From contig CAZGMQ010000005.1 of the NCBI GenBank assembly GCA_964526745.1, forward strand, positions 10,702 to 74,701: a stretch of 64,000 nucleotides of DNA. Direction: 5' to 3'. Under the pieces are notes generated by a model that did not search any database, was not told where the DNA came from, and was given only the letters and a program-made list of their open reading frames with translations. The position numbers were made by a program, and so were the translations under genes. This DNA is from an uncultured Verrucomicrobiota bacterium (lineage in GTDB: Bacteria > Verrucomicrobiota > Kiritimatiellia > CAIQIC01 > Lenti-01). Below, piece after piece: positions 1-64,000 of this stretch (positions are counted from its first letter, which is position 1; every line of letters starts with the position of its first letter).

Positions 1-289
1 GGACAGAGAGCCAAAGGTGGGCCGCTGCACTTTCAGGCGGATATCCATGCCCCCCGTCCCCAGTTTGAGCAGAGAACGGATGTTCGCGGTGTTGAGGGTC
101 AACAGCGGCAGATCCTCTTCGGAAACCGCGGGCTCATCGGCAACCGTCAGCAGGATTCCTGCTGCGAACACCAAGAGTCCGCATGCCACTCTTTTCCATA
201 TCCAAACCATGTCCTGATCCTACCGTTTCGCCGGTGTCCCTTCCACCTTAAATCAATAGGCGCATCTTTCGCTTGCCTTCCCGGGACGC

Positions 290-1378
290 ATGCCACACCA
301 TTTGTACACCATGGCAACCATTCTCATTACAGGCGGATGCGGCTTTATCGGTTCGAATCTGGCGATGGCCTTTCGGAAACAGGGGGATCGCGTCATCGCG
401 TTTGACAACCTGTCACGGGCCGGCTCCGACATTCTCCGCGCCCGCATTCAGAATGCCGGGGTGGAATTCGTCCAGGGCGACATCCGCAACCCGGAAGACT
501 TGGATGCGCTGACCGGCCCCATCGACCGGATGATTGAATGCAGTGCGGAACCCTCTGTGATGGTCGGCATGAACGGCAACGATGCTTCGTTCATGGTGCA
601 GAACAACCTCGTCGGTTCCCTGCATTGTTTTGAATATGCCCGCAAACACGAAATCCCGGTTCTGTTCCTCTCCACCTCGCGCGTCTATCCCTATGATGCA
701 CTCAACGAGCAGGCCTACCGCGAAGAAGCCACCCGCATGGTCCCGGATGGCGAATCAACAGGCTTTGGCCCCGACGGTGTCGGGATAGATTTTCCCCTGA
801 ACGGCCCCCGCTCGCTGTATGGCGCCACCAAACTGGCCTCGGAGATCATGCTTCAGGAATACAGCCATCAGTATCAACTGCCGGCCATCATCAACCGATG
901 CGGCGTGGTAGCGGGCCCCTGGCAGCTGGGCAAACAGGACCAGGGCGTCTTCACCCACTGGCTGGTCTCCCATGAACTGGAGAGTCCCCTCTCCTACATC
1001 GGATTTGGCGGGCATGGGAAACAGGTCCGCGATCTGCTTCATATCGATGATCTGGTCGATCTGGTCCTGCAGCAAAGCCGCGAGATCGCTGGATTCTGCG
1101 GCGAAATCTTTCCGGCCGGCGGCTCGACGTTCTCGAACCTGTCCCTGCTCGAGGCGACCGACCTGTGCCGACAGATCACGGGCCATGACATCCCGATGGG
1201 CTCTGTCGCCGACACCCGGCCGGCCGATGTCCTCTGGTTCGTGACAGATAATCGCCCCACGACCGACCGGTTTGGCTGGCACCCAACACGTGATGCGGAA
1301 ACCATCCTGCGCGACATTCACCGCTGGCTGACCACCCACCCCGACCTTCTGTCCGCCCTGTTTGGGAAACGGTCGTGA
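290..1378 (+). CDS. NAD-dependent epimerase/dehydratase (SDR, CDP-paratose-2-epimerase/UDP-sugar-4-epimerase-like)
   Basis: N-terminal Rossmann motif ILITGGCGFIGSNL. The 362-aa length and overall composition fit extended-SDR sugar epimerases. Its end overlaps the next gene by 4 nt (ATGA-type coupling). Confidence 0.8.
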   Translation: MPHHLYTMATILITGGCGFIGSNLAMAFRKQGDRVIAFDNLSRAGSDILRARIQNAGVEFVQGDIRNPEDLDALTGPIDRMIECSAEPSVMVGMNGNDASFMVQNNLVGSLHCFEYARKHEIPVLFLSTSRVYPYDALNEQAYREEATRMVPDGESTGFGPDGVGIDFPLNGPRSLYGATKLASEIMLQEYSHQYQLPAIINRCGVVAGPWQLGKQDQGVFTHWLVSHELESPLSYIGFGGHGKQVRDLLHIDDLVDLVLQQSREIAGFCGEIFPAGGSTFSNLSLLEATDLCRQITGHDIPMGSVADTRPADVLWFVTDNRPTTDRFGWHPTRDAETILRDIHRWLTTHPDLLSALFGKRS

Positions 1379-2118
1379 GCGCGCCCTTCTTTTCGATCAT
1401 CATTCCAGCCCACAACGAAGAGGGCTGCATTGCCGGCACCTGTGAAGCCATTGCCGCACACTTTCAAGCCGAACGGATCGAAGACTACGAAATCTGTGTG
1501 GTCAACGACAACAGCACCGACCGCACCGGAGAGATCCTTCAGGACCTGAGCGCCCGATTCCCACTCATCCGCACCGTCAACAATGACCAGCCCAACGGCT
1601 TCGGCTTTGCCATCCGCAAAGGGCTGGAGTCCTTCCGTGGCGAATGCGCCTGCGTGGTCATGGGCGACCTTTCTGACTCACCGGAAGATATCCTGGCCTA
1701 TTACCGTGAAATGAAAAACGGGGCGGAATGCGTGTTTGGCTCACGCTTCATTAAAGAATCCCGCGTCATCGATTATCCCAAGCATAAGCTCTGGATCAAT
1801 CGGCTGGCCAACCGGTTCATCAAAATGCTTTTCCGACTGGATTACAATGATATCACGAACGCCTTCAAGTGCTATCGGCGCGAGGTGATCGAAGGGATTC
1901 AGCCGCTGCTTTCCGCCCACTTCAATCTGACCGTGGAGATGCCGCTGAAAGCCATCACGCGCGGCTTTACCTATACGGTGCTCCCCATCTCATGGACCAA
2001 TCGGGTCAGCGGGGAATCCAAGCTTAAGATCAAGGAGATGGGCAGCCGCTATCTCTTCATTGTGCTGTATGTGTGGCTGGAGCGAAAACTCTCTCGCGGG
2101 GACTATCAGCGCCGCTGA
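1375..2118 (+). CDS. Family 2 glycosyltransferase (dolichyl/polyprenyl-phosphate sugar synthase-like)
   Basis: FSIIIPAHNEE start typical of GT2, plus a DxD-like VVNDNSTD region. Its start overlaps the epimerase stop, consistent with an operon. Confidence 0.8.
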   Translation: MSAPFFSIIIPAHNEEGCIAGTCEAIAAHFQAERIEDYEICVVNDNSTDRTGEILQDLSARFPLIRTVNNDQPNGFGFAIRKGLESFRGECACVVMGDLSDSPEDILAYYREMKNGAECVFGSRFIKESRVIDYPKHKLWINRLANRFIKMLFRLDYNDITNAFKCYRREVIEGIQPLLSAHFNLTVEMPLKAITRGFTYTVLPISWTNRVSGESKLKIKEMGSRYLFIVLYVWLERKLSRGDYQRR

Positions 2119-3653
2119 ACCGGCCCCACGGGCGCCTTCTTCTTTTCGAAGATGATCTTTTTGTAGCGCAGATCATAGGCTTGGGGGAACCGGGTGGAGG
2201 GCGGCATCTCATAGAGCGGCTTATAGGCCTTCTCCAGTCGATCATACAGGGCGTAGGAGTTGTCTTCCGTGGGGATGTCGATAATCACCAGGTCCCACGG
2301 GTCGCTTGCCAGATAGGCCCGACGTTCCGCAGACAACGAGGTCGGGTCAAAACGGCCGTTCACCCAGGAGTCTTCTCCGGCCTGCGGATAGGCCGGCTGC
2401 CCCGCAAGCAGACTCAGGAAACCACGATTGATGAAATAGGAGCTCTTTCCCGGAGTTTTGAGGATACTGAACAGCTGCTGATAACGAGCGGCATCCTCAT
2501 CGTTGATGTAGTAGGGTCGCACATCCTCTGCAAGAGCAAGCCCCTGCATCCCCAGCATCGCTCCCAACAACGGAACCGCAATCCGCCGGTCCCGGAAGAA
2601 ACGATAGGCATAGGACACCCCCATCACCACGAGGAGCACATAGAACACATACATCTGGGAGGTTCCCGATCCATACTTGCCGTTGGTATAGGGACCGATC
2701 ACCGCCGCCGCACCCAGCATGAGCAGCTCCGGCCGGAACAGCCCGCGCCAGGACCGCTCATAGGCCATCACGCCTGCCACGGTGAAAACCCCTACTATGG
2801 CAAATTTGCGCGTGAGGATTTCGGTGTAGACCACCGTCCACAGTCGTGACCAAATCATCATCTGCTGCTGGTTCATTTTGAACACCCAATAGATGAATTC
2901 TGAATTCTCGAGATTGGCATAATAGGTAATGGCCACGACCGACAGGGCCGCCAGGCCGCCGCCCAGCCAAAGACCCTTGCGCCAGTTTTGCGACAGCACA
3001 TAGACCGTCCCCGCCACCATGTAGGCCAGTCCCAGCTGCTTGCTCCAGAAGGAGGCGAATAGAGCCAGCCCGGCCGCCACCAGCGTCTTCCAGGACAGCC
3101 CCGGATCCCGCAGGAACAGATAGACCGCCAGAATCGAAAAGAACACATGGACGGTGTTGGGGCCCACATCCATGTACCACTTGACCTCCACAGCCGATGA
3201 GAGCCCCATCGCCACAAAGGCAAAGAAGCGATCCTGAGTCAGCCGCAACACGCACATTCCCGCCAGCCAGATTGCCCCCAGCCCAAACAGACAGGCCACG
3301 CCCCGCGTCCAGCGGATATCCGTTCCAAAGACCTTAATGGTCCACCCAAAGATCTCGGAGGCCAGCGGCGTGTAGCCATCCGTGACATGTTGAATGTCGT
3401 TCTTCGGATAATAGCTGTGTCCCCCTTCGGAAAACTGGTGGAAGTAGAGCATGTGCCAGGCATCGGAACCCGCCACGATTTCAGGATGGCTCACATGGTT
3501 CACCATCAGCGACAGCATGATCAGCAAATGGATCGAAACAATCAGGCCGACGCCCCAGCGCATCCAGCGAACAGCGGACGAGTTCACGTGGGCAGCTGTA
3601 CTCTCTGTGGAGGGGGTGGGTTCGACATGTTTTTTAGCGGGTTTCATCAGCAC
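2106..3653 (-). CDS. Polytopic membrane glycosyltransferase, GT-C fold (ArnT/PMT-like, polyprenyl-phosphate-sugar dependent)
   Basis: 515 aa with more than 10 predicted hydrophobic helices and an SDAWH motif in the first loop. It is convergent with the GT2 gene, the expected partner for a polyprenyl-P-sugar donor. Confidence 0.55.
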   Translation of the reverse strand: MLMKPAKKHVEPTPSTESTAAHVNSSAVRWMRWGVGLIVSIHLLIMLSLMVNHVSHPEIVAGSDAWHMLYFHQFSEGGHSYYPKNDIQHVTDGYTPLASEIFGWTIKVFGTDIRWTRGVACLFGLGAIWLAGMCVLRLTQDRFFAFVAMGLSSAVEVKWYMDVGPNTVHVFFSILAVYLFLRDPGLSWKTLVAAGLALFASFWSKQLGLAYMVAGTVYVLSQNWRKGLWLGGGLAALSVVAITYYANLENSEFIYWVFKMNQQQMMIWSRLWTVVYTEILTRKFAIVGVFTVAGVMAYERSWRGLFRPELLMLGAAAVIGPYTNGKYGSGTSQMYVFYVLLVVMGVSYAYRFFRDRRIAVPLLGAMLGMQGLALAEDVRPYYINDEDAARYQQLFSILKTPGKSSYFINRGFLSLLAGQPAYPQAGEDSWVNGRFDPTSLSAERRAYLASDPWDLVIIDIPTEDNSYALYDRLEKAYKPLYEMPPSTRFPQAYDLRYKKIIFEKKKAPVGPVQRR

Positions 3654-3783
3654 TCCTTGAATAATTCAACCCCCCTACGGTCAAGATTTCAGGGCCTGAA
3701 AGCAAGTCAATTCCTGTTTTTACAGAGATGAAGTACGGAATTCTCTTTTCCGAGTCCCTGCACCTCGCTACAGTCTTGCGAAC

Positions 3784-5136
3784 TTGGAATCCATCACAGC
3801 AGGAGACAGACTCATGGCAGGCATTTTTAAAGCATATGACATCCGCGGCATTTATGGCGACTCGCTCACCGACGACATGGCGTTTCGCATCGGTCGTGCC
3901 ATCTTCGCATTCCTCGGCTGCAAGAAGGTCGTGGTGGGCCGGGATATGCGCCCTCATTCCCAACCCCTCTTCGATGCCATGGCCCGCGGCCTCGCCCTGC
4001 ATGGCGTAGAAGTCGTCGACCTCGGTCTCTGCTCGACCCCGATGTCCTATTATGCGAACCAGCTCCTGGGTGCCGATGCTTCGGTCATGATCACGGCTTC
4101 GCACAACCCGGGGCCATGGAACGGATTTAAAATCTGCCGGGCCAACGCCGTCCCCCTATCCGGTGCCACCGGCATCATGGACATTGAGCGCATTGTCATG
4201 GAAGAGGACTTCGCTCCCGAAGCCCCGGCCAAGGGCCCCATCACCAGCTTTGACATCGTTCCGGCCTATGTGGAGCACTTCCGCGCTTTCGCCGACATCC
4301 GCCGCCCGCTGAATGTGGTCGTGGACTACGCCAATGCCATGGGCATCCTCGAGGCCAAGGTCTTCGATGGCCTCTTCGACATCACCCCGCTGTTCGATAC
4401 ACTGGACGGCTCCTTTCCGAACCACGAAGCCAACCCCTTGGATCTAAGCACGCTCGTCGATGCCCAGAAGGCTGTCCGGGCCGGGAAGTATGACTTCGCC
4501 GCCTGTTTTGACGGTGATGCCGATCGCGTCGGCTTCGTGGATGAAAAGGGTGACATCATTCCGATGGATATGATTACCGCCCTTATCGCCTGCACCATCC
4601 TTAAGGAGAAGCCTGGCGCGAATATCTTCTACGACCTGCGATCCTCTTGGTCCGTCAAGGAAGTGATTGAAGAATGCAAGGGGATCCCCTTCATGAGTCG
4701 CGTCGGACACGCCTTCATCAAGGCCCAGATGCGAGAAGCGGATGCCGTTTTTGCGGGCGAGCTGTCTGGCCACTACTATTTCAAGGAAAACTCGTTTGCC
4801 GAGTCTTCCGCTCTGGCCGTTCTGTTCATCGCCAATCTGGTCTCGCAATCCGACCAGACGCTGTCTGAACTGATTGCACCGATTCAGCGTTACTTCGCCA
4901 GCGGCGAAATCAACTCCACCGTCGACGATGCCGCCGCCGTGCTGGAAAAACTCCGCACAAAGTACGCCGATGCCAAGATCATCGAACTGGACGGGCTCAG
5001 CTTTGAGTATCCCACCTGGTGGTTCAATGTCCGCTGTTCCAACACTGAACCGTTGGTCCGCCTGAATCTTGAGGCCAAGACCGAAGGGGAAATGGAAGCC
5101 AAGCGGGACGAAGTTCTGGCGCAGATCAGGGGCTGA
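3784..5136 (+). CDS. Phosphomannomutase/phosphoglucomutase (alpha-D-phosphohexomutase family)
   Basis: Active-site phosphoserine loop TASHNPGPWNGFK, N-terminal IFKAYDIRG, and a GDADR sugar-binding loop. The true start may be the internal Met at 3814. Confidence 0.85.
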   Translation: MESITAGDRLMAGIFKAYDIRGIYGDSLTDDMAFRIGRAIFAFLGCKKVVVGRDMRPHSQPLFDAMARGLALHGVEVVDLGLCSTPMSYYANQLLGADASVMITASHNPGPWNGFKICRANAVPLSGATGIMDIERIVMEEDFAPEAPAKGPITSFDIVPAYVEHFRAFADIRRPLNVVVDYANAMGILEAKVFDGLFDITPLFDTLDGSFPNHEANPLDLSTLVDAQKAVRAGKYDFAACFDGDADRVGFVDEKGDIIPMDMITALIACTILKEKPGANIFYDLRSSWSVKEVIEECKGIPFMSRVGHAFIKAQMREADAVFAGELSGHYYFKENSFAESSALAVLFIANLVSQSDQTLSELIAPIQRYFASGEINSTVDDAAAVLEKLRTKYADAKIIELDGLSFEYPTWWFNVRCSNTEPLVRLNLEAKTEGEMEAKRDEVLAQIRG

Positions 5137-5193
5137 TGTCTCTCCAGAGGCTTTGTTGCGGCATGAGCTGAGCAAAGGACTCCATCTCCTAGC

Positions 5194-5224
5194 AGACCGG
5201 GTCGTTTGACCCGGTCTTTTCTCT
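5194..5224 (+). terminator. Rho-independent terminator between convergent manB-like and murB genes
   Basis: Hairpin GACCGGGTC-GTTT-GACCCGGTC followed by TTTTCTCTC. Confidence 0.5.
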
Positions 5225-5244
5225 CTCACGCCCCCGCCAGGACC

Positions 5245-6138
5245 CTACACATCGCCCCAGAAACGGACTTCAGGCACCAGTTCGATCCCAAACCGGTCTC
5301 GAACCGCTGTTGCCATCCGGGTGGTAAGCACAGCCACATCTCGTGCGGTGGTCCCCTCTTCGGCAATCACAATATTGGCATGGTTCTTGAATACATGGGC
5401 TGCTCCTTCATGCATCTCTTTGGCACCGGCTTCTTCCAGAAATTTACCGGCGGCCTGGCGATGACCGCCCTCCACCGCAGGCGGCAGATTTTTGAAGAAA
5501 CTCCCCGCAGTCGGCATCACCCGCCAATCCGGATGCTTCTCCCTCCGTACTGCCAGAATATCTTCCCGAGCGGATTGTAACTGTTCGGGATCCCCCTGTT
5601 CTAGCCGGAACCAGACGCGTGTAATCACACCCTCGGACTCCTGCAGCGAGGAGGTGCGATATCCAAATTCCAGAGCCTCGCGAGGCAGGATGTGAATTTC
5701 ACCTTCCGTCGAAACCAGCTCGACTCCCTCCAGCACATCACCCAGGGCGGCCCCGAAGGCACCGGCATTGCCGCAGACCCCCCCGCCGACGGTCCCGGGT
5801 ATTCCTGAAGCAAACCCCAATCCAGCCAGACCTTCGGCTGTTGACAGTTTGGAGCAGACATCCAGCGACAGTCCGGCCCCGACACAGACCCCGTCTTCCA
5901 CACGGGTGAATTCCGGGGCGTCAGCAACCACTCGTAGAACGGCCTCGGGAATCCCCTCGTCCGCCACCAGCAAATTCGAGCCCCCTCCCATCACACGCCA
6001 CGGAATTCCTGATGCTGTCCAGCCACGGAGAATCTCCGACACCCGGGCGGCATCCGATGCCGTAACAAGCTCACGACAGGGCCCGCCCAGACGGAACGTG
6101 GTAACCTGATTGAGACATTCCTTCATATAGTTGAGCAT
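5245..6138 (-). CDS. murB: UDP-N-acetylenolpyruvoylglucosamine reductase
   Basis: FAD-binding domain signature FRLGGPCRELV...GGGSNLLVADEG, and a MurB C-terminal domain. Confidence 0.85.
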   Translation of the reverse strand: MLNYMKECLNQVTTFRLGGPCRELVTASDAARVSEILRGWTASGIPWRVMGGGSNLLVADEGIPEAVLRVVADAPEFTRVEDGVCVGAGLSLDVCSKLSTAEGLAGLGFASGIPGTVGGGVCGNAGAFGAALGDVLEGVELVSTEGEIHILPREALEFGYRTSSLQESEGVITRVWFRLEQGDPEQLQSAREDILAVRREKHPDWRVMPTAGSFFKNLPPAVEGGHRQAAGKFLEEAGAKEMHEGAAHVFKNHANIVIAEEGTTARDVAVLTTRMATAVRDRFGIELVPEVRFWGDV

Positions 6139-6224
6139 CGTACGCCAAACTCTTCCTTTTCTGAAAGCTCAGACTTGACCCGCCTGCTAACCTGTCGCAC
6201 AATGCCCGCTCGATCACACCCCAT

Positions 6225-6298
<74 letters not shown>

Positions 6299-6385
6299 CT
6301 TTTTCTTTTCTTTTCGTCCTTCCTCAGGAAATCCCCTTGCGCTTCCGCATCCCCTGAATCATCATGGTCTTGAGGAACTGAACGT

Positions 6386-7327
6386 ATGATGTCCATCCTG
6401 ATCTTCATTCTCGGAATTGCCTGTCTCTGGGCCGGCACCGAAGCCGTGATGCGGCGCATCCCGCGAATCGCCAGTTGGCTTCGCGTCTCGCCACTGATCG
6501 TCACGGTCCTGCTGCTGGCTATCATGACCTCGCTGCCCGAGTTTTGCGTCTCCCTCTTTGCCTCCCTGCGCGGTCAGCCGGCGGGGGCCGTCGGAAATAT
6601 CGTTGGTTCTAATTTTGTGACCCTGACTTTTGTAGCCGGTCTCTGCGCCCTGTGGCGGCCGATTGAGGTCGGGCCGACCATCCGGGACCGCGAATCCGGG
6701 TGGATGATTCTGACGTCATCCCTGCTGCTGATTCTGGCCATGGATGGCATGCTCAGTCGCACCGACGGGCTGATCCTCCTGCTGGCCTACATCCCATATT
6801 TCTATGCCACCCTCAAGGATGCCAAAGCGCAACGGACGGCCGCCTCAGCCACCTCACAAGGAAAACCGCTGGCCGATTTGTTTTTCCTCGTTGTGGGTTT
6901 GGCCCTGATCATTCTGGGAGCCCACTGGATTGTGGATCACGGCAGCGCGCTCGCGCGACGGCTGGGCATGAATGATCTGCTGATTGGTGTGACGTTCTAT
7001 GCCTTCGGCACCTCTCTCCCTGAGCTCGCCATTGCCCTGGGTGCCGTCATGCGCCATCAGGCGGATGTGACGCTGGGGGAGGTATATGCCTCCAATATCT
7101 TCACCGGTCTGGTGGTGATGGGAGCTCTGTGCGTGATTTCCCCTCTCCCCGTCGATGCCATCGTGGTCCACCGGGATCTGCCGCTGCTGATCCTGGCCGG
7201 GGTTCTCCTGCAGATGTTTGTGACCAGCGGTGGGCGGTATGTCCGTTCCGAGGCCCTCATCATGATCGCCCTCTATGGCCTGTTTCTGGCCGCCCAGTTC
7301 ATGGGATTTCACATTACGCTGCCCTGA
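6386..7327 (+). CDS. Na+/Ca2+ exchanger family membrane protein (CaCA, YrbG-like)
   Basis: Two alpha-repeat signatures GTSLPE(F/L) (at about aa 47 and about aa 208) in a 313-aa protein with about 10 TM helices. Confidence 0.8.
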   Translation: MMSILIFILGIACLWAGTEAVMRRIPRIASWLRVSPLIVTVLLLAIMTSLPEFCVSLFASLRGQPAGAVGNIVGSNFVTLTFVAGLCALWRPIEVGPTIRDRESGWMILTSSLLLILAMDGMLSRTDGLILLLAYIPYFYATLKDAKAQRTAASATSQGKPLADLFFLVVGLALIILGAHWIVDHGSALARRLGMNDLLIGVTFYAFGTSLPELAIALGAVMRHQADVTLGEVYASNIFTGLVVMGALCVISPLPVDAIVVHRDLPLLILAGVLLQMFVTSGGRYVRSEALIMIALYGLFLAAQFMGFHITLP

Positions 7328-7396
7328 CTGTAACCATTGGGGAACCGGGGGCGACTGAATGGATTGAACGGGAAAACATCCAACTGGAGAAGCCCA

Positions 7397-7825
7397 ATGA
7401 AAACCAAGAGCACCCAAATCCTAATCCTCCTTCTGACCGGCGCGGTACTGGCCGGTTCGGCATTCGCCGCCCCGCAGGTGACCCGCAAACGGGTGAAGCG
7501 ACAAACTGTGCGACAACCGTCGCGGCATCCCAGTCCCTATGGACGACACCAGCAGAAGGGAATGCGGCACTATGTCGCGGAACGTGGCACCAGCTATACG
7601 GTTGTGAATGGTTATGCCGTTCCGGTTCCCGCACGAGTCATCTACACCACACCCACGCCTGTATATGTAGGTCCGACCGTTGTGACCACCACCTATTACA
7701 CGCCGGGACAAGCCTATACCCCCGCCTACTGGAACTTTTATGCCCCGCCCCCTCCGAATCCACGGCCTGCCATCGTCTATACCCCCTATGTCCGGCCGGG
7801 CATCAACTTCAACATATCGTTCTGA
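7397..7825 (+). CDS. Hypothetical secreted protein (Tyr/Pro-rich)
   Basis: Internal Met gives the signal peptide MKTKSTQILILLLTGAVLAGSAFA. No recognisable domain. Confidence 0.4.
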   Translation: MKTKSTQILILLLTGAVLAGSAFAAPQVTRKRVKRQTVRQPSRHPSPYGRHQQKGMRHYVAERGTSYTVVNGYAVPVPARVIYTTPTPVYVGPTVVTTTYYTPGQAYTPAYWNFYAPPPPNPRPAIVYTPYVRPGINFNISF

Positions 7826-7913
7826 ACGGACTGAGCTCTTGAACGCGCCGCTGTTCTATGAAAATGTAGCCGACAGCTTCCGGGCCCGCGCCGGAACCCC
7901 TGCAGGCCTTCAA

Positions 7914-8531
7914 ATGAGCAAAAGCAACAGTCCATCTCGCGACGAAACCTTCGTATTGGAGGCGGTCCGGCGCGTTGTGGACGGCGATACCGAGGCGTTC
8001 TCGGTGATTCTGATGGCACACCAGAAACTGATTGCGGCCGATCTCTCCCGCCGGCTCCCTGCCCAGGATGTGCAAGAAGTCGCCCAGGATGTGTTCCTCA
8101 AGGCCTTCCGGTCGCTGGCGTCCTTTCGAGGGGAAGCCCCCTTCCGGATCTGGCTGTTGCGGATTGCCCGCTTCACCGCCATGGATTTCTGGCGGAAACG
8201 ATATCGTCAGAAAGAGCGCTCGTTCAGCGATCTCGATGAAGCCGCAGTCTTTCACATCGAAGCCGCCCATCAGGAGCAAGTCGATACCGCCCTTGAGAAA
8301 AAGGAGTCCCGGGCCGCCGCCCGCCACTGGCTCAACGCGGCTCTCGCCCACCTCTCCCCAAATGACCGGGCCGTCATCACCCTCGTGGAGTTGGAGGATT
8401 TTTCGATGGAAGAAGCCGCCCGGGAGTTGGGCTGCGGTCTGTCCGCCGTGAAAGTGCGCGCCTTTCGCGCCCGCCGCCGCTTGAAGGTCATCCTCGAAGA
8501 GATTCGCGCGAAGAAAGAAACGACATCATGA
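7914..8531 (+). CDS. RNA polymerase sigma-70 factor, ECF subfamily
   Basis: Region-2 motif FLKAFRSLASFRGEAPFRIWLLRIARFTAMDFWRKR and region-4 HTH (LVELEDFSMEEAARELGCGLSAVKVRAFRARRRL). Start taken at the internal MSKSNS Met. Confidence 0.8.
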   Translation: MSKSNSPSRDETFVLEAVRRVVDGDTEAFSVILMAHQKLIAADLSRRLPAQDVQEVAQDVFLKAFRSLASFRGEAPFRIWLLRIARFTAMDFWRKRYRQKERSFSDLDEAAVFHIEAAHQEQVDTALEKKESRAAARHWLNAALAHLSPNDRAVITLVELEDFSMEEAARELGCGLSAVKVRAFRARRRLKVILEEIRAKKETTS

Positions 8532-8869
8532 AAACCGAAACGCCCCCATCCTGGAATGAGTTGCGGACAGCCTACCGGCCGACCGGGCTTGAACTGGACA
8601 CCGCCGCCATCATGGAGACCATACGCCATGAAGCAACGGTTCATCCACTGCAACCGGCCCGGCGCGGACCTGTTGTTGCAATCCCGGTCTGGGCCTGCGC
8701 CGCCGCCGCCTCACTGGCCCTGCTGGCCACAGTCAGCGTTGTGGGCCACTCGATCACGGCCGCTGACCACACCATCAGCCAGGCTTGGATACAGGACATC
8801 GAGCCGGAACAGTTTGAATCCACCTTCCTGAGCTACACCGCCACCCCGCGTGAAGGGAACGAAATATGA
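8528..8869 (+). CDS. Putative anti-sigma factor (single-pass membrane)
   Basis: Start overlaps the sigma-factor stop (ATGA). 113 aa with one central TM (VVAIPVWACAAAASLALLATVSVV). Position and size are typical of ECF anti-sigma factors. Confidence 0.5.
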   Translation: MKTETPPSWNELRTAYRPTGLELDTAAIMETIRHEATVHPLQPARRGPVVAIPVWACAAAASLALLATVSVVGHSITAADHTISQAWIQDIEPEQFESTFLSYTATPREGNEI

Positions 8870-9288
8870 GAACCACCAAATTGATCCTCCTGCTATTGAC
8901 GGCCCTCCTCGTTGGAGTCTGCATCGGATTCTTTACCAACAGCGCCATCATCAAGGCCCGCGTTCGGCGCTATCAGGAGATTCCGGCCCATCTGTCCGAA
9001 CATATCATGGAGAAAATGACGGGGGGGCTGGATCTGACCGAAGCCCAGCAGCTGGAAATCCAAAAGCAGGTGGATGACTACGTTCAACAAAGAAAGGAAC
9101 AGCGTGGCATACGAAAGGCCCAACAGGCCGAACGAATGGCTGAATTGAGCAGGAAAATTGCCCAGCACCTAACCCCGGAGCAGGATGAACAGTTCAAGGT
9201 GATGATGGAAAAAGTCGGCCCCAGACGAAAGGCCAGCCATGACTTGATGCGGGCGATTCCAGAAGCCCGGACCCCTGCCGGGCAATAG
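8866..9288 (+). CDS. Periplasmic LTXXQ-motif protein (CpxP/Spy-like)
   Basis: Signal/anchor MRTTKLILLLLTALLVGVCIG, an LTEAQQ motif, and a Lys/Glu/Gln-rich helical composition. Translationally coupled to the anti-sigma gene. Confidence 0.6.
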   Translation: MRTTKLILLLLTALLVGVCIGFFTNSAIIKARVRRYQEIPAHLSEHIMEKMTGGLDLTEAQQLEIQKQVDDYVQQRKEQRGIRKAQQAERMAELSRKIAQHLTPEQDEQFKVMMEKVGPRRKASHDLMRAIPEARTPAGQ

Positions 9289-9328
9289 CGCTGGATTTTC
9301 CGGTTCCGAGCCTCTATTCTCCCCGCCT

Positions 9329-10396
9329 ATGAACACACCCCTTTTACGGCTTACACTGGTTGGACTCTTTGCACTGACTTCTGTTGCTCTGGCACAACCA
9401 TCCTGTACCCACACCACGACCAGTGCGCCCTGCTGCACCACAGCCGCCCCGCCGCCCGTCGCACCGATTCTGGCATCCGAATTCCTAGGCTGGACCCACA
9501 CCTTCCACCTGCAAAACAATCGCGCCCAGGCCGTCCTAGTACCCGCTATCGGTCGTCTGGTCCACTTCGCCCCCAGCGACGGTCAAAGCCCCTTCCGTCT
9601 CGAAGCCTCCCTGCAGGGGAAAACCCCTCCCGCCGGCGAGCCGTTCTTCAACATCGGCGGCGACTGGCTCTGGCCCGTCTCGCAGGCCCGCTGGGCTTCC
9701 TTTTCCACGAGTGGCAACGACTGGCCGCCACCGGCTCTCCTAGCCGACCTTCCCTGGGCCTGTTCCGCCTGGACCGATGCCGATGGCGCTCAATGCGCCC
9801 TGCTCACCCGCGACTATGGCGCCCCGCTGAACATCCAAGTTTCGCGCCTCTTCCGGCTCGAACCCGATTCTGCCGTCCTGATTGTCCAGCAACGCATCGA
9901 GCGCACGGCCGCCTCCGACATTCCCGTCGTCTTGTGGAACATCAGTCAGATCGCGCAGGCCGAGCAGATTGTCCTGCCGGTCGAAGACGACTCCGCCTTC
10001 CGCGGCGGTCTCAAAGCCCTGATGGGCCGAAAGCCCTCGAAGAAGCAGCTCATTCCCTGCACTTCCTCGGCCGTCTATCAAGTCAGCGAAGGCGCCGAAA
10101 CCAAGCTCGGTTCTGACTCCCCCCGCGGCTGGATCGCCGCCGCCAAGGGAACAAATATCATTTTTGAATCGGTGGCCAACACCAACGAAGGCGACTATCC
10201 GGATGGCGGGTGTGTGGTCGAAGTGTATTCCAACCAAGGGTTGGGCTACTCCGAGATTGAAACCCTCAGCCCTGAGGTGAACCTCGCGCCCGGCACCGTC
10301 CTGGAAAATACGCTGCGAATCGAAATCGCCGAAACAAAGCGACCTCTGACCGGCTGCCCGCTGTCCGGCTTCGTCCGCACCCTCGCCGGAGAATAA
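9329..10396 (+). CDS. Hypothetical secreted protein
   Basis: Signal peptide MNTPLLRLTLVGLFALTSVALAQ followed by a Cys/Thr/Pro-rich linker. No domain recognised. Confidence 0.5.
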   Translation: MNTPLLRLTLVGLFALTSVALAQPSCTHTTTSAPCCTTAAPPPVAPILASEFLGWTHTFHLQNNRAQAVLVPAIGRLVHFAPSDGQSPFRLEASLQGKTPPAGEPFFNIGGDWLWPVSQARWASFSTSGNDWPPPALLADLPWACSAWTDADGAQCALLTRDYGAPLNIQVSRLFRLEPDSAVLIVQQRIERTAASDIPVVLWNISQIAQAEQIVLPVEDDSAFRGGLKALMGRKPSKKQLIPCTSSAVYQVSEGAETKLGSDSPRGWIAAAKGTNIIFESVANTNEGDYPDGGCVVEVYSNQGLGYSEIETLSPEVNLAPGTVLENTLRIEIAETKRPLTGCPLSGFVRTLAGE

Positions 10397-10488
10397 GGCC
10401 TCTTTCAGGTGCTCTCCGCATCTCGCAGTTGCCGAAAACAAAATCTGGATTATCCGAAAGGAAAAACCATTCTGAATAAGGAGTTGCC

Positions 10489-10677
10489 ATGAACGTTACC
10501 GTTGATCAGGAATTGTGTATCGGATGCGCCGCGTGCGAAGGCACCTGCCCCGAAGTGTTTGAACTCAAGGACGATAAATCTCAGGTCATTCTTTCCCCGG
10601 TTCCTGAAGCGCTTCGTTCCAGCGCGATGGATGCCGAAGAAGCCTGCCCCGTAGGAGCTATTTCCCACGAGGGCTGA
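10489..10677 (+). CDS. Ferredoxin (single-cluster, Cx2Cx2C...CP type)
   Basis: CIGCAACEGTCPEVFEL...EACPVGAISHEG in 62 aa. Preceded by RBS AAGGAG. Confidence 0.8.
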   Translation: MNVTVDQELCIGCAACEGTCPEVFELKDDKSQVILSPVPEALRSSAMDAEEACPVGAISHEG

Positions 10678-10741
10678 ATCCTGAATTGACTTCAAACGCG
10701 CCTGCTCCCATCATTAAATCGGTCGGAAAGGAGGCGTAAAG

Positions 10742-11125
10742 ATGCCGATCCAGTTTCAATTTGATTCAACCCGGAATATTCTGCGGATCACAATTCAGGG
10801 GGCATTCAGCCTGGCCGGCTTTCAAAACACCATGGAGCAGATTACGCAGTCCGAGGAATACTCCCCGGATATCCATGCCCTCTGGGACTTGCGGGAAATG
10901 GATTTCTCCACAATCGATGAAGCCTATTGGCGGAAGATTCTGGAGATCCGGAAAAAGCATCCGCAGCGAAGTGCCGCCCGTCTGGCCCATGTGGTCCATG
11001 GCGATTTTGCCTATGGCATGATGCGGATGTATCAGATTCTGTCGACCCTCCATTCGAACGAACTGAAACAACAAGTGATGGTCTTCAAGGATATCGATGA
11101 AGCGGAACAGTGGATTCTGACCTGA
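10742..11125 (+). CDS. Hypothetical 127-aa protein, paralog 1 (ALWDLR...AARLAHV...GMMRMYQIL family)
   Basis: RBS GGAGG upstream. Strong similarity to the protein at 12363-12746. A DLRxxDFSxID segment is loosely reminiscent of STAS/anti-sigma-antagonist folds; this is an inference. Confidence 0.6.
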   Translation: MPIQFQFDSTRNILRITIQGAFSLAGFQNTMEQITQSEEYSPDIHALWDLREMDFSTIDEAYWRKILEIRKKHPQRSAARLAHVVHGDFAYGMMRMYQILSTLHSNELKQQVMVFKDIDEAEQWILT

Positions 11126-11167
11126 ATGCATACACGGAAACGGATTCAACCCCAAGGAGGAGCCCCC

Positions 11168-11356
11168 ATGAAATTCAAAGTTGACCTCAAACTCTGTGCA
11201 GGCGGCGGTGCCTGCGAAGCCACCTGTCCGGAAGTGTTTGAACTACCTGGAGATCAGGCCCGCGTCAAACTGGACCCCGTGCCGGCAGAGCTGGAAGCCC
11301 GCGCTCTGGAAGCCGAAGCCGCCTGTCCCGTCGGCGCCATCTCCCACGAAGGATAA
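11168..11356 (+). CDS. Ferredoxin (second copy)
   Basis: MKFKVDLKLCAGGGACEATCPEVFELPGDQARV...EAACPVGAISHEG, a paralog of the ferredoxin at 10489. RBS GGAGG upstream. Confidence 0.8.
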   Translation: MKFKVDLKLCAGGGACEATCPEVFELPGDQARVKLDPVPAELEARALEAEAACPVGAISHEG

Positions 11357-11361
11357 GCCAG

Positions 11362-11934
11362 TTGGAAACGCTTCTTGGCATGGCCGTCGGGATTGGACTC
11401 AGTGCCGCCTGCGGATTCCGGATCTTTATTCCGATGCTGGGCTTGAGCCTGGCCGCCTTTTCTGGACACATCACCCTGGGCGCCGGATTCGAATGGATCG
11501 GCAGCGGATCTGCGCTGGCGGCCTTCAGCACCGCCAGTGTGCTTGAAATCGGAGCCTATTACATCCCCGTTCTGGACAATCTATTAGACACCATTGCTAC
11601 ACCCGCGGCCGTGGTCGCCGGGATCATTGTCACCGCCTTTATGGTGGGTGAGATGTCCCCATTTTTGAAATGGAGTCTGGCCCTCATTGCCGGGGGCGGC
11701 GTGGCCGGAGTGGTCCAGAGCGGAACCGTGGTCCTGCGTACCGGCTCTACCGGCACCACCGGCGGCATAGCCAATTCACTTCTTTCAACCGTGGAAATGG
11801 CTGGCTCCATTGCAACGACAGCTCTGGCCATCCTCCTGCCACTGGCCGGACTGCTACTGGTCGTCTGGATCTGCATCAAGATGATCCGCATTCTGAGGCG
11901 GGCCTCTCTCCTTGCTAAATCTCCTCTCAGATAG
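11362..11934 (+). CDS. DUF4126-like polytopic membrane protein
   Basis: 190 aa, Gly/Ala-rich, about 5 TM helices (GIGLSAACGFRIFIPMLGLSLAAF...). Confidence 0.55.
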   Translation: METLLGMAVGIGLSAACGFRIFIPMLGLSLAAFSGHITLGAGFEWIGSGSALAAFSTASVLEIGAYYIPVLDNLLDTIATPAAVVAGIIVTAFMVGEMSPFLKWSLALIAGGGVAGVVQSGTVVLRTGSTGTTGGIANSLLSTVEMAGSIATTALAILLPLAGLLLVVWICIKMIRILRRASLLAKSPLR

Positions 11935-12362
11935 AATCCCTCATTCTCTCTATCTCAGAGCAAGAAAATCTCCAACATTCATCCATTTGGGGCCATCCCT
12001 ATTTTGCCCCATATTCACCAATTTTTGCCCTTTTAGGCACATTTCTAGTCATTTCAGTACATTTTTCTCTTCTCTCCTTCTGAATGTAATGATCAATACT
12101 TTCAGCCTCTGGTCTCCTGAAATTATTCAGGCCATCAAAAAGGTGGTTGTTGTGAAATTCGCATCAAAAGCTGAAAATGCTATTTTTGCTATATAATATG
12201 ACTATTATTTTACAAGCGGGCATATTCTCACCTATCGTTTGTTATTAATACTTGCCAATAAGGACTATTTTGCCTATTGTTCGGTTTGTATTAGGTTTTC
12301 AAGAGATAATCATTCAGACGCCTGGCGTCAGGACCTCATCATTTCACATCAAGGAATACGCC

Positions 12363-12746
12363 ATGCCCGTTATACATCGATATGACGAAAAGAAAAAAAT
12401 TCTCTTCGTAACCCTCAAGGGGACCTTCACCCTCGCAGAATTTAAATCATCAATGAGCCGGATTTCCGGATCTCCCATGTATCCAGCCGACACAAATGCG
12501 CTGTGGGATTTGCGGAGCCTGGATTTCGCCAGCATCAATGTGGACTTCTGGCAGCAGCTTTTCGCCATCCGCCAGCAGCATCCCGAACATCAAGCAGCCC
12601 GCCTGGCCCATGTCATCGGCGATGATTTTGCCTTCGGGATGATGCGGATGTATCAGATCCTCGCAAGCACCAGCAAGAACAACCTGGTAAAACAATTGAT
12701 GGTCACCAAGAGCTACGAACAGGCGGAGGAATGGCTGCAGTCCTGA
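12363..12746 (+). CDS. Hypothetical 127-aa protein, paralog 2 of the 10742 gene
   Basis: NALWDLRSLDFASI...HQAARLAHVIGDDFAFGMMRMYQILAS aligns along its full length with the 10742 product. Start taken at the internal MPVIHRY Met. Confidence 0.6.
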   Translation: MPVIHRYDEKKKILFVTLKGTFTLAEFKSSMSRISGSPMYPADTNALWDLRSLDFASINVDFWQQLFAIRQQHPEHQAARLAHVIGDDFAFGMMRMYQILASTSKNNLVKQLMVTKSYEQAEEWLQS

Positions 12747-12875
12747 CCGCCCGCGAAGCCGCCCGCCAAAGACTCGCTCTTCTTGCCCTCCTGCTGGATG
12801 CCAGGATCTGCATCGAGATGAGCCGTGTGCTGGCCTGGACTCGTCTCTTTGCGAAGACCTAAGTTTGAATCAGAT

Positions 12876-13745
12876 TCAGACTGGAGGTTCAGACGTGGAG
12901 TTCCAGCGCTCCGCTTCCAGGCGGGCCATGCCGCGGGTAGAAGAGATCGCAATCCAGACACCGCAAGCGAGGAAGGGAAGCGAACCGAACACAATCCAGT
13001 TCGGGTTCAGAATACTGCGACTCTCCGCAGGACTCACGACGGCAAATCCCAACACAAGAGCGATCGTGGAAAGACAATATGCGATTTGGAAAACAAGAAG
13101 CAGACGAAGACGGCCGCGCAGGAATGAGTTCATTTTCGCGGCAAAACGTTCAGGGCGGTCACTTCTGAGGTCCACCGGTTCCTGAACGATCTTGAACATC
13201 CATTTAGTGAGAAATCCATTCATTCCAACACAGAGCAGAAAGACCATTCCGGCGAAGGCCCCTGTTCCCGAAAGAAGAAAGGCTGTTCCCTGTCGAACCA
13301 GAAGATAGGCCAATCCGACAAGCAGAACAGCATACGGTATGGCCAGCACCCAGACCGGCAGAAAGTCGCTCATCTTCCGTACCTTCAAGTCCGCCATCCG
13401 GGCCCCCTGCTGTCCAAGTTCCTTCATCCGCTTTTCCCGGACGCGATCTTTCAGCCCCTGCCATGTGGGTTTGCCCACTTTATAGGCATATCCCATGTAC
13501 AGAGCCATGCCCATATAGAAGCCGGGGAAGTTGAGTTTGAACCCGAGCCATCTGGGCAGGAAAAACACCAGTAAGAAGGCCCAGGCAAACATCCCAGCAA
13601 TCACGAGGGGGTGCGACTGAAGCTTCAGCACTCTTTCGACTTTCTCGTCACTGGCTGTCTTCAACTTGTGCAAGGTCAGAACCTCAACCCCAATAACACT
13701 GAGCATAATTCCCATCGCATACATCATTTCCAATATGGTTCTCAT
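12876..13745 (-). CDS. Hypothetical polytopic membrane protein (partner of a YtrA/GntR-type regulator)
   Basis: 289 aa with about 8 TM helices, immediately downstream of the GntR-family gene. Confidence 0.5.
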   Translation of the reverse strand: MRTILEMMYAMGIMLSVIGVEVLTLHKLKTASDEKVERVLKLQSHPLVIAGMFAWAFLLVFFLPRWLGFKLNFPGFYMGMALYMGYAYKVGKPTWQGLKDRVREKRMKELGQQGARMADLKVRKMSDFLPVWVLAIPYAVLLVGLAYLLVRQGTAFLLSGTGAFAGMVFLLCVGMNGFLTKWMFKIVQEPVDLRSDRPERFAAKMNSFLRGRLRLLLVFQIAYCLSTIALVLGFAVVSPAESRSILNPNWIVFGSLPFLACGVWIAISSTRGMARLEAERWNSTSEPPV

Positions 13746-13775
13746 CTGTTTTCTCCGTTTGTTGCAGCTACCCTT

Positions 13776-14162
13776 TTAGAGTAACTGCTCGATTTCTTTT
13801 TTAAGAAGCTCCTGTGTCTCCGGAAGCGACAATCCAACCAACTGCGCCTGCGTAAGCGCATCTCGTAGCATCCTCCGGATCTGTTCCCGGTCTGCCGAGG
13901 TCACCTTGGCGTGCACCTTCCCAAAATCTCTGACATAGGTTTTTCGACCATGGGCCACAAACAGGAGGCCCATCTCGGACAACTGCCTGTATGCCCGGGC
14001 CACCGTGTTAAAATGGACGCCCAGGTCCCCGCCCAACTGACGAGCAGATGGAAGCTCCTGACCCGCAGGAAGGCGTCCTGAAGCAATTTCCCCTTTTAAG
14101 GCGTGAACGACCTGCTCCACCAGCGGCTCTTGGCTCTCTAAATCAATCTGTATCATACGCAC
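13776..14162 (-). CDS. GntR-family (YtrA-like) transcriptional regulator
   Basis: wHTH motif LPSARQLGGDLGVHFNTVARAYRQL in a 128-aa protein. GTG or nearby ATG start. Confidence 0.75.
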   Translation of the reverse strand: MRMIQIDLESQEPLVEQVVHALKGEIASGRLPAGQELPSARQLGGDLGVHFNTVARAYRQLSEMGLLFVAHGRKTYVRDFGKVHAKVTSADREQIRRMLRDALTQAQLVGLSLPETQELLKKEIEQLL

Positions 14163-14164
14163 AC

Positions 14165-14183
14165 TGTATCATACACTGATACA
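14165..14183. promoter_or_regulatory. Putative GntR operator palindrome TGTATCA-N5-TGATACA
   Basis: Perfect 7-bp inverted arms immediately upstream of the regulator start. CTGTATCATAC also occurs as a direct repeat at 14147 and 14163. Confidence 0.4.
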
Positions 14184-14275
14184 CATGCAAGTGTTTTTGC
14201 TAATTTATTTGATAGGGATCTCTTTAAGATCGTCTCACTTCGTGCTCACCCATTGGATACAGTAATGTTAGGCGC

Positions 14276-15418
14276 CTATATTTGGAGCCAAGCGGTAGCC
14301 TTTTCGGCGCGTTTGCCCTTGATTCCAAGGTCTCCCAGATTCCGGACGCGTCCCCCGCCCTGTCGAGCTTTCAGGATACGGCGAACAGAAATAGGCCCCA
14401 GACCGGGTACGCGCAACAACTCAGCTTTATCCGCCCTGTTCACGTTGATGGGAAAGTGTTCGGAGTGACTATGAGCCCACGCCTCTTTGGGATCCATATC
14501 GAGCGGCAGATTGCCCTGCGGATCAAATCCGATTTCATCAGAAGTGAAGCCGTACTTTCGCAATAGAAAATCGGTCTGATACAGGCGATGTTCCCTTGTG
14601 AGAAGGTCGGCATTGCTCACAGTGCTCTGCTCGCCGGGCAGACTGGGATCACCCAGCCCGCGCTGATACGCGCTGTAGTAGATCCCGTGCATGCCCAACC
14701 GGTCATAGAGCCCCCCCATATACTTCACAAGTTCACGATCGGTCTCGTCGGAGGCCCCGACCACAAACTGAGTGCTGGTCTTAACGCGGGCATAGCGCTC
14801 GCCTTTGGCGGTCAGCGCGGCGATGCGCTTGAGCGGTCGGATGATCGATTGCAGATAGTCTTTTCGGGTGGTGAGTTTCGCGAAGTGCTTCTCGCCGGCG
14901 GTCTCGATATTGAGGGATACCCCTGACGCCAGAGATACGGCGCGATCAATCGCGGCATCGGAGGCCCCGGGAATGATCTTGAGATGCAGGATGCCGCGGA
15001 AGCGTTCGCGAGTTCTAAGAATCTCGGCGGTGGCCAGCATGCGCTCCATCGCAGCATCGGCATTGCCGCAAATGCCGCTGGTGAGAAAGAGTCCGATGAC
15101 TTTTCGCGAGCGCCAATACGGCACAAAGGCGCGGACGATTTCTTCGGGGCTGAGCGAACAGCGGCGCGTTGTGTCGTGTCCGGCCCTCAAGGGACAATAC
15201 TTGCAATCGCTGGAACAGACATTCGAGACCAGCGTTTTGAACATCAGGCTCTTGCCGCCGCTCTGGAGCGTGACGGGATAAAGCCAGCGATCATCCTCCC
15301 CGCGCGTACGCGGGGCTTCCGAGCCGCAGGAGGCGGCACAGGACAGATCGTACTGCGCATCGGCCGAGAGGATATCCAGCTTTTCCTGTATGTCGGGAGC
15401 TGTCTGGATGAAGGCCAT
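14276..15418 (-). CDS. Radical SAM protein with C-terminal helix-hairpin-helix (putative DNA modification/repair radical SAM family)
   Basis: CSSDCKYC (Cx3Cx2C) cluster motif. C-terminal HhH ELLRVPGLGPISVRRILKAR. Confidence 0.7.
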   Translation of the reverse strand: MAFIQTAPDIQEKLDILSADAQYDLSCAASCGSEAPRTRGEDDRWLYPVTLQSGGKSLMFKTLVSNVCSSDCKYCPLRAGHDTTRRCSLSPEEIVRAFVPYWRSRKVIGLFLTSGICGNADAAMERMLATAEILRTRERFRGILHLKIIPGASDAAIDRAVSLASGVSLNIETAGEKHFAKLTTRKDYLQSIIRPLKRIAALTAKGERYARVKTSTQFVVGASDETDRELVKYMGGLYDRLGMHGIYYSAYQRGLGDPSLPGEQSTVSNADLLTREHRLYQTDFLLRKYGFTSDEIGFDPQGNLPLDMDPKEAWAHSHSEHFPINVNRADKAELLRVPGLGPISVRRILKARQGGGRVRNLGDLGIKGKRAEKATAWLQI

Positions 15419-15749
15419 GGTTTAACCATAACTGAACTATGGTTCATGTACAATAAACAAAATAGAAGAGGAAGTATTTATATTTTTGGACATAAAAACA
15501 GGCCATAATGTCAATTTTTGGGGGGGCATTTTCAGGGCTGAAAACAGGGGATTATTTCGCTTCATGGTAGGGCGGGTTGGCCCAACCCGCCGTGTGTAAT
15601 CAATACCCGGCGACTTGGGCCAAGTCGCCCCACCCTCCGATCTTCCCCTCCCCATTTGCGCGGGGAAGCCTGACGAGCTTCTCCGCTTGTATCCCGCCAG
15701 AATAAACATCATCCTTGGGGATTAGGAACGGAGACAACCAAGGAGGTGG

Positions 15750-16244
15750 ATGATGAAGACAATCGTTTTGAGTTTTGTGGTGTTGACCTGTCTGTTGGGA
15801 TCGATGGCTTTGGCAGAAGGGAATAAGGTTGAGGGGGATCCGATGATCAAAATCTCCAGCCTCCCTTTTGACGGAGACCTGAAAACGATCATGGCTTCGA
15901 TCAGTGCGGATGTGTCCAAAGACACGGGGCTGCCGGAAACCTTTGTGACCTATTACTGGCAGCACTTCAGCGAGGTCTATTGCCCTGGATGCGAGGGAGG
16001 CGGCCTGAAGTCCGTGATTTTTGTCGATATGTATGTCCCGGCCTTCATGACCGCAGATGAACGCAAACAGGTCATGACCAGCCTGGCCACCGCGCTGGAC
16101 AAATACACGCCATACACAAAGAAAGAAGTCTATATCCACACCCATATCGCCGAAAAAGACCAGCTGTTCATTATGGGCAGCACGGTAACCAACTGGGTGC
16201 AGGTCGGCGGACCGGACGATTCCATCCCCCCCACAAAGGAATAG
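15750..16244 (+). CDS. Hypothetical secreted protein
   Basis: RBS AAGGAGG upstream. Signal peptide MMKTIVLSFVVLTCLLGSMALAEG. CPGCEGGG motif. Confidence 0.5.
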   Translation: MMKTIVLSFVVLTCLLGSMALAEGNKVEGDPMIKISSLPFDGDLKTIMASISADVSKDTGLPETFVTYYWQHFSEVYCPGCEGGGLKSVIFVDMYVPAFMTADERKQVMTSLATALDKYTPYTKKEVYIHTHIAEKDQLFIMGSTVTNWVQVGGPDDSIPPTKE

Positions 16245-16299
16245 AACAATGAAACGTCGACCGGGAGCGTCGTCTCCTTTCTGATTCCAGACGGCCTCA

Positions 16300-16395
16300 G
16301 AGGTGTACTGCGTATCGGCGAACAGGATCTGTAGCTTTTCCCGCAAGTTCAGGGCTGTCTGGATAAGGTCATGCCGGAAGCATAACTGAACCGGC
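16300..16395 (-). pseudogene. Degenerate duplicate of the 5' end (start codon plus about 20 bp leader) of the radical-SAM gene at 14276-15418
   Basis: About 75% nt identity to 15330-15442 (GTACTGCG.ATCGGC...CTGTCTGGAT.AGG.CAT...CATAACTGAAC). Its translation hits a stop after 7 codons (MTLSRQP*). Confidence 0.45.
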
Positions 16396-16444
16396 GATCC
16401 CCTTCAGGAGGAAATTCGTCCCCGTGCCGATATCGGCCACGTCA

Positions 16445-17368
16445 TCAAGCTATCGCGACGCGGTTGCGACCTTCGCGCTTGGCCACATAAAGGGCCGAAT
16501 CCGCGCGGCGGAGCAAAGTCTCGCCGGGCTCTGTGGGACAAAACTCGGCTACGCCGGCGCTAATGGTCACGCTACGGTCCTTCAGTAATTCCGCTTGCTC
16601 CACAGCTTGGCACATTCTCTCGGCCACTTCCCGTGCTTTATTCCTGGGAGTTTCGGGCAGCAAAACAACAAATTCTTCGCCGCCGTAGCGAAAGGCCGTA
16701 TCGGTTGTCCGCACCGTTTGGCTCAGAATGGCCGAAAGTTCAGCCAAAACCCGGTCCCCCACGGTATGCCCTAGTGTGTCGTTGATTTTCTTGAAGTGGT
16801 CCGCATCGATGATAATCAGCGACAGGGGGCGCCCATAGCGAACCCCCCGCTGCACTTCAGATTTGAGTTGTCCTTGAAAGTGCCTATAGTTGAATAGCCC
16901 CGTCAGTTCGTCCCTGATCGCCAGGCGTTCCAGATCTGCAACAAGGCGCTCTTGGATCTCTGCTTGATGCCGCATTTCGCGCGCCTGCTGAATCCTCATG
17001 GTTAATTCGGGTATCCGGATGGGCTTCACGATGAAATCGGCTGCCCCATGCGCCACCGCCGTCTCGTGGGAGTATGTGGAATCGCCCCCTGTGATGAGAA
17101 TGACGATGCAGGAGGTTGTCTTGACGAAATGTCGCATGACCTCGATGCCGCTGATGTCCGGCAAATTGATATCCAACAAAACGATGTCGATGGAACCTTC
17201 TGCTCCCTTTCGTATCGCTTCCTCTCCGGACTTGGCCACGGATACCTCATACCCGGCATCTGATAGTGCGGGGGCAAAGAGATTCAGAATCAACTGATTG
17301 TCGTCTACGATAAGAATGTGCAATGGTGCGATATTCATATATTCCTCATCTGTTCCTAACATGTTCAT
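16445..17368 (-). CDS. Response regulator with GGDEF output domain (diguanylate cyclase, PleD/WspR-like)
   Basis: N-terminal REC (ILIVDDNQ..., conserved Asp region DIVLLDINLPD). C-terminal RYGGEEF active-site motif. Confidence 0.8.
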   Translation of the reverse strand: MNMLGTDEEYMNIAPLHILIVDDNQLILNLFAPALSDAGYEVSVAKSGEEAIRKGAEGSIDIVLLDINLPDISGIEVMRHFVKTTSCIVILITGGDSTYSHETAVAHGAADFIVKPIRIPELTMRIQQAREMRHQAEIQERLVADLERLAIRDELTGLFNYRHFQGQLKSEVQRGVRYGRPLSLIIIDADHFKKINDTLGHTVGDRVLAELSAILSQTVRTTDTAFRYGGEEFVVLLPETPRNKAREVAERMCQAVEQAELLKDRSVTISAGVAEFCPTEPGETLLRRADSALYVAKREGRNRVAIA

Positions 17369-17670
17369 AATATATCCTACCGGTCCCCTGTTTGCTAGAA
17401 GTTAAATTAATAATAATGACAAGCCATTGCTCGGGCCAGAGCAGCTCAACAGAGATCAAGACCCGTCACTCGGGCAGACCATGATTCAGCGGTTGGCCAT
17501 GGCTCAGTTTGATTCACCCCTTCTCCATGGCCATATCGGGCTCAGAATCTGAACACTCCCCCTTATCGAACCCCCAACGAGAACCGGGTTCTCAATCCAA
17601 TTTTCCCCCGCGATTGACATTTATAGACAGGCGGAATACATTATTCTCATTCAACGAAAGGTCCACTGCC

Positions 17671-18354
17671 ATGCAATTGACTGTCAAAGATGCTGCCAAA
17701 GCACTGAGTGTTGCCGAGAAAACCGTATATCGCTGGATTCAGACGGGCGGACTTCCCGCGTATCGTGTGGCCGGTCAATACCGGATCAATCGCGCCATGC
17801 TGTTTGACTGGGCGACCTCCAAGCGCATCAACTTCATGAGCGATGAGCCGGAAGAGGAATCAGTCGCCACGGTGTTGCCGACATTGGCCAGTGCGCTTCA
17901 GGAAGGCGGCATCCATTACCGCGTAGGCGGTGCGGACAAAGCGGAAGTCCTGAAGGCCGTGGTGGACCTGCTGAAACTGCCGGATGCGGTGAACCGCGAC
18001 GTGCTCTACCAGGCGCTGATGACGCGCGAAAAGCTCCAGTCGACCGGCGTGGGCGACGGCATCGGCCTGCCCCATGTGCGGAACCCGGCTGTGCTGGAAA
18101 TCACCACGCCGATGATCTGCCTGTGCTTCCTCGAGGCCCCGATTGAGTTCGGTGCGCTGGACGGCAAGCCGGTTCACATCCTGTTCACCCCCCTCTCCCC
18201 GAATGTGCGGGTTCATCTGCATCTGCTGTCGAGGTTGTCTTTCGCCATGCGCGATCCGACCTTTAAGGGACTCCTGGCCCATGAAGGGCGCCGCGATGAA
18301 ATCATCGATGCCGCGCGGGCGCTGGAGCCGGAAGACAAACAGCCGATCGACTGA
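17671..18354 (+). CDS. Fusion protein: excisionase/MerR-type HTH DNA-binding domain plus PTS EIIA type-2 (PtsN-like) domain
   Basis: N-terminal LTVKDAAKALSVAEKTVYRWIQTGGLPAYRVAGQYRI (HTH_17-like). C-terminal GIGLPHVRNP...HILFTPLSP with the conserved phospho-His region of EIIA-Ntr. Confidence 0.7.
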   Translation: MQLTVKDAAKALSVAEKTVYRWIQTGGLPAYRVAGQYRINRAMLFDWATSKRINFMSDEPEEESVATVLPTLASALQEGGIHYRVGGADKAEVLKAVVDLLKLPDAVNRDVLYQALMTREKLQSTGVGDGIGLPHVRNPAVLEITTPMICLCFLEAPIEFGALDGKPVHILFTPLSPNVRVHLHLLSRLSFAMRDPTFKGLLAHEGRRDEIIDAARALEPEDKQPID

Positions 18355-18420
18355 AGAGACAGGGAAAAATTGGCCCGGTCAGGAGACCGGGAAATTCGCC
18401 ATCCAGATCACGATCTGTTG

Positions 18421-18455
18421 ATAAAAAAAGGCTCCGCGATTGCGGAGCCTTTCTT
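18421..18455 (-). terminator. Rho-independent terminator (bidirectional potential)
   Basis: AGGCTCCGC-GAT-TGCGGAGCCT hairpin flanked by A-run (plus) / T-run (minus), 15 nt past the stop of the giant minus-strand gene. Confidence 0.6.
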
Positions 18456-18470
18456 GGATGACGGCATCCC

Positions 18471-21400
18471 CTATTCGGGAATGATCACCTTGACGCGCAT
18501 CATCAGGAAGGTATTGCTGAAGGTCGGCAGTGTGACCTCACCATTCGTGCTGGACAGCGTGGTCTTCGTGGTCCAGTTCCAGACTTGAGAGGTCGGATTC
18601 AGTTCTGTCGCGGTTTGGAGCACATAGTTGCAGATCTGGCCACCGGTCTTGTCGAGGTGCAGCCGCCCCCCACCCAAGCCATTGATGTGGAGATGATCGC
18701 TGTTCGTCGGGTTGGTGCCGGCGAAGTACTCTTCGCGATCGCCGCAGGAATCCGTATCATAGTTGCTGTTGGTCGAGAAAGGATGCCCCGGGGGCAGGCG
18801 GTCTGTAATCCAATAATTCGGCACACCGTACGTCGTGGAGCTGGTTTTCGGACCATCGACCCTCAGGCCGGCCAGGTTCACAAAACTGAAAGCGAAGTTG
18901 CCCCACTCGTCGGGTGGTTCGTTATTGTCCAAAGTGGCATCCGCGCCGAGATACTTGCCGGAGATGAAGCGGTTGTCGTTGCTGGTGGAGCCGGTCACCA
19001 TTAGGCCGGACAGGTACAAATTCGTCAGAGCGGTGGCATTCGACACGCCGAAGGCCGACAGCGGAATGGCCGATTCCCAGTTCGCAGCGAGACGGCTGTC
19101 CGGGCCATAGCCCCCGAATTGCGAAAGGGCGGAGCCCTCCACGGCCACAATGGCATCCATGGCAGTGTCTAATTCGAAAATACCCTGACCGAACTCAAAG
19201 CCGTTGGTTGTATACATCTTGAAATCGAACAGGTCACTGTCGCCATAGACATCTCCGAGCAAGATCGCAATGTTGACAGGCGGCTGGTAGGCCGTGTTGT
19301 GCAGCTGGTTCAACCCCTCGGGGCTGACATTGTAGTTCCACAGGTTGGCGCTGCCCGCATTCGTACCGCCGCTGAGAAACACCATGTAGGCGTTGTTCTG
19401 GCTGTCATCGGGCAGGGCCACGCCCGTGCCGCCGATATACAGGTTCGTTTCATCGTAATTCACATAGATGCTGCCGAAGCTGCCGAAGCCGTTTGTGCCG
19501 CCGGTGGTGGCCGCCCCGCCGGACGTATCGAAGTCGAAGGCATCGTCGAGGTTGTCCGGACTGCCACCGCTGGTGATGACCGGGGTGTGCTCGACCATGT
19601 GCAGGGAGGCGATCCCGCCGAAGATGGCCTGATAGTTCGCTCCACCGTTGTTGTCCCAGACAATCCACGCATTGGAGGTAGTGCCAGACACGCAATACTC
19701 GAACAGAGTTCCATCGGGAAACGACCCGACATCCCGTGCCCAGAGATCATTGTTTCCGATGGTTCCGGACAGGGCCAGTGGTGCGTTCAGCCAGCTGGCG
19801 CCGCCATCAGCGCTGTAGATCAGCGAGACATTCGTGGCCGCGCCAATGGGCCAGGTCTCGCAGGAAATGACCAGCGTATTGGTTGGCGTGATGGAGCCGT
19901 TGAGAGGCATATGGGAGGTGTTTCCAACCCAAAGGGTTTCTTCCCCGCCACCGCCGGACTGCACGACGATGGAGTAGTTGTCACCGCGGTTGTTGTCGAT
20001 ATTGGTCGAAGTGGCGTTGGCCGCTTCAATGGTGTATTCGATCGTGGTGCCAGCGGCAAACAGGCCGAGTTCCGAGCTGTACCACTTGCCATCGTACGAC
20101 GTCCAGTTGGTATTGACGGCCATATACGCCTGGGCCCAGGTGCTGCCGCTGTTGGTGCTGTAGTTCAGGATCACGGAGGAGAGGCCTTCCGCAGGACCGG
20201 CTTCGGTGTTGATATAGAGCGGCGTGTCGTCCATCACTTCGCCGGCGGCGGGATAGCTGTAGGTGCTACGGACCCAGGCGACCGGGTTGGTGTCGCCACC
20301 GTTGCCGCTGCCGCCGGACTGTTCGCCGATCCAGACATGGATGATGTTCGAGCGGTTGGTATTGTTGTTGGAATCCACGGCCTCCACGAAGTAGTCGATC
20401 AGGCAGTTGGTCTGTCCGGCCACCGTGCCCATGTAGCGCTGCGCCCGTTCGCTGGGGGTCGGGACTTGCGGTCCCTGAACGGTCGGCCACCAGTCGGCGG
20501 TCATCGGAACCGCCTGCCAGGCACCCACGCCGGAACCGCCGGCGAACGTTTCGTTCTCGGTGGAGCTGATGGGCCAGTTGCCGTCATTGTCCTTGCGCCA
20601 ATAGAGGGTTGCATGGTCCACGCCGCTGACATCATCCACGAAGGTCCAGACATCGAAGTCCGAGGCCAGGGGTTCGGCTTCGTCCCACATGCGTCCACCG
20701 GGGTTGTAGGGTGTGCGTTGCGGCGGGAAAATGCTGGGGCCGCGACCATCGCCGCCCGTGTGGCGATCGATGACCTTCTGGGCTTCGGCATTGGCGAGGT
20801 TGCAGGCGCGGGTGACATTGCCGTCCCAGGGATTGGCGCGGTCGTAGTCCCAATACCAATAGCAACTCGTTTCGCCGTTCAGATAGAAATGCCAGGCCTT
20901 GGCCGTGTCATTGCCAATGCCCCACTCCACGTCGTTCATATCGCGGCTGCCGGACAGATAGCTGTTTTCCATGTCATCGGCCGTGAACACGCGATTCTGG
21001 GAAGCCACCAGCACACTCCACGACCACATATCCGGCATTTCGCCGCTTCGGTCTTCATAGGAGAGCCACTTCTCATAGTACGGGGTGCCGCCATCGATGC
21101 CGATCCAGCTACCGGGTTCGATGTGGATCACATCGCTGGGGGTCGGGGGATACATGTCCAAATAATCCTGGGCACTGGTGTACTCGAAATCCGGATTGCT
21201 GGCGGTCATGTCCACAAACGCCTGCTGCTGGCCGTTCCAGGCATCGGAGTTCTTCATGCCGTAGTTGTCGCCATCACTGTGGCACAGCAGCAGCATCGGC
21301 TTGTCGGCATTGTTGTTGGCCGCGATTTCACTGCCCCACACATTCTCGGGTTTGAAGGCGCCATAGCCGCCACGACCGTTTTCATTGCCTTCGTAGCGCC

Positions 21401-22241
21401 CGGCAGGCACGGCGACAATCTTCTCGATGTCGCCCGTATACGGATCGACATGGCGCGTGTAGTGCGGCTGGTAGGACCACGGCGCAAGGACCTTGGTCGG
21501 TGCCCACACGTTCTGCAGACCGACCCAGGTGCTGGCCAAATTGGTGGAGGTGCCGTTGCGCACATCCGCGCGGTTGGGTCGGCAGGAACTGCCGCTGTTC
21601 CACTCGAAATCCTCCACCGTGCGGAAGAGGTGGCCGTTATCGACGATGACCCATTCCAGCCCTTCCGCGACCAGCGCGGGAATCATCGAGCTGTCGAAGG
21701 CGCATTCCGGAGGCCAGAAGCCCTTGGAGTAGTCCCCGCCGGTATCCCAGAGATCCTTGTACTGTTCCTTGTGTAACTTGATCTGCATCCGCATCGACTC
21801 CACACTGGTCAGAGGCATCAAGCTGTGATGATAGGCAATGCCCACCACATCCAGACGCGGATTGTTCTCCGTAGTCCTGAGATTGTTGCGCGCATTCCGG
21901 ACGCTGCCGGCCCAGCCGGAGGGATCGCCCCAGATGGTTGAGTTGTTTTCGCCCAGCGAGCCGGAATAGCTCATCTGCGAACCGCCATGACCAAAAGCGC
22001 GGCTCACGGCGCCGGCCGGCCATTCGCGATAGCAGTTGTAGCGGTCGCCATCCCAGACATCGCCTTCGACGTTGAAATTGAAGCGGCTGTTGGCATCCGT
22101 ATTCCGGACGCTCTCATAGGGGTAGTAGATCGGCTGATGCATGTGCCAGAGATGCGTCACATGGATCGGCACCGCCTGGGCGGTCACCGTCGAAAGCAGA
22201 ATGGATCCCAGAATCAACAGTTTTGTCATGGTCATTTTCAT
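18471..22241 (-). CDS. Giant secreted GH57-family-like glycoside hydrolase with repeated CBM-like modules
   Basis: Signal peptide MKMTMTKLLILGSILLSTVTAQA. GH57 region I WHMHQPIYY, region III WPPECAF (putative nucleophile Glu), region IV CHSDGDNYG. About 3 modules of about 100 aa end in WDNNGGANY / DNNRGDNY, and a conserved module is shared with the next gene. Confidence 0.7.
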   Translation of the reverse strand: MKMTMTKLLILGSILLSTVTAQAVPIHVTHLWHMHQPIYYPYESVRNTDANSRFNFNVEGDVWDGDRYNCYREWPAGAVSRAFGHGGSQMSYSGSLGENNSTIWGDPSGWAGSVRNARNNLRTTENNPRLDVVGIAYHHSLMPLTSVESMRMQIKLHKEQYKDLWDTGGDYSKGFWPPECAFDSSMIPALVAEGLEWVIVDNGHLFRTVEDFEWNSGSSCRPNRADVRNGTSTNLASTWVGLQNVWAPTKVLAPWSYQPHYTRHVDPYTGDIEKIVAVPAGRYEGNENGRGGYGAFKPENVWGSEIAANNNADKPMLLLCHSDGDNYGMKNSDAWNGQQQAFVDMTASNPDFEYTSAQDYLDMYPPTPSDVIHIEPGSWIGIDGGTPYYEKWLSYEDRSGEMPDMWSWSVLVASQNRVFTADDMENSYLSGSRDMNDVEWGIGNDTAKAWHFYLNGETSCYWYWDYDRANPWDGNVTRACNLANAEAQKVIDRHTGGDGRGPSIFPPQRTPYNPGGRMWDEAEPLASDFDVWTFVDDVSGVDHATLYWRKDNDGNWPISSTENETFAGGSGVGAWQAVPMTADWWPTVQGPQVPTPSERAQRYMGTVAGQTNCLIDYFVEAVDSNNNTNRSNIIHVWIGEQSGGSGNGGDTNPVAWVRSTYSYPAAGEVMDDTPLYINTEAGPAEGLSSVILNYSTNSGSTWAQAYMAVNTNWTSYDGKWYSSELGLFAAGTTIEYTIEAANATSTNIDNNRGDNYSIVVQSGGGGEETLWVGNTSHMPLNGSITPTNTLVISCETWPIGAATNVSLIYSADGGASWLNAPLALSGTIGNNDLWARDVGSFPDGTLFEYCVSGTTSNAWIVWDNNGGANYQAIFGGIASLHMVEHTPVITSGGSPDNLDDAFDFDTSGGAATTGGTNGFGSFGSIYVNYDETNLYIGGTGVALPDDSQNNAYMVFLSGGTNAGSANLWNYNVSPEGLNQLHNTAYQPPVNIAILLGDVYGDSDLFDFKMYTTNGFEFGQGIFELDTAMDAIVAVEGSALSQFGGYGPDSRLAANWESAIPLSAFGVSNATALTNLYLSGLMVTGSTSNDNRFISGKYLGADATLDNNEPPDEWGNFAFSFVNLAGLRVDGPKTSSTTYGVPNYWITDRLPPGHPFSTNSNYDTDSCGDREEYFAGTNPTNSDHLHINGLGGGRLHLDKTGGQICNYVLQTATELNPTSQVWNWTTKTTLSSTNGEVTLPTFSNTFLMMRVKVIIPE

Positions 22242-22357
22242 CCGGAATCTCTCCCACGCATCCACGATCTGCTCTACCGGGGGCGATGACCCCGGCACTC
22301 CGTTGCATTCACCATCACCGGTCTCATCGCGACCGGCTGAATTCAGTCAAACGCTGG

Positions 22358-25300
22358 TTAGTTCCCGATGCGGGCGAAGTTTTCGCTGTAGGTATCGGCA
22401 TCGCCCCACTCGAAGGAGGAGTTGTAGGTCTCCACGCCCGGGGTGTCGGAGGTGCCGGAGCTGTTCGGGATGGTATCCATTGCTGACAGCGACCCCGCGC
22501 CCAGCATCACTGCGATGCCCGTGGATTCCAACTGCGCCTTTGTGATGCCGATGGAGGCCATCGGTATCTTCATCTCATAGAAACTGTCACGGTCCGTGCG
22601 GGCATGACCGGAAGTCTTGAAATTCGTAAACGTGCCGCTATCGTTGACGCGGTCGTCACAGTCCCACACGCCGTAAGCGTCACTAGCGATCAATGCAGCG
22701 CTGTTGGCCACATCGATGCCCCAGCCAGCGGTGGTGTTATAGGTCGTGCCCAGTTCCGTATCCCCGGCCCAGGTATCGCTCGACAGTGCCGTGGACATAT
22801 AGGACTGCCACAGGCTGCCGGCCATGTAGATCTGGTAGTCTGGCAGATTCACGCCGGACCAGTGGTTGCTCTTGGTCCACATATCACCGCCGATGCCGCT
22901 ATTGCCGCCACTCTTGGTGTCCAGCGCCGCCCAGATCAGGATGCCGTCATTGCGGCTGATGGGATCGCCGCCGCCCGCGTTGGACGGATCGACCACGTCG
23001 GTCACATCCACCATCTGCCAGGCGATATACACATTGTCGTCATCCCAGCAGGCCCAGAGATGAGAGAAGTCCAGCGGGGCTTCGTGCATCGTCCAGTTTT
23101 CGCCGAGGCTGCGAGGGTCGTCATTCACCACATCCAGCGCGATCAGCATGCTGTCCGTCCACTCGCCGCCCGTGTTATCCCCATCAATGGTGATGCCGCT
23201 GGCGCGGTACAGCCCCTTGGTCGGGTTCGTCGAATACGGCAGGTCACCGCCACCGCCGCCATTCACACTGATGCTGTAGTTGTTGTTGTTGTTGTTGTTC
23301 CAGGTGGGATTGCCCTGCCCGTCCGTCGCGACCAGCGCGTACTGGACCGTTGTGCCGGCGCTGAATCCGCTACCGAGATTGATCGACCAGGTGTCATTGC
23401 TGGCGTTCGCCGTGCCTGCGGTCATATCCGTGCTGGTCCAGGTGGAGCCGCCGTCCGAGCTATACGCGATTCCAGCGGAAACCGCCGCGTTCAGCGGAGC
23501 CGTCTCAAAAGAGATCGCCAGGGCTTCGCCCGCGTCCCAGGCGCCGCCGGTCGGATCGGTGCCGACATTCCCGGTCCAGGAAATCTGCAGACTGGCTTCG
23601 GTCCTTGTGAAGGTATAGACCTTCTGAGTGGTGACCCCGTTGATGGTGCTGCCATCCAGCGTCAGGGTGCGGCTCGCATCCACGGCCAGGCCGTCGCCGA
23701 ACACGATCGTGTCGCCATTCACATAGTCCGTGGCGCTGCCGCCTTCCACGGTATAGGTGGAGGAGGTCACATTCACGCCACTCACACTCAAGGTCACGGT
23801 CACGTTCGAACTGCTGAAAGAGCCGCCCGGAGGCGTGGCACTGACCGACACACTGTCAACCGGCTGGTTCACGGGCGGCACATTGACACGCACCCGCATC
23901 ATATAGCTCGCGACATCCAGGCTGGGCATGTCCATCGCCCCGTCGAGGCTGACCGCCGTAGCGCGAGGCGTCCAGTTCCAGTTGCCGTCAATGACTTCGT
24001 CCGCGGTATCCACCACGTAGCTGCAGGCCTGTCCGCCGACCTTGTAGACCGCCATCCGGCCGCCGCCCTGGCTCAGAATCACCAGAGAATCATTGGTGGT
24101 CGGATCCAAGCCCGCGAAATACGCGTGTCGGTCCGGTCGGCCGTCACTGTTGAAGTCGCTCGTATCTGTGAGGACGTAGCCCGGGGGGAAATTCGTCGAA
24201 ACCCACGAGTCCGGCACGCCCAGATCGGCATTCCCGCTCTGCGGCGGAAGGACCTTGGTCCCGCCGAGGTTCACAAAGCTGAAGGCAAAATTACCGTACT
24301 CATCGGCGACTTCCTCATTACCCAACGTGGCGCTGTCGCCGAGATACCGTCCGGAGATGAAGCGGTTGTTGCTGTTGGTGGGATTGGTGTCGCCCGTGAC
24401 CATCAGCCCCGACACATAGAGGTTGGTCAGGTCCGAGGCGTTGGTCACCCCGAAGGTCGCCAGCGGAATGGCACACTCCCAGTTCGCGGCCAGGCGGCTG
24501 TCCATGCCGTAGCCGCCGAACTGCGAAATCGCCGCGCCGTCCACTGCGGCGAACGTGGAGGCCCCCGCTGCTGTCGAGAAGACACCCTGGCCGAAGTCGA
24601 ACCCACCGCCCACATACATTTCAAAGTTGGTGAAGGTTCCATCGCCATATACATCGCCCAGCAGAATGGCGAGATTCACACTAGGCTGGAACGCCGCGTT
24701 GTGCGTGTTGTCGAGGCCGTAGGGAGCGCCGGTGGGACCCCAGAAGTTGGGTGATCCTTCGTTTGTTCCGCCGCCCAGCATGACCATGTAGGCGTTGTTC
24801 TGGCTGTCATCGGGCAGGGCCACACCCGTGCCGCCGATATACAGGTAGGTCTCGTCGTAATTCACATAGATACTGCCGAAGCTACCGAAGCCGTTGGTTC
24901 CGCCTGTGGTGGCGGCGCCACCGGTCGTGGCGAAATCGAATTCATCATCCGGATTGTCCGGCGTGGTGCCCGGGTTTCCATCATTGATGACCGGCGTATG
25001 TTGCACCATCCGCAGGCCGCCGACTTCACCGACGATAATCTGATGGTTGCTGCCGCCGTTGTTGTCCCATTCTTCCCGGGTCGCAGACTGGGAGAAGATA
25101 GCATACGAAACCACGGTTCCGTCGGCAAAGGAGCCCATGTCAACCGTCCAGGTGTCATTGTTGCCATTGGTCGCCCCCATCGTGAAGAGCGCCGCCTGCC
25201 AGTTCGCTCCGGCATCGGTGCTGAAGGCCATCCCGACATTCGTTGCGGCGCCGATCGGCCAGGTTTCCGCCGTCAGCACCACGGTATCGGCCGGGGTGAC

Positions 25301-27766
25301 CGTTCCATTCTCAGGCGTCTGATCCGTCAGGCCCACCCAGAGGTCGTTGGAGTTGCTGCCGCCGCCGGTCACAGTCACCGAATAATACAGGCCGTTGTTG
25401 TCGTCCATGTTCGTGGTCACGCCATCGGTGGCTTCGATGTAGAACTGGACCGTCGTGTCCGCAGCGAACAGGCCCAGGTTCAGATTGTACCACTCGCCGC
25501 CATCCGAGCCCCAGGCCGGATTGAACGTCATGTTGGTCGGCAACCATGTCGCCCCGGCATCCGTCGAATAGACGGTGCTGATGCGCGTCACACTGCCGGA
25601 CGGGCCGGCTTCGGAGTTCACATAGAAATCGGTCGCATCGGTGACTGCGCCATCCAGCGGATCGTGACTGGTCCCGCGGATCCAGACGCCATCGGGGGCA
25701 TTGACCGTCAGGAAATAGTTGGCCCCGCCGTTGTTGTCCCAAATTTTATTGTCCGAGGCATCGGCGATTTCGACATAATATTCAATGACAGTGTCGGCTG
25801 GATAGGTCCCGAGACGCACACCATACCAAGTGCCGTCCTGACTCACACCGTTGGTTTCGACCATGGGCAGCACATTCCATGTGCTGCCGCCATCGGCGCT
25901 AAAGCCCAGCGTGGCGCTGGCCACCACACCGGTTGGGCCGGCTTCGGTATTGATGAAAATCGGCGTCACGGCCGTGATATCACCATTGACGGGTTCGCTC
26001 TGGGTGCTGCGGACCCACATCTCGGGCTCCGACACACCGGCTACAAAAATCTTGGTTTCCTTGCCGCTCAAGGTGACGGCAATCGTGCCGCCGCTGGAGG
26101 TGACGCTTTCGCTTTCATTCAGCGCATTGACAAACACGGTTCCGTCCGGCTTATCCACCGCCGGACTGATCGAGACGCTGCCGTCGGAGGTATTCAGAGC
26201 CACCAGCGACTCTTCATCATCATAGACACGGCTGAAAGCATAGGCGCCGGCACTGCCGGTCTGATAGCGCTCACTGAAGGACCCGCGGGTCAGACTCTTG
26301 TGATTGGCGCGGGCGTTGTTGAGCGCAGCGATGTGCTGATACAGGGGGGCATCGGTCGCGGCCAGCTTGTTGCCCTGCGCCGGACCGGGCTGGAAGCCGC
26401 GATCAAACATGCATTCGCGCTGCCAGTCCGCATCGTCATAGTCGGTGCCGGCATTGCTGCCGTTCCAGTGGCCGCCTTGCTGGAAGGCGTGCTCGGTGCC
26501 GTAGAACAGACAGGGGACTGGAGTCGCCAGATACAGGAAGCTCAGCGCCGGACGCATGTCCCAGACGATGTTGCCGACATCGCCACCATCCTGCAGGCCG
26601 ATGCGGTTCACATCATGATTGTCAATAAACGTCACCAGACGGTTCGCGCCTTCGCCATATCCACTCTTGGCGTCCAGACTCTGCGTCAACTGGCCCGTCC
26701 AGCCGTCATCCACAAACACGCTCTTGATCGTCTGGCTCATCGGGAAGAAGAGCGCCGCGTTGAACGAGTAGTCGGAGTCTTTGCAGTAGCTCGCCAGCGT
26801 GTTGTTGTCGTACGAGAAATATTCGCCGAACAGGATAAAGTCATTCTTGCCACGGAACGCCGCATGCTGACGGATGCCGTCGGCCCAGGCCTTGATCCAG
26901 TCATATTCCACATGCTTGATGGCATCCACGCGGAAGCCGTCGCAGTCGGTCGCGTCGATCAGATTCTTGAAGGCCTGATCCAGCCAGCCCTGCACGTTCG
27001 AGTCCTCGGTCTTTAGATCGTCCGTGCCCTTGAACTGGCCATAGATATATTCCGGATAGCTGTCCCAGTTGTTGATCGTGCCGTTGTTGTGGAACCACTG
27101 CAGGTCGTTGAAAGGCGCGGCATGCTGATTGCCGGAGTCCCACCAGCTGAAATTGTTTCCACCGCTGGGATGATAGTACTTGTCGTCCGTGCCGTCGGGC
27201 AACCCGTTCTTGTCGGCCATGTGGTTGATGACCACATCCAACACCACATAGATGCCGCGGGCGTGGCAGGCGTCGATCAGGTCGGTCAGCTCCTGGAACG
27301 TGCCCATCGTCGGATCGCACTTGAAGAAGTCGGTCGGGTGATACATGTGATACGGCGTGTAGTTCGGGTCCTTGCCCTGGTCGTTCATCTGGACGCCGGA
27401 CATCCAGATCGCCTTGACGCCCATGCCGCTGAGGTAATCGAGATTATCCTTTAACCCTTTCCAGTCCCCGCCGTGATGGAAATTGCGGTTGTCCGGAAAA
27501 CTGCGCGTGCCGACATACCAGGAAGGCTCGATGTTGTTGTTGGCGGTGTCGCCGTCGGCGAAGCGATCGGTGAACAGCTGATACATGTTGATATCCCGCC
27601 AATCCTCCGGACTGGGCGTGTAGGTGAATCCGGGGTCGCTGTCGACCCGGGACCGCAGTCCGTAGGTCGCATCGCTGGCGCCATAGGGCCATTGACCAAA
27701 TACTGTTGACGCGACCATGGCCGCACAGAGGATCCACAAGTTCAGCTTCATCGACTTCATTTTCAA
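22358..27766 (-). CDS. Giant secreted GH13 alpha-amylase-family enzyme with at least 4 tandem CBM25-like modules
   Basis: Signal peptide. GH13 regions VLDVVINHM, GFRVDAIKHV (nucleophile Asp), FGEYF (acid/base Glu), FIDNHD. Four about 100-aa repeats of the form YS.DGG.TW...WY...G.F..GT...Y..E..D...WDNNGG.NY. Confidence 0.8.
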   Translation of the reverse strand: MKMKSMKLNLWILCAAMVASTVFGQWPYGASDATYGLRSRVDSDPGFTYTPSPEDWRDINMYQLFTDRFADGDTANNNIEPSWYVGTRSFPDNRNFHHGGDWKGLKDNLDYLSGMGVKAIWMSGVQMNDQGKDPNYTPYHMYHPTDFFKCDPTMGTFQELTDLIDACHARGIYVVLDVVINHMADKNGLPDGTDDKYYHPSGGNNFSWWDSGNQHAAPFNDLQWFHNNGTINNWDSYPEYIYGQFKGTDDLKTEDSNVQGWLDQAFKNLIDATDCDGFRVDAIKHVEYDWIKAWADGIRQHAAFRGKNDFILFGEYFSYDNNTLASYCKDSDYSFNAALFFPMSQTIKSVFVDDGWTGQLTQSLDAKSGYGEGANRLVTFIDNHDVNRIGLQDGGDVGNIVWDMRPALSFLYLATPVPCLFYGTEHAFQQGGHWNGSNAGTDYDDADWQRECMFDRGFQPGPAQGNKLAATDAPLYQHIAALNNARANHKSLTRGSFSERYQTGSAGAYAFSRVYDDEESLVALNTSDGSVSISPAVDKPDGTVFVNALNESESVTSSGGTIAVTLSGKETKIFVAGVSEPEMWVRSTQSEPVNGDITAVTPIFINTEAGPTGVVASATLGFSADGGSTWNVLPMVETNGVSQDGTWYGVRLGTYPADTVIEYYVEIADASDNKIWDNNGGANYFLTVNAPDGVWIRGTSHDPLDGAVTDATDFYVNSEAGPSGSVTRISTVYSTDAGATWLPTNMTFNPAWGSDGGEWYNLNLGLFAADTTVQFYIEATDGVTTNMDDNNGLYYSVTVTGGGSNSNDLWVGLTDQTPENGTVTPADTVVLTAETWPIGAATNVGMAFSTDAGANWQAALFTMGATNGNNDTWTVDMGSFADGTVVSYAIFSQSATREEWDNNGGSNHQIIVGEVGGLRMVQHTPVINDGNPGTTPDNPDDEFDFATTGGAATTGGTNGFGSFGSIYVNYDETYLYIGGTGVALPDDSQNNAYMVMLGGGTNEGSPNFWGPTGAPYGLDNTHNAAFQPSVNLAILLGDVYGDGTFTNFEMYVGGGFDFGQGVFSTAAGASTFAAVDGAAISQFGGYGMDSRLAANWECAIPLATFGVTNASDLTNLYVSGLMVTGDTNPTNSNNRFISGRYLGDSATLGNEEVADEYGNFAFSFVNLGGTKVLPPQSGNADLGVPDSWVSTNFPPGYVLTDTSDFNSDGRPDRHAYFAGLDPTTNDSLVILSQGGGRMAVYKVGGQACSYVVDTADEVIDGNWNWTPRATAVSLDGAMDMPSLDVASYMMRVRVNVPPVNQPVDSVSVSATPPGGSFSSSNVTVTLSVSGVNVTSSTYTVEGGSATDYVNGDTIVFGDGLAVDASRTLTLDGSTINGVTTQKVYTFTRTEASLQISWTGNVGTDPTGGAWDAGEALAISFETAPLNAAVSAGIAYSSDGGSTWTSTDMTAGTANASNDTWSINLGSGFSAGTTVQYALVATDGQGNPTWNNNNNNNYSISVNGGGGGDLPYSTNPTKGLYRASGITIDGDNTGGEWTDSMLIALDVVNDDPRSLGENWTMHEAPLDFSHLWACWDDDNVYIAWQMVDVTDVVDPSNAGGGDPISRNDGILIWAALDTKSGGNSGIGGDMWTKSNHWSGVNLPDYQIYMAGSLWQSYMSTALSSDTWAGDTELGTTYNTTAGWGIDVANSAALIASDAYGVWDCDDRVNDSGTFTNFKTSGHARTDRDSFYEMKIPMASIGITKAQLESTGIAVMLGAGSLSAMDTIPNSSGTSDTPGVETYNSSFEWGDADTYSENFARIGN

Positions 27767-28159
27767 GCTCCTGAGAGGGTGTTATGATGGGGACAGCAGT
27801 TCCAAAATCTATTAAAACGTTAAACCGTTTTAACCTAAAGGTCAAGCGTTTTATGTGGGGTTTTTGACCGGTCAAAGGCGTCGAAATCGAAACGTTTTAC
27901 CTCTTTCGATTGTTAGGAACCCATTATGACTGTAAATATTAGGAATCTCATGGAGTTAGAACAGACGTTTTTGTCCGCCGCCACCCCCATTTTTGTCACC
28001 CCGATTTCCGGGTGAGCGAAATCTTTTTTTTCTTTCTTCCAACTTTCTGACGAAGCTTGCACAACAAAACCGCCGGGCCGGAATCGGAACCGGTTTGGCC
28101 CCGTCGCGACATGATTTCTTCCCTTTCCTCTCTCTGCCTCCCCCGCTACACTTCCCCGC

Positions 28160-29350
28160 ATGACCAAACCCCTTCGTTTCTCTGAATTGCCCCGTCCCGA
28201 CTACAACGGCGGCAGCATCGTCAACCTCATGTCGTCTCTCATTCAGTCCCGTGGCGGACGATCCCCCCACCGCATGCTGCGCGGCCTGTCCGCCGCCCAA
28301 ATTAAGCCGTATAAAAAAATCGTCCTGCTACTGCTGGATGGACTCGGAAGCAACCAACTGCATGATTATGTTCTGGCCGGGAAGGGAAAGAAGTTTCTGG
28401 CCCTTCATCCCTTCCAGAAGATCACCACCGCCTGCCCCGCCACCACGGCGGCGGTCATCACCACGCTGGCCACCGGCGCCTCCCCGACCGAGCACGGCAT
28501 CCTCGGGTGGCATCTGCACCTGAACGACCTCGGCATGGATGGAACCATCCTGCCGTTCGTCACGCGAATGGGAACGCCCATTGCGCATCCCGACTTCGAC
28601 CTGAACCGGTATCTCGCCCTCCCGGCTCCCATCGCCAGTATGCACGGCCGACGCGTCCTGATTTCGCAGGGGCACATTCCCACCAGCCGCACGTCCATGG
28701 CCCAACCCTGGTGGACCGAACGACATTCCTTTGAGGAGCTGGACGGCATGGTCCGGCAACTGCGCACCTTCGCCCGCTCTCCAAAACGAGGCTATGCCTA
28801 CGCCTACTGGCCCACCTACGACTCCCTCTGCCATCAATACGGCCCCCAGGGACGCATCCCGGCGCAGCATCTCTCCGACATCGATACCTTCCTGGCCAAG
28901 GTACAGCGCGCGCTGGCCGGCACCGACACCCTTCTGCTGGTCACCGCCGACCACGGTCATATGCAAACCGACACCGCCATCAACCTCGCCGAGATTCCCG
29001 GCTTCTATGACACGCTGACCTCCCTGCCCTCCGGCGATTCCCGCATGGCCCAGTGCTTCGTTCGCCCCGCACGAGTGCGGGACTTTTTACAAATCACCCG
29101 CACCGCACCGTTTCTCGGAAACTGCGCCTGTGTCACCCACTCCGAAGTCCTCCGATCCGGCATTCTGGGCCCCGGAACCCCCCATCCAGCCCTCAAAAAC
29201 CGCCTGGGCGACTATGTCCTTTTTGCCGCGCCCGGAACCGCCTTCCTCTATCCCCCGGCCCTGTCCATCTATAAGAAGGCCATGCTCGGCAACCACGGCG
29301 GCCTCTCCAGCGATGAACTGGATGTCCCACTGTTTGTGATCCAGCCGTAG
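28160..29350 (+). CDS. Alkaline-phosphatase-superfamily metalloenzyme (type I phosphodiesterase/nucleotide pyrophosphatase-like)
   Basis: IVLLLLDGLGSN metal-site Asp, CPATTAAVITTLATG nucleophile loop, TADHGH metal-binding motif. Confidence 0.6.
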   Translation: MTKPLRFSELPRPDYNGGSIVNLMSSLIQSRGGRSPHRMLRGLSAAQIKPYKKIVLLLLDGLGSNQLHDYVLAGKGKKFLALHPFQKITTACPATTAAVITTLATGASPTEHGILGWHLHLNDLGMDGTILPFVTRMGTPIAHPDFDLNRYLALPAPIASMHGRRVLISQGHIPTSRTSMAQPWWTERHSFEELDGMVRQLRTFARSPKRGYAYAYWPTYDSLCHQYGPQGRIPAQHLSDIDTFLAKVQRALAGTDTLLLVTADHGHMQTDTAINLAEIPGFYDTLTSLPSGDSRMAQCFVRPARVRDFLQITRTAPFLGNCACVTHSEVLRSGILGPGTPHPALKNRLGDYVLFAAPGTAFLYPPALSIYKKAMLGNHGGLSSDELDVPLFVIQP

Positions 29351-29497
29351 GGTTCAGCGGTTGAACAGCCCCGGACCGGGGATTCACACGACTGAACGGT
29401 GAACCCTTGAACCGCTGAACCTCTTCCCTCGGCTTGACACCCCGACCTCCTTGCTGTATCTACCTACAGAAACAGTAAGACCAACCAGGAGACACCA

Positions 29498-30730
29498 ATG
29501 AACTCACCCGACTATTCAAACTACTTTAATCTCCACCCCGATGCGGACGGCCGGTATGGCAAATACGGCGGCGCGTACATCCCGCCCCCGCTCGAAGCCA
29601 TCATGAACGAGATCCGCGACGCCTATAATACCATCTCGCGCTCCTCGAAATTCGTGGCCGAACTCCGTTCCATCCGCAAGCACTATCAGGGCCGCCCCAC
29701 ACCGGTCTATCACTGCGAACGCCTCTCCAAGAAGCTCGGTGCCGCGCAGATCTATATGAAGCGTGAAGACCTCAACCACACCGGCGCGCACAAGCTGAAC
29801 CACTGTATGGGCGAAGGCCTCCTGGCCACCTATCTCGGCAAAAAGAAAATTATTGCCGAAACCGGCGCCGGCCAGCACGGCGTGGCCCTCGCCACCGCCG
29901 CCGCCTACTTCGGTCTCGAATGCGACATCCACATGGGCGAAGTCGATATCGCCAAGCAGGCGCCCAATGTCGCCCGCATGAAACTCCTCGGCGCCAAGGT
30001 CATCCCGGTCACCTTCGGTCTCAAGACCCTCAAGGAAGCCGTCGACTCCTGCTTCGGCGCCTATATGGCGGATCCGGTCACCCAGCTCTACTGCATCGGC
30101 TCGGTCGTCGGTCCCCATCCCTTCCCGATGATGGTTCGCGACTTCCAGCGTGTCGTCGGCATCGAAGCCCGCGAACAGTTCTTTGACATGACCGGCGACA
30201 TCCCGGATATCGTCACCGCCTGCGTCGGCGGCGGCTCCAATGCGCTGGGCATCTTCAGTGCCTTCCTGGCCGATCCCTGCGAAATCCACGGAGTGGAACC
30301 TCTCGGCAAGGGCACCAAAGTCGGCGAACACGCCGCCACGATGACCTACGGCACCGAAGGCGTCATGCACGGCTTCAATTCCTACATGCTGCAGGACGAG
30401 AAGGGCGAGCCCTCCCCGGTCTACTCCATCGCCTCCGGCCTCGACTATCCGTCCGTCGGCCCCGAGCACGCCTTCCTCAAGGACAGCGGCCGCGTGAAAT
30501 ACTTCACCGCCACCGACCGCGAGACCGTCGAAGCCTTCTTCATGCTCTCCCGCGTGGAAGGTCTCATCCCGGCCCTCGAAAGCGCACATGCCGTCGCCCA
30601 CGCCATCCGACTGTGCCGCGAAGACCCCACCCACTCGCGCAGCATCCTCGTCAACCTCTCCGGCCGCGGCGACAAGGACATGGATTACGTCATCGAGCAC
30701 TACGGCTTCGGCGAAGACTTCAAACTGTAA
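29498..30730 (+). CDS. trpB: Tryptophan synthase beta-chain family PLP enzyme (stand-alone, no adjacent trpA)
   Basis: [11 protein letters not shown]-terminus, PLP-lysine motif [21 protein letters not shown] Gly-rich loop. Confidence 0.7.
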
Positions 30731-30751
30731 GTCGACCCCACGCCACACAAA

Positions 30752-30780
30752 AGACCGGCCAAACGGCCGGTCTTTTTTTA
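30752..30780 (+). terminator. Rho-independent terminator of trpB-like gene
   Basis: AGACCGGCC-AAAC-GGCCGGTCT followed by TTTTTTTAT. Confidence 0.7.
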
Positions 30781-30837
30781 TGCCCTCCCAACTCTCCCAG
30801 AGGTCGGGACGTTTTGCTGCCGCATGAGCCGGAAGAG

Positions 30838-31294
30838 GAAATTCTCACACGGAGACACGAAGACACGGAGAGGATGGTTTCTTCACTTGGAAATTGAGTG
30901 TTGTTTTGTTGGATGTTGAATATTGGGAGCGGGGCCGCGCCGGCAGAATGGAATTCTGACAGGATTAACAGGATGAACGGGATGAAAGTAAAAAACGGCC
31001 CGACGGGGTCCCTCCTTCGCCAAGACTTCGGCGGGCAGGCTGTCGGGGCTCCAAAATCCCCTCCACAGTCAAAAATGATAAAAACCAGACAATTTTAATG
31101 ATTTTCAGCCGATTTTTGGCCTCAAAACCTGGATTTTCTCTCGCAAAGACCGCTAAGCGCCTCAAGACACTTCACAAGCTTCTTTGCGCACTCTGCGTGC
31201 TGTGCGTGAAATGGCTGTTCTTATTTGTCTCGCGGCGCAGCCCTTTCCCATTTCTTGCTTACCTTTGTGTCTTCGTGCCTCCGTGTGAGAATTC
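30838..31294. repeat. 27-bp inverted repeat pair (GAAATTCTCACACGGAGACACGAAGACAC / GTGTCTTCGTGCCTCCGTGTGAGAATTC) bracketing a low-GC about 400-bp non-coding segment; MITE-like
   Basis: 26/27 matching inverted arms at 30838-30866 and 31267-31294. The interior GC is far below the flanks and has no credible ORF. Confidence 0.5.
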
Positions 31295-31415
31295 TTATTC
31301 TTTTGCGTTAAATTTCTTTATTTTTGAGTCTCAAAAGCCCATTTTAGGCATTTTGAGAGCGTTTTGAGGACCAAAAGGGCGTCATGGCGCGAGAAAACGG
31401 GCCTGTAAGCGGGTT

Positions 31416-31601
31416 TCAGTCGGGGTTGGTGCTGCAGTCTTTGGAGTAGCGGCAGCCGTCGCAGCCACCCCCACAAGCGTCGGAAGCGGCACTTCGGTCG
31501 CGTTTGCGGACCCATTTGCGGCGATAGTACACCGTGAGCCAGATCACAGCCCCCACCACGACAATCCCCACCGTCAGCCAGTCGAGCCATTGGGTCTGCA
31601 T
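31416..31601 (-). CDS. FeoB-associated Cys-rich small membrane protein
   Basis: 61 aa with one TM (LTVGIVVVGAVIWLTVYY), basic stretch RRKWVRKRDR and C-terminal CGGGCDGC. Its ATG overlaps the feoB stop (ATGA). Confidence 0.55.
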   Translation of the reverse strand: MQTQWLDWLTVGIVVVGAVIWLTVYYRRKWVRKRDRSAASDACGGGCDGCRYSKDCSTNPD

Positions 31602-33715
31602 CACAGCACCCCCCAACCCATCCAGAGGCCGATCTGATAGATTAAAAAGGTCACCACCCAGGCGATGGCGGTCATCCCGAAGAGCATGCCCATGGCCCAG
31701 CCCCAGGAGTTGGTTTCGCGCTTGGTGACGGCAATGGTGGCCATACAGGGTGCACTCAGCAGGCAAAAGAGCATCATGGCAAGGCCCTGAAGCGGCGTGT
31801 AGTTCTTCCGCAGGGTCTGGCGCAGGGTGTCCGGTTCCGCTTCGGCACTCCCGAGCGAGAACACGATGCCCATCTGGGCGACAAACACTTCCTTGGCGGC
31901 AAAGGCACCGACGAGCGCCGTTCCCACGCGCCAATCAAAGCCAAGGGGCTGAATTGCCGGCTCCATCCATTTGCCGATGCGACCGATAGAGGAGTATTCC
32001 AGGGCCTCGCCCTGGCGGGCACTCTCGTACATCGCGGCCTGTTCATGTGTAGTGGCCTGCTCGATGGCGACCGTGTAGTCTCGACTGAATTCCGTGCGGC
32101 GCGGGAAGGTGCCCAGCGCCCACAGGATAATCGAAATCGCGAGAATGACGGTGCCGGCCTTCTGCAGATACATCCAGGCGCGGTCCCACATATGGATCCC
32201 GACTGAGCGCAGGGTGGGCATACGATACGGCGGAAGTTCCATCACGAACGGAGCGGATTCGCCGCGGAAGAGTGTGCCGCGCAGCAGGCGGGCCACGCCG
32301 ACGGCCGCCAGGATCCCGGCCATATAGATGCCCCACAAAACCCAGCCGCGCCATCGGGGCGCAAAGAAGGCCGGAATCAGCAGGGCATAGATGGTCATGC
32401 GGGCGCCGCAACTGACAAACGGGGTCACCAGAATCGTGGTGAAACGGTCGCGGCGGCTTTCAAGGGTCCGGGTCGCGAGAATAGCCGGCACGGTGCAGCC
32501 GAGGCCAATGAGCATAGGGATAAAACTTTTCCCGTGCAGGCCCATCTTGTGCATGAGGCGGTCCATCAGGAAAGCCACCCGCGCCATATAACCGGTGTCT
32601 TCCAAAAATGCGATGGCCAGGAACAGGAGCAGAATATTCGGCAGGAAAGAGATCACGCCGCCGACTCCACCAATGATGCCGTCCACCAGCAACGACTGCA
32701 GCAAGGGGGCTCCTCCGGCCGGCCAGATGCTCAGGATCCAGTCCGATAATCCTCCAAGCAGGAGTTCAATTCCCTGCATCGCCGGCTCGCCCAGTGTGAA
32801 CACCAAATTGAACACGCACCACATCATAAAAACAAAGATCGGCAAGCCCCAGACGCGGTGCAGCAGAATGCTGTCGAGGTGGAGCGTGCGGTGGCGGTGC
32901 ACATGGTGCGATTCCGCCCGGATGACTTCGGTGGCCACGCCCAGAGCAAATCCATAGCGGGATTCTGCCATCTGGATATCCAGGGGTCGTCCTCCCCGTC
33001 GCTCCAGGCATTCGGCTTCCGCCTGGGCGACCTGGATGGCATCGACTGGCGCATGGGGGTTGGGAACACCATCCAGCAACGAAATGGCCTGACGGCGGGC
33101 GGTGGCGGCGTCTTCACCTTCAAACTGTTGAGCCAGATTGGAAATCGCGCATTCCAGGTCGACACCATAGGACACGCGGCTTGTGCAGGGCCGACCGGCG
33201 GCCGCAATCTCCAGCGCTGTGGACAAGAGCGTCGACACGCCCTCTCCATTACTACCGTTGGTGGGAATGACGGGACCGCCCAGCAGGCCGGACATCAGGT
33301 CCAGATCAAAGGACAGGCCGTTGGCCTCTGCCTCGTCGCTCATGTTCAGCGCGAAGACCAGCGGGACGCCCATTTCCGTCAGTTGCGCGGTCAGATGCAG
33401 ATTCCGTTCCAGATTTGTCGCATCGATCACCTGGATAACGACCCCGGCCCGGTCTTCAAGGATTTCATCGCGGGCAATGGCCTCTTCGGGAGATGTCGCC
33501 AACAGGCTGTAGACGCCGGGGAGGTCCACCATTTCGATGGCGCATCCCTTGTGGATGAAGGAAGCCGATTTCTTTTCGACGGTGACCCCGGCATAATTTC
33601 CCACATGCTGATGAGCACCCGCCAGCCAGTTGAACAGACTGGTTTTTCCGCTGTTCGGGTTCCCGGCCAGCAAAACGACCGTCTCGCATCCGTTGGCTTT
33701 TGGCGGGGGGCTCAT
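31601..33715 (-). CDS. feoB: Ferrous iron transport protein B
   Basis: N-terminal G-domain GNPNSGKTSLFNWLAG (G1) and DLPGVYSL (G3), followed by a polytopic permease domain. 704 aa. Confidence 0.85.
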   Translation of the reverse strand: MSPPPKANGCETVVLLAGNPNSGKTSLFNWLAGAHQHVGNYAGVTVEKKSASFIHKGCAIEMVDLPGVYSLLATSPEEAIARDEILEDRAGVVIQVIDATNLERNLHLTAQLTEMGVPLVFALNMSDEAEANGLSFDLDLMSGLLGGPVIPTNGSNGEGVSTLLSTALEIAAAGRPCTSRVSYGVDLECAISNLAQQFEGEDAATARRQAISLLDGVPNPHAPVDAIQVAQAEAECLERRGGRPLDIQMAESRYGFALGVATEVIRAESHHVHRHRTLHLDSILLHRVWGLPIFVFMMWCVFNLVFTLGEPAMQGIELLLGGLSDWILSIWPAGGAPLLQSLLVDGIIGGVGGVISFLPNILLLFLAIAFLEDTGYMARVAFLMDRLMHKMGLHGKSFIPMLIGLGCTVPAILATRTLESRRDRFTTILVTPFVSCGARMTIYALLIPAFFAPRWRGWVLWGIYMAGILAAVGVARLLRGTLFRGESAPFVMELPPYRMPTLRSVGIHMWDRAWMYLQKAGTVILAISIILWALGTFPRRTEFSRDYTVAIEQATTHEQAAMYESARQGEALEYSSIGRIGKWMEPAIQPLGFDWRVGTALVGAFAAKEVFVAQMGIVFSLGSAEAEPDTLRQTLRKNYTPLQGLAMMLFCLLSAPCMATIAVTKRETNSWGWAMGMLFGMTAIAWVVTFLIYQIGLWMGWGVL

Positions 33716-33727
33716 CGCAGCTGCATC

Positions 33728-34417
33728 CTAGACCAGACCCGGGCGCCACTTCACACGAATGTTGCAGGCTTCCTTCTTGCGCATCGACAACCGGTAGCCC
33801 CGCACCTGCACGGCAATCGGATCGCCCAGCGGGGCCACGCGCTCCACCGCGATCAGCACACCGGGCGTGATTCCCATTTCCACAAATCGTTTTCGAAGAG
33901 CTCCGTCCACATCGACCGACATCACGACGCCCTGCACGCCTTTGGGCAGTTCATCCAGGCCGGATTCCACACCCGGCGGGCCCTCCCCTTTGGCGGTCTT
34001 GCGAATGGCTTCCCACTCTTCTTTCAAATCGGGATGGTCTCGTAGAAATTGGCCCAGCAGCGCCATGCGGTCGAGCACCAGCGGCGTTGCATCGTGTTCC
34101 ATCCCGCAGGCAGCGTGCTCGGCTTCCTGCTGGGGCAGTCCCAGCGTATCGGTAAAAAAACGGCGCAGTGAAACATGACGGCCGGATACATCTTCGGCCA
34201 CGGTCCGGCCCTTGGGCGTCAATCCAACCACTCCATACGGCGCATAGTCCGCCAGCCCCTGCTCTTTCAGAGATTTCAAAGCGGACGAAACCGTGGAGGG
34301 TTGTACTTCCAGAGCATCGGCAATATCGCCGGTCCGGGCTCCGCGGGGCGTTTCCGACAACCGCAGAATGGTCTCCAGATAATCTTCGGCCTTAGCGCTG
34401 AGTCGTTCTATTTTCAT
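33728..34417 (-). CDS. DtxR/MntR-family metal-dependent regulator fused to a C-terminal FeoA domain
   Basis: N-terminal EDYLETILRL...TGDIADALEVQPSTVSSALKSL (DtxR wHTH). C-terminal SH3-like FeoA segment GVVMSVDVDGALRKRFVEMGITPGVLIAVE. Confidence 0.75.
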   Translation of the reverse strand: MKIERLSAKAEDYLETILRLSETPRGARTGDIADALEVQPSTVSSALKSLKEQGLADYAPYGVVGLTPKGRTVAEDVSGRHVSLRRFFTDTLGLPQQEAEHAACGMEHDATPLVLDRMALLGQFLRDHPDLKEEWEAIRKTAKGEGPPGVESGLDELPKGVQGVVMSVDVDGALRKRFVEMGITPGVLIAVERVAPLGDPIAVQVRGYRLSMRKKEACNIRVKWRPGLV

Positions 34418-34564
34418 ACGATTCTTTGTGGTCTCTCCAAATGTTTGATGACTCCAACATTATCATATCCAGTAACGCCCGCAAGCTGTAAGAGGAAGTT
34501 TCCATCCCCCATTTTCAGTCGGTTCGTTGACAGGCGCATCCAGCGAGGGTACGGTTTTCCCTTC

Positions 34565-35368
34565 ATGAAAACCATTTTTCCACCCGATTATCACACCCAC
34601 ACGGCCCTCTGCCGCCATGCCGGCGGCATTCCCATCGAATACGCCCGTGCGGCCGCCGAACGCGGCATCACCGAAATGGCCTGCACGGACCATATCCCCT
34701 TCCCGAATGACACCTGCCCCGCCATCCGGATGACTCACGATGATTTTGAACTCTATCTGCATCAGGTGAAGGAAGCCCAGAATGCCGGTCTATGCACCGT
34801 GCTGCTCGGCGTCGAAGCCGACTATCAGCGAGATCTGGTTCCTGGCCATATCCAGTCGGTGCTGGACCGGGCCGATTTTGACATCGTGCTGGGTTCTCTG
34901 CACACCGGCCCCTTCTGGGACCTGACGCCGGACGACCCCGCCGCAACGCCAGAATTTGTCGAGCAGATGTGGCGGACCTACTTTCTGCGCATGGCCGAAC
35001 TGGCCCGGACCGGGCTCTATGATGTGTGCTCCCATTTCGATATCGTGAAGCGCACGGGAGTTCGCTCCACGGAAGCCCTGATGCGGGAGGTGGCTGGACC
35101 GGCTCTGGATGCCGTCGCGGAAGCTGGTATGGCCATCGAGATCAACACCAGCGGGAAGACGCATGGCGCGCAGGAATGCTATCCGGCGCTCTACATTCTG
35201 GAAGGGATGAAGGAACGCGGCATTCCGGTCACCTTTGGCTCGGATGCCCACTCCCCCGATCAGGTCGGCCAATTTTTTGAAGAGGCGGTCGCCCTGGCCA
35301 AATCCGCGGGCCACACGCACCGCGCCTCTTTCCGGAAGCGCAAGCAAACGCTCGTTCCGATTGACTAG
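34565..35368 (+). CDS. PHP-family histidinol-phosphatase-like hydrolase (HisJ type)
   Basis: DYHTHT metal motif at the N-terminus. Internal His/Asp ligands (CTDHIPF, GSLH, CSHFD, GSDAHS). The upstream part of the listed ORF overlaps the dtxR gene and is taken as an artefact. Confidence 0.7.
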   Translation: MKTIFPPDYHTHTALCRHAGGIPIEYARAAAERGITEMACTDHIPFPNDTCPAIRMTHDDFELYLHQVKEAQNAGLCTVLLGVEADYQRDLVPGHIQSVLDRADFDIVLGSLHTGPFWDLTPDDPAATPEFVEQMWRTYFLRMAELARTGLYDVCSHFDIVKRTGVRSTEALMREVAGPALDAVAEAGMAIEINTSGKTHGAQECYPALYILEGMKERGIPVTFGSDAHSPDQVGQFFEEAVALAKSAGHTHRASFRKRKQTLVPID

Positions 35369-35420
35369 ACGCAGGACTCGTTTGCTATAAAAAAACCGGA
35401 ACCCATAGGGGCTCCGGCTA

Positions 35421-35549
35421 CTGAATCCTGAGTTGCCACTTTGTTCGTTTCGCTCACGCGTTCGCCCCGCGATGCGGGGCGCTATAGACTTCGCGTTCGT
35501 TCTGCACCTTCGGCTTGAACTCGGCACTCAGCTATTCTGGATTCTGACT
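35421..35549. repeat. MITE/REP-like dispersed element, copy A (about 130 bp with terminal inverted repeats CTGAATCCTGAGTTGCC...GGCACTCAGCTATTCTGGATTC)
   Basis: About 80% identical to 44877-45010. Shared core GTTCGCCCCGC....GCG.GGCGCTATAGACTTCGCGTTC. Intergenic. Confidence 0.6.
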
Positions 35550-35559
35550 TCTCTCTTCT

Positions 35560-35841
35560 CTAGTCCGTCCGCTGGGTCACTTCCACAAGATGGAAACCGA
35601 ACTGCGTCTTGACGGGGCCCTGCACTTCGCCGACGGGCGCACTGAAAACCACTTCATCAAATTCTTTGACCATCTGACCGGGGCCGAAGACACCCAGAGC
35701 GCCGCCTTCGCGGCTGGAGGGACAGGAGGAATGTGCTTTTGCCAATTCGGCAAAATCCGCACCGTCGATAATCTGCTGTTTGAGGTCCTTGCACTGTTCT
35801 TCGGTGCTGACGAGGATGTGTCGTGCTGCTGCCTGGGCCAT
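35560..35841 (-). CDS. Parvulin-type peptidyl-prolyl cis-trans isomerase (PpiC/Par10-like)
   Basis: 93 aa. ARHILV...CPSSREGGALGVFGPGQMV..EFD..VF...G....PV.TQFGFHLV matches a single-domain parvulin. Confidence 0.8.
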   Translation of the reverse strand: MAQAAARHILVSTEEQCKDLKQQIIDGADFAELAKAHSSCPSSREGGALGVFGPGQMVKEFDEVVFSAPVGEVQGPVKTQFGFHLVEVTQRTD

Positions 35842-35998
35842 TTGAATCTCCTTTGGGTTGTTGAAAAGTCCTATCCTGCCGATTTGGGAGCAAAAAGCAA
35901 GGATTCAGAATATCGTGTATTCCTATCGCAATACCCCCAGTTAAAAGGTTCGCTTTCTCCGAATCCCCTTCTGAATCCTGAATTCTGAATTCTTCCCC

Positions 35999-36030
35999 AA
36001 TAAAAAAGCCCCCGCGTGAAATCACGCGGA
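35999..36030 (-). terminator. Rho-independent terminator of hppA
   Basis: Minus-strand reading CCGCGTGATTTCACGCGG hairpin followed by GGGCTTTTTTATT, 20 nt past the hppA stop. Confidence 0.6.
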
Positions 36031-36049
36031 GGCGTTTGTCAACCGGCGT

Positions 36050-38173
36050 TTACCAGTTGGGGAGAAGCTTCTGCATCAATGGAGTCCAGTTCACAAGAAC
36101 CGGAGCGATGACCAGGGAAACCACGCTCATCAGCTTCATGAGAATGTTCAGGGAAGGTCCCGCGGTGTCCTTGAAGGGATCACCAACGGTATCACCGACC
36201 ACGGCCGCCTTGTGGGCATTCGAGCCTTTGCCACCATGCGAGCCCCCTTCGATGTGCTTCTTGGCATTGTCCCAGCAGCCGCCGGCATTGCTCATGAAGA
36301 GCGCCATCAGCACGCCGGATGCGGTCACACCGGCGAGCAGGCCGCCGAGCATTTCGATGCCGAAGACAAAGCCGGTCACGACCGGGGTCAGAATACCCAG
36401 CAGCGCGGGCACGGTCATTTTCTTGATGGCCGCGGCGGTGGAGATGTCCACGCAGCGCGCATAATCCGCCTTGGCTTCCGGCTTGCCTTCTAAGAGACCG
36501 GGAATGTCCCGGAACTGACGGCGGACTTCTTCGACCATCGCAAAGGCGGCTTCGCCAACAGCCTTCATCGCGAAAGCCGAGAAGAGGAAGGGCATCATGG
36601 AACCGACGAGCAGGCCAGCCATGACCTTCGGCACCGTGATATCGAGGGTGTCCAGTTGCACGGTCTCGCGGAAAGCCGCGAACAGGGCCAGGGCGGTTAG
36701 AGCGGCAGAACCGATGGCAAAACCTTTGCCGATGGCGGCGGTGGTGTTGCCCACGGCGTCAAGCTTGTCGGTGCGCTGGCGCACTTCCTTCTCCAGGCCG
36801 GCCATTTCCGCCAAACCGCCGGCGTTGTCCGCAATCGGACCATACGCATCGACGGCCAGCTGGATACCGGTGGTGGCGAGCATGCCGAGACCACCGAGTG
36901 CAATGCCGTACAGGCCCGCGAAGTAGTAACAGGCAACCACGGCCACAGCCAGCACCAGGACTGGAGCCGCTGTGGAGACCATGCCTACACCCAGACCGGC
37001 GATGATGTTCGTCGCCGCACCGGTTTCAGAAGCATCGGCCACGCTGTTGGAGGGGCCTTTGTTCTCCGCCGTGTAATACTCGGCCAGCAGGCCGATGATG
37101 GCGCCGGCCGCCAACCCCACAACCGTGGCAATAAACACGCCTGTGTTGGTCATCGCCTCGCCGCCGATCATGTAATCGGCGGGCAGCATATGCTTGCAGA
37201 TGAAATAGGTCGCTATCGCCATGATGAAACAAGCACCAAAGGTCCCCTGATTCAGGGCCTTTTGCGGGTTGCCGCCTTCCTTCGTGCGAACGAAGAACGT
37301 ACCCACGATGGACAGGAGGATGCCGGTTCCAGCAATGGCCAGAGGCAGCAGCACGAAGCGAATGTCCCAGACACCCGCCACCTTAATGGTGGCACCGAGC
37401 ACCATGGCCGCCACAATGGCACCCACATAAGATTCAAAGAGATCTGCACCCATTCCGGCCACATCGCCGACATTGTCACCGACATTGTCCGCAATCACAG
37501 CGGGGTTGCGGGGATCATCTTCCGGAATTCCGGCTTCGACCTTCCCCACCAGGTCCGCACCGACATCGGCGGCCTTGGTGTAGATGCCGCCGCCCACGCG
37601 GGCAAACAGCGCAATGGAGCTTGCGCCCATGGAGAAACCGGCCATGATTGGAAGAACCGTATGCTGAATGGACTCCAGCTGCAGCACACCATCCACCTCA
37701 ACACCATACCTCTTGATCAGCACCAACAGGGTAATCGTCAGACCCATAATCGCCAGGCCGACCACGCTCATCCCCATGACCGCGCCGCCGGAGAAGGCGA
37801 CCTGCAGGGCGGCCGGGAGGCTCTTGCGCGCCGCATGGGTCGTGCGCATGTTCGCCGCCGTAGCCACGCGCATGCCGAAGAACCCGGACAAGGCGGAGCA
37901 GAACGCGCCGAATACAAAGGCGGCCGCCACCAGGCGGACCGGGCCCTTGTTCATGGCGGCCAGAATAATGGCCACGAGGACCACCACGATGCTCAGAACC
38001 CGGTATTCACGACGAAGGAACGCCATCGCGCCGTCGCGGACAGCCGCACCGATTTCCTGCATTTTTTCTGTACCGGGATCCTGCCGGTTAATCCACTGTG
38101 TCTTCCACCAGGCAAAGATCAGGGCAATCACCCCGGTTCCAAGCGCGGCATATAATAGGTTGGTCGTGTTCAT
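36050..38173 (-). CDS. hppA: Membrane-bound proton/sodium-translocating pyrophosphatase
   Basis: 707 aa, about 16 TM. Signature [22 protein letters not shown] and DNAGG motifs. Confidence 0.85.
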
Positions 38174-38256
38174 ATCGAAACGGTTCTCCTGTTTGTTTTT
38201 AAATCGACTTTGGGAGGGTATGGATTCCCTCCCCTCCTGTCAAATCCGAAGCAACC

Positions 38257-39519
38257 CTAAATTAAGTTGTCGATTTTGCCGCCGAAGAGAACTTCAATCC
38301 CGATTCGGAGGGACGGGCGCGGTTCATAGCCGTCTTCTTTTGGAAAATCAATCTGGGGCGTGATGCTGTAATAGATCCATTTCCGGTATAAAGCGTCCCG
38401 CCAGCTCAAATTCACCATGGTATCGTCCCAGATCCAGGTGGAAGACTTGAACTGCGGGAAAAAGCTGGCCTGAGCCAGCCAGCCCCGCCCTGTGCCAGAG
38501 CGAAGCCACACATAGCGAAACGTCTGTTCACACTCCAGACCATCGGTTTGTTCCGTCGACCGTTCGGCCGTCCGGATCTGAAAATATTGCTTTTCATAGG
38601 TCTGTCGCGTCCAGGTCATGCTGATGGTCTGGCCCAATCCATCGTCGCTGAACCAGAATCCGCGTGGATCAAGGCTGAAACGCCCCCCCAGGAAATCTTT
38701 TTGCCATCGCCAGTCCAGTTCCAGATAGAGCACCGGTGCCGAACTGCGCCAGCGGAGCCCGCTCCCCAGGCTTAACTCACTGTTCCGGACCGAGCGCCAT
38801 GCGGTCTTGACCCCAATGCTCGCCTGGGACTTCTGTTCCAGCGGATCCTCACCCGGCAGGGCATCCCGGGCCACATTGTTCAGAACCAGATGCAGTTTAT
38901 CCTCCAGCCCGGGTAAGGCGATATCCCCGCTCACTCTCAGCTTGAAGTCATATTCGTTATCATTGCTGCGCCCCCCCACCCGGGCCAAGGCCCGGATATA
39001 GAAGGTGGAAAGCTCATAGTTGTAGGGCTCCCCATCTTCTCTCAGCCACTTCGTATCCACGAGCCGAACGGCATTATCCAATCGGCAATACCACATCTGA
39101 TGAAATCCATCCAGCCAGTGAGTGAAGGAGTTATCTTTCTGAATCACGGCCTGATCATATTCCTGCTGGTCCTGAAGAGCCGCCATCTGCATCTGATGGA
39201 CTTTATTCGAATCAACCTGCAAAGGAGGAGGCTCGTTCTTTCTCTTTTCGTCCTCGAGCTGCTTTTTCTTCAGGCGGGCCAGTTCCTTCTCTGCATCCGC
39301 TTTTTTCTTCGCGGCAACCGCCTCTTTCCTGGCCTGGGCCGCAGCCGCATCCCGGGCAGTTTTCAACGTCTCGGAATCTCCGTCCCATACCTCCAGCAGC
39401 ATCGGGTCGATGGTGCTGCCCGTGCTGTGTTCCCTGCAACCGGATCCGGCGATCAACCAGACTCCCGTAAGCAGGATAATCCCGCCCCATCTCAACCAGG
39501 ATGACCGGAGCCGCCTCAC
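38257..39519 (-). CDS. Hypothetical lipoprotein with Lys/Glu-rich coiled segment and beta-rich C-terminal domain
   Basis: Signal peptide plus lipobox LIAGSGC. KKKADAEKELARLKKKQLEDEKRK low-complexity helix. The C-terminal half has alternating aromatic/hydrophilic residues suggestive of an outer-membrane beta structure. Confidence 0.5.
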   Translation of the reverse strand: MRRLRSSWLRWGGIILLTGVWLIAGSGCREHSTGSTIDPMLLEVWDGDSETLKTARDAAAAQARKEAVAAKKKADAEKELARLKKKQLEDEKRKNEPPPLQVDSNKVHQMQMAALQDQQEYDQAVIQKDNSFTHWLDGFHQMWYCRLDNAVRLVDTKWLREDGEPYNYELSTFYIRALARVGGRSNDNEYDFKLRVSGDIALPGLEDKLHLVLNNVARDALPGEDPLEQKSQASIGVKTAWRSVRNSELSLGSGLRWRSSAPVLYLELDWRWQKDFLGGRFSLDPRGFWFSDDGLGQTISMTWTRQTYEKQYFQIRTAERSTEQTDGLECEQTFRYVWLRSGTGRGWLAQASFFPQFKSSTWIWDDTMVNLSWRDALYRKWIYYSITPQIDFPKEDGYEPRPSLRIGIEVLFGGKIDNLI

Positions 39520-40886
39520 ACACTCACCTCTCGTGCCCGACAGTCATAGCGCGTGGTCCGCGTAATCTTCACCGGCACCCAATCCCCGGGATTCAGACCG
39601 GTACCGGCCCCCTCCAGCACCGTCTCGCCATCCACTTCGGGCGCCTGCCAGACGGTGCGGCCATGCCACCCCTTTTCTGTCCAGACCTCCAGCAACATCG
39701 TAGTCTCAGCCCCCTTCCGCTCCCGCAGACGTGCGGCCGATACGGCCGCCTGCGCCTGCATCAGGCGGTCGCAGCGTTCCTGTGCCACCGCCGGCTCCAC
39801 CCATCCCTTCAGCTTCACCGACGTCGTCCCCGGTTCCGGCGACCAGACAAATACCCCCATATGATCAAAATGGCCGGCCTCCACAAAAGCCAGCAGCTCT
39901 TCAAACTCTTTATCCCCTTCCCCGGGATGTCCCACAATAAACGTGGTTCGCAAGGCGGCTCCCGGAAGAAACCGCGCCAGCAGCTCGAGCGACTGCTCCA
40001 CCCGACCAGCCCCATAGCCGCGCCGCATGGCCTTCAGCATCTTGTCATTCACATGCTGCAGGGGCAGGTCCAGATAGGGGCAGACACGCGGATCCGAAGC
40101 CATGATTCGCAGGATGTCACTCCTCAGATGGCGCGGATGCGCATAGAGGATACGGAACCACAGGTCATCCGGCATCTGCAGCAGTTTCTGTAGTAAAGGG
40201 GCCAGTTGCGCCTTCCCGGTCCGGTCCACGCCATAGGCTGTCGTGTCCTGGGCAATCAGATTCAATTCTTTTGCTCCGGAATCAACCAACTGTCGAGCCT
40301 CCCTCAGAATAGAGTCCATGGACCGGCTGGCCCGCTGCCCGCGGATCAGCGGAATGGAGCAGTAGGCGCAATTGTTCGAACAGCCCTCACCGATTTTGAG
40401 ATAGGCCGACTCCACGCCCCCGATCCGCATCCGGGGACGGTCGAGCCAGTTGATATAAGACCGGGGCAGATCCCGTCCGGCATAACCGCGGGTTCGTTTG
40501 GCGACGGCATGCCCGGCCAGCAGTTCCGCACAGATTTCCGGCAGCCGCGGATAATCGGCGAATCCGACCCGGGCATCCGCATCGGCCAAAAAACCAGTGA
40601 GTTCTTTCGCCCCTCCCACGCGCTCCACCAGACAGCCTGTTGCCACCAGCAGTGGAACGCCCCGTTCTTTCCGCAGCACGGCCAGTTCGGCCAGCACCTC
40701 GGCTGCCTCACGCCGCGAGGCATCCAGAAACCCGCAGGTATTCACAATGCAGAAATCCGCTTCGGCAGGGTCTTCTGCAAACCCGAACCCGGCCAGGGCC
40801 AGACTGCCCAGAATTCCCTCGGAGTCCACCGTGTTCTTGGGACAGCCCAGATTCACCAAGCTGAACAGTGCCGGCCGCTCAGGCAT
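39516..40886 (-). CDS. rimO: Radical SAM methylthiotransferase, MiaB/RimO family (RimO-like)
   Basis: N-terminal MTTase domain FSLVNLGCPKNTVDSE, radical SAM GCSNNCAYCSIP, C-terminal TRAM-like region. Stop overlaps the next gene start. Confidence 0.7.
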   Translation of the reverse strand: MPERPALFSLVNLGCPKNTVDSEGILGSLALAGFGFAEDPAEADFCIVNTCGFLDASRREAAEVLAELAVLRKERGVPLLVATGCLVERVGGAKELTGFLADADARVGFADYPRLPEICAELLAGHAVAKRTRGYAGRDLPRSYINWLDRPRMRIGGVESAYLKIGEGCSNNCAYCSIPLIRGQRASRSMDSILREARQLVDSGAKELNLIAQDTTAYGVDRTGKAQLAPLLQKLLQMPDDLWFRILYAHPRHLRSDILRIMASDPRVCPYLDLPLQHVNDKMLKAMRRGYGAGRVEQSLELLARFLPGAALRTTFIVGHPGEGDKEFEELLAFVEAGHFDHMGVFVWSPEPGTTSVKLKGWVEPAVAQERCDRLMQAQAAVSAARLRERKGAETTMLLEVWTEKGWHGRTVWQAPEVDGETVLEGAGTGLNPGDWVPVKITRTTRYDCRAREVSV

Positions 40887-40887
40887 G

Positions 40888-41478
40888 CTAGCCCATCACC
40901 TTCTGCAGTTGCATCAGCTTGAACAGCCAGGCAATCTGCTCGCCCAGGTTCTGCATGTTGTTCAGGCCCTCTTCGTCCTCCAGCACATCGCCGGGGGCTT
41001 TGCCCATCCCAAAATTCCAATAGGTCGATCCCGGCACAATCATTTCGGTCATCAGGAACAGGTGGTTGATAGAATCCATGACATGGATCGCCCCACCGCG
41101 ACGCTCCGCGGCCACTGCGGCGCCAATCTTCCGGCGCAGCAGCCCCCCGTTGGCCAGCCCCACATAGCCGGCACGATCGATCACTGCCTTGGTTTCGGCC
41201 GTCAGATTGCCGAAATAGCTCGGGGATCCGATCAGAATGGCGTCGGCCGACACGATTTTTTCGAAGACTATGTTGAAGATGTCCTCCTCCATGACGCAGC
41301 GCCGGTTCTGGATGCGCCCGCACGCCCCGCAGGCCGTGCACCCGCGGATCCGTGTCCCGCCGACCTGGATATAGTCGGTTTCATGGCCTGCGGATTCAAT
41401 CGTTTGCAGGACCTTCCGTAACAGAATTTCAGTATTGCCGCCTTTTCGCGGACTTCCATTTATGGCTAATGCCTTCAT
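40888..41478 (-). CDS. Flavodoxin-like NAD(P)H-dependent FMN reductase / iron-sulfur flavoprotein
   Basis: MKALAINGSPRKGGNTE FMN-binding loop. CTACGAC Cys cluster. Confidence 0.65.
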   Translation of the reverse strand: MKALAINGSPRKGGNTEILLRKVLQTIESAGHETDYIQVGGTRIRGCTACGACGRIQNRRCVMEEDIFNIVFEKIVSADAILIGSPSYFGNLTAETKAVIDRAGYVGLANGGLLRRKIGAAVAAERRGGAIHVMDSINHLFLMTEMIVPGSTYWNFGMGKAPGDVLEDEEGLNNMQNLGEQIAWLFKLMQLQKVMG

Positions 41479-41565
41479 TCAAATCACTTTCTTCACAGGT
41501 TCAAGTCGTTTATACCGGGCTTTAGAATCGGATAAAACAGGGGTCCGATTCAACCCATTAATGAT

Positions 41566-42606
41566 TCAGTTTGAAATTTGGGCGGCCGGTGCTGCGGGGT
41601 GTGCTTCCGCCAGCCAGCACGCGGCAGACTGATTTTCGCCAATCCGGCGCATCTGCGGCATCTGTTCCCGGCATCGGTCTTCCGCCAGCGGACAGCGCGG
41701 GGCAAACCGGCAACCCGGTGGCGGATTTGTCAGGGACGGCAGCTGTCCCGGGATATCCGGGAGGCGTTGGGTCCGGCCGTGCAGCCGCGGCATCGCCGCC
41801 AACAAGCCTTGGGTATAGGGATGGGCCGGATGGTCAAACAGCGTCTGTTTGGTGCCCATCTCGGCCAGACGCGCGGCATACATCACATGCACGCGGTCAC
41901 ACACATCCCAGACCACGCCCATATCATGGGTAATCAGCAGAATGGCGGTGTCGCCGCCGCGCACCTCCAGCAGCAGCTCGAAAATTTGCGCCTGAATCGT
42001 CACATCCAGAGCGGTCGTCGGCTCATCCGCAATCACCAGCTCCGGCTCCGGCAGCAGGGTCATCGCCAGCATCACGCGCTGGCGCATCCCGCCGGAGAGC
42101 TGGTGCGGATAATCCTTTATCCGCTGCTCCGCATCCGGCAGGCCCACCCGCTGCAGCCAGTCCATTCCCAGTGCCCGGGCCTCTTTCACTGGCATCTCCC
42201 GATGCAGCAGCGCCGCTTCCGCCAGCTGATCCCCAATCCGGTGCAGTGGCGACAGCGCGGTCATCGGCTCCTGGAAGATCATGCCGATCTTCCCGCCGCG
42301 GATTTCCCGGAGATCTTCAATCGGGAGGGTGAGCAGATCCTGCCCATGAAACCACACCTGTCCGCCTTCAATCACGGCCGGCGGAGAGGAGAGCAGACGC
42401 AGCAGGCTCAACGCCGTCACCGTCTTGCCGCAGCCCGATTCCCCGACCAACCCTAGGACCTCGCCCCGGCGGATTTCAAAGGAGACTCCGTCCACCGCGC
42501 GCAAAAATCCCGCGGCGGTTTCAAAACCCACGCGCAGATCCTTCACCTTCAAGATTGCCTCTTCGCTCATGCCGCCCACTATCCCGTGCCCCCCGCCGGC
42601 TGGCAA
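41566..42606 (-). CDS. ABC transporter ATP-binding protein (oligo/dipeptide DppD/OppD-type)
   Basis: Walker A GESGCGKT, signature LSGGMRQRV, Walker [14 protein letters not shown]-terminal oligopeptide-ABC extension. True start probably the MSEEAILKV Met at 42570. Confidence 0.75.
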
Positions 42607-42653
42607 GCGTTTTGGGATTGGCGCAGGGGGTTTTGGCGCGGTAGGATGCCCGC

Positions 42654-43001
42654 ATGAAGGTGAATCAGCTCAATCAGCTCTCCGAGATGGAATGCGTTCT
42701 TCCGGCCCCTGAGGGGACGGAGGTTTCGGCTGCATTCACCTCGGATCTGCTCAGCGATGTGATGGCCCATGCCGAGGAAGGCTCCGTGCTTATCACAGTT
42801 CAAGCCCATCAAACCACCGTGGCGGTTGCCACCCTTGTCGGAATTCGTGCCATTCTGGCCTGCTCGGATCGAACAATTCCCGATGACATGCTGGAAGCCG
42901 CCCGCAAGCGGAGCATCGCCCTCTTCCGAACCTCTCTCAATCAATTCGAGGCCTCCATTGCCGTTCATAGACTGCTGGCCTCCTCCAAGGACCCCTCATG
43001 A
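42654..43001 (+). CDS. DRTGG-domain protein
   Basis: SDRTIPDD motif in a 115-aa protein. Translationally coupled to the rhomboid gene. Confidence 0.55.
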   Translation: MKVNQLNQLSEMECVLPAPEGTEVSAAFTSDLLSDVMAHAEEGSVLITVQAHQTTVAVATLVGIRAILACSDRTIPDDMLEAARKRSIALFRTSLNQFEASIAVHRLLASSKDPS

Positions 43002-43834
43002 GACCCTATTACTACAACAACACAACCAATCCTCCCCCCCAGCCCCAGGGCCCGCAGGGACTGTTTGCCAATCTGCCACCCGTCACCGCATGGCTTCTCA
43101 AAATCAATATCGGTGTCTTTTTACTCTTTTGGCTGCTGGGTAAAGGCCCGCTCTACAGCCTGCTCTCCCTGTCGCTCGACGGCATCCGGCACGGGTTCAT
43201 CTGGCAGCCCTTCACCTACATGTTCCTGCATGCCGGGTTCACCCACATCCTGTTCAACATGTTCACGCTCTTCTTCCTCGGGCCTGAAACCGAGCGCGCG
43301 ATGGGTTCCCGCCACTTTCTGGCCATGTATATGCTGAGCGGAATCGTCGGCGGTCTGGGTTGGCTCTGGCTGTCGGCGGCCCCCATGGATGCCTGCGTCG
43401 GTGCGTCCGGCGCCATCTTCGGCATGCTGGCGGCCTTTGCAACGCTCTTTCCAAAGCGGCAGCTCACCCTGCTCATTTTCTTCATCTTCCCCGTCACCAT
43501 GAAAGCCTGGCAGATGGTTGCCGGACTGGGGCTCATCCAGTACCTCCTGGTCACAGGCGGCAGCTCCTCCAATATCGCCTACACAGCGCATCTGGCCGGC
43601 GGCTTTGCCGGATTCCTCTATATTGATCAGCTCTACGAAAGCACCCTGCTCCGCCGCGCATGGAAATTCCTTCAAAGCAAGGTATTCAATCGCCCCTATA
43701 ACCCCCACCCCGCTTCTCCACCACCCGACCCCGCCGAGGTGGACCGCATTCTCGACAAGATCACCCATAAGGGAATCGGGGCGCTCACCAAACACGAGCG
43801 TAAAATTCTGCACCAGGCTTCCCGGACATTCTAA
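42998..43834 (+). CDS. Rhomboid-family intramembrane serine protease
   Basis: GASGAIFGMLAAF (GxSG catalytic Ser) and a downstream AHLAGGFAG (catalytic His). 6-7 TM. Confidence 0.8.
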   Translation: MRPYYYNNTTNPPPQPQGPQGLFANLPPVTAWLLKINIGVFLLFWLLGKGPLYSLLSLSLDGIRHGFIWQPFTYMFLHAGFTHILFNMFTLFFLGPETERAMGSRHFLAMYMLSGIVGGLGWLWLSAAPMDACVGASGAIFGMLAAFATLFPKRQLTLLIFFIFPVTMKAWQMVAGLGLIQYLLVTGGSSSNIAYTAHLAGGFAGFLYIDQLYESTLLRRAWKFLQSKVFNRPYNPHPASPPPDPAEVDRILDKITHKGIGALTKHERKILHQASRTF

Positions 43835-44052
43835 AAGGAGGGCGACATGAACCTGATGGATTGGCTTCGAAAACTGGGTATTCTCCGCTTCGGTGCGGAA
43901 AAGGCCGTGTACCACAATGCCAAAGAGCGGCCGCTCAGCCTTCAGCAGGATGGCGTTTTTAACTCAAAGAAGGATGTGTTCGACCTCAATAAAAAGCCGC
44001 CGTCACCTCCCGATGCCCCCTCCCATCCCGCGGCGCGATTGGATACGGACCC

Positions 44053-44316
44053 ATGAGTGACAAAAAAGAACCCGAACTGGAATTCCCCGTCGACTGCCAC
44101 TTCAAAGTGATCGCCGAAGATCTGGAGAACATGCATTTTGTGATTGAGACCGTCCTGATGGGGCTGGGCGTCGAGAGCCCTCTGACCGCCGGCAATACCT
44201 CCAAGGGCGGCAAATATCTTACCTTCAACGTCAGCGTCCGCGTGGACTCCCGCGAGCAGATGAATCAAATCGATACCGAACTGCGGAACATCCAGGGCGT
44301 TAAGATGGTCTTGTAG
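44053..44316 (+). CDS. DUF493/YbeD-family (UPF0250) protein
   Basis: 87 aa. ELEFPVDCHFKVIAED...GKYLTFNVSVRVDSREQMNQIDTELRNIQGVKMVL fits a YbeD-like fold. Confidence 0.6.
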   Translation: MSDKKEPELEFPVDCHFKVIAEDLENMHFVIETVLMGLGVESPLTAGNTSKGGKYLTFNVSVRVDSREQMNQIDTELRNIQGVKMVL

Positions 44317-44339
44317 CCTGCCGACCTAAGAATCGGTTG

Positions 44340-44723
44340 CTATCGTGTAAACACGGTAGTTTCCCCACCATCGGTTATCGTCATCGTGTCGCCTGAAACA
44401 CTGTATGTCATCGTCGCCGGCACATCCCCATTCGGAGTAAAGGTAATCTGATTGCCGGAGGTGGTCCAGGTCCCTGTCTGCACAGGAGTACCGGTGGCGG
44501 TGCTGACCGAGTAAGTGCCGTTGCCATTCAGCGTCGTGACAAATCCGCTTTGGATGTCCGCCCAGGCACTGGCAATCCCCGGATTATTGATAACATCCAC
44601 GTTCTCGCCAGTACTTCCGTAATATTCCTCATGCTTATCTGTAGGATCTTCACACCCCGTCAGAAATACACAGCCCAACGCCAAATAGATTGCACTTCCA
44701 GCCAGCCACTTCGATGTTTTCAT
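44340..44723 (-). CDS. Hypothetical lipoprotein
   Basis: Signal peptide with lipobox LTGC. Thr/Gly-rich beta composition. Confidence 0.5.
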   Translation of the reverse strand: MKTSKWLAGSAIYLALGCVFLTGCEDPTDKHEEYYGSTGENVDVINNPGIASAWADIQSGFVTTLNGNGTYSVSTATGTPVQTGTWTTSGNQITFTPNGDVPATMTYSVSGDTMTITDGGETTVFTR

Positions 44724-44876
44724 ACTTCTGATCCTTTAGATTTGAGGATGAATGACTTATGATGAACTGGCATCAGTTTATCGGACATCGATCTCCTCAA
44801 CAATTCCTAAAACACACAAAATTCAGCTGTTTCGAAAGAGCTGAAAGTCCGGGACGGCAAATCCCATCTTCATTTT

Positions 44877-45010
44877 GGATTCTGAGTTGCCACTCCGGTC
44901 ACGCGGCTCCCTCGTTCGCCCCGCAGAAGCGAGGCGCTATAGACTTCGCGTTCATTCTTCGTCCCGCTTTTGCGGGATTTGAATTCGGCACTCAGCTATT
45001 CTGAATTCTC
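44877..45010. repeat. MITE/REP-like dispersed element, copy B
   Basis: Aligns end-to-end with 35421-35549, including both terminal GAATCCTGA/TCAGGATTC-type ends. Confidence 0.6.
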
Positions 45011-45089
45011 TCCTCACAACCCTCTTCTTGCACTTCCTCCTAACCTGATGCATATTCATCAAAACGTTTGACCCCAACCGGAGATCCCT

Positions 45090-46751
45090 ATGAGTTTGAC
45101 CCTCGAAAAAATCGCCTCCTACCCCGGCCCCAAAGGCCCCGTCCTCCTCGTCATCATGGATGGCGTCGGCATTGGCAAATATGACGACGGCGATTTCGTC
45201 AAATCCGCGAACAAACCAACGCTGGACTGGCTCAAGGAAAACGCCCTCTACACGACGCTCAAGGCGCACGGCACGGCCGTGGGGATGCCGTCGGATGCCG
45301 ACATGGGCAACTCCGAGATTGGCCACAATGCCATCGGGTGCGGCCGCGTGTTCGATCAGGGAGCCTCCCTTGTCGCCAAGGCGATTGACTCCGGGGCGCT
45401 CTATCAGGGAGCCACCTGGAAAAAGATGATTGAGAATGTGCTCGATCACAAATCGACGCTCCATTTCATCGGCCTGTTCTCTGACGGCAACGTACACTCC
45501 CATCTCGACCACCTGAAAGCCATGCTGTCGCAGGCCAAGAAGGAAGGCGTGGCCAAAGCCCGGATCCACCCTCTGCTGGACGGCCGAGATGTGCCACCAA
45601 CCTCCGCCCTCGACTATATCCTTCCCTTTGAGGAATTCCTTTCCGAACTCAATGCCGATGGCAGCGTGGATTATGCCATCGCCTCAGGCGGCGGCCGCAT
45701 GCAGGTTACCATGGACCGCTATCAGGCCGACTGGCGCATCGTCGAGCGCGGATGGAAGACCCACGTCCTCGGCGAAGGCACCCTCTACCCTTCCGCGCAG
45801 ACCGCCATTGAAGCCCTTCGCGCCGCCAAACCCGGCGTCCTCGACCAGGACCTCCCGTCCTTCGTCATCGGACGAGACGGCAAGCCCATCGGCCCCATCG
45901 TCGACCACGACAGCGTTATTCTCTTCAACTTCCGCGGTGACCGCGCCATCGAGCTCACCCACGCCTTTGAACAGGACGAGTTCACCCCGTTTGATCGCGG
46001 CTCGCGCCCCGACGTCGAATTCGCCGGCATGATGCAATATGACGGCGACGCATGCATCCCCAAACAATACCTCGTCACGCCCCCCCGCATCACCCGCACC
46101 CTCGGCGAATACCTCGCCGACTCCGGCGCGCATCAGCTGGCCATAAGCGAGACCCAGAAGTTCGGTCACGTCACCTACTTCTTCAACGGCAACCGCGCCG
46201 AGAAGTTCAGCGAGGTTCTCGAGGACTACGTTGAGATTCCTTCCGACCGAGTGCCCTTCGAGGAACGCCCCTGGATGAAGTCCGCTGAAATTACGGATGC
46301 CCTCCTCGAGGCCATCAGCTCCGGCAAATACAACTTCATCCGCGTCAACTATCCCAACGGTGACATGGTCGGCCACACCGGCATCTTCCCCGCCGTAAAA
46401 ATCGCCGTCGAAGCCGTCGACCTCGCCCTCGGCCGCCTGATTCCCGCCATTAAACAGGCGGGCGGCATCCTCGTCATCAGCGCCGACCACGGCAACTCCG
46501 ACGACATGTACGAGCACGCCAAGGACGGTTCCGTCAATTTTGACAAGGCCACCAGCCTGCCCAAGGCCAAAACCTCGCACTCCCTCAACCCCGTTCCAGC
46601 CATCATCTACGACCCAACCAACGCCGCGAAAGCCACACTGGCCGACACGACCGGCCTCGGCATCTCATCGCTCGCCGCGACCTGCCTCAACCTGCTGGGT
46701 TATCAGGCGCCGGAAGGCTACGACCCGTCGCTGCTGAAAATCGGAGACTGA
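45090..46751 (+). CDS. gpmI: 2,3-bisphosphoglycerate-independent phosphoglycerate mutase
   Basis: N-terminal VLLVIMDGVGIG metal site, catalytic Ser region MGNSEIGHNAIG, C-terminal ISADHGN. 553 aa. Confidence 0.85.
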   Translation: MSLTLEKIASYPGPKGPVLLVIMDGVGIGKYDDGDFVKSANKPTLDWLKENALYTTLKAHGTAVGMPSDADMGNSEIGHNAIGCGRVFDQGASLVAKAIDSGALYQGATWKKMIENVLDHKSTLHFIGLFSDGNVHSHLDHLKAMLSQAKKEGVAKARIHPLLDGRDVPPTSALDYILPFEEFLSELNADGSVDYAIASGGGRMQVTMDRYQADWRIVERGWKTHVLGEGTLYPSAQTAIEALRAAKPGVLDQDLPSFVIGRDGKPIGPIVDHDSVILFNFRGDRAIELTHAFEQDEFTPFDRGSRPDVEFAGMMQYDGDACIPKQYLVTPPRITRTLGEYLADSGAHQLAISETQKFGHVTYFFNGNRAEKFSEVLEDYVEIPSDRVPFEERPWMKSAEITDALLEAISSGKYNFIRVNYPNGDMVGHTGIFPAVKIAVEAVDLALGRLIPAIKQAGGILVISADHGNSDDMYEHAKDGSVNFDKATSLPKAKTSHSLNPVPAIIYDPTNAAKATLADTTGLGISSLAATCLNLLGYQAPEGYDPSLLKIGD

Positions 46752-46785
46752 GTTCCCCATGCGTTCTGACGCGGCCAATCGGTTT

Positions 46786-46853
46786 TTCCATAGTGTGGAA
46801 ACATTTTTTCCATACCATGGAAAAATCGCGAAAATAGTTTCCATACCATGGAA
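46786..46853. promoter_or_regulatory. Three operator-like sites: two perfect TTCCAT-ACC-ATGGAA palindromes (46808-46822, 46839-46853) and one degenerate (46786-46801)
   Basis: Exact 15-bp palindrome repeated 31 bp apart in an AT-rich stretch between gpmI and the DUF167 gene. The second overlaps the annotated ATG. Confidence 0.45.
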
Positions 46854-47165
46854 ACTTTTCGGGAGCCGACAGTGAGCTGGCTGACCGACTCTCCCGAAGG
46901 AGCGGTGCTGACGCTACGGATTATTCCGCGCGCGGCAAAGGACGCCATACAGGGCGAACATGGCGATGCATTGAAAATCCGTCTATGTGCCCCGCCCATC
47001 GAAGGCGCAGCCAACACGGCGCTGATCAAGTTTCTCTCGAAAGCCGCCGATATTCCCCGCTCCCGGATTCAGATTCTCTCGGGCGCCACCGGCCGGAACA
47101 AGCGTGTCCTGCTATCCGGCTGTTCTTCCAATTCAATCCGCTCCCTTCTGACTCCTGAATCCTGA
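46848..47165 (+). CDS. DUF167/YggU-family (UPF0235) protein
   Basis: LTLRIIPRAAKDAI...GDALKIRLCAPPIEGAANTALIKFLSKA...RIQILSGATGRNKRV. The start may actually be the downstream GTG (VSWL). Confidence 0.6.
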   Translation: METFREPTVSWLTDSPEGAVLTLRIIPRAAKDAIQGEHGDALKIRLCAPPIEGAANTALIKFLSKAADIPRSRIQILSGATGRNKRVLLSGCSSNSIRSLLTPES

Positions 47166-47182
47166 CTCCTGAATTCTTCTTC

Positions 47183-48286
47183 ATGAAACATCTCACCGAA
47201 TACAGCGACCCCTCCTCCATTCGAGCGCTGGTGGATGAAATACAAAAAATCTCCACGAAGCCCACGCGCATCATGGAAGTCTGCGGTGGGCAGACTCACG
47301 CCATCCTGCGGCATGCGCTGGACACCCTGCTGCCGAATCATATCCGGCTGCTGCACGGGCCCGGCTGCCCGGTCTGCGTGACGCCTTCGGCCTATCTGGA
47401 TCATGCGATTTCGATTGCCGCGCAACCCGACACCATTTTATGCACGTTCGGCGATCTGCTGCGCGTGCCCTCCAATGCGTCGGGCGATCTTTATGCAGCG
47501 AAAGCGCGCGGGGCGGATATCCGGATGATCGGTTCGCCGCTGCAGGCGCTGGAGTTTGCCCGCGACAACCCGGACAAGCAGGTCGTCCATCTGGCCATCG
47601 GATTCGAGACCACGGTCCCGGCCAATGCGATGGCCGCCTTTCTCGCAAAAGAGCGCGGACTCAAGAATTTTTCGCTGCTCGTCTCGCAGTTTACGGTGCC
47701 GCCCATTCTGCGAGCCATCTGCGGGGATGCTGAAACCGCGCCCGACGCCTTCCTGGCGGCTGGTCATGTCTGCGCCGTGGTGGGTTCCGACCCCTATATT
47801 CCGCTGGCGAAAGAACTTCAAAAACCGATTGCCATCACCGGGTTTGAACCCGCTGATATCCTGCTGGGTGTGCTGGATGTCCTGCGCATGCGGGAAGCTG
47901 GCACAGCGGAGATGGTGAATTCCTATCCGCGCGTGGTGCATCCAAAAGGGAATCCCGAAGCCCTCCGCATCATCGATACCGTGTTTGAACTATGCGACCG
48001 CGAGTGGCGCGGGCTGGGTGTGGTGCCCATGAGTGGACTGGCCCTGCGTCCTGCCTATGCCAACTGGGATGCCGCCCTGAAATTTCCACCCCCTTCCGCA
48101 ATTGTTTATAAACAATTGCAGACGGAGATGGAATGTCCTGCGGCAGATGTGCTGCTAGGCAAAATGGAACCGCCGGATTGTCCGCATTTCGGCACCGGCT
48201 GCACCCCGGACCATCCGCTCGGGGCTCCGATGGTGTCCCCCGAAGGCCCCTGCGCGGCCTTTTATCTGCACCGGCGGGTACCTTGA
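47183..48286 (+). CDS. hypD: [NiFe]-hydrogenase maturation factor HypD
   Basis: IMEVCGGQTHAI, HGPGCPVCVTP, GFETT, AAGHVCAVVG, and C-terminal CPHFGTGCTPDHPLGAPMVSPEGPCAAFY all match HypD motifs. Confidence 0.85.
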   Translation: MKHLTEYSDPSSIRALVDEIQKISTKPTRIMEVCGGQTHAILRHALDTLLPNHIRLLHGPGCPVCVTPSAYLDHAISIAAQPDTILCTFGDLLRVPSNASGDLYAAKARGADIRMIGSPLQALEFARDNPDKQVVHLAIGFETTVPANAMAAFLAKERGLKNFSLLVSQFTVPPILRAICGDAETAPDAFLAAGHVCAVVGSDPYIPLAKELQKPIAITGFEPADILLGVLDVLRMREAGTAEMVNSYPRVVHPKGNPEALRIIDTVFELCDREWRGLGVVPMSGLALRPAYANWDAALKFPPPSAIVYKQLQTEMECPAADVLLGKMEPPDCPHFGTGCTPDHPLGAPMVSPEGPCAAFYLHRRVP

Positions 48287-48317
48287 CTTTTAGGCCACAC
48301 ACGGGCACCTTGCCTGC

Positions 48318-50861
48318 ATGAATTTTACGTCCCACCTCTGCCTTTTCATCGCGTCCCTCTGCCTGCTCCCCATCCATCCGGCCTTCGCCTCGCAAACGCC
48401 CGAAGAGGAAACTCGGGTCTACTTCTCCGCGGCTCCGGCCCAGCCCGAGCGGGTGCGCGTCGGCCGGGATCAGGTGCTGTGGCGGCTCGAGAACGAATTT
48501 TTTGAGGAAGGCCCCTGCCTGGAGGGCGTCGAGGGGCCCATCCTGGTCGGCACGCCGACCGCGATTGAAAACGTCAACCGCATGCTTTCGTCCCCGGTCC
48601 AGACCTTCGGTACCGTACGCGGCTACCAGGAGCTGTTTCCTGAAGCCTGCGCGCCCTTGCCCGACCCATCGGCTTCCGCCATCAACATCACCAACGGCTA
48701 TCACGACGAAGCCGCCGTCGCCGCTCTGCTGACCCAGTTCGAAACGAATTTTCCATCGCTGGCCCAACGGATCCAGATCGGATTCACCCACTGGGGGCGG
48801 CCAATCTGGGCGCTAAAAATCTCTGACAACGTTGAAATGGAGGAACCCGAACCGCGCGTGGTGATCGATGCCAACATCCATGCCAACGAATATCCCGGCA
48901 CGGAAGTCGCGCTGGACATCATCTGGCAGCTACTGTACGGCTACACGAACAACACCACCTTTGCCTCGTGGGTCGATGGCATGGAAATCTATGTCATCCC
49001 CTGTCTCAATCCAGATGGACGCTATTATTGCGACACGGTCAATGAGTCTTGGCGCAAGAACGGGCGCGACAACAACCACAGCGGCACCATGACCTATGGA
49101 ACCGATGGCGTGGATCTCAACCGCAACTCTTCCTTTGATTGGGGCTATGACAACGTGGGCTCCAGCCCCGATGTCTATGACTATGACTATCGCGGACCCA
49201 GCCCCGCCTCCGAACCGGAAATCCAGGTCTACGACGCGTTGATCCAGCGTACGCGTCCGGCCTTCACCCTCAGCATCCACACCTTTTGGGGCCTGTTCTA
49301 CGGCCCCTATGGCAACTATGACATCGCCATGCCCGCGCCCGACCCCTTTCGCGCCATCGGAGATTTCATCGCGGAGGTCTGCACCAACGAGGACAACTCA
49401 GCCTACACCTTTGTGAGCGGCCCGGAATTCGGATACCCGGTCAACGGCGACCGTGCGGATTCCAACTACGGCCTGTACGGCATCCAGGCCTTTGGCGTTG
49501 AAGTGGGGGTCAATAAACACCAGCCTGATTATTCCACCGTGACCCTTCCCAAGCTTGTCCCCGGCGTCCGCCTGGGCTGGCAGCGCTTCCTTGCCGCCGC
49601 CCATACGAATTGGCCCAAGGTGCTGGGGTGGTCCCTGGATACCGCCACCGGCCAACCCGCGCCCGTTCGCATCCACTCACTCAACCTGACCAACCGACCC
49701 AACGATGAACACTGGACCAGTCGAGACGACGGGTATTTCGAATGCCCGCTTCCAACGGCGGGCACCTATCGCGTGGTATTCGCACCCATCGGCCAGGAAT
49801 CCCTGAGCACAACGCAAGCCCTCGTGGTAAGCAGCACCGCTCTGACCGCTGATCAGACTTTCGACGTAGCACCGGAACTAGGAATGCCCGGTGCGGGCAG
49901 AATCCAAAGCTGGACGAATCAACAGGAGGACGGGCTGGTGTTGCTGGAAGCGGCAGACAGCCCGACCGGTCCCTGGCTCCCCTTTCTGGCGCAATCCTGT
50001 ACAGGCCGAACCGGACAGGCTGAGATTCCAGATGGATTCACCTCCCGGGTGGTCCGGGTACGGACCTCACCCCAATATTTTCCGGCCAATACCAACATGG
50101 CGTTTATTCCCTCCGGCGCATTTCTCATGGGCAGCGATGGCGCCATCGATCTATCTGAGGCCCCCGCTGAGGCTATTCATCTGGAGGGCTTCGCCATCGA
50201 CTGCACAGAAGTGACCTTTGCTGAGTGGACACGTGTCCGCCTCTGGGCAATCGCAAACGGGTATTTCTTTGCACCGGGCCAGCCAGGAGTCGGCGGCGCC
50301 AGCACGACCAACCACCCTGTACTTGTGGTAACCTGGTACGATGCGATTAAATGGTGCAATGCCCGTTCGCAAAGCGAAGGATTGCTGCCCGCCTATTACT
50401 CAACCGCAGCGCAAACCAACATCTACAAGACCGGAATAACTAATCTCTCCGAGGCCTGTGTGAACTGGCAGGCCAACGGCTACCGTCTACCGACGGAGGC
50501 CGAATGGGAGAAGGCTGCCCGCGGCGGTTCCACCGGCATCGACTATCCCTGGGGTGATACCCTCGCCATGAGCAACGCGAACTACGCCGCCACAGGGACC
50601 ACCCTCACCGGCGCCTATCCCGCCAACGGCTATGGCCTGCACGATGCCGCCGGCAATGCCGCCGAGTGGTGCTGGGACTGGTCGGGGTCCTATACGAACC
50701 GGGCAAACGAAAATCCGACCGGTCCGGCCACCGGAACGGCCCGGATTGTCCGCGGCGGGTCCTGGAGCGATGCCGGCAGCGGCCTGCGCTGCGCGGCCCG
50801 GTCGTACCTCGCCCCGGCCTCCAGCAACACCGTCGTCGGACTGCGCTGCGTCCGGAAATAG
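48318..50861 (+). CDS. Secreted fusion protein: M14 zinc carboxypeptidase domain plus C-terminal FGE-sulfatase (formylglycine-generating-enzyme-like/SUMF1) domain
   Basis: Signal peptide. M14 zinc ligands in IDANIHANEYPGTE (HxxE). C-terminal GYRLPTEAEWEKAARGG...YPWGD...RIVRGGSW typical of FGE-sulfatase-domain proteins. Confidence 0.7.
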   Translation: MNFTSHLCLFIASLCLLPIHPAFASQTPEEETRVYFSAAPAQPERVRVGRDQVLWRLENEFFEEGPCLEGVEGPILVGTPTAIENVNRMLSSPVQTFGTVRGYQELFPEACAPLPDPSASAINITNGYHDEAAVAALLTQFETNFPSLAQRIQIGFTHWGRPIWALKISDNVEMEEPEPRVVIDANIHANEYPGTEVALDIIWQLLYGYTNNTTFASWVDGMEIYVIPCLNPDGRYYCDTVNESWRKNGRDNNHSGTMTYGTDGVDLNRNSSFDWGYDNVGSSPDVYDYDYRGPSPASEPEIQVYDALIQRTRPAFTLSIHTFWGLFYGPYGNYDIAMPAPDPFRAIGDFIAEVCTNEDNSAYTFVSGPEFGYPVNGDRADSNYGLYGIQAFGVEVGVNKHQPDYSTVTLPKLVPGVRLGWQRFLAAAHTNWPKVLGWSLDTATGQPAPVRIHSLNLTNRPNDEHWTSRDDGYFECPLPTAGTYRVVFAPIGQESLSTTQALVVSSTALTADQTFDVAPELGMPGAGRIQSWTNQQEDGLVLLEAADSPTGPWLPFLAQSCTGRTGQAEIPDGFTSRVVRVRTSPQYFPANTNMAFIPSGAFLMGSDGAIDLSEAPAEAIHLEGFAIDCTEVTFAEWTRVRLWAIANGYFFAPGQPGVGGASTTNHPVLVVTWYDAIKWCNARSQSEGLLPAYYSTAAQTNIYKTGITNLSEACVNWQANGYRLPTEAEWEKAARGGSTGIDYPWGDTLAMSNANYAATGTTLTGAYPANGYGLHDAAGNAAEWCWDWSGSYTNRANENPTGPATGTARIVRGGSWSDAGSGLRCAARSYLAPASSNTVVGLRCVRK

Positions 50862-50929
50862 CCGGAAGGCCCCCACCCAAAACAAACACGCCGCAGCCCT
50901 TTCGGGTCGCAGCGCGGGCGTGGAACGAC

Positions 50930-53900
50930 CTATTCGACCGCGATACGGTAGAACCGCTTCACATCCACTGCCATATTGGTGTCTGACAAAGTGATGTCGC
51001 TCCCAGTGCCGTATACGTCATTGGTCACCAGGAACCAGTCCACGGGGACGACCGTGAGGTTTGTGCTGTAGTCCATCCGGTACTTCTGCCCCAGGATGGA
51101 GTAGAAGGTGGCAGAAGCAGGGACGCCGTTGGAGACCACAAGCGCTCCCACCTGCGGCAGCGGATAGACAAAGACCCCCACGGCCTCGCCGTCGCTCCCG
51201 TCTTTGTCGGCGGCGTAGAACACCACGCTGTATTCGCCCGTCGGCGTGGCGGGCGACCAGACGAATGTCCCCAACTCATTGGTCGGATAGAACACCGCAC
51301 CTGGCGGCATGTTGCTGACGGTCAACGTCACGGGGTCGCTCTCCGTCGGGGTGGCCGACACGTGGAACTGCAGGGGATGGCCCAAGAAGACCTCCTGGCC
51401 GCCGATCACGCCTAGCACCGGCGGCGTTCCCACTTCTTCGACTAAGCCGTATTCCACCTGGAAGTTGTCAATCAGCAGGCGCTCGCCGCCCGCAATCTTA
51501 TGGATTTCCAACCAAAGGGTACGATCGTCCACGGGTTGAAGATCAATGGGGCCGGAGTCGTACTCCTGATAGACCTTATCCGCCGCAAACCAATCCCCGT
51601 TGGTGGTGTACAGAGTAGTATAGTTGGTGCCGAAGTCCGTGCTGTACCTAATTTCAAAGTCCATGACCGGACTGTTATCCCAGCGGGCCAACTGGACCGT
51701 CAGTCGCGTGATGTTGGTTCTCACGCCGTATCGCAGATAGGTTTCTTCAACATTTTGCAGGCGCCAGGCATTGCTGGTGACGGAATACACGGTATCTCGC
51801 ACGGCAAGATTGGAAGCAAAGGCATCGGCCACTGGATTGGTGGAGTCGTTATCAAAAGTTTTGGCATTATAGCTGGTGCCAGTTCCCCCGCCCCACATGG
51901 AGGTGTCGTCAAAGGTCTCCAGATAAACCAGCGAAGGCGCATTGCTCACGCCAACGACAATATCGATGGTGTCCTCATCCGAGCCGTCCAGGTCCGAAGC
52001 GATAAAGGTCACGCTGTAAGTCCCGGTCGGCGATGCATTCGTCCAGAGAAATGTGCCCAGTTCGTTCGTCGGATAAAAGGCCGCCCCTTCAGGCAGGTTG
52101 GTTACCGTCAGTGTGACGGTATCGCCATCGGTCGACGTGGCCACCACCTCAAACTGAAGGGTGTTGCTGACGATGACCATGCGGTCACCGACCGGATTCA
52201 GGACGGGGGGGCTCGGCAGCGGCGGGCCGGAACAGTCACTCGTGTGTGTGCCCAGTCCATCAAATGTGTTCTGTGAAAAGCCGCTCCATTCCAGAGCCGG
52301 ATCATAGGCGTCCGAAGGGTCGAGATCGCCCTCCTCCACAGTCGACATCCGGCGCAGGGTGTGTTCAGCGGTAGAGACAATTCCGGTGCCCCATTCGGTC
52401 CCGGGATTGTAGCCGACCTGACCGATGGAATCCAGCACGGTGCCGCTGGCACCACCGCTTCGCAGCACAAAAGCATCATTGCCATCGTAGGTCATGCTGC
52501 CACTGGTCATGTCGGACACCGCCAGAACAGAAGCATCCGCCGAACCGTTCGCCAGCACAAAGACGGCCTGGGCGGGAATGGCACCGGTCAGACTTATGGT
52601 GTGGGTCGGTGAATTGGTCCCGTTGGAATAGATCTGCACCACGTACTGCCCGGCATCCAGATCCAGGGGCGCCAGGGATGGATTATAGATCTCCAGCGCC
52701 TTGTTATTCCCGGTGCCTTCCACGTACTCCGAAATCAGCACCGCGCAATTGGTATTTTCGTAGGGGGGTGTTTCCACGCGAATGGTGATGGAGGTGCTGG
52801 CGGTGCCGTCCTTGTCCTCCGCATAAAAGCTGACCGAATATATGCCGGTCGGGGTGGCGCTCTCCCAGATGAAGGTACCCAGGCCGTTGGTGGCCGGGAA
52901 GGTCGAACCGGAGGGCAGATTGCTCACCGTGAGCGTAATGGGATCACCATCGCTCGGGTCCGTGGCCGTGACCGCAAAACTCAGGAGATTGCTCTCCAGG
53001 ACGTCCTGATGATTCAGTGCATCGAACAGCGGCGGCTGATCGCCCTGACAGCATTCGACATCCACCGCCGTCACCGAAAGGGACCAGCCCGACAGGATGA
53101 TCCCTGCATATCCCGCCTCGACATCCTGCGCATAGAGGCTCCAGGTGCCGTTGGGTGTACCGCCATTGAAGTCCGACATCGCCGCGCCATAGGGAGGAGC
53201 CGGGGCCGGGGCATTCATTTCTTCGGCGGTGCCGGAAGGTTGGAAGGTGCCGGAAGTCAGCGCCGCACCGACTGGCAAGGCTGCGTCATCATCAAATGTC
53301 ATCGTCAGGTTGGTTACCGGAGTATCTCCCCCATCCGCTCCGATCAGCGAGACGGCATCGCCATCCGGACTGACGAGAATCACGTCGATGTCTTCAGGGT
53401 AGTCATGGGCAAACCCATGCAGGGTGGCCGTCACGTTGCGGATGCTTCCCGGCAGGTTGGAAATAGCGATGCTGGAAGGGAACGGATCCGCCGAAGCCCC
53501 ATCAGTCAGGGTAATCACGACGCTGTTGGTGAGCGTCAATGCGGTTTCCATTTCGGCCCCCAGCGTGAAGACAAACGGCACCGTCCCCAGTGCCAGACCA
53601 TTGTCATCCAGAGAGAGTGTAGCCGTCAGTTGGCCCCCGCATTGGCCTGTTGCGGCAAAAGAAAAAGAATTGGTGACGGGAGCTCCCCCCGCCAGAAGAG
53701 CGCCATAGCTCATCGGCCCGTCCGGCCCGGTCACTCCGCCGGTCGGCTCCAGCGTAGCGATGACATTGGTCGTATCCGCCGTACCGATATTCTGCAGTAC
53801 AAAATCCACTGTTACAGTTTCATTGGGGTCGATCGCCCCGTTCCCGACCGCACCACAGCTTTCTGCCGTGACAACGGCCTCAACAGCATCAATGTATGCG

Positions 53901-54007
53901 GTTTGGGCAAGCGTTTCCGGCAAACTGCCACCCAGCAGAATAGTAACCAAACCCCAGAATTGAAGTTTCTTAATCACTTCGTAACATTCTAATCGACCCT
54001 CCCCCAT
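50930..54007 (-). CDS. Large secreted surface protein with lamin-tail domain (LTD) and three putative-Ig/cadherin-like repeats
   Basis: Threefold repeat ...DP.TLTVSN(L/M)P.G..F.PTN.LGTF.W..A.PTG.YSV.F.A.D.DG.... LTD-like CAVLISEYVEGTGNNKALEIYNP. 1025 aa. Confidence 0.55.
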   Translation of the reverse strand: MGEGRLECYEVIKKLQFWGLVTILLGGSLPETLAQTAYIDAVEAVVTAESCGAVGNGAIDPNETVTVDFVLQNIGTADTTNVIATLEPTGGVTGPDGPMSYGALLAGGAPVTNSFSFAATGQCGGQLTATLSLDDNGLALGTVPFVFTLGAEMETALTLTNSVVITLTDGASADPFPSSIAISNLPGSIRNVTATLHGFAHDYPEDIDVILVSPDGDAVSLIGADGGDTPVTNLTMTFDDDAALPVGAALTSGTFQPSGTAEEMNAPAPAPPYGAAMSDFNGGTPNGTWSLYAQDVEAGYAGIILSGWSLSVTAVDVECCQGDQPPLFDALNHQDVLESNLLSFAVTATDPSDGDPITLTVSNLPSGSTFPATNGLGTFIWESATPTGIYSVSFYAEDKDGTASTSITIRVETPPYENTNCAVLISEYVEGTGNNKALEIYNPSLAPLDLDAGQYVVQIYSNGTNSPTHTISLTGAIPAQAVFVLANGSADASVLAVSDMTSGSMTYDGNDAFVLRSGGASGTVLDSIGQVGYNPGTEWGTGIVSTAEHTLRRMSTVEEGDLDPSDAYDPALEWSGFSQNTFDGLGTHTSDCSGPPLPSPPVLNPVGDRMVIVSNTLQFEVVATSTDGDTVTLTVTNLPEGAAFYPTNELGTFLWTNASPTGTYSVTFIASDLDGSDEDTIDIVVGVSNAPSLVYLETFDDTSMWGGGTGTSYNAKTFDNDSTNPVADAFASNLAVRDTVYSVTSNAWRLQNVEETYLRYGVRTNITRLTVQLARWDNSPVMDFEIRYSTDFGTNYTTLYTTNGDWFAADKVYQEYDSGPIDLQPVDDRTLWLEIHKIAGGERLLIDNFQVEYGLVEEVGTPPVLGVIGGQEVFLGHPLQFHVSATPTESDPVTLTVSNMPPGAVFYPTNELGTFVWSPATPTGEYSVVFYAADKDGSDGEAVGVFVYPLPQVGALVVSNGVPASATFYSILGQKYRMDYSTNLTVVPVDWFLVTNDVYGTGSDITLSDTNMAVDVKRFYRIAVE

Positions 54008-54329
54008 AAATCAAGTGATAGAGACCTAATTCATCAGTTTTAGATGGTTTGGTTATGCGGGGCAGGCAGGAGCAGGCCTTTATTCGATTAAAAGAGTGGA
54101 TTATTTTCGTTTCCATACAGGCTTGATGTGACCTAGATACAAGCCATCTGACTTTTTCAGTGATTTACGCCCAAACGTATGTTGATTTGTGCCGATGTTG
54201 ACACCCCCCGTTCTCCTTCATTACCCTCCCCACCCAGTACACCACCACAATCCGTAGCATGTTGGCCAATGAAACGGGCCGCCTGAAAATGACATGTCCA
54301 GCAGGATTCAAACTCACCCGGGAGAGTGA

Positions 54330-55247
54330 ATGATGACCATAGATAAGAGCCTATTGAAGTATCATCCGGACGTGCTGGATGCGTTGAAACATCACCGTCC
54401 GATTGTCGCATTAGAGAGCACATTGATTACACATGGACTGCCCTACCCTGTGAATCTGGAAGTGGCGAGCGGCATGGAGCAGGCGGTTCGGGACGCCGGG
54501 GCGGTCCCGGCCACCATTGCGGTGCTGAAGGGACAGATTACCGTAGGGCTAACCGCTGATGAGTTGGCTTATCTGGCTCAAGCCCAGGATGTTCGAAAAT
54601 GCAGCCGGCGTGACTTTCCGATTGTGATGGCCCAAAAAGGCGATGGCGCCACCACCGTCGCGGGAACGATGATTGTCGCCCACATGGCCGGGATCAAAGT
54701 GTTTGCCACAGGCGGAATTGGCGGCGTGCATCGGGGCCACCCCTTTGATGTCAGCGCAGATTTGATGGAATTGTCTCAAACCCCGGTGACCGTGGTTTGT
54801 GCCGGAGCCAAAGCCATTTTGGATCTACCCTTGACGATGGAGGTGCTGGAGACGCATGGCGTGCCCGTCATCGGACATGGCTGTTCAAATTTACCCGCCT
54901 TCTACACCCGGGACTCAGGCCTGCCGCTGGATATCCGCTGTGACACGACGGATGAAATAGCCGATATCATCCGCGCACGCGAAGCACTCGGGTTGCAAAC
55001 CGGCACGCTGGTTGCCACCCCGATCCCGGAGAAAGATGAACTTCCCGCTGCAGTGGCGGAAAAAGCCATTGCACAAGCGCTGAAAGAAGCCGAAGAGCAA
55101 GGGGTGCGAGGCAAAAAAGTCACGCCTTTCCTGTTAGCCCGCGTCAGTGAATTGACCCACAAAGAAAGCCGAACCGCCAACGTGGTGCTGCTGGAAAACA
55201 ACGCGCGAGTGGCCGCCGGCATTGCCTGTGCCCTGGCGGCTTCGTAA
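54330..55247 (+). CDS. psuG: Pseudouridine-5'-phosphate glycosidase
   Basis: IVALESTLITHGLPYP N-terminal motif, plus a conserved KGDGATTVAGTMIVAHMAGIKVFATGGIGGVHRG core. Confidence 0.8.
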   Translation: MMTIDKSLLKYHPDVLDALKHHRPIVALESTLITHGLPYPVNLEVASGMEQAVRDAGAVPATIAVLKGQITVGLTADELAYLAQAQDVRKCSRRDFPIVMAQKGDGATTVAGTMIVAHMAGIKVFATGGIGGVHRGHPFDVSADLMELSQTPVTVVCAGAKAILDLPLTMEVLETHGVPVIGHGCSNLPAFYTRDSGLPLDIRCDTTDEIADIIRAREALGLQTGTLVATPIPEKDELPAAVAEKAIAQALKEAEEQGVRGKKVTPFLLARVSELTHKESRTANVVLLENNARVAAGIACALAAS

Positions 55248-55349
55248 TCACACGGATAACCGAAGACCGGGACGGGGTCGTCCTGGCTCCATTCCGGTCG
55301 TTTTGGAGTCCCCAGACAACCTCATCGGGGGGGGATTCAGGCCAGTGCC

Positions 55350-58300
55350 CTACGGTGCGTAGGCCGGGATCTTGATTCGGTAATTCCGAACGGTGGGCCA
55401 CGCATTCGTGTCAACCCATGTCATGGGATTATTGGTAGCGACGATGGGCTCCAATGATTTCCATATGTTTGTGCTCATAAGAGACCCATCAAGACCCTCG
55501 ATGGTGTAGTCCCGGCCCACGATGGCCTTGAAGGTCAGGCGAAGGGTATTGCTGGATACCACGAACTGGTTTTCCCACCCGATATAGCTGCCGGAGGAGT
55601 TGGGATCCGTACTGGCCACCCATTCGTTGAAGTTCGGGAAGCCGTCGCCGTCCCAATCGCCATCGGGGGCGTTGGTGGTCGTGCCAATCTTAAGCAGTTC
55701 CCAATCGTCGGGCATCCCGTCGCCGTCTGCATCCCACGGCACGGTGATGGTGACGGCGGCATTGGTCGTGTCGGTGCCGTCGTCAGCGGTGAAGACCGTA
55801 TTGGTATAAACCTGATCGTTCGTGCGCCCACCTTGACTGATCGCGGTCACGTGCCACGAGAATATGCCCGTGTTGACGTCGAACGCAGCCAGTCTGGATC
55901 CGCCGACCGGCAGGTTGGTGACGGACAGCGTCGTGGAGGGGCTGTCGTAGTCGATGGCCGCGACCGTGAAGATGGAAGTTGCCCCCACCGGCATAAGGTA
56001 CGGGCCTTCGGGATTGAACTCCAACGCGGGTGGCTCATTGGCCGCCAGGACGGACGACGCCAGTTCGATGGTAAATGCCAAACTGTCGGTGCCGACCACC
56101 TCTACTTGGCGGGTCTGGGCCTGATTGCGCATGTTGACCGTGTTCCAGGTATTAGACATATCCGTAGCCGCTGTATTGATACTGCCGGTCGCCACTACCA
56201 GCTGAAGCGTACTGGCCAGACTTTCTGCCGGACGAATGGTGGAAAGTGTCAGCGTTGAAGTCCCTCCCGTCTCTTCCGAGAGGTTTCGCTGGCCGGTACG
56301 CAGCAATGCGTCCAGATCGGGCGAAAGGCCGTTACGGACATAGAGTGTCTTGCCGGGCATGGCATAGGAAACCGCGAAAACGTTGGTGGAAGCGCTCGCC
56401 AGCGAGATGGTCTTGCCCACACCCGCATTGGAGAACGTGACGGCATTGGCCGTAGAGGAGAAGGCATAGAGATCATTCACGCGGTTGGTTGAACCGTCCC
56501 ACCAATCCTTGAGAGCCGAGGTGCGGGTGGCCCCCACCCCTTCACCGCTCACGTTGGCGGTGCCTTCGTCTTCGGTGCCGGCGTCAGGCATGGAGACGAA
56601 ATTACCGATCATCTGAACGACGTTGGTGCCCGTCTTGAGCCACGCGCCGACCATGCGGCCGCCGCTGCGTTCAAACAGCGCCATCACCGCATTGTTGCGC
56701 AGGATGGTTTCGTTCTCGCCGTCGAGATCCACATCGGCGCTCACGACCTCGGTGGAGGAAAGCGTGCGCCCGGCCCAATCGTCCACGGCAGCATAGAGGG
56801 CGGCCATGCGGGTCTGGCCCTGCGCTTTCCAAGCGAAACCCTGCAAGCCCTGCCAGCCAGCCGCCGGAGACACGTAGTCGCCGAAGCTCCAGCGCGTCAA
56901 ACTGTTGTTGGTTTCGTTGTGGAACGCGGTCTCAAAAGTCGAGGCAAACAAGGTCTGCTGCGCCAGGCGTTTGACGTCGGCGTTTACAATGCCCTGAACG
57001 GCTTTCCACGCATTGGAGAGAATACCGTTGGTCATGGAGCCATAGACGGTGCCCGACGGCAGGTTGCTACCGATGCGCACCTCGAAGAGTTTCGGCGCGA
57101 GGCCCTCATGGCGGGCAGAACCGTAGTACCAGTTGTCGTAATTCGTGTTGCAGGCGTGGTGCACCCAGTCCTGGGACTGCATGCCATCTGCCGCGGTCAA
57201 ATCACGGCTGACAGTATCTCCATCGAGGACTTCGTCGAGGGCAATGACCTGGATCCAGGGATGGTTGGCCATCCATCGCAGGTTGGCGTCGTAGGCATCG
57301 GCATTGGCATTCGCGTTCAGATCCTCCCACATGTAGAAAATGGTGGAAATCTGGTCGCCCCCAGAGCGCGCGCGGCGATTGAAGAGCTGGCGCAAATCGG
57401 TCGGCAAGCCCCCGTCGGTATTCACATATCGGTAGTTGTTGGCGGCGGTGGCGATGATGAACGCATCGATGGATGGCCAGTCGCCGCTGGGCATTTCTAA
57501 ATAGAACCGGTTGATCTTATAGGAATTGTCGCCCAGCGCCTCTTCGCGTCCGTACCACTCCAGCAGGTGGGGCGTCTGGTCGAGAATGGTGGCCCTATAG
57601 CCCAGGTTGGTCTTGACCTGCTTGAGCGTTTCCACATCCGCCGCGCGCTCGGGAATCCAAAACACGTTGGTGGAAACCACGCCGCTCGTGACCGAGCCGC
57701 CATAGATTTCATTCAAGGCTTCCGTCGCCAACTCCACGTTGGCGAGGTTATAAGCCGCATCAAAATACGGGAGGATGTGGTCGGAGAAGGTACTGCCCAG
57801 CAAACGGAATGTGCCCGCGGCGACACCGGCGCGAATTTGATCGTTGAGCCCCGGCCCGGAATACCACGTATTCGACGTGCCCACCTTCGCCCACTCCAGT
57901 GCCATGGCCAGCGTAGGCGTGATATGCAAATTCAGCGCGGCATTCGTATAAATATTGTGAATTTTAACCGGCCGCTGATAGCCCGCGCCGGAACCATTGT
58001 CCACGATGTTCTGGATGGTCACCCCCGGCTCAACAGCCTGATTGCCATGCGCCAGCATCGCCACCTTGGCGTTCTGGCCCCTGTTGTTCCACACATTGCC
58101 GCCAGCCGTGCGCCCAACGCAGGTCGAATAGTAGCCGTTGGCCGCAATATAGTCGTAGTCCTGATAGTAGTCAGAGCACAGCCAGTCGTCGCCAATGGTA
58201 TCGGTGAAATCGTTCAGGCCGCCCTTATCGCCAGAACCGCCATCGTCGGCCGTGAAATCGCTCGTCGTGTACACCTGGAACTTCAGGTCTTCCGGATCCC

Positions 58301-61300
58301 CGCCCCACCCCGCGGCCACCAAGGCTGCGCGGTCAATGCTCCAGGCTACGGCATCCAGTTCGGAATTGAAATAGGCGCCATAAAAACCGCCCTCAACCGC
58401 CACCACGCCAGCCGCCGCCAAATCCCCGCCGATGTCCGTCGTGTTGTTGCCGCTATCTTGGTCGACATAGACCACACCATTGGCACTGTCGTAAACGCCG
58501 ATGCAGGCGTTCCACTGCATATCGCTTCCGGCATTGACCTGGTCGGGCAGATTGACTTCGCCGCCCTCCCCATAGGTACCAAAGTTGATGGCGACGTAAA
58601 CGTTCAGGGCGCTTTCCTCGGCGTTGGCCGCGAGATCATCGAAGTCCACCCGGAAGTAGAGCTTGCCGTCGATTGCACCGCCGTCGTGGAAGTAGAACGC
58701 CACCATGTCGCGAGAGCTGTCGAACCCGTCGCCCCGACGATAGATATCAGAGGAGTTGCCGCCCTGGTTGTAGTTGTCCAGTGCGATCAGGTCATCCAGA
58801 GTCCAATCCATGAACTCGCGGTAATAAGTCGTGTCGTTGACCACACCTATAACCGGGCCCTGGCCAATAGTAATCGCGCCCTCGCCGCCCGGATCCACAA
58901 TGGAATCCACCTCGATCGGATTGGTTCCATTCTGGTATTCCAGCAGGTTGACGTAGGGTTGCTCGACGAGAAATTCGTCCAGATAGGTGTCGTTGTCGGG
59001 GTTACCATCGGCGCCATTGTTCGGATCCCCTGCCAGGCCGGTCCGCATGCTGGTGATGCCATCGTCGAGCGGATCCAGGCCATAGCGTACTTCCCATCCG
59101 TCAGGAAGGCCGTCGCCGTCGGTGTCCGAATTCAGCGGATCGGTTTCCGTCCACGTTTCACCGGTATCCCAAACCCGGTTGGTGTTGAGGTCGCCCGCGA
59201 TGCGACCATCGAAGTTCTTGTCCTCGCCGTAGCCGTCGCTGAGGCCGTCGTCATCGCTGTCGGAAATACCCGGAGAGGTCTCCAGCCACGTTTCGCCACT
59301 GTTGATAATACCGTCGGGCCAGTTGCGCTCAAGCCAGGGATCGTAAGATGTGGGCAGAAGTTCGCCATCGCCATCGACCCACCCGTTGCGATTGGCATCC
59401 TCGATGCCGTCGGGCAGACCGTCATAGTCGCTGTCGGACTTCGACGGGTCGGTGACGGTGCCCTGCACAAGCTTGGTGCGGCTCGCGCCGGTTCCGGCGC
59501 CATCAATGCCCTTGACGCCATCGCTGCCCACCAAGGTGTTGTAAAACGGCGGATCGAGATCGGGGAGAAAGTTTTTAAAGCCGTCGCCATCCGTATCGGT
59601 ATCGGTATCGGTCCCGGCCGCAGGCAGGCGATAGCCCAGTTCCAGCCCGTCCGGCAGGCCGTCGCCATCGGTGTCGGGGCTGTTCTCCATAGATTTGCCG
59701 CGCGAGAAGTAGTTGAACACCTCGGTTTGCGACCAGTATTCCTTCGCGCTTCCCGGCAGGGGGCACGCCGATATCTCGTTGGTATTCAGGATACCGTCGT
59801 CATCCCAGTCTGCATCGGTCGCGTTGGTCGTGGAAACCAGTTCCCGGAATTGGACCGTGGCGTTGCGAGTGGCGGAATTGGAACCCGAGCTCAGTTCGGT
59901 GCCGTTGGTATTGGCCCAAACCGTGGCCGTGAAGCGGTAGGCACCGGCATTGGTGACGGTCCATGTATAGTTCCATGTCAGGCTGTCGCCATTGGTGACC
60001 ACGCTGCCCAGAACCACCGCGCCGACATAATCCGTCGGACTATTGAACTGGACGGCCAGATTCGTAGCATTCGCATCGGTCAGCACCACAATAGGCGTTT
60101 CCCGCAAAGCCGCGTTGGTTGCCAGCACGGAAGCCGGCACATCCTCCATCCGGATGATATATTTGGCGCCGTCGCTGTCCGTCTCTGGCGGCGTAGTAAT
60201 GATGAGGGTCGGCAGCAGCGGTCCGCGATGCTGGACCAGCCGCACGGCAGCCTTGTTGAAATCGCCATAGCCATTGCTGTTAGTGAATTCGACCCGCACA
60301 CCATACAACCAGCCGTCCTGGCCGTTGTAGACGTTCGGCATCGCAAATTCCAAGGTGTTGAGATCACCATCCCAGGAGTGAGAGAAAGCCAAATCGTCGG
60401 CGCTGATCAAATCCCCGCGGTTGGTCGAACCGTTCGCAGTAGAATTCACGTACACCCGGGTCTGCTCATAGATTTGGTCGGCCGAAAGGCCTTCCGCCAT
60501 GCTGGCGGTGTAATGGACCCGGAATCTCCAGCCGGCCTCGACCATTGTGCCGTCGGCCTCGGGCCAATCGAAAAAGAACTCCTCTGCCGGCCCCCGGGTG
60601 TTCAAAGTGCGTTCCAGTTCGGTGTAGTGACCAACGGCGGCGTTGTCATTCGTCGGGTTGACCGTGGACCAGTTATTGCTGGCGGTGCTCGACCATTCAC
60701 GCAAGCGGACGCGAATAGTAGCGGAATTGCTCGCAGGGATACGCGCGTAGTTGAAACGCCAGATCTGGGGATAGGCCGTGTCTTCCGCCATATCCTCTGT
60801 CCATGCGCCCACCGTCGAAGCCTGCGCCCAAACCACCTGGCCCGATACCATGCCATTGCCCGCGCCGTCGTTGTCGGGATTGATATCCGTAATGTGATAC
60901 CATACCTCGCGTGCAGTCGGATCGGTGCGGACAATAAACCCGTACTCGCTGCCGTAATAGGTCTCGCCGTCCGCCGCCGGATATTGGATATAGCCCTGTG
61001 GGGTTTCCGTATCCAGATAGAACGTCTGGCGGAATGTATTGAAGACCGGCGCACCGCCGGGGCGTTCCAGGAACGCCTTGGCTGTCAGCAGGTGGAACCC
61101 GTCCGCCAATCCGTTGGTGGTCCAGCTATTATAGTCGTTATGCTTGTGGTACGACTTCGTCTTCAGATTCTGGGCATCTGTGTTCCACTCGCCCATCAGG
61201 ATGCTCTTCATATAGATGGCCGCGCTGTTGCTGGGCCAAACCACCTGCCACCCATTGCCGTCATAGCCTTGCTGGCGGGCGGATCCGATCTTGTAGCGGA

Positions 61301-63803
61301 AGACTGTGCCAGCGGACAGGGCCGGAACCTTAATTTCCCACCAATCGTTGCTGTCGGCCGTTTGTCCCGACCACGCAGCCTCCACCACCCGCGTCGATTG
61401 ATTCCCGCCCGCGCCGCCCGCGCCCTCGGGCCAGGCCGTGCCGTTCGTGGTGTAGTAGATGTGGACCCGGTTCCCGCTCACCTTGGGCGTCTTGACATTA
61501 ATATAGAGCGTCTCGTCGGCTGCGTTGGTCAGCATCGGCCAGAACTGCGCGCATCCCACGCAGTTCGTTCGGTCCTGAGCACCGTTCGGATCGTGCCAGA
61601 TCCACGACACCGTGTCTGCCAAGTCCCAGTCGTTGCTGGCCGTGGACAGGTTGGTTGAAAACCCGGCGGTTCCGATCACCGCCTCATAGGTCTCCGCTCC
61701 CGCCGAACCGATTTGATTGCGGACGGAATCCGCCGCCGCGAACTTCTCCGGCCAGATGCGCTGGATGAAATTAACGCCTTCATAGCCGAGATACATGTCG
61801 TCGGTCAGGGCCGGGGGGTTGTCGCGGGGATCACCACCGGAATGGTTCACGCCGTTGAGGTCCATGCCGCCATCCAGCCGCATCAGTACGTTGTCGGCGG
61901 AGCCGTCCACACGCGCATCAAACACGACATTGGTGCCCTGGGTGATGCGAGGAATAGCGATGGAATAGGTGTAATCCGAGGTATTGGTGTCGGCAAGGTT
62001 GTACGGGTTGAAGGCTGCGTCGCCGTCGGGCCCGTCTTCTCGGTTTACCAGGATGGTGTCCGCCAGTTGCCCGTTGTCATAAATCGAGATCACATCCCCG
62101 GACCACAGGCTGCTCGAATCGGGATTCTTGTACCCCCAGACCGAATAACTGTTGGGAGGTTGGTTCACGTTGTACAGGTCGCTGGCATAAACGTAGTCGG
62201 CCGCCGGGCCGCTGTCCGTGAAATAGCACTGGTAAGAGCGAACGTAGTTATACAGGTAAGCATCGTCTGAAAAGGTGCCCTGGGTCGGAAGGGTGCACCA
62301 GTCTTCCCACTTCGAATTCAGGATCACAAGCGCGGTATTCCACGGGGAAGAGCCCCCGCGTTCCCACGCAATGACCGATCCATCCCAATGGGTCCCCATT
62401 CCGACGTGATCGTAGCGCGCCATATTTTCGTGGATCTTCAGTAGTTCGGGAATTTGGGTCTGTCCCCACTGACCCAGGAAAGCGGTGTTTGCCCAGCGCG
62501 GGAAAGCGCCGCCGCTGCCGGAGAGCGTTTCCGCATGGCTGTTCCCGTCGGTATAAAGCAGGCCCAGTCCCTGCCGCAGGAGATAATAGGCGTGCTGCAG
62601 CTCTTTGCGGTCCACGTAGTCGTTGTCGTGGCTCTGCGCGTGCATGACGCCCACTCCGGAAGAAAATCCGCCGGCACCCGCAGCGTCATAGCCCCACAAA
62701 TCGCCCGCGCTGAACCGCCAGTTGAGCTCGGTCCGCAGATCGTTGTCCACCAGACGCATCCCCGCCGCAACATAGCCGTCATATCCGGGTGGCTCTCCCA
62801 GATGTTCCCCAAACAGAATCGCATCATCCCGCGGAATCTCGGTGTTGAAATTGCTGTCGCGGAGGTTGTTGGTGTCGCTGTAGCCGTGCGTTTTGTCGAA
62901 CTGCCACTGGATTTGCCCCAGGTAGCCGGCATCGCTGTCATCGTCGTTGTAGGCCCCGAAGAAATAGTCCGGCACGTGCTTGACGGCATCCAGACGGAAC
63001 CCATCGGCATGGGTGGTGTCCATCATCCAGCGCGCATTCCGGCACAGGTAGGCCCCCACGTCTTCCTTATAGAAGTCCGGATTGGCTGTAATCACCGCCT
63101 CGGTAATCGACGTGCTGTTGAACCCCTTGTGTCCCAGCGTGGGATGCCAATCGTAGAATTCAGGGTTATTGGGATGCCGCACGATGGAAGGCTTGTCGTG
63201 CCAGTCGCCCTCCGAGTCTCCGAAATTCTGATTCGGCGTCTCGTGGGCGATGTCCAGCAAGTCCGACAGCCCCAGATGCATCACCTGCCAGGCATCGTTC
63301 CAATCGCGGGTGTTATCCCACTTACGGCAGAATCCGTCGGAGGTGGTGCGCAGGTGGAAATCTTCCGCCACCATGCCGGGGAAGACATCCGTCGGGGTGG
63401 TTTCGTCATACAGCGGGACATCGTAGGCGCGGTGGTTCATGATGTTATCAAAATAGACCCGAATACCGAAGCGGTGGCACAGTTCCACCAAGTTGTGTAA
63501 ATCCGCCTTGGTTCCATAGCGCGTGGAAATCGTCCCGCGCTGGTCGATATTCCCTAAGTCGAATGGATCGAACAAGTCATAACCGACCGAATATCCCCCA
63601 TTGGCTTTCGCCGGCGGCGGCAGCCAGAGTGAGGAATACCCTGCCTCGGCCAGCTCCGGCACCTTGTCGGCGATCTCATTCCAGCTTGCGTTGAAATACT
63701 GCAGCATGGCCTCGCCGAGGGCTGCTGCGGGAAACAGGCCCAGAAGGCAGACACCCAACAATCCCCGCTTTGCCCACTGCCGAGAAAAATAAACCAATTT
63801 CAT
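55350..63803 (-). CDS. Giant (2818 aa) secreted GH13 alpha-amylase-family protein with thrombospondin-type-3 Ca-binding repeat arrays
   Basis: Signal peptide (start at MKLVYFSRQWAKRGLLGVCLLGLFPAAALGEA). GH13 regions YFDNIMNHRA, GFRLDAVKHVPDYFF, FGEHLGE, HAQSHDNDY. More than 10 Asp-rich repeats (DTDGDGLPDGWE, DSDDDGLSDGYGEDKNFDG, DADGDGMPDDWE, DWDGDGFPNFNE). Confidence 0.75.
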   Translation of the reverse strand: MKLVYFSRQWAKRGLLGVCLLGLFPAAALGEAMLQYFNASWNEIADKVPELAEAGYSSLWLPPPAKANGGYSVGYDLFDPFDLGNIDQRGTISTRYGTKADLHNLVELCHRFGIRVYFDNIMNHRAYDVPLYDETTPTDVFPGMVAEDFHLRTTSDGFCRKWDNTRDWNDAWQVMHLGLSDLLDIAHETPNQNFGDSEGDWHDKPSIVRHPNNPEFYDWHPTLGHKGFNSTSITEAVITANPDFYKEDVGAYLCRNARWMMDTTHADGFRLDAVKHVPDYFFGAYNDDDSDAGYLGQIQWQFDKTHGYSDTNNLRDSNFNTEIPRDDAILFGEHLGEPPGYDGYVAAGMRLVDNDLRTELNWRFSAGDLWGYDAAGAGGFSSGVGVMHAQSHDNDYVDRKELQHAYYLLRQGLGLLYTDGNSHAETLSGSGGAFPRWANTAFLGQWGQTQIPELLKIHENMARYDHVGMGTHWDGSVIAWERGGSSPWNTALVILNSKWEDWCTLPTQGTFSDDAYLYNYVRSYQCYFTDSGPAADYVYASDLYNVNQPPNSYSVWGYKNPDSSSLWSGDVISIYDNGQLADTILVNREDGPDGDAAFNPYNLADTNTSDYTYSIAIPRITQGTNVVFDARVDGSADNVLMRLDGGMDLNGVNHSGGDPRDNPPALTDDMYLGYEGVNFIQRIWPEKFAAADSVRNQIGSAGAETYEAVIGTAGFSTNLSTASNDWDLADTVSWIWHDPNGAQDRTNCVGCAQFWPMLTNAADETLYINVKTPKVSGNRVHIYYTTNGTAWPEGAGGAGGNQSTRVVEAAWSGQTADSNDWWEIKVPALSAGTVFRYKIGSARQQGYDGNGWQVVWPSNSAAIYMKSILMGEWNTDAQNLKTKSYHKHNDYNSWTTNGLADGFHLLTAKAFLERPGGAPVFNTFRQTFYLDTETPQGYIQYPAADGETYYGSEYGFIVRTDPTAREVWYHITDINPDNDGAGNGMVSGQVVWAQASTVGAWTEDMAEDTAYPQIWRFNYARIPASNSATIRVRLREWSSTASNNWSTVNPTNDNAAVGHYTELERTLNTRGPAEEFFFDWPEADGTMVEAGWRFRVHYTASMAEGLSADQIYEQTRVYVNSTANGSTNRGDLISADDLAFSHSWDGDLNTLEFAMPNVYNGQDGWLYGVRVEFTNSNGYGDFNKAAVRLVQHRGPLLPTLIITTPPETDSDGAKYIIRMEDVPASVLATNAALRETPIVVLTDANATNLAVQFNSPTDYVGAVVLGSVVTNGDSLTWNYTWTVTNAGAYRFTATVWANTNGTELSSGSNSATRNATVQFRELVSTTNATDADWDDDGILNTNEISACPLPGSAKEYWSQTEVFNYFSRGKSMENSPDTDGDGLPDGLELGYRLPAAGTDTDTDTDGDGFKNFLPDLDPPFYNTLVGSDGVKGIDGAGTGASRTKLVQGTVTDPSKSDSDYDGLPDGIEDANRNGWVDGDGELLPTSYDPWLERNWPDGIINSGETWLETSPGISDSDDDGLSDGYGEDKNFDGRIAGDLNTNRVWDTGETWTETDPLNSDTDGDGLPDGWEVRYGLDPLDDGITSMRTGLAGDPNNGADGNPDNDTYLDEFLVEQPYVNLLEYQNGTNPIEVDSIVDPGGEGAITIGQGPVIGVVNDTTYYREFMDWTLDDLIALDNYNQGGNSSDIYRRGDGFDSSRDMVAFYFHDGGAIDGKLYFRVDFDDLAANAEESALNVYVAINFGTYGEGGEVNLPDQVNAGSDMQWNACIGVYDSANGVVYVDQDSGNNTTDIGGDLAAAGVVAVEGGFYGAYFNSELDAVAWSIDRAALVAAGWGGDPEDLKFQVYTTSDFTADDGGSGDKGGLNDFTDTIGDDWLCSDYYQDYDYIAANGYYSTCVGRTAGGNVWNNRGQNAKVAMLAHGNQAVEPGVTIQNIVDNGSGAGYQRPVKIHNIYTNAALNLHITPTLAMALEWAKVGTSNTWYSGPGLNDQIRAGVAAGTFRLLGSTFSDHILPYFDAAYNLANVELATEALNEIYGGSVTSGVVSTNVFWIPERAADVETLKQVKTNLGYRATILDQTPHLLEWYGREEALGDNSYKINRFYLEMPSGDWPSIDAFIIATAANNYRYVNTDGGLPTDLRQLFNRRARSGGDQISTIFYMWEDLNANANADAYDANLRWMANHPWIQVIALDEVLDGDTVSRDLTAADGMQSQDWVHHACNTNYDNWYYGSARHEGLAPKLFEVRIGSNLPSGTVYGSMTNGILSNAWKAVQGIVNADVKRLAQQTLFASTFETAFHNETNNSLTRWSFGDYVSPAAGWQGLQGFAWKAQGQTRMAALYAAVDDWAGRTLSSTEVVSADVDLDGENETILRNNAVMALFERSGGRMVGAWLKTGTNVVQMIGNFVSMPDAGTEDEGTANVSGEGVGATRTSALKDWWDGSTNRVNDLYAFSSTANAVTFSNAGVGKTISLASASTNVFAVSYAMPGKTLYVRNGLSPDLDALLRTGQRNLSEETGGTSTLTLSTIRPAESLASTLQLVVATGSINTAATDMSNTWNTVNMRNQAQTRQVEVVGTDSLAFTIELASSVLAANEPPALEFNPEGPYLMPVGATSIFTVAAIDYDSPSTTLSVTNLPVGGSRLAAFDVNTGIFSWHVTAISQGGRTNDQVYTNTVFTADDGTDTTNAAVTITVPWDADGDGMPDDWELLKIGTTTNAPDGDWDGDGFPNFNEWVASTDPNSSGSYIGWENQFVVSSNTLRLTFKAIVGRDYTIEGLDGSLMSTNIWKSLEPIVATNNPMTWVDTNAWPTVRNYRIKIPAYAP

Positions 63804-64000
63804 CCCTATACTCCTCACCTTGACCTCTCCCCTGATTGGAACGCCAACCCAAGCTGGAGAAGTACGGCTGATTGCTATTCTGTTCCAAATATACGCCCTC
63901 GCGCCCGAGACCTCAATGCAAAAACGCTTCACTTGAGATATTTCTCTGGTTTCCTCCTGCTTCGATGTTCTGAACTGGCGTGTTGCCTCAAATAAGCATG

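Follow-up and report, generated by a model that had tools for sequence, protein, structure and literature searches.

Gene content and layout of the locus

Within the window, by which we mean the whole 64-kb stretch of DNA analysed here, a cluster of five genes encodes two small ferredoxins (Fd1 and Fd2), two copies of a protein that we call X (X1 and X2), and a membrane protein of the DUF4126 family, with an AT-rich island in front of the last gene (Table 1). The open reading frames of all five were confirmed at the positions given in an earlier note on this DNA, and the upstream ECF sigma module that it described is present, with Sigma70_r2 and r4_2 domains found. The first four genes are separated by gaps of only 64, 42, and 5 nt (Fd1/X1, X1/Fd2, and Fd2/DUF4126, respectively). 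This arrangement is not an assembly artefact, since at least three longer contigs that are independent of one another, coming from different samples and assemblers (L001 to L003), repeat the gene order; shorter contigs (L004 to L006) agree with it over their reach. All five genes are under purifying selection, with dN/dS values of 0.03 to 0.05 for Fd1, 0.10 for Fd2, 0.10 for DUF4126, 0.12 to 0.27 for X1, and 0.26 for X2. No additional paralogs occur elsewhere in the 64-kb window, and a 43-aa ORF at 12731-12862 has no counterpart in relatives.

Table 1. Features of the ferredoxin/X/DUF4126 cluster and of its upstream context, in window coordinates
Feature	Position	Strand	Description and basis
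ECF-type promoter-like motif TGTAACC-N16-CGACT	7329..7356	+	5' of first ECF-block gene; context
ECF sigma factor (context)	7839..8531	+	Sigma70_r2, r4_2, and r4 domains; gene call from identical contig L001
Putative membrane anti-sigma gene	8528-8869		113 aa; overlaps ECF sigma gene
Fd1 sigma70-like promoter element TTGCCG-N16-TATCCG	10429..10456	+	Conservation; putative function
Fd1	10489..10677	+	62-aa monocluster ferredoxin, CxxCxxC...CP, [4Fe-4S]-type motif; PF13370
X1	10742..11125	+	127-aa STAS/SpoIIAA-fold protein, divergent PF11964 member
Fd2	11168..11356	+	62-aa divergent ferredoxin paralog, CxxGxxC...CP, [3Fe-4S]-type motif; PF13370
DUF4126	11362..11934	+	190-aa polytopic membrane protein, TTG start; PF13548
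AT-rich intergenic island	11935..12362	.	428 nt; GC scan
X2 sigma70-like promoter element TTGCCA-N17-TATTGT	12252..12280	+	Promoter scan, conservation; putative function
X2	12363..12746	+	127-aa STAS-fold paralog of X1

Two ferredoxin paralogs and a coupled membrane protein

At 61% identity (E = 4e-22), Fd1 and Fd2 bear out their earlier description as paralogs. Both score well above the cutoff of 24.5 bits for PF13370 (57.2 bits for Fd1 and 47.6 bits for Fd2), and PF13459 is also matched strongly. The motif C.G.GAC that had been proposed as common to the two masks the key difference between them, CIGCAAC (CxxCxxC) in Fd1 versus CAGGGAC (CxxGxxC) in Fd2; these motif classes distinguish [4Fe-4S]-type from [3Fe-4S]-type ferredoxins (PMC6237146). 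By HMM score above cutoff and cluster motif, Fd1 is a monocluster ferredoxin, as is Fd2 with the [3Fe-4S]-type variant. Judged from these motifs, the cluster would be [4Fe-4S] in Fd1 and [3Fe-4S] in Fd2, so that the two would be soluble electron carriers that differ in potential. Fd1 is 89 to 95% identical to the ferredoxins of four related lineages (L088, L091, L181, and L184). Fd2 shares 59 to 65% identity with every Fd1-type protein and 89% with the ferredoxin of lineage L175, which retains CxxGxxC, and its ATG at 11168 is preceded by the ribosome-binding site GGAGGAG. The pair constitutes a clean natural case of [4Fe-4S]-motif and [3Fe-4S]-motif paralogs retained side by side.

In their length of about 60 aa and their cluster motifs, both proteins resemble the Fer4_13/Fer4_15 monocluster ferredoxins, which include Thermotoga/Pyrococcus-like [4Fe-4S] proteins and the actinobacterial [3Fe-4S] partners of P450s. 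Unlike the P450 partners, however, they have no P450 or other obvious redox partner adjoining, and their partner gene in this clade is that of the DUF4126 membrane protein. The latter is a full-length member of PF13548 (E = 4e-47; score 160.7 bits, cutoff 27.5 bits; residues 8 to 179 on model positions 2 to 174 of 175), and its N terminus, METLLG, is kept in homologs. It starts directly behind the Fd2 stop codon, with a junction (GAAGGATAA, 5 nt, and TTG) that is common to the window, L088, and L091; the 5-nt spacing between ferredoxin and DUF4126 is invariant in five lineages, and DUF4126 is probably translationally coupled to Fd2. The structural model of DUF4126 is poor (pLDDT 67.6, pTM 0.42). 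More than 4,000 matches at E < 1e-10 make this a large family, and the two papers found to mention it do so in passing. An upstream, putatively coupled ferredoxin is found only in this clade, and this pair, seen in five lineages, is the sole contextual clue to DUF4126 found here.

X is a STAS-fold protein allied to PF11964

With 46% identity over 125 aa (E = 9e-48), X1 and X2 are paralogs, as had been recognised earlier, and the loose resemblance to STAS proteins suggested at the time is supported by both profile and structure. We conclude that X has a STAS/SpoIIAA fold and probably belongs, as a divergent member, to PF11964 (SpoIIAA-like, DUF3478). X1 exceeds the gathering cutoff of 25 bits for this family (28.1 bits, residues 13 to 125 on model positions 1 to 105 of 106), X2 remains under it (16.8 bits), and 33 of 80 X family members match PF11964 at E < 0.01. 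An AF2 model of X1 with a pLDDT of 95.3 was compared with known structures by Foldseek, a check that the earlier note had proposed, and the best match was the PF11964 structure 2q3l_A (E = 1.5e-5, TM 0.59 to 0.60, 16% identity). Further matches were 2ook and, at TM 0.5 to 0.66 and a probability of about 1.0, the antagonists SpoIIAA, RsbV, RsbS, and mycobacterial ones. Sequence searches of the PDB with X1 and with the family profile returned nothing, and NCBIfam has no entry matching X or DUF4126.

The X family comprises 1,795 representatives, counted as clusters at 50% identity, which come from many phyla and are nearly all standalone proteins of about 125 aa. No domain fusions were found, and longer members that could be taken for fusions were rejected as having mis-called starts. 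The best match to X in the GTDB-representative set is 54%. Members share a signature of YD, WDxR, DF, PxR, GxxRMY, F, and W with many conserved charged residues, and the most conserved positions include D8, D49, R51, D54, R70, R76, D88, and R95; alpha2 and alpha3 carry the conserved aromatic or Met residues F55, F/Y91, M93, M96, and Y97, together with G92. X therefore represents a large cross-phylum subfamily of standalone STAS-fold proteins that PF11964 catches only in part.

The Shewanella structures of PF11964, 2q3l and 2ook, resemble X as standalone proteins of about 125 aa with an alpha/beta SpoIIAA fold, and like X they are without the phosphoserine of SpoIIAA (PMC2954212 for the structures). 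X differs from PF11964 in that X2 and most other family members fall under the Pfam cutoff and in having its own residue signature. For 2ook and 2q3l, the structure authors proposed a hydrophobic cavity that opens and closes between alpha2 and alpha3, together with membrane association, and these proteins have been suggested to carry a small nonpolar molecule in a CRAL-TRIO-like manner (PMC2954212). X may be a nonphosphorylated binding module, which would contact a small ligand or a protein surface through its alpha2/alpha3 face, as has been suggested for the PF11964 structures; as far as sequence can tell, this role would differ from that of a partner-switching antagonist.

History of the cluster in close relatives

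The ancestral layout is a single [4Fe-4S]-type ferredoxin, orthologous to Fd1, followed 5 nt on by DUF4126. X is optional in the relatives: one copy is found in L088, and none is present at the locus in L181 and L091, which have the ferredoxin-DUF4126 pair alone. In L088, X lies within about 2 kb of this pair, with a DUF3089 gene between DUF4126 and X. X2 is 76% identical to the L088 protein and is the ortholog of this single X gene, the two forming a clade in 200 of 200 bootstraps of the X tree; the X1-type subclade also takes in proteins of L007 and L175. The window and at least lineage L175 have an extra X1-Fd2 segment between Fd1 and DUF4126; Fd1 retains the ancestral 5' flank and Fd2 retains the ancestral 3' end and the junction with DUF4126. 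The locus is not the duplicated two-gene cassette that it was first taken for, since Fd1 and X2 are positional orthologs of single-copy genes of the relatives and X1-Fd2 is an extra segment.

Sequence comparison indicates that the X1/X2 and Fd1/Fd2 splits are old. A recent tandem duplication of a ferredoxin-DUF4126-X unit with loss of one DUF4126 was considered and dropped: the divergence within the X1/X2 and Fd1/Fd2 pairs far exceeds that of orthologs from different lineages, and X1-type and Fd2-type copies occur in other lineages.

The AT-rich island and transcription signals

The AT-rich island noticed earlier is confirmed, with a GC content of 0.33 to 0.40 (minimum 0.333) against a window mean of 0.584, and it is the only 300-nt stretch with GC below 0.40 in the 64 kb. 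Its sequence is identical in L001 to L003. The 3' part, about 140 nt, is the conserved upstream region of X2 and aligns with the sequence upstream of X in L088; the 5' part, about 215 nt, is unconserved and pyrimidine-rich. We rejected the island as an RNA gene (no meaningful Rfam match; fold z = -1.5, not significant) and as a mobile remnant (single copy, with no repeat copy in the window), and no remnants of the L088 DUF3089 gene or of the 130-aa gene of L181 were found in it.

Fd1 and X2 each appear to have a conserved sigma70-like promoter element of their own. The block upstream of Fd1, TTGCC[GT]-N16-TAT, is invariant in five lineages while its flanks vary, and the X2 element is conserved in L088 as TTGCCA-N18-TATGTT along with an AAGGA ribosome-binding site. 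We infer that Fd1-X1-Fd2-DUF4126 would form one operon transcribed from the conserved sigma70-like promoter and that X2 would be transcribed separately, from a promoter inside the AT-rich spacer. Expression under the upstream ECF sigma, for which a promoter motif search had been suggested, is not supported by that search: the strict ECF motif has a single match in 64 kb, at the ECF block (7330-7355), whose own motif, TGTAACC-N15/16-CGACT, is shared by the window, L088, and L091 although the spacer varies in sequence, and the relaxed ECF-type motif has 23 matches versus 23.5 expected, none of them preceding Fd1 or X2. Transcripts that start in the ECF block may read through into the cluster.

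Linkage across genomes and interpretation of the cluster

Linkage of ferredoxin, X, and DUF4126 is found in close relatives only, and its retention across distant genomes was not found. Across 80 X loci from other phyla, no small ferredoxin and no DUF4126 gene lies within ±6 kb of X, the three closest out-of-clade X homologs likewise show no such linkage, and none of 80 other DUF4126 loci repeats the pairing seen in this clade, with a ferredoxin directly upstream or X within ±3 kb. DUF4126 relatives at 71 to 72% identity are without a ferredoxin, and the neighbors of X in other phyla are heterogeneous, with no lipid-related theme. These counts do not bear out the earlier proposal of an undescribed module in which X and a membrane protein recur alongside a ferredoxin; moreover, X, which was then unrecognised, is of a known kind, PF11964, with no conserved ferredoxin linkage, which is essentially the outcome that the earlier note had named as refuting its proposal.

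Since the pairing is confined to one narrow group of uncultured bacteria, it looks like local gene shuffling. The cluster is thus probably lineage restricted, having arisen by old duplications and local rearrangement of three known families, and not a conserved functional module. What seemed to be a repeat of a ferredoxin plus an unknown protein would reflect these old duplications and rearrangements within one lineage. However, the genes are tightly packed and co-oriented within the clade, X1-Fd2-DUF4126 recurs in L175, and the X gene of L088 is close to its ferredoxin-DUF4126 pair, and a functional link specific to this clade therefore keeps some plausibility.

Such a link could take the form of a clade-specific unit, a reading that we regard as unlikely, in which electrons pass from the ferredoxins to a process located at or within DUF4126 and the X proteins are cytoplasmic adaptors or regulators of DUF4126. 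The invariant ferredoxin-DUF4126 junction of five lineages, the presence of X1 inside that operon in two lineages, the purifying selection on all genes, and the maintenance of Fd2 despite its divergence to a different cluster type are consistent with this unit. By analogy, STAS proteins regulating membrane transporters would offer a precedent: STAS domains regulate SulP/SLC26 transporters, and MlaB acts likewise for MlaFE. However, linkage is absent outside the clade in either direction, ferredoxin-DUF4126 occurs without X in two lineages, close DUF4126 relatives do without a ferredoxin, and adjacency in a syntenic clade is expected from common descent alone. That the ferredoxin or ferredoxins, X, and DUF4126 of this one clade make up a membrane-associated electron-transfer unit, with X docking the [3Fe-4S]/[4Fe-4S] pair onto DUF4126, is quite doubtful; if true, it would give the first functional handle for DUF4126 and for the PF11964-allied X family.

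An improbable alternative assigns the ferredoxins the part of bystanders and sees X as a CRAL-TRIO-like, membrane-docking carrier of small nonpolar molecules whose place beside DUF4126 reflects a role in lipids or membranes. X is nearest to PF11964 in both structure and sequence, the cavity and membrane association proposed for 2ook and 2q3l (PMC2954212) point the same way, as do the aromatic and Met residues in which alpha2 and alpha3 are rich, and in L088 DUF4126 and X are separated by a DUF3089 gene. However, the many charged residues among the most conserved do not suggest a purely nonpolar pocket, the match to 2q3l has a TM score of only 0.6, with 16% identity, X neighbors in other phyla lack a lipid theme, and for PF11964 itself a carrier function is no more than a hypothesis drawn from structure.

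By far the least probable reading, and one already largely refuted, takes X1 and X2 as anti-sigma-factor antagonists in a partner-switching circuit over the upstream ECF sigma, with the ferredoxins as redox input. It draws on the STAS fold, on the anti-sigma antagonists among the structural matches (TM 0.55 to 0.66), and on the ECF sigma block 2 to 3 kb upstream, and X does share fold and size with SpoIIAA, RsbV, and RsbS. Unlike these proteins, and contrary to the "partner-switching-like" label given earlier, X has no conserved phosphorylatable Ser/Thr at the SpoIIAA site: positions 56 and 57 before alpha2, equated with that site by secondary structure, carry Ser or Thr in 45% and 35%, respectively, of the 80 members compared and read Ala-Ser in X2 and Ala-Gly in the L088 protein. 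Only 1 of 80 family members matches PF01740 (STAS), and no HATPase_c kinase or PP2C phosphatase is present among the genes called on the identical contig L001 from -10 to +5 kb or near the locus in L088, L091, and L181. Moreover, a putative membrane anti-sigma gene of its own already overlaps the ECF sigma gene, L181, L091, and L184 have the ECF block but no X with it, and no neighbor of any kind recurs among the X homologs at 80 other loci.

Two neighbors of X were considered in their own right and set aside as coincidence. A small GntR gene adjoining X recurs in one other organism only (L176/L177), and an RR-GGDEF gene lies near X in the window and in L008, which we attribute to chance because GGDEF-type neighbors appear in only 2 of 52 loci with clustered neighbors.

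Linkage of X with ferredoxin and DUF4126

Scanning species-representative genomes for the X family, we collected 80 loci spanning Nitrospirota, Gemmatimonadota, Desulfobacterota, Myxococcota, Bacteroidota, Chloroflexota, and other phyla; at none of them did the 6 kb on either side of X contain a relative of Fd1, Fd2, or DUF4126 (E<=1e-3, E<=10, or cluster-motif regex). The source organism is absent from these GTDB species representatives: X1 itself conforms to the scan pattern, but its top match there has 54% identity. Recurrent neighbors in this set are confined to close clades, and the linkage is also absent at the three closest out-of-clade X homologs (44-47% identity). The six closest homologs of other phyla lie beside RR-GGDEF, RACo, sulfotransferase/CotH, CitMHS plus PEMT, or M16 peptidase genes, with no theme shared among these neighbors. 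In the reverse test, 80 metagenome loci of DUF4126, a large family, at 50-65% identity had heterogeneous neighbors, with ferredoxin directly upstream in none and X within 3 kb in none. Thus, the module of X, ferredoxin, and membrane protein proposed in the earlier note did not survive the co-occurrence test in either direction: the ferredoxin/DUF4126 association of X is confined to one narrow clade, and X is optional there.

X2 has an RR-GGDEF gene about 3.7 kb away, and in L008 the X gene, a Nitrospiraceae sequence that is the nearest homolog beyond the clade (54% identity), has another (6753-7643) at 365 nt. Since GGDEF-type neighbors occur at only 2 of the 52 X loci with clustered neighbors, this proximity is probably coincidental.

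Family and predicted fold of X

X1 matches PF11964 ("SpoIIAA-like") end to end at 28.1 bits (gathering score, 25), and X2 falls under that score at 16.8 bits. A word-indexed search with X returned next to no matches; at E<=1e-3, an exhaustive profile search retrieved 1,795 cluster representatives (215 at E<=1e-10), almost all of them standalone and close to 125 aa long. Domain fusions in longer members were rejected, the extra length coming from miscalled starts. PF11964 matches 33 of the top 80 members and PF01740 (STAS) matches one. The family signature comprises Y7-D8, S37, W48-D49-x-R51, D54-F55, R70, P74-x-R76, A82, D88, G92, R95-M96-Y97, F115, and W124.

No solved structure was detectable by sequence search. 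An AlphaFold2 model built from an 80-sequence alignment was highly confident (pLDDT 95.3, pTM 0.88), and its top Foldseek match in the PDB was the PF11964/DUF3478 protein 2q3l (E=1.5e-5, TM 0.6), followed by SpoIIAA, RsbV, RsbS, and mycobacterial antagonists (TM 0.5-0.66). The loose STAS suggestion made earlier is therefore right at the level of fold, but its partner-switching part is not: antagonists such as SpoIIAA and RsbV are defined by a phosphorylatable Ser/Thr where helix alpha2 begins, whereas in X this residue is not conserved (S/T at positions 56 and 57 in 45% and 35% of members, respectively). X is STAS-fold in the model, belongs to a known but functionally uncharacterized family, and is not of the partner-switching type.

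Gene content and history of the locus

The ORF map, alignments, and Pfam bore out the gene positions, paralog pairs, and upstream ECF sigma factor described previously. X1 and X2 share 46% identity (E=9e-48) and Fd1 and Fd2 share 61% (E=4e-22); both ferredoxins are of the monocluster type (PF13370/PF13459), and the membrane gene is DUF4126 (PF13548, E=4e-47). At least three longer, independent public contigs (L001-L003), obtained from different samples and with different assemblers, have the identical gene order, and shorter contigs (L004-L006) are consistent over their extent, so the arrangement is not a chimera. The 64-kb window holds no further paralogs of the cluster genes.

Features of the X locus and its surroundings
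Feature	Position	Strand	Length	Remark
ECF-type element	7329-7356			TGTAACC-N16-CGACT; upstream of 142-aa gene heading ECF sigma block
355-aa gene	9329-10396		355 aa	signal-peptide-like N-terminus
Fd1	10489-10677	+	62 aa	ORF map and sequence
X1	10742-11125	+	127 aa	ORF map and sequence
Fd2	11168-11356	+	62 aa	GGAGGAG ribosome-binding site ahead of start
DUF4126	11362-11934	+	190 aa	TTG start, 5 nt past Fd2 stop
AT-rich gap	11935-12362		428 nt
X2	12363-12746	+	127 aa	ORF map and sequence
Small ORF	12731-12862		43 aa	overlaps X2 stop codon; annotated as gene on public contigs
Membrane protein and GntR/YtrA-like regulator	12876-14162	-	289 aa; 127 aa	between X2 and radical-SAM gene
Radical-SAM gene (rSAM)	14276-15418	-		HHH_3/ComEA-like region at C-terminus
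RR-GGDEF gene	16445-17368	-

Several metagenomes (JGI 3300025586, JGI 3300005917, GCA_900162855.1) contain contigs that are identical or nearly so. The small ORF finds no match in L088 or the other loci and is probably spurious. The window also encodes H+-PPase, FeoB, GH57, several radical-SAM enzymes, and very large secreted proteins, a content that, as a guess, would be compatible with an anaerobe.

Layouts of related loci, read from the gene surroundings of close relatives of DUF4126 and ferredoxin
Locus	Layout
Window	Fd1 - X1 - Fd2 - DUF4126 - [AT island] - X2 - (289-aa membrane protein, GntR) - rSAM
L175	X1-type - Fd2-type - DUF4126
L088	Fd - DUF4126 - DUF3089 - X - rSAM
L181	Fd - DUF4126 - unrelated 130-aa protein - rSAM
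L091	Fd - DUF4126 - GH18
L184	Fd - DUF4126 (contig end)
L007	X1-type - rSAM
L092, L182/183	DUF4126 without ferredoxin or X

Fd1 shares 89-95% identity with the lone ferredoxin of L088, L091, L181, and L184; Fd2 is 59-65% identical to these and 89% identical to that of L175. X2 shares 76% identity with X of L088, and X1 shares 68-72% with the L007 and L175 proteins. A neighbor-joining tree pairs X1 with L007 (bootstrap 196/200) and X2 with L088 (200/200), and these subclades lie almost as far from each other as from homologs of other phyla. In DNA alignments, Fd1 retains the ancestral 5' flank, and Fd2, which retains the ancestral 3' end, still meets DUF4126 at the ancestral GAAGGATAA+5nt+TTG junction; this argues for an extra X1-Fd2 segment. 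As aligned, the locus is the ancestral Fd-DUF4126 pair with this segment inside, rather than a duplicated two-gene cassette of ferredoxin and X, as had been supposed. Judged by gene content, X is dispensable at the locus, because L181 and L091 have Fd - DUF4126 without it. Purifying selection acts on each of the five genes (dN/dS 0.03-0.27 against orthologs).

We favor, with some reserve, a lineage-specific cluster of known families that would have come from old duplications and local rearrangement, in which Fd1-X1-Fd2-DUF4126 would be an operon and X2 a separate gene. That the genes, each under purifying selection in a clade where X is optional, form a clade-specific functional unit is unlikely, and a version with a specific adaptor is more doubtful still. 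Overall, the genes and paralogs observed earlier stand, as does the STAS suggestion at the level of fold, but partner switching and a conserved redox module do not, the linkage being limited to one clade; what remains is known families in a lineage-specific arrangement, with X in an already known family.

Between DUF4126 and rSAM there seems to be a variable slot, occupied by DUF3089 and X, a 130-aa protein, or X2, membrane protein, and GntR, depending on lineage. The membrane protein has no Pfam or NCBIfam match, and its pair with GntR is absent from the same position in L088, L181, and L007. The radical-SAM gene, convergent with X in L088 and L007, is related to TIGR03916 ("putative DNA modification/repair radical SAM"; 277 bits, cutoff 343.5). 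Upstream of DUF4126 in L092, intergenic short DNA repeats (5066-5376), several frames of which give "FQGLE/FQTLE ... SKAWK/SKVWK" peptides, suggest a small repetitive element.

Predicted ferredoxin cluster types and upstream elements

Ferredoxins with CXXCXXC(X)nCP are [4Fe-4S] and those with CXXA/GXXC(X)nCP are [3Fe-4S], two classes with different potential ranges (PMC6237146). Fd1 and every Fd1 ortholog have CxxCxxC, and Fd2 and its relatives (L175, P0289, P0290) have CxxGxxC; the single motif given for both earlier captured their paralogy but overlooked this split. Since the motif classes differ, the paralogs probably differ in cluster type.

Some 35-60 nt ahead of the ferredoxin start, five lineages share an unchanged TTGCC[GT]-N16-TAT element between variable flanks. 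Over ~140 nt at its 3' end, the AT-rich island aligns with the X upstream region in L088; this part contains TTGCCA-N17/18-TAT(T/G)(G/T)T and an AAGGA ribosome-binding site. We infer that the ferredoxin- and X2-upstream elements may be regulatory. An ECF-type element of textbook form (TGTAACC-N15/16-CGACT) belongs to the ECF block; three lineages (the window, L088, and L091) share it, with varying spacer sequence, and it probably serves as the block's autoregulated promoter. The strict motif has no second copy in the 64-kb window; the relaxed motif occurs there at chance frequency, with none upstream of Fd1 or X2, so the ECF-dependent expression that the earlier note proposed to check finds no support in the motif search. 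The stretch separating the 355-aa gene from Fd1 showed no intrinsic terminator, so read-through into Fd1 is possible. The 355-aa protein, 80-86% identical among relatives and always encoded between ECF block and ferredoxin, has no Pfam match and resembles the TTE1925 mutarotase family only weakly (40.5 bits, cutoff 550).

The island is the sole 300-nt stretch below 40% GC in 64 kb (minimum 0.333, mean 0.584). It gave no meaningful Rfam match, significant RNA fold (z=-1.5), repeat copy, or remnant of genes present in relatives. Its 5' half (11935-12149), unconserved in relatives and without ORF support, has a pyrimidine content of 63% on the + strand and a GC skew that falls to -0.46.

What the first reader, a model, noticed from the sequence alone, without database searches (positions are those of the whole stretch)
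18471..27766. Tandem operon of two giant secreted alpha-glucan enzymes (1802-aa GH13 then 1275-aa GH57-like) studded with repeated W-DNNGG-NY CBM-like modules
Two co-directional minus-strand genes separated by only 117 nt (5.4 kb and 3.8 kb) encode signal-peptide proteins. The upstream gene carries all four GH13 catalytic regions (VLDVVINHM, GFRVDAIKHV, FGEYF, FIDNHD). The downstream gene carries GH57 regions I, III and IV (WHMHQPIYY, WPPECAF, CHSDGDNYG). Both are extended by at least 3-4 tandem modules of about 100 aa that end in WDNNGG(A/S)NY, which I associate with CBM25-type starch-binding domains, plus further uncharacterised C-terminal domains. Pairing GH13 and GH57 catalytic domains in two megaproteins of this size suggests a cell-surface-anchored or secreted starch/glycogen-degrading machine rather than ordinary amylases. 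The extra C-terminal domains have no obvious assignment.
Basis: partly seen in the sequence, partly recalled or inferred. Interest (0 to 1): 0.7.

Follow-up and report, generated by a model that had tools for sequence, protein, structure and literature searches.

The report
Paired giant secreted starch-degrading enzymes
Two adjacent genes of an uncultured Kiritimatiellia-type bacterium encode very large secreted starch-cutting enzymes, one of the common amylase family and one of a rarer family, both carrying several starch-gripping modules; they are real and well built, but belong to a known kind of raw-starch-degrading system.

Summary
Window 22358-27760(-) encodes a 1800-aa GH13 enzyme (A). 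Window 18471-22241(-) encodes a 1256-aa enzyme (B) with a GH57-type catalytic unit. They lie 116 nt apart with no terminator-like site between them, and a terminator-like hairpin follows B. Both start with signal-peptide-like sequences, keep their catalytic residues, and have full-length orthologues in more than 20 other assemblies, so they are not assembly artefacts.

The "unassigned" C-terminal parts can now be named. A ends in a true CBM74 starch-binding module. A and B share a roughly 700-aa block (49% identity). The block holds Asp-box-containing starch-binding-like repeats, a roughly 250-aa domain with a CBM74/CBM9 fold, and a thrombospondin-type-3 calcium loop followed by a small beta-sandwich.

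The closest known system is the tandem MaAmyA/MaAmyB pair of Microbacterium aurum. Verdict: a new member of a known kind, of moderate interest.

The parts
22358..27760 (-). Gene A: 1800-aa secreted multi-domain GH13 enzyme (the ORF extends to a TTG at 27766)
   Evidence: ORF. Pfam PF00128, E 4e-44. An identical 1800-aa gene call on JGI contig L001. 22 orthologue clusters covering 99-100% of its length.
27692..27760 (-). A signal-peptide-like N-terminus (MKSMKLNLWILCAAMVASTVFG|Q)
   Evidence: Read from the translation. This is an inference; no signal-peptide predictor was available.
26021..27691 (-). A GH13 catalytic module (aa 26-582), with catalytic D281, E315 and D385
   Evidence: Pfam. Motif positions. 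Closest solved relatives are CGTases and GH13 amylases, E about 1e-40.
25031..26020 (-). A repeats R1-R3 (aa 583-912): three tandem modules of about 108 aa with an Asp-box-like motif (exact SxDxGx[ST]W in R1 and R2; R3 has STDAGANW) and a WDNNGG.NY-type ending
   Evidence: Alignment A3. The profile matches the Lmo2446 N-domain (1.5e-5) and CBM21 of PPP1R3 (8e-5), but CBM25 only at E 0.36. No Pfam hit for these three modules.
24257..25030 (-). A domain X (aa 913-1170): a module with the CBM74/CBM9 fold
23876..24256 (-). A domain Y (aa 1171-1297): TSP3-type Ca loop (DFNSDGRPD...YFAGLDP) plus a small beta-sandwich
23582..23875 (-). A domain Z (aa 1298-1395): probable Ig-like linker domain preceding R4 and CBM74
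   Evidence: Conserved in 73 relatives. No Pfam hit. The fold is inferred from sequence character only.
23249..23581 (-). A repeat R4 (aa 1396-1506): a starch-binding module, CBM20 by Pfam
   Evidence: PF00686, 26.9 bits against a cutoff of 23.3.
22361..23248 (-). A C-terminal CBM74 (aa 1507-1802)
   Evidence: phmmer against Sas6 CBM74 7uwv/7uwu, E 3e-15. Profile E 5e-29, aligned at both ends through to ...ARIG; the H289/E290 equivalents are conserved as H1561/E1562.
22242..22357 (-). A-B intergenic spacer (116 nt) with GGGAGAG 7 nt before the ATG of B, and no terminator-like site on the minus strand
18471..22241 (-). Gene B: 1256-aa secreted enzyme with a GH57-type catalytic unit (the ORF extends to a GTG at 22298)
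   Evidence: ORF. Pfam PF03065, 49 bits. P0001/P0241 are 100% identical 1256-aa gene calls.
22173..22241 (-). B signal-peptide-like N-terminus (MKMTMTKLLILGSILLSTVTAQA|VP)
   Evidence: Read from the translation. This is an inference.
20295..22172 (-). B conserved 626-aa catalytic unit: (beta/alpha)7-type barrel, helical region, and beta-sandwich R0. Nucleophile E198 and donor D342 in GTG numbering (E179/D323 from the ATG).
19605..20294 (-). B repeats R1-R2 (aa 669-898), the same module type as A R1-R4
18864..19604 (-). B domain X (aa 899-1145), homologous to A's X
   Evidence: A 607-1297 aligns with B 584-1274 at 49% identity over 705 aa. Alignment A1.
18474..18863 (-). B C-terminal domain Y (aa 1146-1275)
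   Evidence: A weak NCBIfam Amuc_1099_fam hit (E 0.01) at aa 1157-1201.
18374..18391 (-). Terminator-like hairpin (CCCGGTC-TCCT-GACCGGG followed by a T-rich tail) about 80 nt after the stop of B
   Evidence: This is a pattern match only; the total count of such sites in the region is not above the shuffles.
17509..18354 (+). Convergent neighbour: HTH_17 + PTS EIIA-2 regulator-like gene. It holds the same position in five related species-level loci. Relatives are 225 aa, so the true start is probably downstream of 17509.
   Evidence: Pfam. Synteny. A functional link to the pair is inferred only.

Best explanation
The region is a two-gene transcription unit of a Kiritimatiellia-type (PVC) bacterium. 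It encodes two very large exported enzymes that attack insoluble alpha-glucan, most likely granular or resistant starch.

**Gene A.** A is a GH13 alpha-amylase-type hydrolase with an intact Asp-Glu-Asp triad. It is followed by three starch-binding-like repeats, a CBM74/CBM9-fold module (X), a calcium-loop plus beta-sandwich module (Y), an Ig-like domain, a CBM20-type module and a true CBM74.

**Gene B.** B is a retaining alpha-glucanase with a GH57-type barrel (GH57/GH119 clan; Glu nucleophile, Asp acid/base). It carries two of the same repeats plus X and Y.

**Proposed working (inferred).**
1. Both proteins are exported through Sec.
2. Their many binding modules hold them on the granule surface. 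CBM74-type grooves bind long or double-helical chains, and the small modules bind single chains.
3. The two unrelated catalytic modules then cut in synergy, in the way shown for the tandem MaAmyA/MaAmyB pair of Microbacterium aurum.

**Shown versus inferred.** Gene structure, domain identities, folds, catalytic residues and conservation of the gene pair are shown. Export, substrate, synergy, co-transcription and any cell-surface retention through Y are inferred.
For: **Genes and catalytic modules.**
- ORFs and motifs.
- GH13 and GH57 Pfam hits above threshold.
- The Glu and Asp align with TLGT E123 and D214 and are invariant in 20 relatives down to 31% identity.

**Binding modules.**
- CBM74 in A: E 3e-15 for the single sequence and 5e-29 for the profile.
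- X has the CBM74/CBM9 fold.
- R4 is CBM20.
- The repeats sit in the CBM20/21/25 neighbourhood. Homologues of B carry CBM53/CBM25 at the same position.

**Operon and conservation.**
- 116-nt gap with no terminator-like site, and a hairpin after B.
- The GH13-then-GH57-like tandem is conserved in L001, L002/L003/L025, L006, L008 and L012.
- A third giant GH13 with a C-terminal Y-like domain lies in the same window.

**Precedents.**
- CBM74 binds granular starch and double helices, and normally sits in multi-modular GH13 enzymes next to CBM25/26 (bioRxiv 10.1101/2022.11.20.514607).
- MaAmyA and MaAmyB are a tandem pair with a shared block of accessory domains (PMC5093618).
Against: - There is no experimental activity for any member of either clade.
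- The GH13 subfamily is unassigned, and its closest solved relatives are CGTases, so transglycosylation is not excluded.
- GH57-clan enzymes have several specificities: amylase, amylopullulanase, branching enzyme, 4-alpha-glucanotransferase.
- Several ligand-contacting residues of Sas6 CBM74 are not conserved in the HMM alignment (F326 to Gly, Y524 to Gly, K556 to Trp).
- X has no sequence-level match to any solved CBM.
- Most repeats fail every Pfam CBM threshold.
- An orthologue of A stands without a GH57-like partner in L004/L005, and L007 has B without A, so the pairing is not obligatory.
- No maltodextrin transporter or other starch-use gene is adjacent.
- The promoter and terminator scans are not above chance.
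Confidence: 0.72

Rival explanations
1. B is not an endo-alpha-amylase. It has another GH57-clan specificity (amylopullulanase or debranching enzyme, maltose-forming exo-amylase, or 4-alpha-glucanotransferase). On this reading the pair combines chain cutting by A with debranching or disproportionation by B.
Against: The only characterised enzyme of the GH57-related small family GH119 is an alpha-amylase (PMC6037648, PMC3663571). Branching enzymes and glucanotransferases of GH57 are normally cytoplasmic and lack starch-binding modules (background knowledge). B has a signal-peptide-like start and starch-binding-type modules.
Confidence: 0.25
2. A is a CGTase-like transglycosylase, producing cyclodextrins or other transfer products, rather than a hydrolytic amylase.
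For: The best solved relatives of the A catalytic module are cyclodextrin glucanotransferases (1cyg E 6e-40 and many others). Regions III and IV (FGEYF, FIDNHD) resemble the CGTase versions; this comparison rests on background knowledge and was not tested.
Against: Alpha-amylases score nearly as well (43wj 6.6e-37, Anoxybacillus amylase 6e-35). The match to most CGTases stops around aa 430 of A, whereas 1cyg aligns to aa 594 of A. The canonical CGTase D and E (CBM20) domains do not follow the C domain; the repeats do. No NCBIfam model comes near its cutoff.
Confidence: 0.1
3. The natural substrate is not plant starch but another insoluble alpha-glucan available in anoxic reactors and sediments, such as algal or cyanobacterial starch-like granules, or glycogen from lysed cells.
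For: Several related MAGs have reactor- or sludge-style isolate names (for example AnMBR.bin255); their source environments were not looked up. The family of B occurs in marine and freshwater Planctomycetota, Myxococcota and Ignavibacteria. The CBM21-type similarity is to glycogen-targeting subunits.
Against: CBM74 is linked experimentally to granular and resistant starch (bioRxiv 10.1101/2022.11.20.514607). Soluble glycogen would not need so many binding modules (inference).
Confidence: 0.3
4. The long ORFs are assembly artefacts, or chance ORFs in GC-rich DNA.
For: The window is 57-61% G+C and has long antisense ORFs of 825, 716 and 672 aa inside these very genes.
Against: Identical proteins occur on an independent contig. 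Dozens of full-length orthologues exist. Pfam domains, confident structure models and conserved catalytic residues all agree. The antisense ORFs have no family match.
Confidence: 0.01

Closest known systems
MaAmyA / MaAmyB of Microbacterium aurum B8.A, a tandem pair of giant raw-starch amylases (PMC5093618)
   Same: Two very large secreted starch enzymes are encoded head-to-tail on the same strand. The first is a GH13 enzyme with several small starch-binding modules and a CBM74. The two proteins share a duplicated block of non-catalytic domains. The source there was a potato wastewater treatment plant; here several related MAGs carry reactor-style isolate names.
   Different: - The second enzyme here has a GH57-type catalytic unit, not GH13_42.
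- The shared block is old: 49% amino-acid and about 69% DNA identity, against more than 99% in M. aurum.
- The small modules are not canonical CBM25.
- Each protein has an extra CBM74/CBM9-fold domain (X) and a TSP3-loop domain (Y).
- The host is a diderm PVC bacterium, not an actinobacterium.
- The GH13 subfamily is unassigned.
CBM74 as in Ruminococcus bromii Sas6 (PDB 7uwv, 7uwu; bioRxiv 10.1101/2022.11.20.514607)
   Different: - CBM74 is described as mostly from gut Bifidobacteria and Firmicutes; here it is in a PVC lineage.
- F326, Y524 and K556 are not conserved in the alignment.
- W373 could not be placed.
- X has no detectable sequence match to solved CBM74s and is shorter (about 250 aa).
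GH57 enzymes (for example Thermococcus litoralis 4-alpha-glucanotransferase 1k1w, Thermotoga AmyC 2b5d) and the related small family GH119 (Bacillus circulans alpha-amylase)
   Different: - B is only 13-16% identical to solved GH57 structures.
- Single-sequence E is 0.1, and Pfam GH57 covers only about 85 residues.
- B is exported and carries binding modules.
- The conserved unit is 620 aa and includes a C-terminal beta-sandwich.
- Whether it falls within GH119 was not testable here.
Ruminococcus bromii amylosome and other multi-CBM resistant-starch systems
   Same: Multivalent starch binding through CBM74 plus small modules is combined with several amylases in one organism. The window encodes three giant amylase-family proteins.
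   Different: No dockerin or cohesin modules were found. No evidence of complex assembly exists. The recurring C-terminal Y domain is the only candidate for a shared attachment element.

Membership tests
GH13 (protein A) | Alpha-amylase-type catalytic domain recognised by the family model | tested here: met
   PF00128, E 4e-44, 152 bits against a cutoff of 22, aa 63-490. 249 PDB GH13 chains match at E <= 0.01.
GH13 (protein A) | Conserved regions I-IV with the catalytic Asp (II), Glu (III) and Asp (IV) | tested here: met
   VLDVVINHM at 175, GFRVD281AIKHV, FGE315YF, FIDNHD385.
GH13 (protein A) | Assignment to a numbered subfamily (for example GH13_32 or GH13_28, the usual carriers of CBM74) | not testable with these tools
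   No dbCAN-sub or CAZy models were available. No NCBIfam equivalog comes near its cutoff.
GH57 (protein B) | Family model hit | tested here: met
   PF03065, 49 bits against a cutoff of 21.2, but only aa 141-224, corresponding to profile positions 95-174 of 291.
GH57 (protein B) | (beta/alpha)7 barrel followed by a helical bundle | tested here: met
GH57 (protein B) | Catalytic nucleophile Glu (CSR-3) and proton-donor Asp (CSR-4) | tested here: met
   E198 aligns with TLGT E123, and D342 with D214. Both are invariant in alignment A2.
GH57 (protein B) | All five conserved sequence regions, and sequence similarity at family level | tested here: inconclusive
   CSR-1 (HQP), CSR-2 (PRLDVVG), CSR-3 and CSR-4 are recognisable. 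CSR-5 could not be placed with confidence (the candidate is SCYWYWD at 478). Identity to solved GH57 structures is only 13-16%, and phmmer E is 0.1.
GH119 (protein B) | Significant similarity to the founding alpha-amylase of Bacillus circulans, or a GH119 HMM hit | not testable with these tools
   No GH119 sequence, HMM or structure was reachable. Leads only: GH119 was reported in a verrucomicrobial bin (PMC3663571), and GH119 is described as related to GH57 with shared conserved regions (PMC5347038). Searches for named Paenibacillus or Corallococcus relatives found none among the top hits.
CBM74 (A aa 1507-1802) | Sequence similarity to characterised CBM74 across the domain, and a size of about 300 aa | tested here: met
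   phmmer E 3e-15. Profile E 5e-29, with both N- and C-terminal halves aligned. Length is 296 aa.
CBM74 (A aa 1507-1802) | Conservation of the starch-groove residues of Sas6 (H289, F326, W373 and the H-bonding residues) | tested here: inconclusive
   H289/E290 are conserved (H1561/E1562). F326 aligns to Gly, Y524 to Gly and K556 to Trp. W373 falls in the unaligned middle part.
CBM74 (domain X in A and B) | Homology to CBM74 | tested here: inconclusive
CBM25 (repeat modules) | Family model hit (PF03423) or similarity to a solved CBM25 | tested here: not met
   No PF03423 hit at E <= 10 for the five window modules scanned (A R1-R4, B R2). Among 29 relatives, 7 give weak hits, best E 0.0019. The profile matches CBM25 2c3v at E 0.36, below CBM21 (8e-5) and the Lmo2446 N-domain (1.5e-5).
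CBM20 (module R4 of A) | Family model hit above the gathering score | tested here: met
   PF00686, 26.9 bits against 23.3, but only the C-terminal half of the model. The other modules do not reach it.
Known C-terminal sorting signals (PEP-CTERM, LPXTG, T9SS CTD) | Model hit, or a terminal motif followed by a hydrophobic helix and a basic tail | tested here: not met
   No NCBIfam or Pfam hit for such models on either whole protein at E <= 0.1. The termini read ...YSENFARIGN and ...FLMMRVKVIIPE. Short signals can escape HMM filters.

The most novel reading that the evidence does not exclude
Four linked possibilities make up the most novel reading the evidence allows.
1. The 620-aa catalytic unit of B represents a large, wholly uncharacterised family of exported alpha-glucanases, found in at least 562 species across the PVC phyla, Myxococcota and Ignavibacteria. 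It would be either a much-expanded GH119 or a new GH family in the GH57 clan.
2. Domain X would found a new starch-binding CBM family related to CBM74/CBM9.
3. The Asp-box repeats would found a second new starch-binding family.
4. The recurring C-terminal Y domain (TSP3 loop plus sandwich, also at the end of the third giant amylase in the window) would be a PVC-specific element that retains these enzymes on the cell surface or joins them. That would give an amylosome-like machine in diderm anaerobes.
Probability: 0.2. Interest if true: 0.6.

Novelty: new member of a known kind. Interest (0 to 1): 0.4.

Why it matters
Few bacteria are known to degrade granular or resistant starch, and the known ones are almost all Gram-positive gut or soil organisms.

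This locus, and its conservation in related MAGs, suggest that uncultured Kiritimatiellia-type bacteria carry a comparable and heavily armed toolkit. Several of those MAGs have reactor-style isolate names. One 64-kb window holds three giant amylase-family proteins, CBM74 and a CBM74-like domain.

The work also flags three things for CAZy-type classification and enzyme discovery:
- a widespread, uncharacterised group of exported GH57-clan enzymes;
- the unclassified binding module X;
- the unclassified Asp-box repeats.

None of this overturns current understanding. It extends a known design to a new phylum and a new pairing of catalytic families.

Tried and rejected
**1. Deciding GH57 versus GH119.** Nothing gave a GH119 reference or a named Paenibacillus, Cohnella or Corallococcus relative, so the question stays open.
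- The key GH119 paper and the 2014 review are not held. Papers that mention GH119 give no sequence motifs.
- Cluster look-ups of 20 distant representatives gave only unnamed MAG proteins: Phycisphaeraceae, Sumerlaeia, Caldiserica.
- A profile search with the two most distant groups (A4) again returned Verrucomicrobiota: Terrimicrobiaceae, Haloferula, Rubellicoccus.
- The Glu-to-Asp spacing (144) is close to what I recall for the GH119 founder (142). That is memory, not a test.

**2. CBM25 assignment of the repeats.** Rejected by Pfam and by the PDB profile search.

**3. Recent gene conversion between A and B as the source of the shared block.** Rejected. DNA identity is about 69% over 1 kb.

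**4. Naming the source organism.**
- Look-ups returned only a JGI metagenome contig, sample 3300025586.
- The best species-level genome match is 82% (L006, an uncultured Verrucomicrobiota bin).
- The Kiritimatiellia assignment rests on the names of the nearest NCBI homologues.

**5. Promoter and terminator scan.** The counts are not above the shuffles. Only the hairpin after B is mentioned, as a pattern match.

**6. Antisense ORFs inside the genes.** They have no family match.

Full report
**1. The observation**

They run from 22358 to 27766 (1802 codons from a TTG) and from 18471 to 22298 (1275 codons from a GTG).

The likely real starts are ATG codons.
- A starts at 27760, giving 1800 aa (MKSMKLNLWILCAAMVASTVFGQ...).
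- B starts at 22241, giving 1256 aa (MKMTMTKLLILGSILLSTVTAQA...). GGGAGAG lies 7 nt upstream of this ATG.
- Independent gene calls on a JGI metagenome contig use the same starts and give identical proteins.

With these starts the intergenic gap is 116 nt. No terminator-like site lies in it on the minus strand. A GC-rich hairpin with a T-rich tail sits about 80 nt after the stop of B. That is a pattern match only, because the scan as a whole is not above its shuffles.

Pfam gives PF00128 for A (E 4e-44) and PF03065 for B (49 bits against a cutoff of 21.2, but only aa 141-224).

Two lines of evidence rule out artefacts.
- A has 22 database clusters at 60-67% identity over 99-100% of its length, with lengths of 1782-1806 aa. 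B has 23 at 63-79%.
- The long antisense ORFs inside the genes have no family match.

**2. Anatomy**

*Shared block.* A BLASTP of A against B shows that the unrelated catalytic heads are followed by a shared block. A 607-1297 aligns with B 584-1274 at 49% identity over 705 aa. At the DNA level only about 1 kb of this block is alignable, at about 69% identity, so the duplication is old.

*Domain maps.* I mapped segments onto 240 homologues.
- A: signal peptide; GH13 (26-582); repeats R1-R3 (583-912); X (913-1170); Y (1171-1297); Z (1298-1395); R4 (1396-1506); C-terminal domain (1507-1802).
- B: signal peptide; catalytic part (43-544); R0 (545-668); R1-R2 (669-898); X (899-1145); Y (1146-1275).

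In all 119 homologues of B long enough to show it, the catalytic part and R0 occur together as one conserved unit of about 620 aa. The modules after that unit vary. Many relatives carry Pfam CBM53, CBM25, fn3 or TSP3 there.

*The end of A is a CBM74.*
- A single-sequence search against the PDB hits only the CBM74 of Ruminococcus bromii Sas6 (7uwv, 7uwu; E 3e-15). Both the N- and C-terminal halves align, up to the shared ...ARIG ending.
- A profile of six PVC versions raises this to E 5e-29.
- The H289/E290 pair of Sas6 is kept (H1561/E1562).
- F326, Y524 and K556 align to Gly, Gly and Trp, and W373 lies in the unaligned middle.
- So family membership is clear, but the details of the binding site are not.

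*Domain X.* X has no sequence match in the PDB or Pfam. An AlphaFold model of A 905-1300, built on 30 sequences, has pLDDT 84.
- Foldseek's only significant PDB hits are the Sas6 CBM74 entries (E 3.4e-5, prob 0.99), then CBM9.
- Profile-profile comparison of X with the CBM74 alignment gives 77% probability over 57 columns.
- X is therefore a divergent member of the CBM74/CBM9 fold group.

*Domain Y.* Y is a thrombospondin-type-3 calcium loop (DFNSDGRPD...YFAGLDP) followed by a small beta-sandwich. The sandwich gives only generic matches.

*The repeats.* The repeats share an Asp-box-like motif and a WDNNGG.NY-type ending. The exact SxDxGx[ST]W form occurs in A R1, R2 and R4 and in B R2.
- Their profile matches the N-terminal domain of Lmo2446/cycloalternan-forming enzyme (1.5e-5) and the CBM21 of glycogen-targeting PPP1R3 subunits (8e-5 to 2.5e-4).
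- It matches a solved CBM25 only at E 0.36.
- Only R4 passes a Pfam threshold (CBM20, 26.9 against 23.3 bits).
- They are best described as unclassified members of the CBM20/21/25 starch-binding neighbourhood, not as CBM25.

**3. The catalytic unit of B**

A library-wide HMMER search found 493 representative clusters at E <= 1e-3, of which 159 are at E <= 1e-30.

A pattern scan of one genome per species found at least 562 genomes encoding a relative.
- Verrucomicrobiota and Kiritimatiellia match at 54-82% identity.
- Planctomycetota and Phycisphaerae match at about 45%. These include the cultured Botrimarina hoheduenensis.
- Myxococcota, Ignavibacteria, Sumerlaeota and others also carry relatives.

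Several residues are invariant in 20 relatives down to 31% identity. They include Q and P of the HQP motif, the Glu of WPPECAF and DGDN. A profile of these sequences reaches GH57 structures: 1k1w at 6e-8, 7e1y at 4e-6 and 2b5d at 0.34. In those alignments the Glu and Asp fall on the catalytic E123 and D214 of the Thermococcus enzyme.

B is thus a GH57-clan retaining enzyme by fold and catalytic machinery. The low identity and the partial Pfam hit are what one would expect of the sister family GH119. That family is described as sharing fold, conserved regions and catalytic residues with GH57 (PMC6037648, PMC5347038), and it has been reported in a verrucomicrobial bin (PMC3663571). I could not reach any GH119 reference sequence or model, so this stays untested.

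**4. Context**

*Conservation of the pair.* The GH13-then-GH57-like tandem recurs in several loci: L001 (identical), L002/L003/L025 (A 47% identical), L006, L008 and L012.
- The flanking genes are kept as well, namely a PLP enzyme, a phosphodiesterase, and a radical-SAM gene downstream of the regulator.
- An HTH_17 + PTS-EIIA2 regulator-like gene sits convergently downstream of B in those loci that extend that far.
- The pairing is not universal. An orthologue of A stands alone in L004/L005, L007 has B without A, and more distant phyla lack the GH13 partner.

*Other context in the window.*
- The window encodes a third giant amylase-family protein at 55350-63932(-), 2860 codons. Its N-terminal domain matches GH13 alpha-amylases such as those of Bacillus licheniformis and Pyrococcus woesei (E down to 6.5e-25). 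It also has a C-terminal Y-like domain (E 1.3e-11).
- The remaining genes are housekeeping genes. HypD and an H+-pyrophosphatase would fit an anaerobe.
- The nearest named homologues are Kiritimatiellia MAGs.

**5. Mechanism**

*Shown:* gene structure, domain identities and folds, intact catalytic residues, and conservation of the pair.

*Inferred:*
- Both proteins are exported by Sec. No lipobox is present. No PEP-CTERM, LPXTG or T9SS model hit either whole protein.
- Their many binding modules fix them to insoluble alpha-glucan.
- CBM74-type grooves take long or double-helical chains, as shown for Sas6 (bioRxiv 10.1101/2022.11.20.514607).
- The two different catalytic modules act in synergy.

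Y ends B, the third amylase and several GH13 relatives (P0144, P0163, P0228). That makes it a candidate retention or assembly element. In A it is internal, which argues against a strictly terminal sorting signal.

**6. Comparison and verdict**

The closest known system is the MaAmyA/MaAmyB pair of Microbacterium aurum. It consists of two giant amylases encoded in tandem on the same strand. The first is GH13 with CBM25 modules and CBM74, and the two share a duplicated accessory block. It came from a starch wastewater plant (PMC5093618).

The present locus differs in five ways:
- the partner is a GH57-clan enzyme;
- it has the extra X and Y domains;
- its repeats are unclassified;
- the duplication is old;
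- the host is a PVC bacterium.

CBM74 is reported as mainly a feature of gut Bifidobacteria and Firmicutes. Its wide presence in PVC GH13 proteins is therefore a modest extension: 116 distinct CBM74 segments came from the 120 listed homologues.

I rate the locus a new member of a known kind, with interest 0.4. The open points that could raise it are:
- the family status of B's catalytic unit;
- whether X and the repeats are new CBM families;
- the role of Y.

Noticed in passing
window 55350-63932 (-): A third giant amylase-family ORF of 2860 codons (about 2817 aa from the first plausible Met). It has an N-terminal GH13 domain (Pfam E 4.5e-11) whose best PDB hits are alpha-amylases such as 3bc9 and Pyrococcus woesei 1mwo (E down to 6.5e-25). 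It also has a bacterial TSP3 repeat and a C-terminal domain homologous to Y of A and B (E 1.3e-11). It has no R, X or CBM74 modules.
   Followed up: partly
loci L010, L014, L015, L017, L018, L024, L049, L053: In several Verrucomicrobiota genomes a second, distant paralogue (26-30% identity) of the 620-aa GH57-type unit lies a few kb upstream, on the same strand as the close homologue of B (about 8 kb in L053). A profile of such distant groups finds 1487 proteins at E <= 1e-30, mostly from Verrucomicrobiota.
   Followed up: partly
window 25031-26020, 23249-23581, 19605-20294 (repeat modules): Each starch-binding-like repeat has an Asp-box or near-Asp-box motif (exact SxDxGx[ST]W in A R1, R2, R4 and B R2). 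The repeats give weak Pfam hits to Reelin subrepeat B and BNR. A link between the Asp-box and starch binding is unexplained.
   Followed up: partly
window 19299-21776 (+), 22604-24754 (+), 24998-27016 (+): Very long antisense ORFs (825, 716 and 672 aa) lie inside genes B and A. They have no Pfam match and are probably shadow ORFs of GC-rich coding DNA.
   Followed up: yes
window 48318-50861 (+): An 847-aa ORF fuses an M14 zinc carboxypeptidase domain (E 2e-50) to a C-terminal FGE-sulfatase (formylglycine-generating-enzyme-like) domain (E 1.4e-45). This is an unusual combination.
   Followed up: no
window 50930-54007 (-): A 1025-aa ORF with a lamin-tail domain above the Pfam cutoff and weaker proprotein-convertase P-domain and Big_9 matches that did not pass as stretches on their own. 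It is probably another large exported protein next to the third amylase.
   Followed up: no
window 15600-17368 (-): A response-regulator/GGDEF gene and a 248-aa ORF with no family match sit between the radical-SAM gene and the HTH-EIIA2 gene. These two genes are direct neighbours in the related loci L002, L006, L007, L008 and L012, so this looks like a local insertion.
   Followed up: partly
loci L004 and L005 (Kiritimatiellia GCA_035327585.1): The orthologue of A (63% identical, same architecture) has no GH57-like partner. A GDE_C/MGH1-like (amylo-alpha-1,6-glucosidase-type) gene lies about 1.3 kb downstream on the opposite strand.
   Followed up: no

Follow-up and report, generated by a model that had tools for sequence, protein, structure and literature searches.

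The minus strand of the 64,000-nucleotide stretch of DNA analyzed here (the window), which comes from an uncultured Verrucomicrobiota bacterium of the Kiritimatiellia, encodes a 2817-amino-acid protein that is an uncharacterized fusion of two known kinds of enzyme, GH13 and GH57-like, rather than a new kind of system. It is a fusion, and not a single enzyme with filler, because a second, divergent GH57-type unit is present in addition to the GH13 domain at its head. The protein is most likely a surface-associated alpha-glucan degrader with two catalytic domains. More specifically, it is, in our moderately confident reading, a Sec-exported multidomain alpha-glucan enzyme of approximately 300 kDa that acts beyond the cytoplasm in an anaerobe of the Kiritimatiellia type (PVC).

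The gene is a complete coding sequence at 55350..63803 (minus strand, as for all features of the protein given below), comprising 2817 codons plus a TAG stop. The stop lies at 55350-55352 and the start ATG at 63803, preceded by GAGGAG with a 7-nt spacer; the open frame itself extends over 55350..63932, from a GTG. The initial annotation gave the length as 2818 amino acids. The open reading frame (ORF) that it described is real, but that figure counts the stop codon. The frame is unbroken and homologues of 2815 to 2816 amino acids aligned over 100% of the query, indicating that the ORF is neither interrupted, a concern raised at the time, nor an assembly chimera. More than 100 full-length homologues were found (2650 to 3390 amino acids; 42 to 81% identity), confined to metagenome-assembled genomes (MAGs) labeled Kiritimatiellae, Verrucomicrobia, Opitutae, Lentisphaerae, or Spartobacteria. 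The same architecture recurred in independent assemblies (ENA, JGI, NCBI, and Logan), and there are several paralogues per genome. The database names of these homologues are all "hypothetical" or automatic, and no account of the family or of a GH13-GH57 fusion was found in the full-text literature, a coverage outside which most subscription journals lie. Conservation was evaluated in an alignment of 33 sequences with 46 to 81% identity. Apart from the signal peptide, the C-terminal Ig domain, and the tail, all regions have a mean family identity of at least 51%, and thus the whole protein is under constraint. Long spurious ORFs do arise in G+C-rich DNA, as exemplified by a 1363-amino-acid antisense ORF at 57567-61658, and a gene of this kind could in principle be a chance open frame, a pseudogene, or an assembly artifact. 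However, the end-to-end alignment of more than 100 full-length homologues from independent assemblies, the significant HMM matches, the confident structure models, and the retained synteny with the downstream Indigoidine_A gene (51% identity) leave such an explanation next to no probability, and for practical purposes it is already refuted.

The GH13 alpha-amylase-type catalytic domain, with its C-terminal beta domain, occupies amino acids 33 to 560 (62124..63707). PF00128 matched this head with 51.5 bits, above the Pfam cutoff of 22; NCBIfam PRK09441 alpha-amylase models matched with an E value of 1e-36; and the top PDB matches were the alpha-amylases 3bc9 and 1mwo (E values of 1e-24 to 1e-25; lowest alpha-amylase value, 6.5e-25). 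The best-scoring PDB matches span at most about amino acids 26 to 311, and the remainder of the domain had no significant PDB sequence match. When compared by hhalign with a canonical GH13 protein encoded in the same window, the head aligned over 400 columns (probability, 97.6%), with regions I to IV (DNIMNH, amino acids 119 to 124; GFRLDAVKH, 268 to 276; LFGEHLG, 330 to 336; and HAQSHD, 388 to 393) lining up column by column. These results, together with the above-cutoff Pfam match, bear out the initial claim of complete GH13 catalytic regions. The predicted nucleophile is D272 (62988..62990), in GFRLDAVKH, which aligned with GFRVDAIKH of the neighbor; the predicted acid/base is E333 (62805..62807), in LFGEHLG, aligned with LFGEYFS; and the predicted transition-state stabilizer is D393 (62625..62627), in HAQSHD, aligned with FIDNHD. 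All three residues, as well as H392, are invariant in the 33 sequences. In the GH13 head, 24% of the alignment columns are invariant. NCBIfam alpha-amylase equivalog models scored 92 to 126 bits, so far under their cutoffs of 382 to 804 that the head does not qualify as an equivalog of a named amylase. The amylases of Bacillus licheniformis (1bli), Pyrococcus woesei (1mwo), and Halothermothrix orenii (AmyB; 3bc9) belong to the same GH13 family, with regions I to IV, the Asp/Glu/Asp triad, and a strongly similar N-terminal beta1-beta3 region. In contrast, those known amylases are about 435 to 600 amino acids long, whereas the GH13 domain studied here heads a 2817-amino-acid protein and contains, within the domain-B region, a long insertion that is seen in the hhalign comparison with the neighbor.

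The protein was originally described as the third giant alpha-glucan enzyme in 64 kb, and the window does contain a 1275-amino-acid GH57 protein at 18471-22298 and an 1802-amino-acid GH13+CBM20 protein at 22358-27766. BLASTP against these two giant neighbors returned only a weak GH13-GH13 match with 25% identity, and the protein therefore did not arise by recent duplication of either. An operon or polysaccharide utilization locus (PUL) context was considered and rejected. The adjoining genes (Indigoidine_A-like, LTD/Big_9, M14+FGE, HypD, and iPGM) are unrelated, as are those on either side of the other two glucan enzymes. No maltodextrin transport or regulatory genes lie next to the gene, whose neighbors are housekeeping or unrelated genes, and a terminator scan of the 3' intergenic region yielded nothing convincing.

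The GH13 head is followed by a stalk of approximately six to seven Ig-like beta-sandwich domains (amino acids 561 to 1300; 59904..62123). AlphaFold modeled the stalk as all beta (pLDDT, 84.7), and Foldseek returned only generic multi-Ig matches (complement MG domains, titin, and PrgB). No Pfam or NCBIfam model matched the stalk apart from a subthreshold CBM_56. The initial annotation proposed a CBM-like module at about amino acids 760 to 860 (61224-61526). This segment falls inside the stalk and was modeled as a small beta-sandwich, and its assignment as a CBM was not sustained: CBM_56 scored 14.6 bits (cutoff, 27), CHB_HEX_C_1 scored 12.5 bits (cutoff, 22), and NCBIfam gave nothing. No recognized starch-binding CBM was detected anywhere in the 2817 amino acids.

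Beyond the stalk lies the main array of TSP3 (DxDxDGxxDxxE) repeats (amino acids 1301 to 1625; 58929..59903). The repeats are genuine TSP3 repeats, as had been claimed, and are of the bacterial type. PF18884 (bacterial TSP3) matched with 30.1 bits (cutoff, 25) in three stretches within amino acids 1290 to 1625, and the array also matched the TSP3 region of NCBIfam CglD (E value of 5e-13). The eukaryotic model that had been suggested for the check, PF02412 (TSP_3), did not match (9.5 bits; cutoff, 25). The strict motif occurs six times in the protein, four times in amino acids 1332 to 1571 and twice in amino acids 2691 to 2727. Within the array 21% of the columns are invariant, mostly Asp and Gly, and this invariance among homologues argues that the Asp-rich repeats are more than low complexity. 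The motif suggests that the repeats bind calcium, and the proposal that the arrays provide Ca-dependent attachment or rigid spacing is plausible. The Myxococcus proteins CglD and MtsD (NCBIfam) have this calcium-binding-type repeat in common with the protein. However, they are adhesion/motility proteins without glycosidase domains, and the likeness is limited to the repeat region and far below the equivalog cutoffs.

The remainder of the protein was initially thought to include long regions with no assignable domain. Instead, about a third of the protein, approximately amino acids 1638 to 2580, is a GH57-type unit. For these ca. 940 amino acids AlphaFold predicted a beta-sandwich, a (beta/alpha)7 barrel with seven strands, helices, and a second beta-sandwich (pTM, 0.82). 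The N-terminal beta-sandwich (amino acids 1638 to 1890; 58134..58892), which starts AITIGQGP, was modeled with a pLDDT of ca. 90. The barrel and helical region (amino acids 1895 to 2345; 56769..58121) was recognized as GH57-like with PF03065, Foldseek, and hhalign. The modeled C-terminal beta-sandwich (amino acids 2346 to 2585; 56049..56768) starts with DVDLDGENE and is also kept in stand-alone homologues of the unit. PF03065 matched the query by a narrow margin (22.5 to 23.4 bits; cutoff, 21.2), matched all 13 of the 13 family members tested (best E value, 1e-10), and is a precomputed match in most homologues. The top Foldseek match was 1k1x, the GH57 4-alpha-glucanotransferase of Thermococcus litoralis (E value of 3e-20; 12% identity), followed by GH38 enzymes (about 1e-13) and then by the GH57 structures 7e1y, 3p0b, and 1ufa (about 1e-8). 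An hhalign comparison with canonical GH57 gave an E value of 2.7e-5 over 375 columns. PDB searches of the region by phmmer and with a trimmed 13-sequence profile found no relative, and an exhaustive search with the unit returned only 306 cluster representatives and did not reach canonical GH57. The GH57 relationship is remote, and only Pfam and the predicted fold reveal it. The unit has the predicted (beta/alpha)7 barrel, helices, and C-terminal beta-sandwich in common with 1k1x, from which it differs in its extra N-terminal beta-sandwich of ca. 250 amino acids. Most known GH57 enzymes come from thermophiles, and both the glucanotransferase and the branching enzymes work inside the cell.

Relatives of the unit also occur outside the fusion. 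Stand-alone secreted forms, in which ITIGxGP directly follows the signal peptide and the same motifs are present, occur in MAGs placed in further lineages, such as Sumerlaeia and Caldiserica. One stand-alone relative carries an N-terminal Ig domain of the alpha-glucan water dikinase type, and in a further relative the unit is joined to a canonical GH57. These pairings, as well as the giant GH13 and GH57 neighbors, point to an alpha-glucan role for the GH57-like unit.

The predicted GH57-type nucleophile is E2052 (57648..57650) in FWIPER, just after the predicted strand beta-4. W2049, E2052, and R2053 do not vary among the 33 aligned sequences; FWxPER was found by strict pattern in 101 of 121 homologues; and in three hhalign comparisons with two canonical GH57 proteins, E2052 aligned with their nucleophile Glu (FWPPEC and FPPEN). 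CSR-3 of GH57 has Trp at its first position and Glu at its fourth (PMC6037648), a pattern that the W-x-x-E of the E2052 region fits. This nucleophile motif after beta-4 is shared with 1k1x, the amylopullulanase 7e1y, and the branching enzyme 3p0b/1ufa, whereas CSR-2 and, as aligned by hhalign, CSR-4 and CSR-5 deviate from those of known GH57 enzymes. CSR-1 is partly kept (HGNQ versus HQP), and the CSR-2 Glu is absent (FRLLGS). The placement of CSR-4 and CSR-5 is uncertain, with hhalign placing CSR-5 near FETAFHNE...RW. An assignment of CSR-5 to NYDNWYYG (amino acids 2221 to 2228) was dropped because a broader profile alignment puts CSR-5 ca. 70 residues further on; NYDNWYxG is a family-specific conserved motif.

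The candidate acid/base region, M2158-W2159-E2160-D2161 (57321..57332), lies at the end of the predicted strand beta-7 (STIFYM). W2159 and E2160 are invariant, position 2161 is Asp or Glu wherever the motif was recognized (85 of 121 homologues), and position 2158 is Met, Asn, or Ala. In a low-confidence stretch of the hhalign alignment M2158 stands opposite the canonical Asp proton donor, with E2160 two residues later; a pairing by eye of E2160 with the proton-donor Asp was not reproduced by hhalign. The invariant residues H1919, H1960, and D2075 are located at, or a few residues past, the C-terminal ends of predicted barrel strands.

The N-terminus (amino acids 1 to 32, MKLVYFSRQWAKRGLLGVCLLGLFPAAALG/EA; 63708..63803) has, by inspection, the layout of a signal peptide, with a basic n-region, a hydrophobic core, and small residues at -3/-1, and A-x-G-E-A-M-L-Q-Y-F-N is retained in the family consensus at the junction. 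Thus, the protein is presumably secreted, in agreement with the initial annotation. A lipoprotein reading of LLGVC was discarded because a Val at -1 is unusual and the family consensus does not retain the Cys. At the other end, the GH57-like unit is followed by an Ig-like domain (amino acids 2586 to 2688; 55740..56048) with a weak, nonsignificant resemblance to He_PIG (PF05345, 10 bits). No other part of the protein varies as much (33% mean identity to the query), and PF05345 is present in some homologues. The C-terminal module (amino acids 2689 to 2817; 55353..55739) consists of two TSP3-like motifs, EWVASTDP, and a beta-rich domain of ca. 80 amino acids ending RNYRIKIPAYAP. Many large proteins of Verrucomicrobiota, Kiritimatiellota, and Lentisphaerae carry this module, in each case at the very C-terminal end, and an HMM built from these tails also matched the C-terminus of the neighboring GH57 protein (E value of 5e-6). 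The NCBIfam model Amuc_1099_fam matched it weakly (27 bits; cutoff, 50), and a word-index homologue search with the C-terminal 133 amino acids returned six short fragments only. The module is a better candidate for attachment than the TSP3 arrays are. In a diderm, a signal peptide by itself brings a protein no further than the periplasm, and the outer-membrane step and surface anchoring are speculative.

These features suggest how the protein might function. The signal peptide would direct Sec export, and the protein would be attached to the cell surface with the GH13 head distal. We infer the activity and substrate of both catalytic units, with starch, glycogen, and maltodextrins as the expected substrates. 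The GH13 head, catalytically complete by its motifs, would be expected to cut internal alpha-1,4 bonds. Behind it, the six or seven Ig-like domains and the TSP3 array of ca. 325 amino acids would lead to the GH57-type unit of ca. 940 amino acids, which probably adds a second alpha-glucan activity, either hydrolytic or transferring. The C-terminal TSP3 and beta-domain module, separated from that unit by the Ig-like domain, probably mediates cell-surface retention or export. A similar logic is found in secreted double-GH13 enzymes, in which two alpha-glucan-active domains in one polypeptide could cooperate on a branched substrate. However, those enzymes combine two GH13 domains with recognized starch-binding CBMs (CBM41, CBM48, and CBM20), whereas here the second domain is GH57-like, no starch-binding CBM is recognized, and the linkers are Ig-like and TSP3. 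Eubacterium rectale Amy13K, Ruminococcus bromii amylosome enzymes, and Bacteroides SusG are large surface-held amylases of gut Firmicutes and Bacteroidetes that release products near the cell, each with a single catalytic domain and anchored by sortase, dockerin-cohesin, or as a lipoprotein. The proposed mode shares with them an amylase held at the surface by noncatalytic modules, but the anchoring differs, and there is no sequence relationship beyond GH13.

It is possible that only the GH13 head is catalytic and that the GH57-like unit, its activity lost, serves in glucan binding or as a structural module. The Met in the column of the canonical Asp proton donor, the missing CSR-2 Glu, the borderline Pfam score, and the lack of a PDB sequence match would be consistent with such a loss, and GH57 "like" groups without one or both catalytic residues have been described (PMC6037648). 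We nevertheless consider it unlikely. FWxPER is invariant in the 33 sequences, and the invariant W-E followed by Asp or Glu is at the end of predicted beta-7, the expected place for the acid/base. The low confidence of the alignment there would allow a shift of one or two residues, and a stand-alone secreted form with the same motifs would be hard to explain for a mere spacer. We also regard it as improbable that the unit is not a starch hydrolase and is an alpha-glucan-remodeling transglycosylase or an enzyme for an alpha-galactoside- or alpha-mannoside-type glycan. GH57 does include alpha-galactosidases and branching enzymes (PMC6037648), the top structural match is a 4-alpha-glucanotransferase, GH38 alpha-mannosidases come next, and an identity of 12% is too low to read specificity from. 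However, the unit is fused to an alpha-amylase, its relatives join it to a dikinase-type Ig domain or a canonical GH57, and no GH38 Pfam model matched. Furthermore, its nucleophile motif has Glu followed by Arg, as does the GH57 motif WLTERV; the GH38 nucleophile is Asp.

Rather than being displayed at the surface, the protein might be periplasmic and process imported maltodextrins or a periplasmic glucan. The Sec-type signal is the only targeting signal that could be recognized, and no PEP-CTERM-type helix, lipobox, or type IX secretion system (T9SS) model match, the known outer-membrane secretion or anchoring signals looked for, was found in the protein. However, a size of ca. 300 kDa, a long Ig-like stalk, and TSP3 repeats are typical of surface or extracellular proteins, and the C-terminal module is common to very large adhesin-like PVC proteins, including the LTD/Big_9 and GH57 proteins of the window. 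There is accordingly only a slight chance, in our estimation, that the protein stays in the periplasm.

More tentatively, and with the balance of probability against it, amino acids 1638 to 2580 could be an uncharacterized lineage at the edge of GH57 and, jointly, the C-terminal module an undescribed PVC sorting or anchoring signal. The ca. 940-amino-acid unit would then be a new GH57 subfamily or a sister family, with its own N-terminal beta-sandwich, an altered catalytic acid (Trp-Glu plus Asp/Glu after beta-7 in place of the usual Asp), and perhaps also a novel specificity. The stand-alone secreted unit would circulate elsewhere and would have been fused to a GH13 amylase in Kiritimatiellia, and the tail ending YR[IV]xxP would mark a surface-display or secretion route that is widespread in PVC bacteria.

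The components of the protein are of known kinds and leave basic concepts unchanged. Among alpha-amylase families, GH13 and GH57 are the two principal ones, and here a GH13 domain and a GH57-like unit are joined in one polypeptide. The GH57-like unit is compact and may represent a new GH57 subfamily in which the catalytic acid is atypical, a point of relevance to CAZy classification and to enzyme discovery. The C-terminal module common to large PVC proteins could be a sign of a protein-sorting system of this superphylum that has yet to be described. For the organisms themselves, the more than 100 conserved proteins of ca. 300 kDa suggest that, in digesters and guts, uncultured Kiritimatiellia use surface enzymes of unusual size to attack starch or glycogen.

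The minus-strand reading frame of the giant gene is uninterrupted from a GTG at 63932 to 55350. We placed its start at the ATG at 63803, which has GAGGAG upstream with a 7-nt spacer and yields a product of 2,817 aa, followed by TAG. The initial annotation of a giant, intact frame therefore stands, but its length of 2,818 aa does not, because that figure counts the stop codon. The N terminus (MKLVYFSRQWAKRGLLGVCLLGLFPAAALG/EA) reads by inspection as a typical Sec signal. Homologues of 2,815 to 2,816 aa from independent assemblies cover 100% of the query at ~80% identity, and in the family alignment sequence constraint spans nearly the full length of the protein. Such end-to-end homologues of the same length show that the frame is not a chance G+C-rich open reading frame, is not a chimera, and is not interrupted, the last being an objection that the annotation itself had raised. 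It is exceedingly improbable that the frame is an artefact. An antisense open reading frame of 1,363 aa (57567 to 61658, plus strand) lies wholly within the giant gene and is most likely the usual shadow frame of such a long, G+C-rich coding sequence rather than a real gene.

The GH13 head (aa 33 to 560) was recognized by PF00128 (51.5 bits versus a cutoff of 22), by NCBIfam alpha-amylase models (E 1e-36, yet far below their equivalog cutoffs), and by matches in the PDB, where the closest solved structures were H. orenii AmyB (3bc9), Pyrococcus woesei amylase (1mwo), and Bacillus-type amylases. In a local profile alignment with the canonical GH13 of the neighboring 1,802-aa protein (400 columns, probability 97.6%), DNIMNH, GFRLDAVKH, LFGEHLG, and HAQSHD of the head paired with regions I to IV. 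Residues D272, E333, H392, and D393 are invariant in an alignment of 33 sequences with 46 to 81% identity. These results bear out the earlier assignment of the protein to GH13.

The same annotation had described long regions with no assignable domain, and in doing so missed a GH57-type unit of ~940 aa. When the protein was scanned in 600-aa pieces, PF03065 (GH57) matched aa ~1957 to 2090 just over the gathering score. The model was also found in all 13 of 13 trimmed homologues (best E 1e-10), and a precomputed PF03065 match is present in most database homologues of the giant protein. The AlphaFold model of aa 1625 to 2600 (pTM 0.82) starts with a beta-sandwich, continues through a barrel of seven predicted strands and a stretch of helices, and ends in a second beta-sandwich. 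The best PDB match of this model in Foldseek was the T. litoralis GH57 4-alpha-glucanotransferase (E 3e-20), followed by GH38 mannosidases (E about 1e-13) and then other GH57 enzymes. GH57 is defined by a (beta/alpha)7 barrel in which the nucleophile is a Glu at beta-4 and the donor an Asp at beta-7, and by five conserved regions, the third of which (CSR-3) has Trp first and Glu at the fourth position (PMC6037648). In the unit, predicted beta-4 is followed by an invariant W2049-I-P-E2052-R that lines up with the nucleophile in two canonical GH57 sequences. An invariant W2159-E2160 follows predicted beta-7, and wherever this motif could be recognized, position 2161 is Asp or Glu; when the profile alignment was broadened (E 2.7e-5, 375 columns), M2158 fell at the canonical Asp donor column with low local confidence. 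Sequence searches of the PDB with the unit, including a profile search, found no relative. Judged by fold, hidden Markov model (HMM), and nucleophile, aa ~1638 to 2580 are thus GH57-type, although the lack of a PDB sequence match indicates that the unit is very divergent.

Run exhaustively against 1.84 billion cluster representatives, phmmer recovered only 306 relatives of the unit (E <= 1e-3) and did not reach canonical GH57. Mapping of the matches indicated that aa ~1638 to 2580 move as one block, which occurs in three settings: giant GH13 fusions, stand-alone proteins, and other mosaics (the last two include P0162, P0170, P0202, P0209, P0259, and P0198). The stand-alone proteins, of 930 to 1,020 aa and in one case from a Sumerlaeia metagenome-assembled genome (MAG), have a signal peptide followed directly by ITIGxGP, the same start as in the giant protein. 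One mosaic pairs the unit with an alpha-glucan water dikinase-type Ig domain, another carries a canonical GH57 domain and the unit in a single protein, and a third, of 3,459 aa, clusters with sequences from Caldiserica MAGs. Because the unit is also found in stand-alone secreted proteins and in mosaics, the giant protein is one in which an amylase has been joined to a secreted enzyme that already existed.

Between the head and the GH57-like unit, aa 561 to 1300 form a stalk of ~6 to 7 predicted beta-sandwich domains (all-beta AlphaFold model, pLDDT 84.7) that had no significant match in Pfam or NCBIfam and that retrieved only generic multi-Ig proteins in Foldseek. The "CBM-like" module noted previously is predicted to be a conserved small beta-sandwich and gained no significant support as a CBM, its best Pfam match being CBM_56 at 14.6 bits (cutoff, 27). 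For the Asp-rich repeats, the eukaryotic model PF02412, which had been proposed as a check, gave no match; the bacterial TSP3 model PF18884 matched aa 1290 to 1625 instead, at 30.1 bits versus a cutoff of 25, and a CglD model covers the region as well (E 5e-13). The giant protein contains six strict DxDxDGxxDxxE motifs. Throughout the family, the ligand positions keep their Asp and Gly without exception, and 21% of the columns of the region are invariant, so the repeats are real and not low complexity.

The tail of the giant protein comprises a variable Ig-like domain, two TSP3-like motifs, EWVASTDP, and a beta-rich domain of ~80 aa ending RNYRIKIPAYAP. The C-terminal module (55353 to 55739, minus strand) has the consensus of TSP3-like motifs, E[WYF]xAGT[DN]P, and an ~80-aa beta-domain ending [FY]YR[ILV]. 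It closes many large proteins (about 300 to >2,500 aa) in loci of Verrucomicrobiota, Kiritimatiellota, and Lentisphaerae (L016 to L071), mostly <=50 residues from the stop. At least two further big secreted proteins in the window bear the module or its ending, namely, the neighboring GH57 protein (18474 to 18893, minus strand; tail HMM E 5e-6) and an LTD/Big_9 protein that ends ...KRFYRIAVE (50933 to 51292, minus strand). The tail HMM also matched internally at aa ~1190 to 1269 of the neighboring GH13 protein (22358 to 27766, minus strand). Neither Pfam nor NCBIfam has a model for the beta-domain, and the weak Amuc_1099_fam match in NCBIfam is confined to the TSP3 part. We consider the module a candidate sorting or anchoring signal. 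The LTD/Big_9 protein (50930 to 54007, minus strand; 1,025 aa), which adjoins the giant gene, has a P-domain, Big_9, a lamin-tail domain, and the FYRI-type ending, and is probably another large surface protein.

Homologues of the giant protein at E <= 1e-10 numbered 796. The best 120 of these, all known only from MAGs or metagenomes, are 2,107 to 3,388 aa long (all but two >=2,650 aa), share 42 to 81% identity, are named "hypothetical" or automatically, and carry the source labels Kiritimatiellae, Verrucomicrobia, Opitutae, Lentisphaerae, and Spartobacteria. The species-representative genomes with full-length or near-full-length homologues (loci L001, L003, L004, and L007) are likewise all MAGs. 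Several paralogues occur per genome. For example, 2.4 kb downstream of the close homologue, locus L081 encodes a second GH13+GH57 giant (20854 to 28448), and copies at 37% identity (L010 and L012) share MAGs with L002 and L003. Such further giants in genomes with a close homologue show that the family has expanded within genomes. An Indigoidine_A-like gene (pseudouridine-5'-phosphate glycosidase family; 54330 to 55247, plus strand) follows the giant gene downstream in convergent orientation. Its counterpart in the homologous loci L082 to L084 (~19800 to 20950; 51% protein identity) likewise lies downstream, separated there by a small transposase-like gene, and this retention suggests a stable chromosomal position. 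The other neighbors are unrelated housekeeping genes, and no operon of transporters or regulators is among them. An 847-aa protein (48318 to 50861, plus strand) shows an unusual pairing of an M14 zinc carboxypeptidase (E 2e-50) with an FGE-sulfatase (sulfatase-modifying-factor-like) domain (E 1e-45). Immediately next to the GH57/GH13 pair sit two genes that may regulate it, encoding an HTH + PTS-EIIA-2 protein (17509 to 18354, plus strand) and a response-regulator-GGDEF protein (16445 to 17368, minus strand).

The analysis establishes what the domains are, that both units keep conserved catalytic motifs, and that nearly the full length is under constraint. In the function that we propose, the giant protein would be exported by Sec and retained at the cell surface by its C-terminal module, while the stalk of Ig-like domains and a TSP3 segment stiffened by Ca2+ would keep the GH13 head distal from the cell. 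The head would cleave alpha-1,4 bonds in endo fashion, and the GH57-like unit would contribute a second alpha-glucan activity. It is possible, but unlikely, that the unit is non-catalytic; the low-confidence placement of M2158 in the donor column speaks for this, and the invariant nucleophile and W2159-E2160 speak against it. Somewhat less likely still is that the unit works as a transferase or on a different glycan; its nearest structural matches are a glucanotransferase and mannosidases, and its partner in the giant protein is an amylase-type head. A periplasmic location, to which a Sec signal would also lead, is improbable; the C-terminal module is shared with other large secreted proteins. 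Surface retention with two alpha-glucan activities is the reading that we prefer.

Every part of the giant protein is of a known kind (GH13, GH57-type, TSP3_bac, or Ig-like), and the three Pfam domains are already recorded for a homologue by automatic annotation (JGI). Amylase-pullulanases that carry a pair of catalytic domains are known, but both of their domains are GH13, whereas the giant protein combines GH13 with a GH57-like unit. A literature search with incomplete coverage turned up no account of a GH13-GH57 fusion, the GH57-like unit, or the C-terminal module. The gene is thus real and intact, and its architecture is a new variation on known families. Its interest is moderate and lies mainly in CAZy classification and in the cell-surface biology of PVC bacteria.
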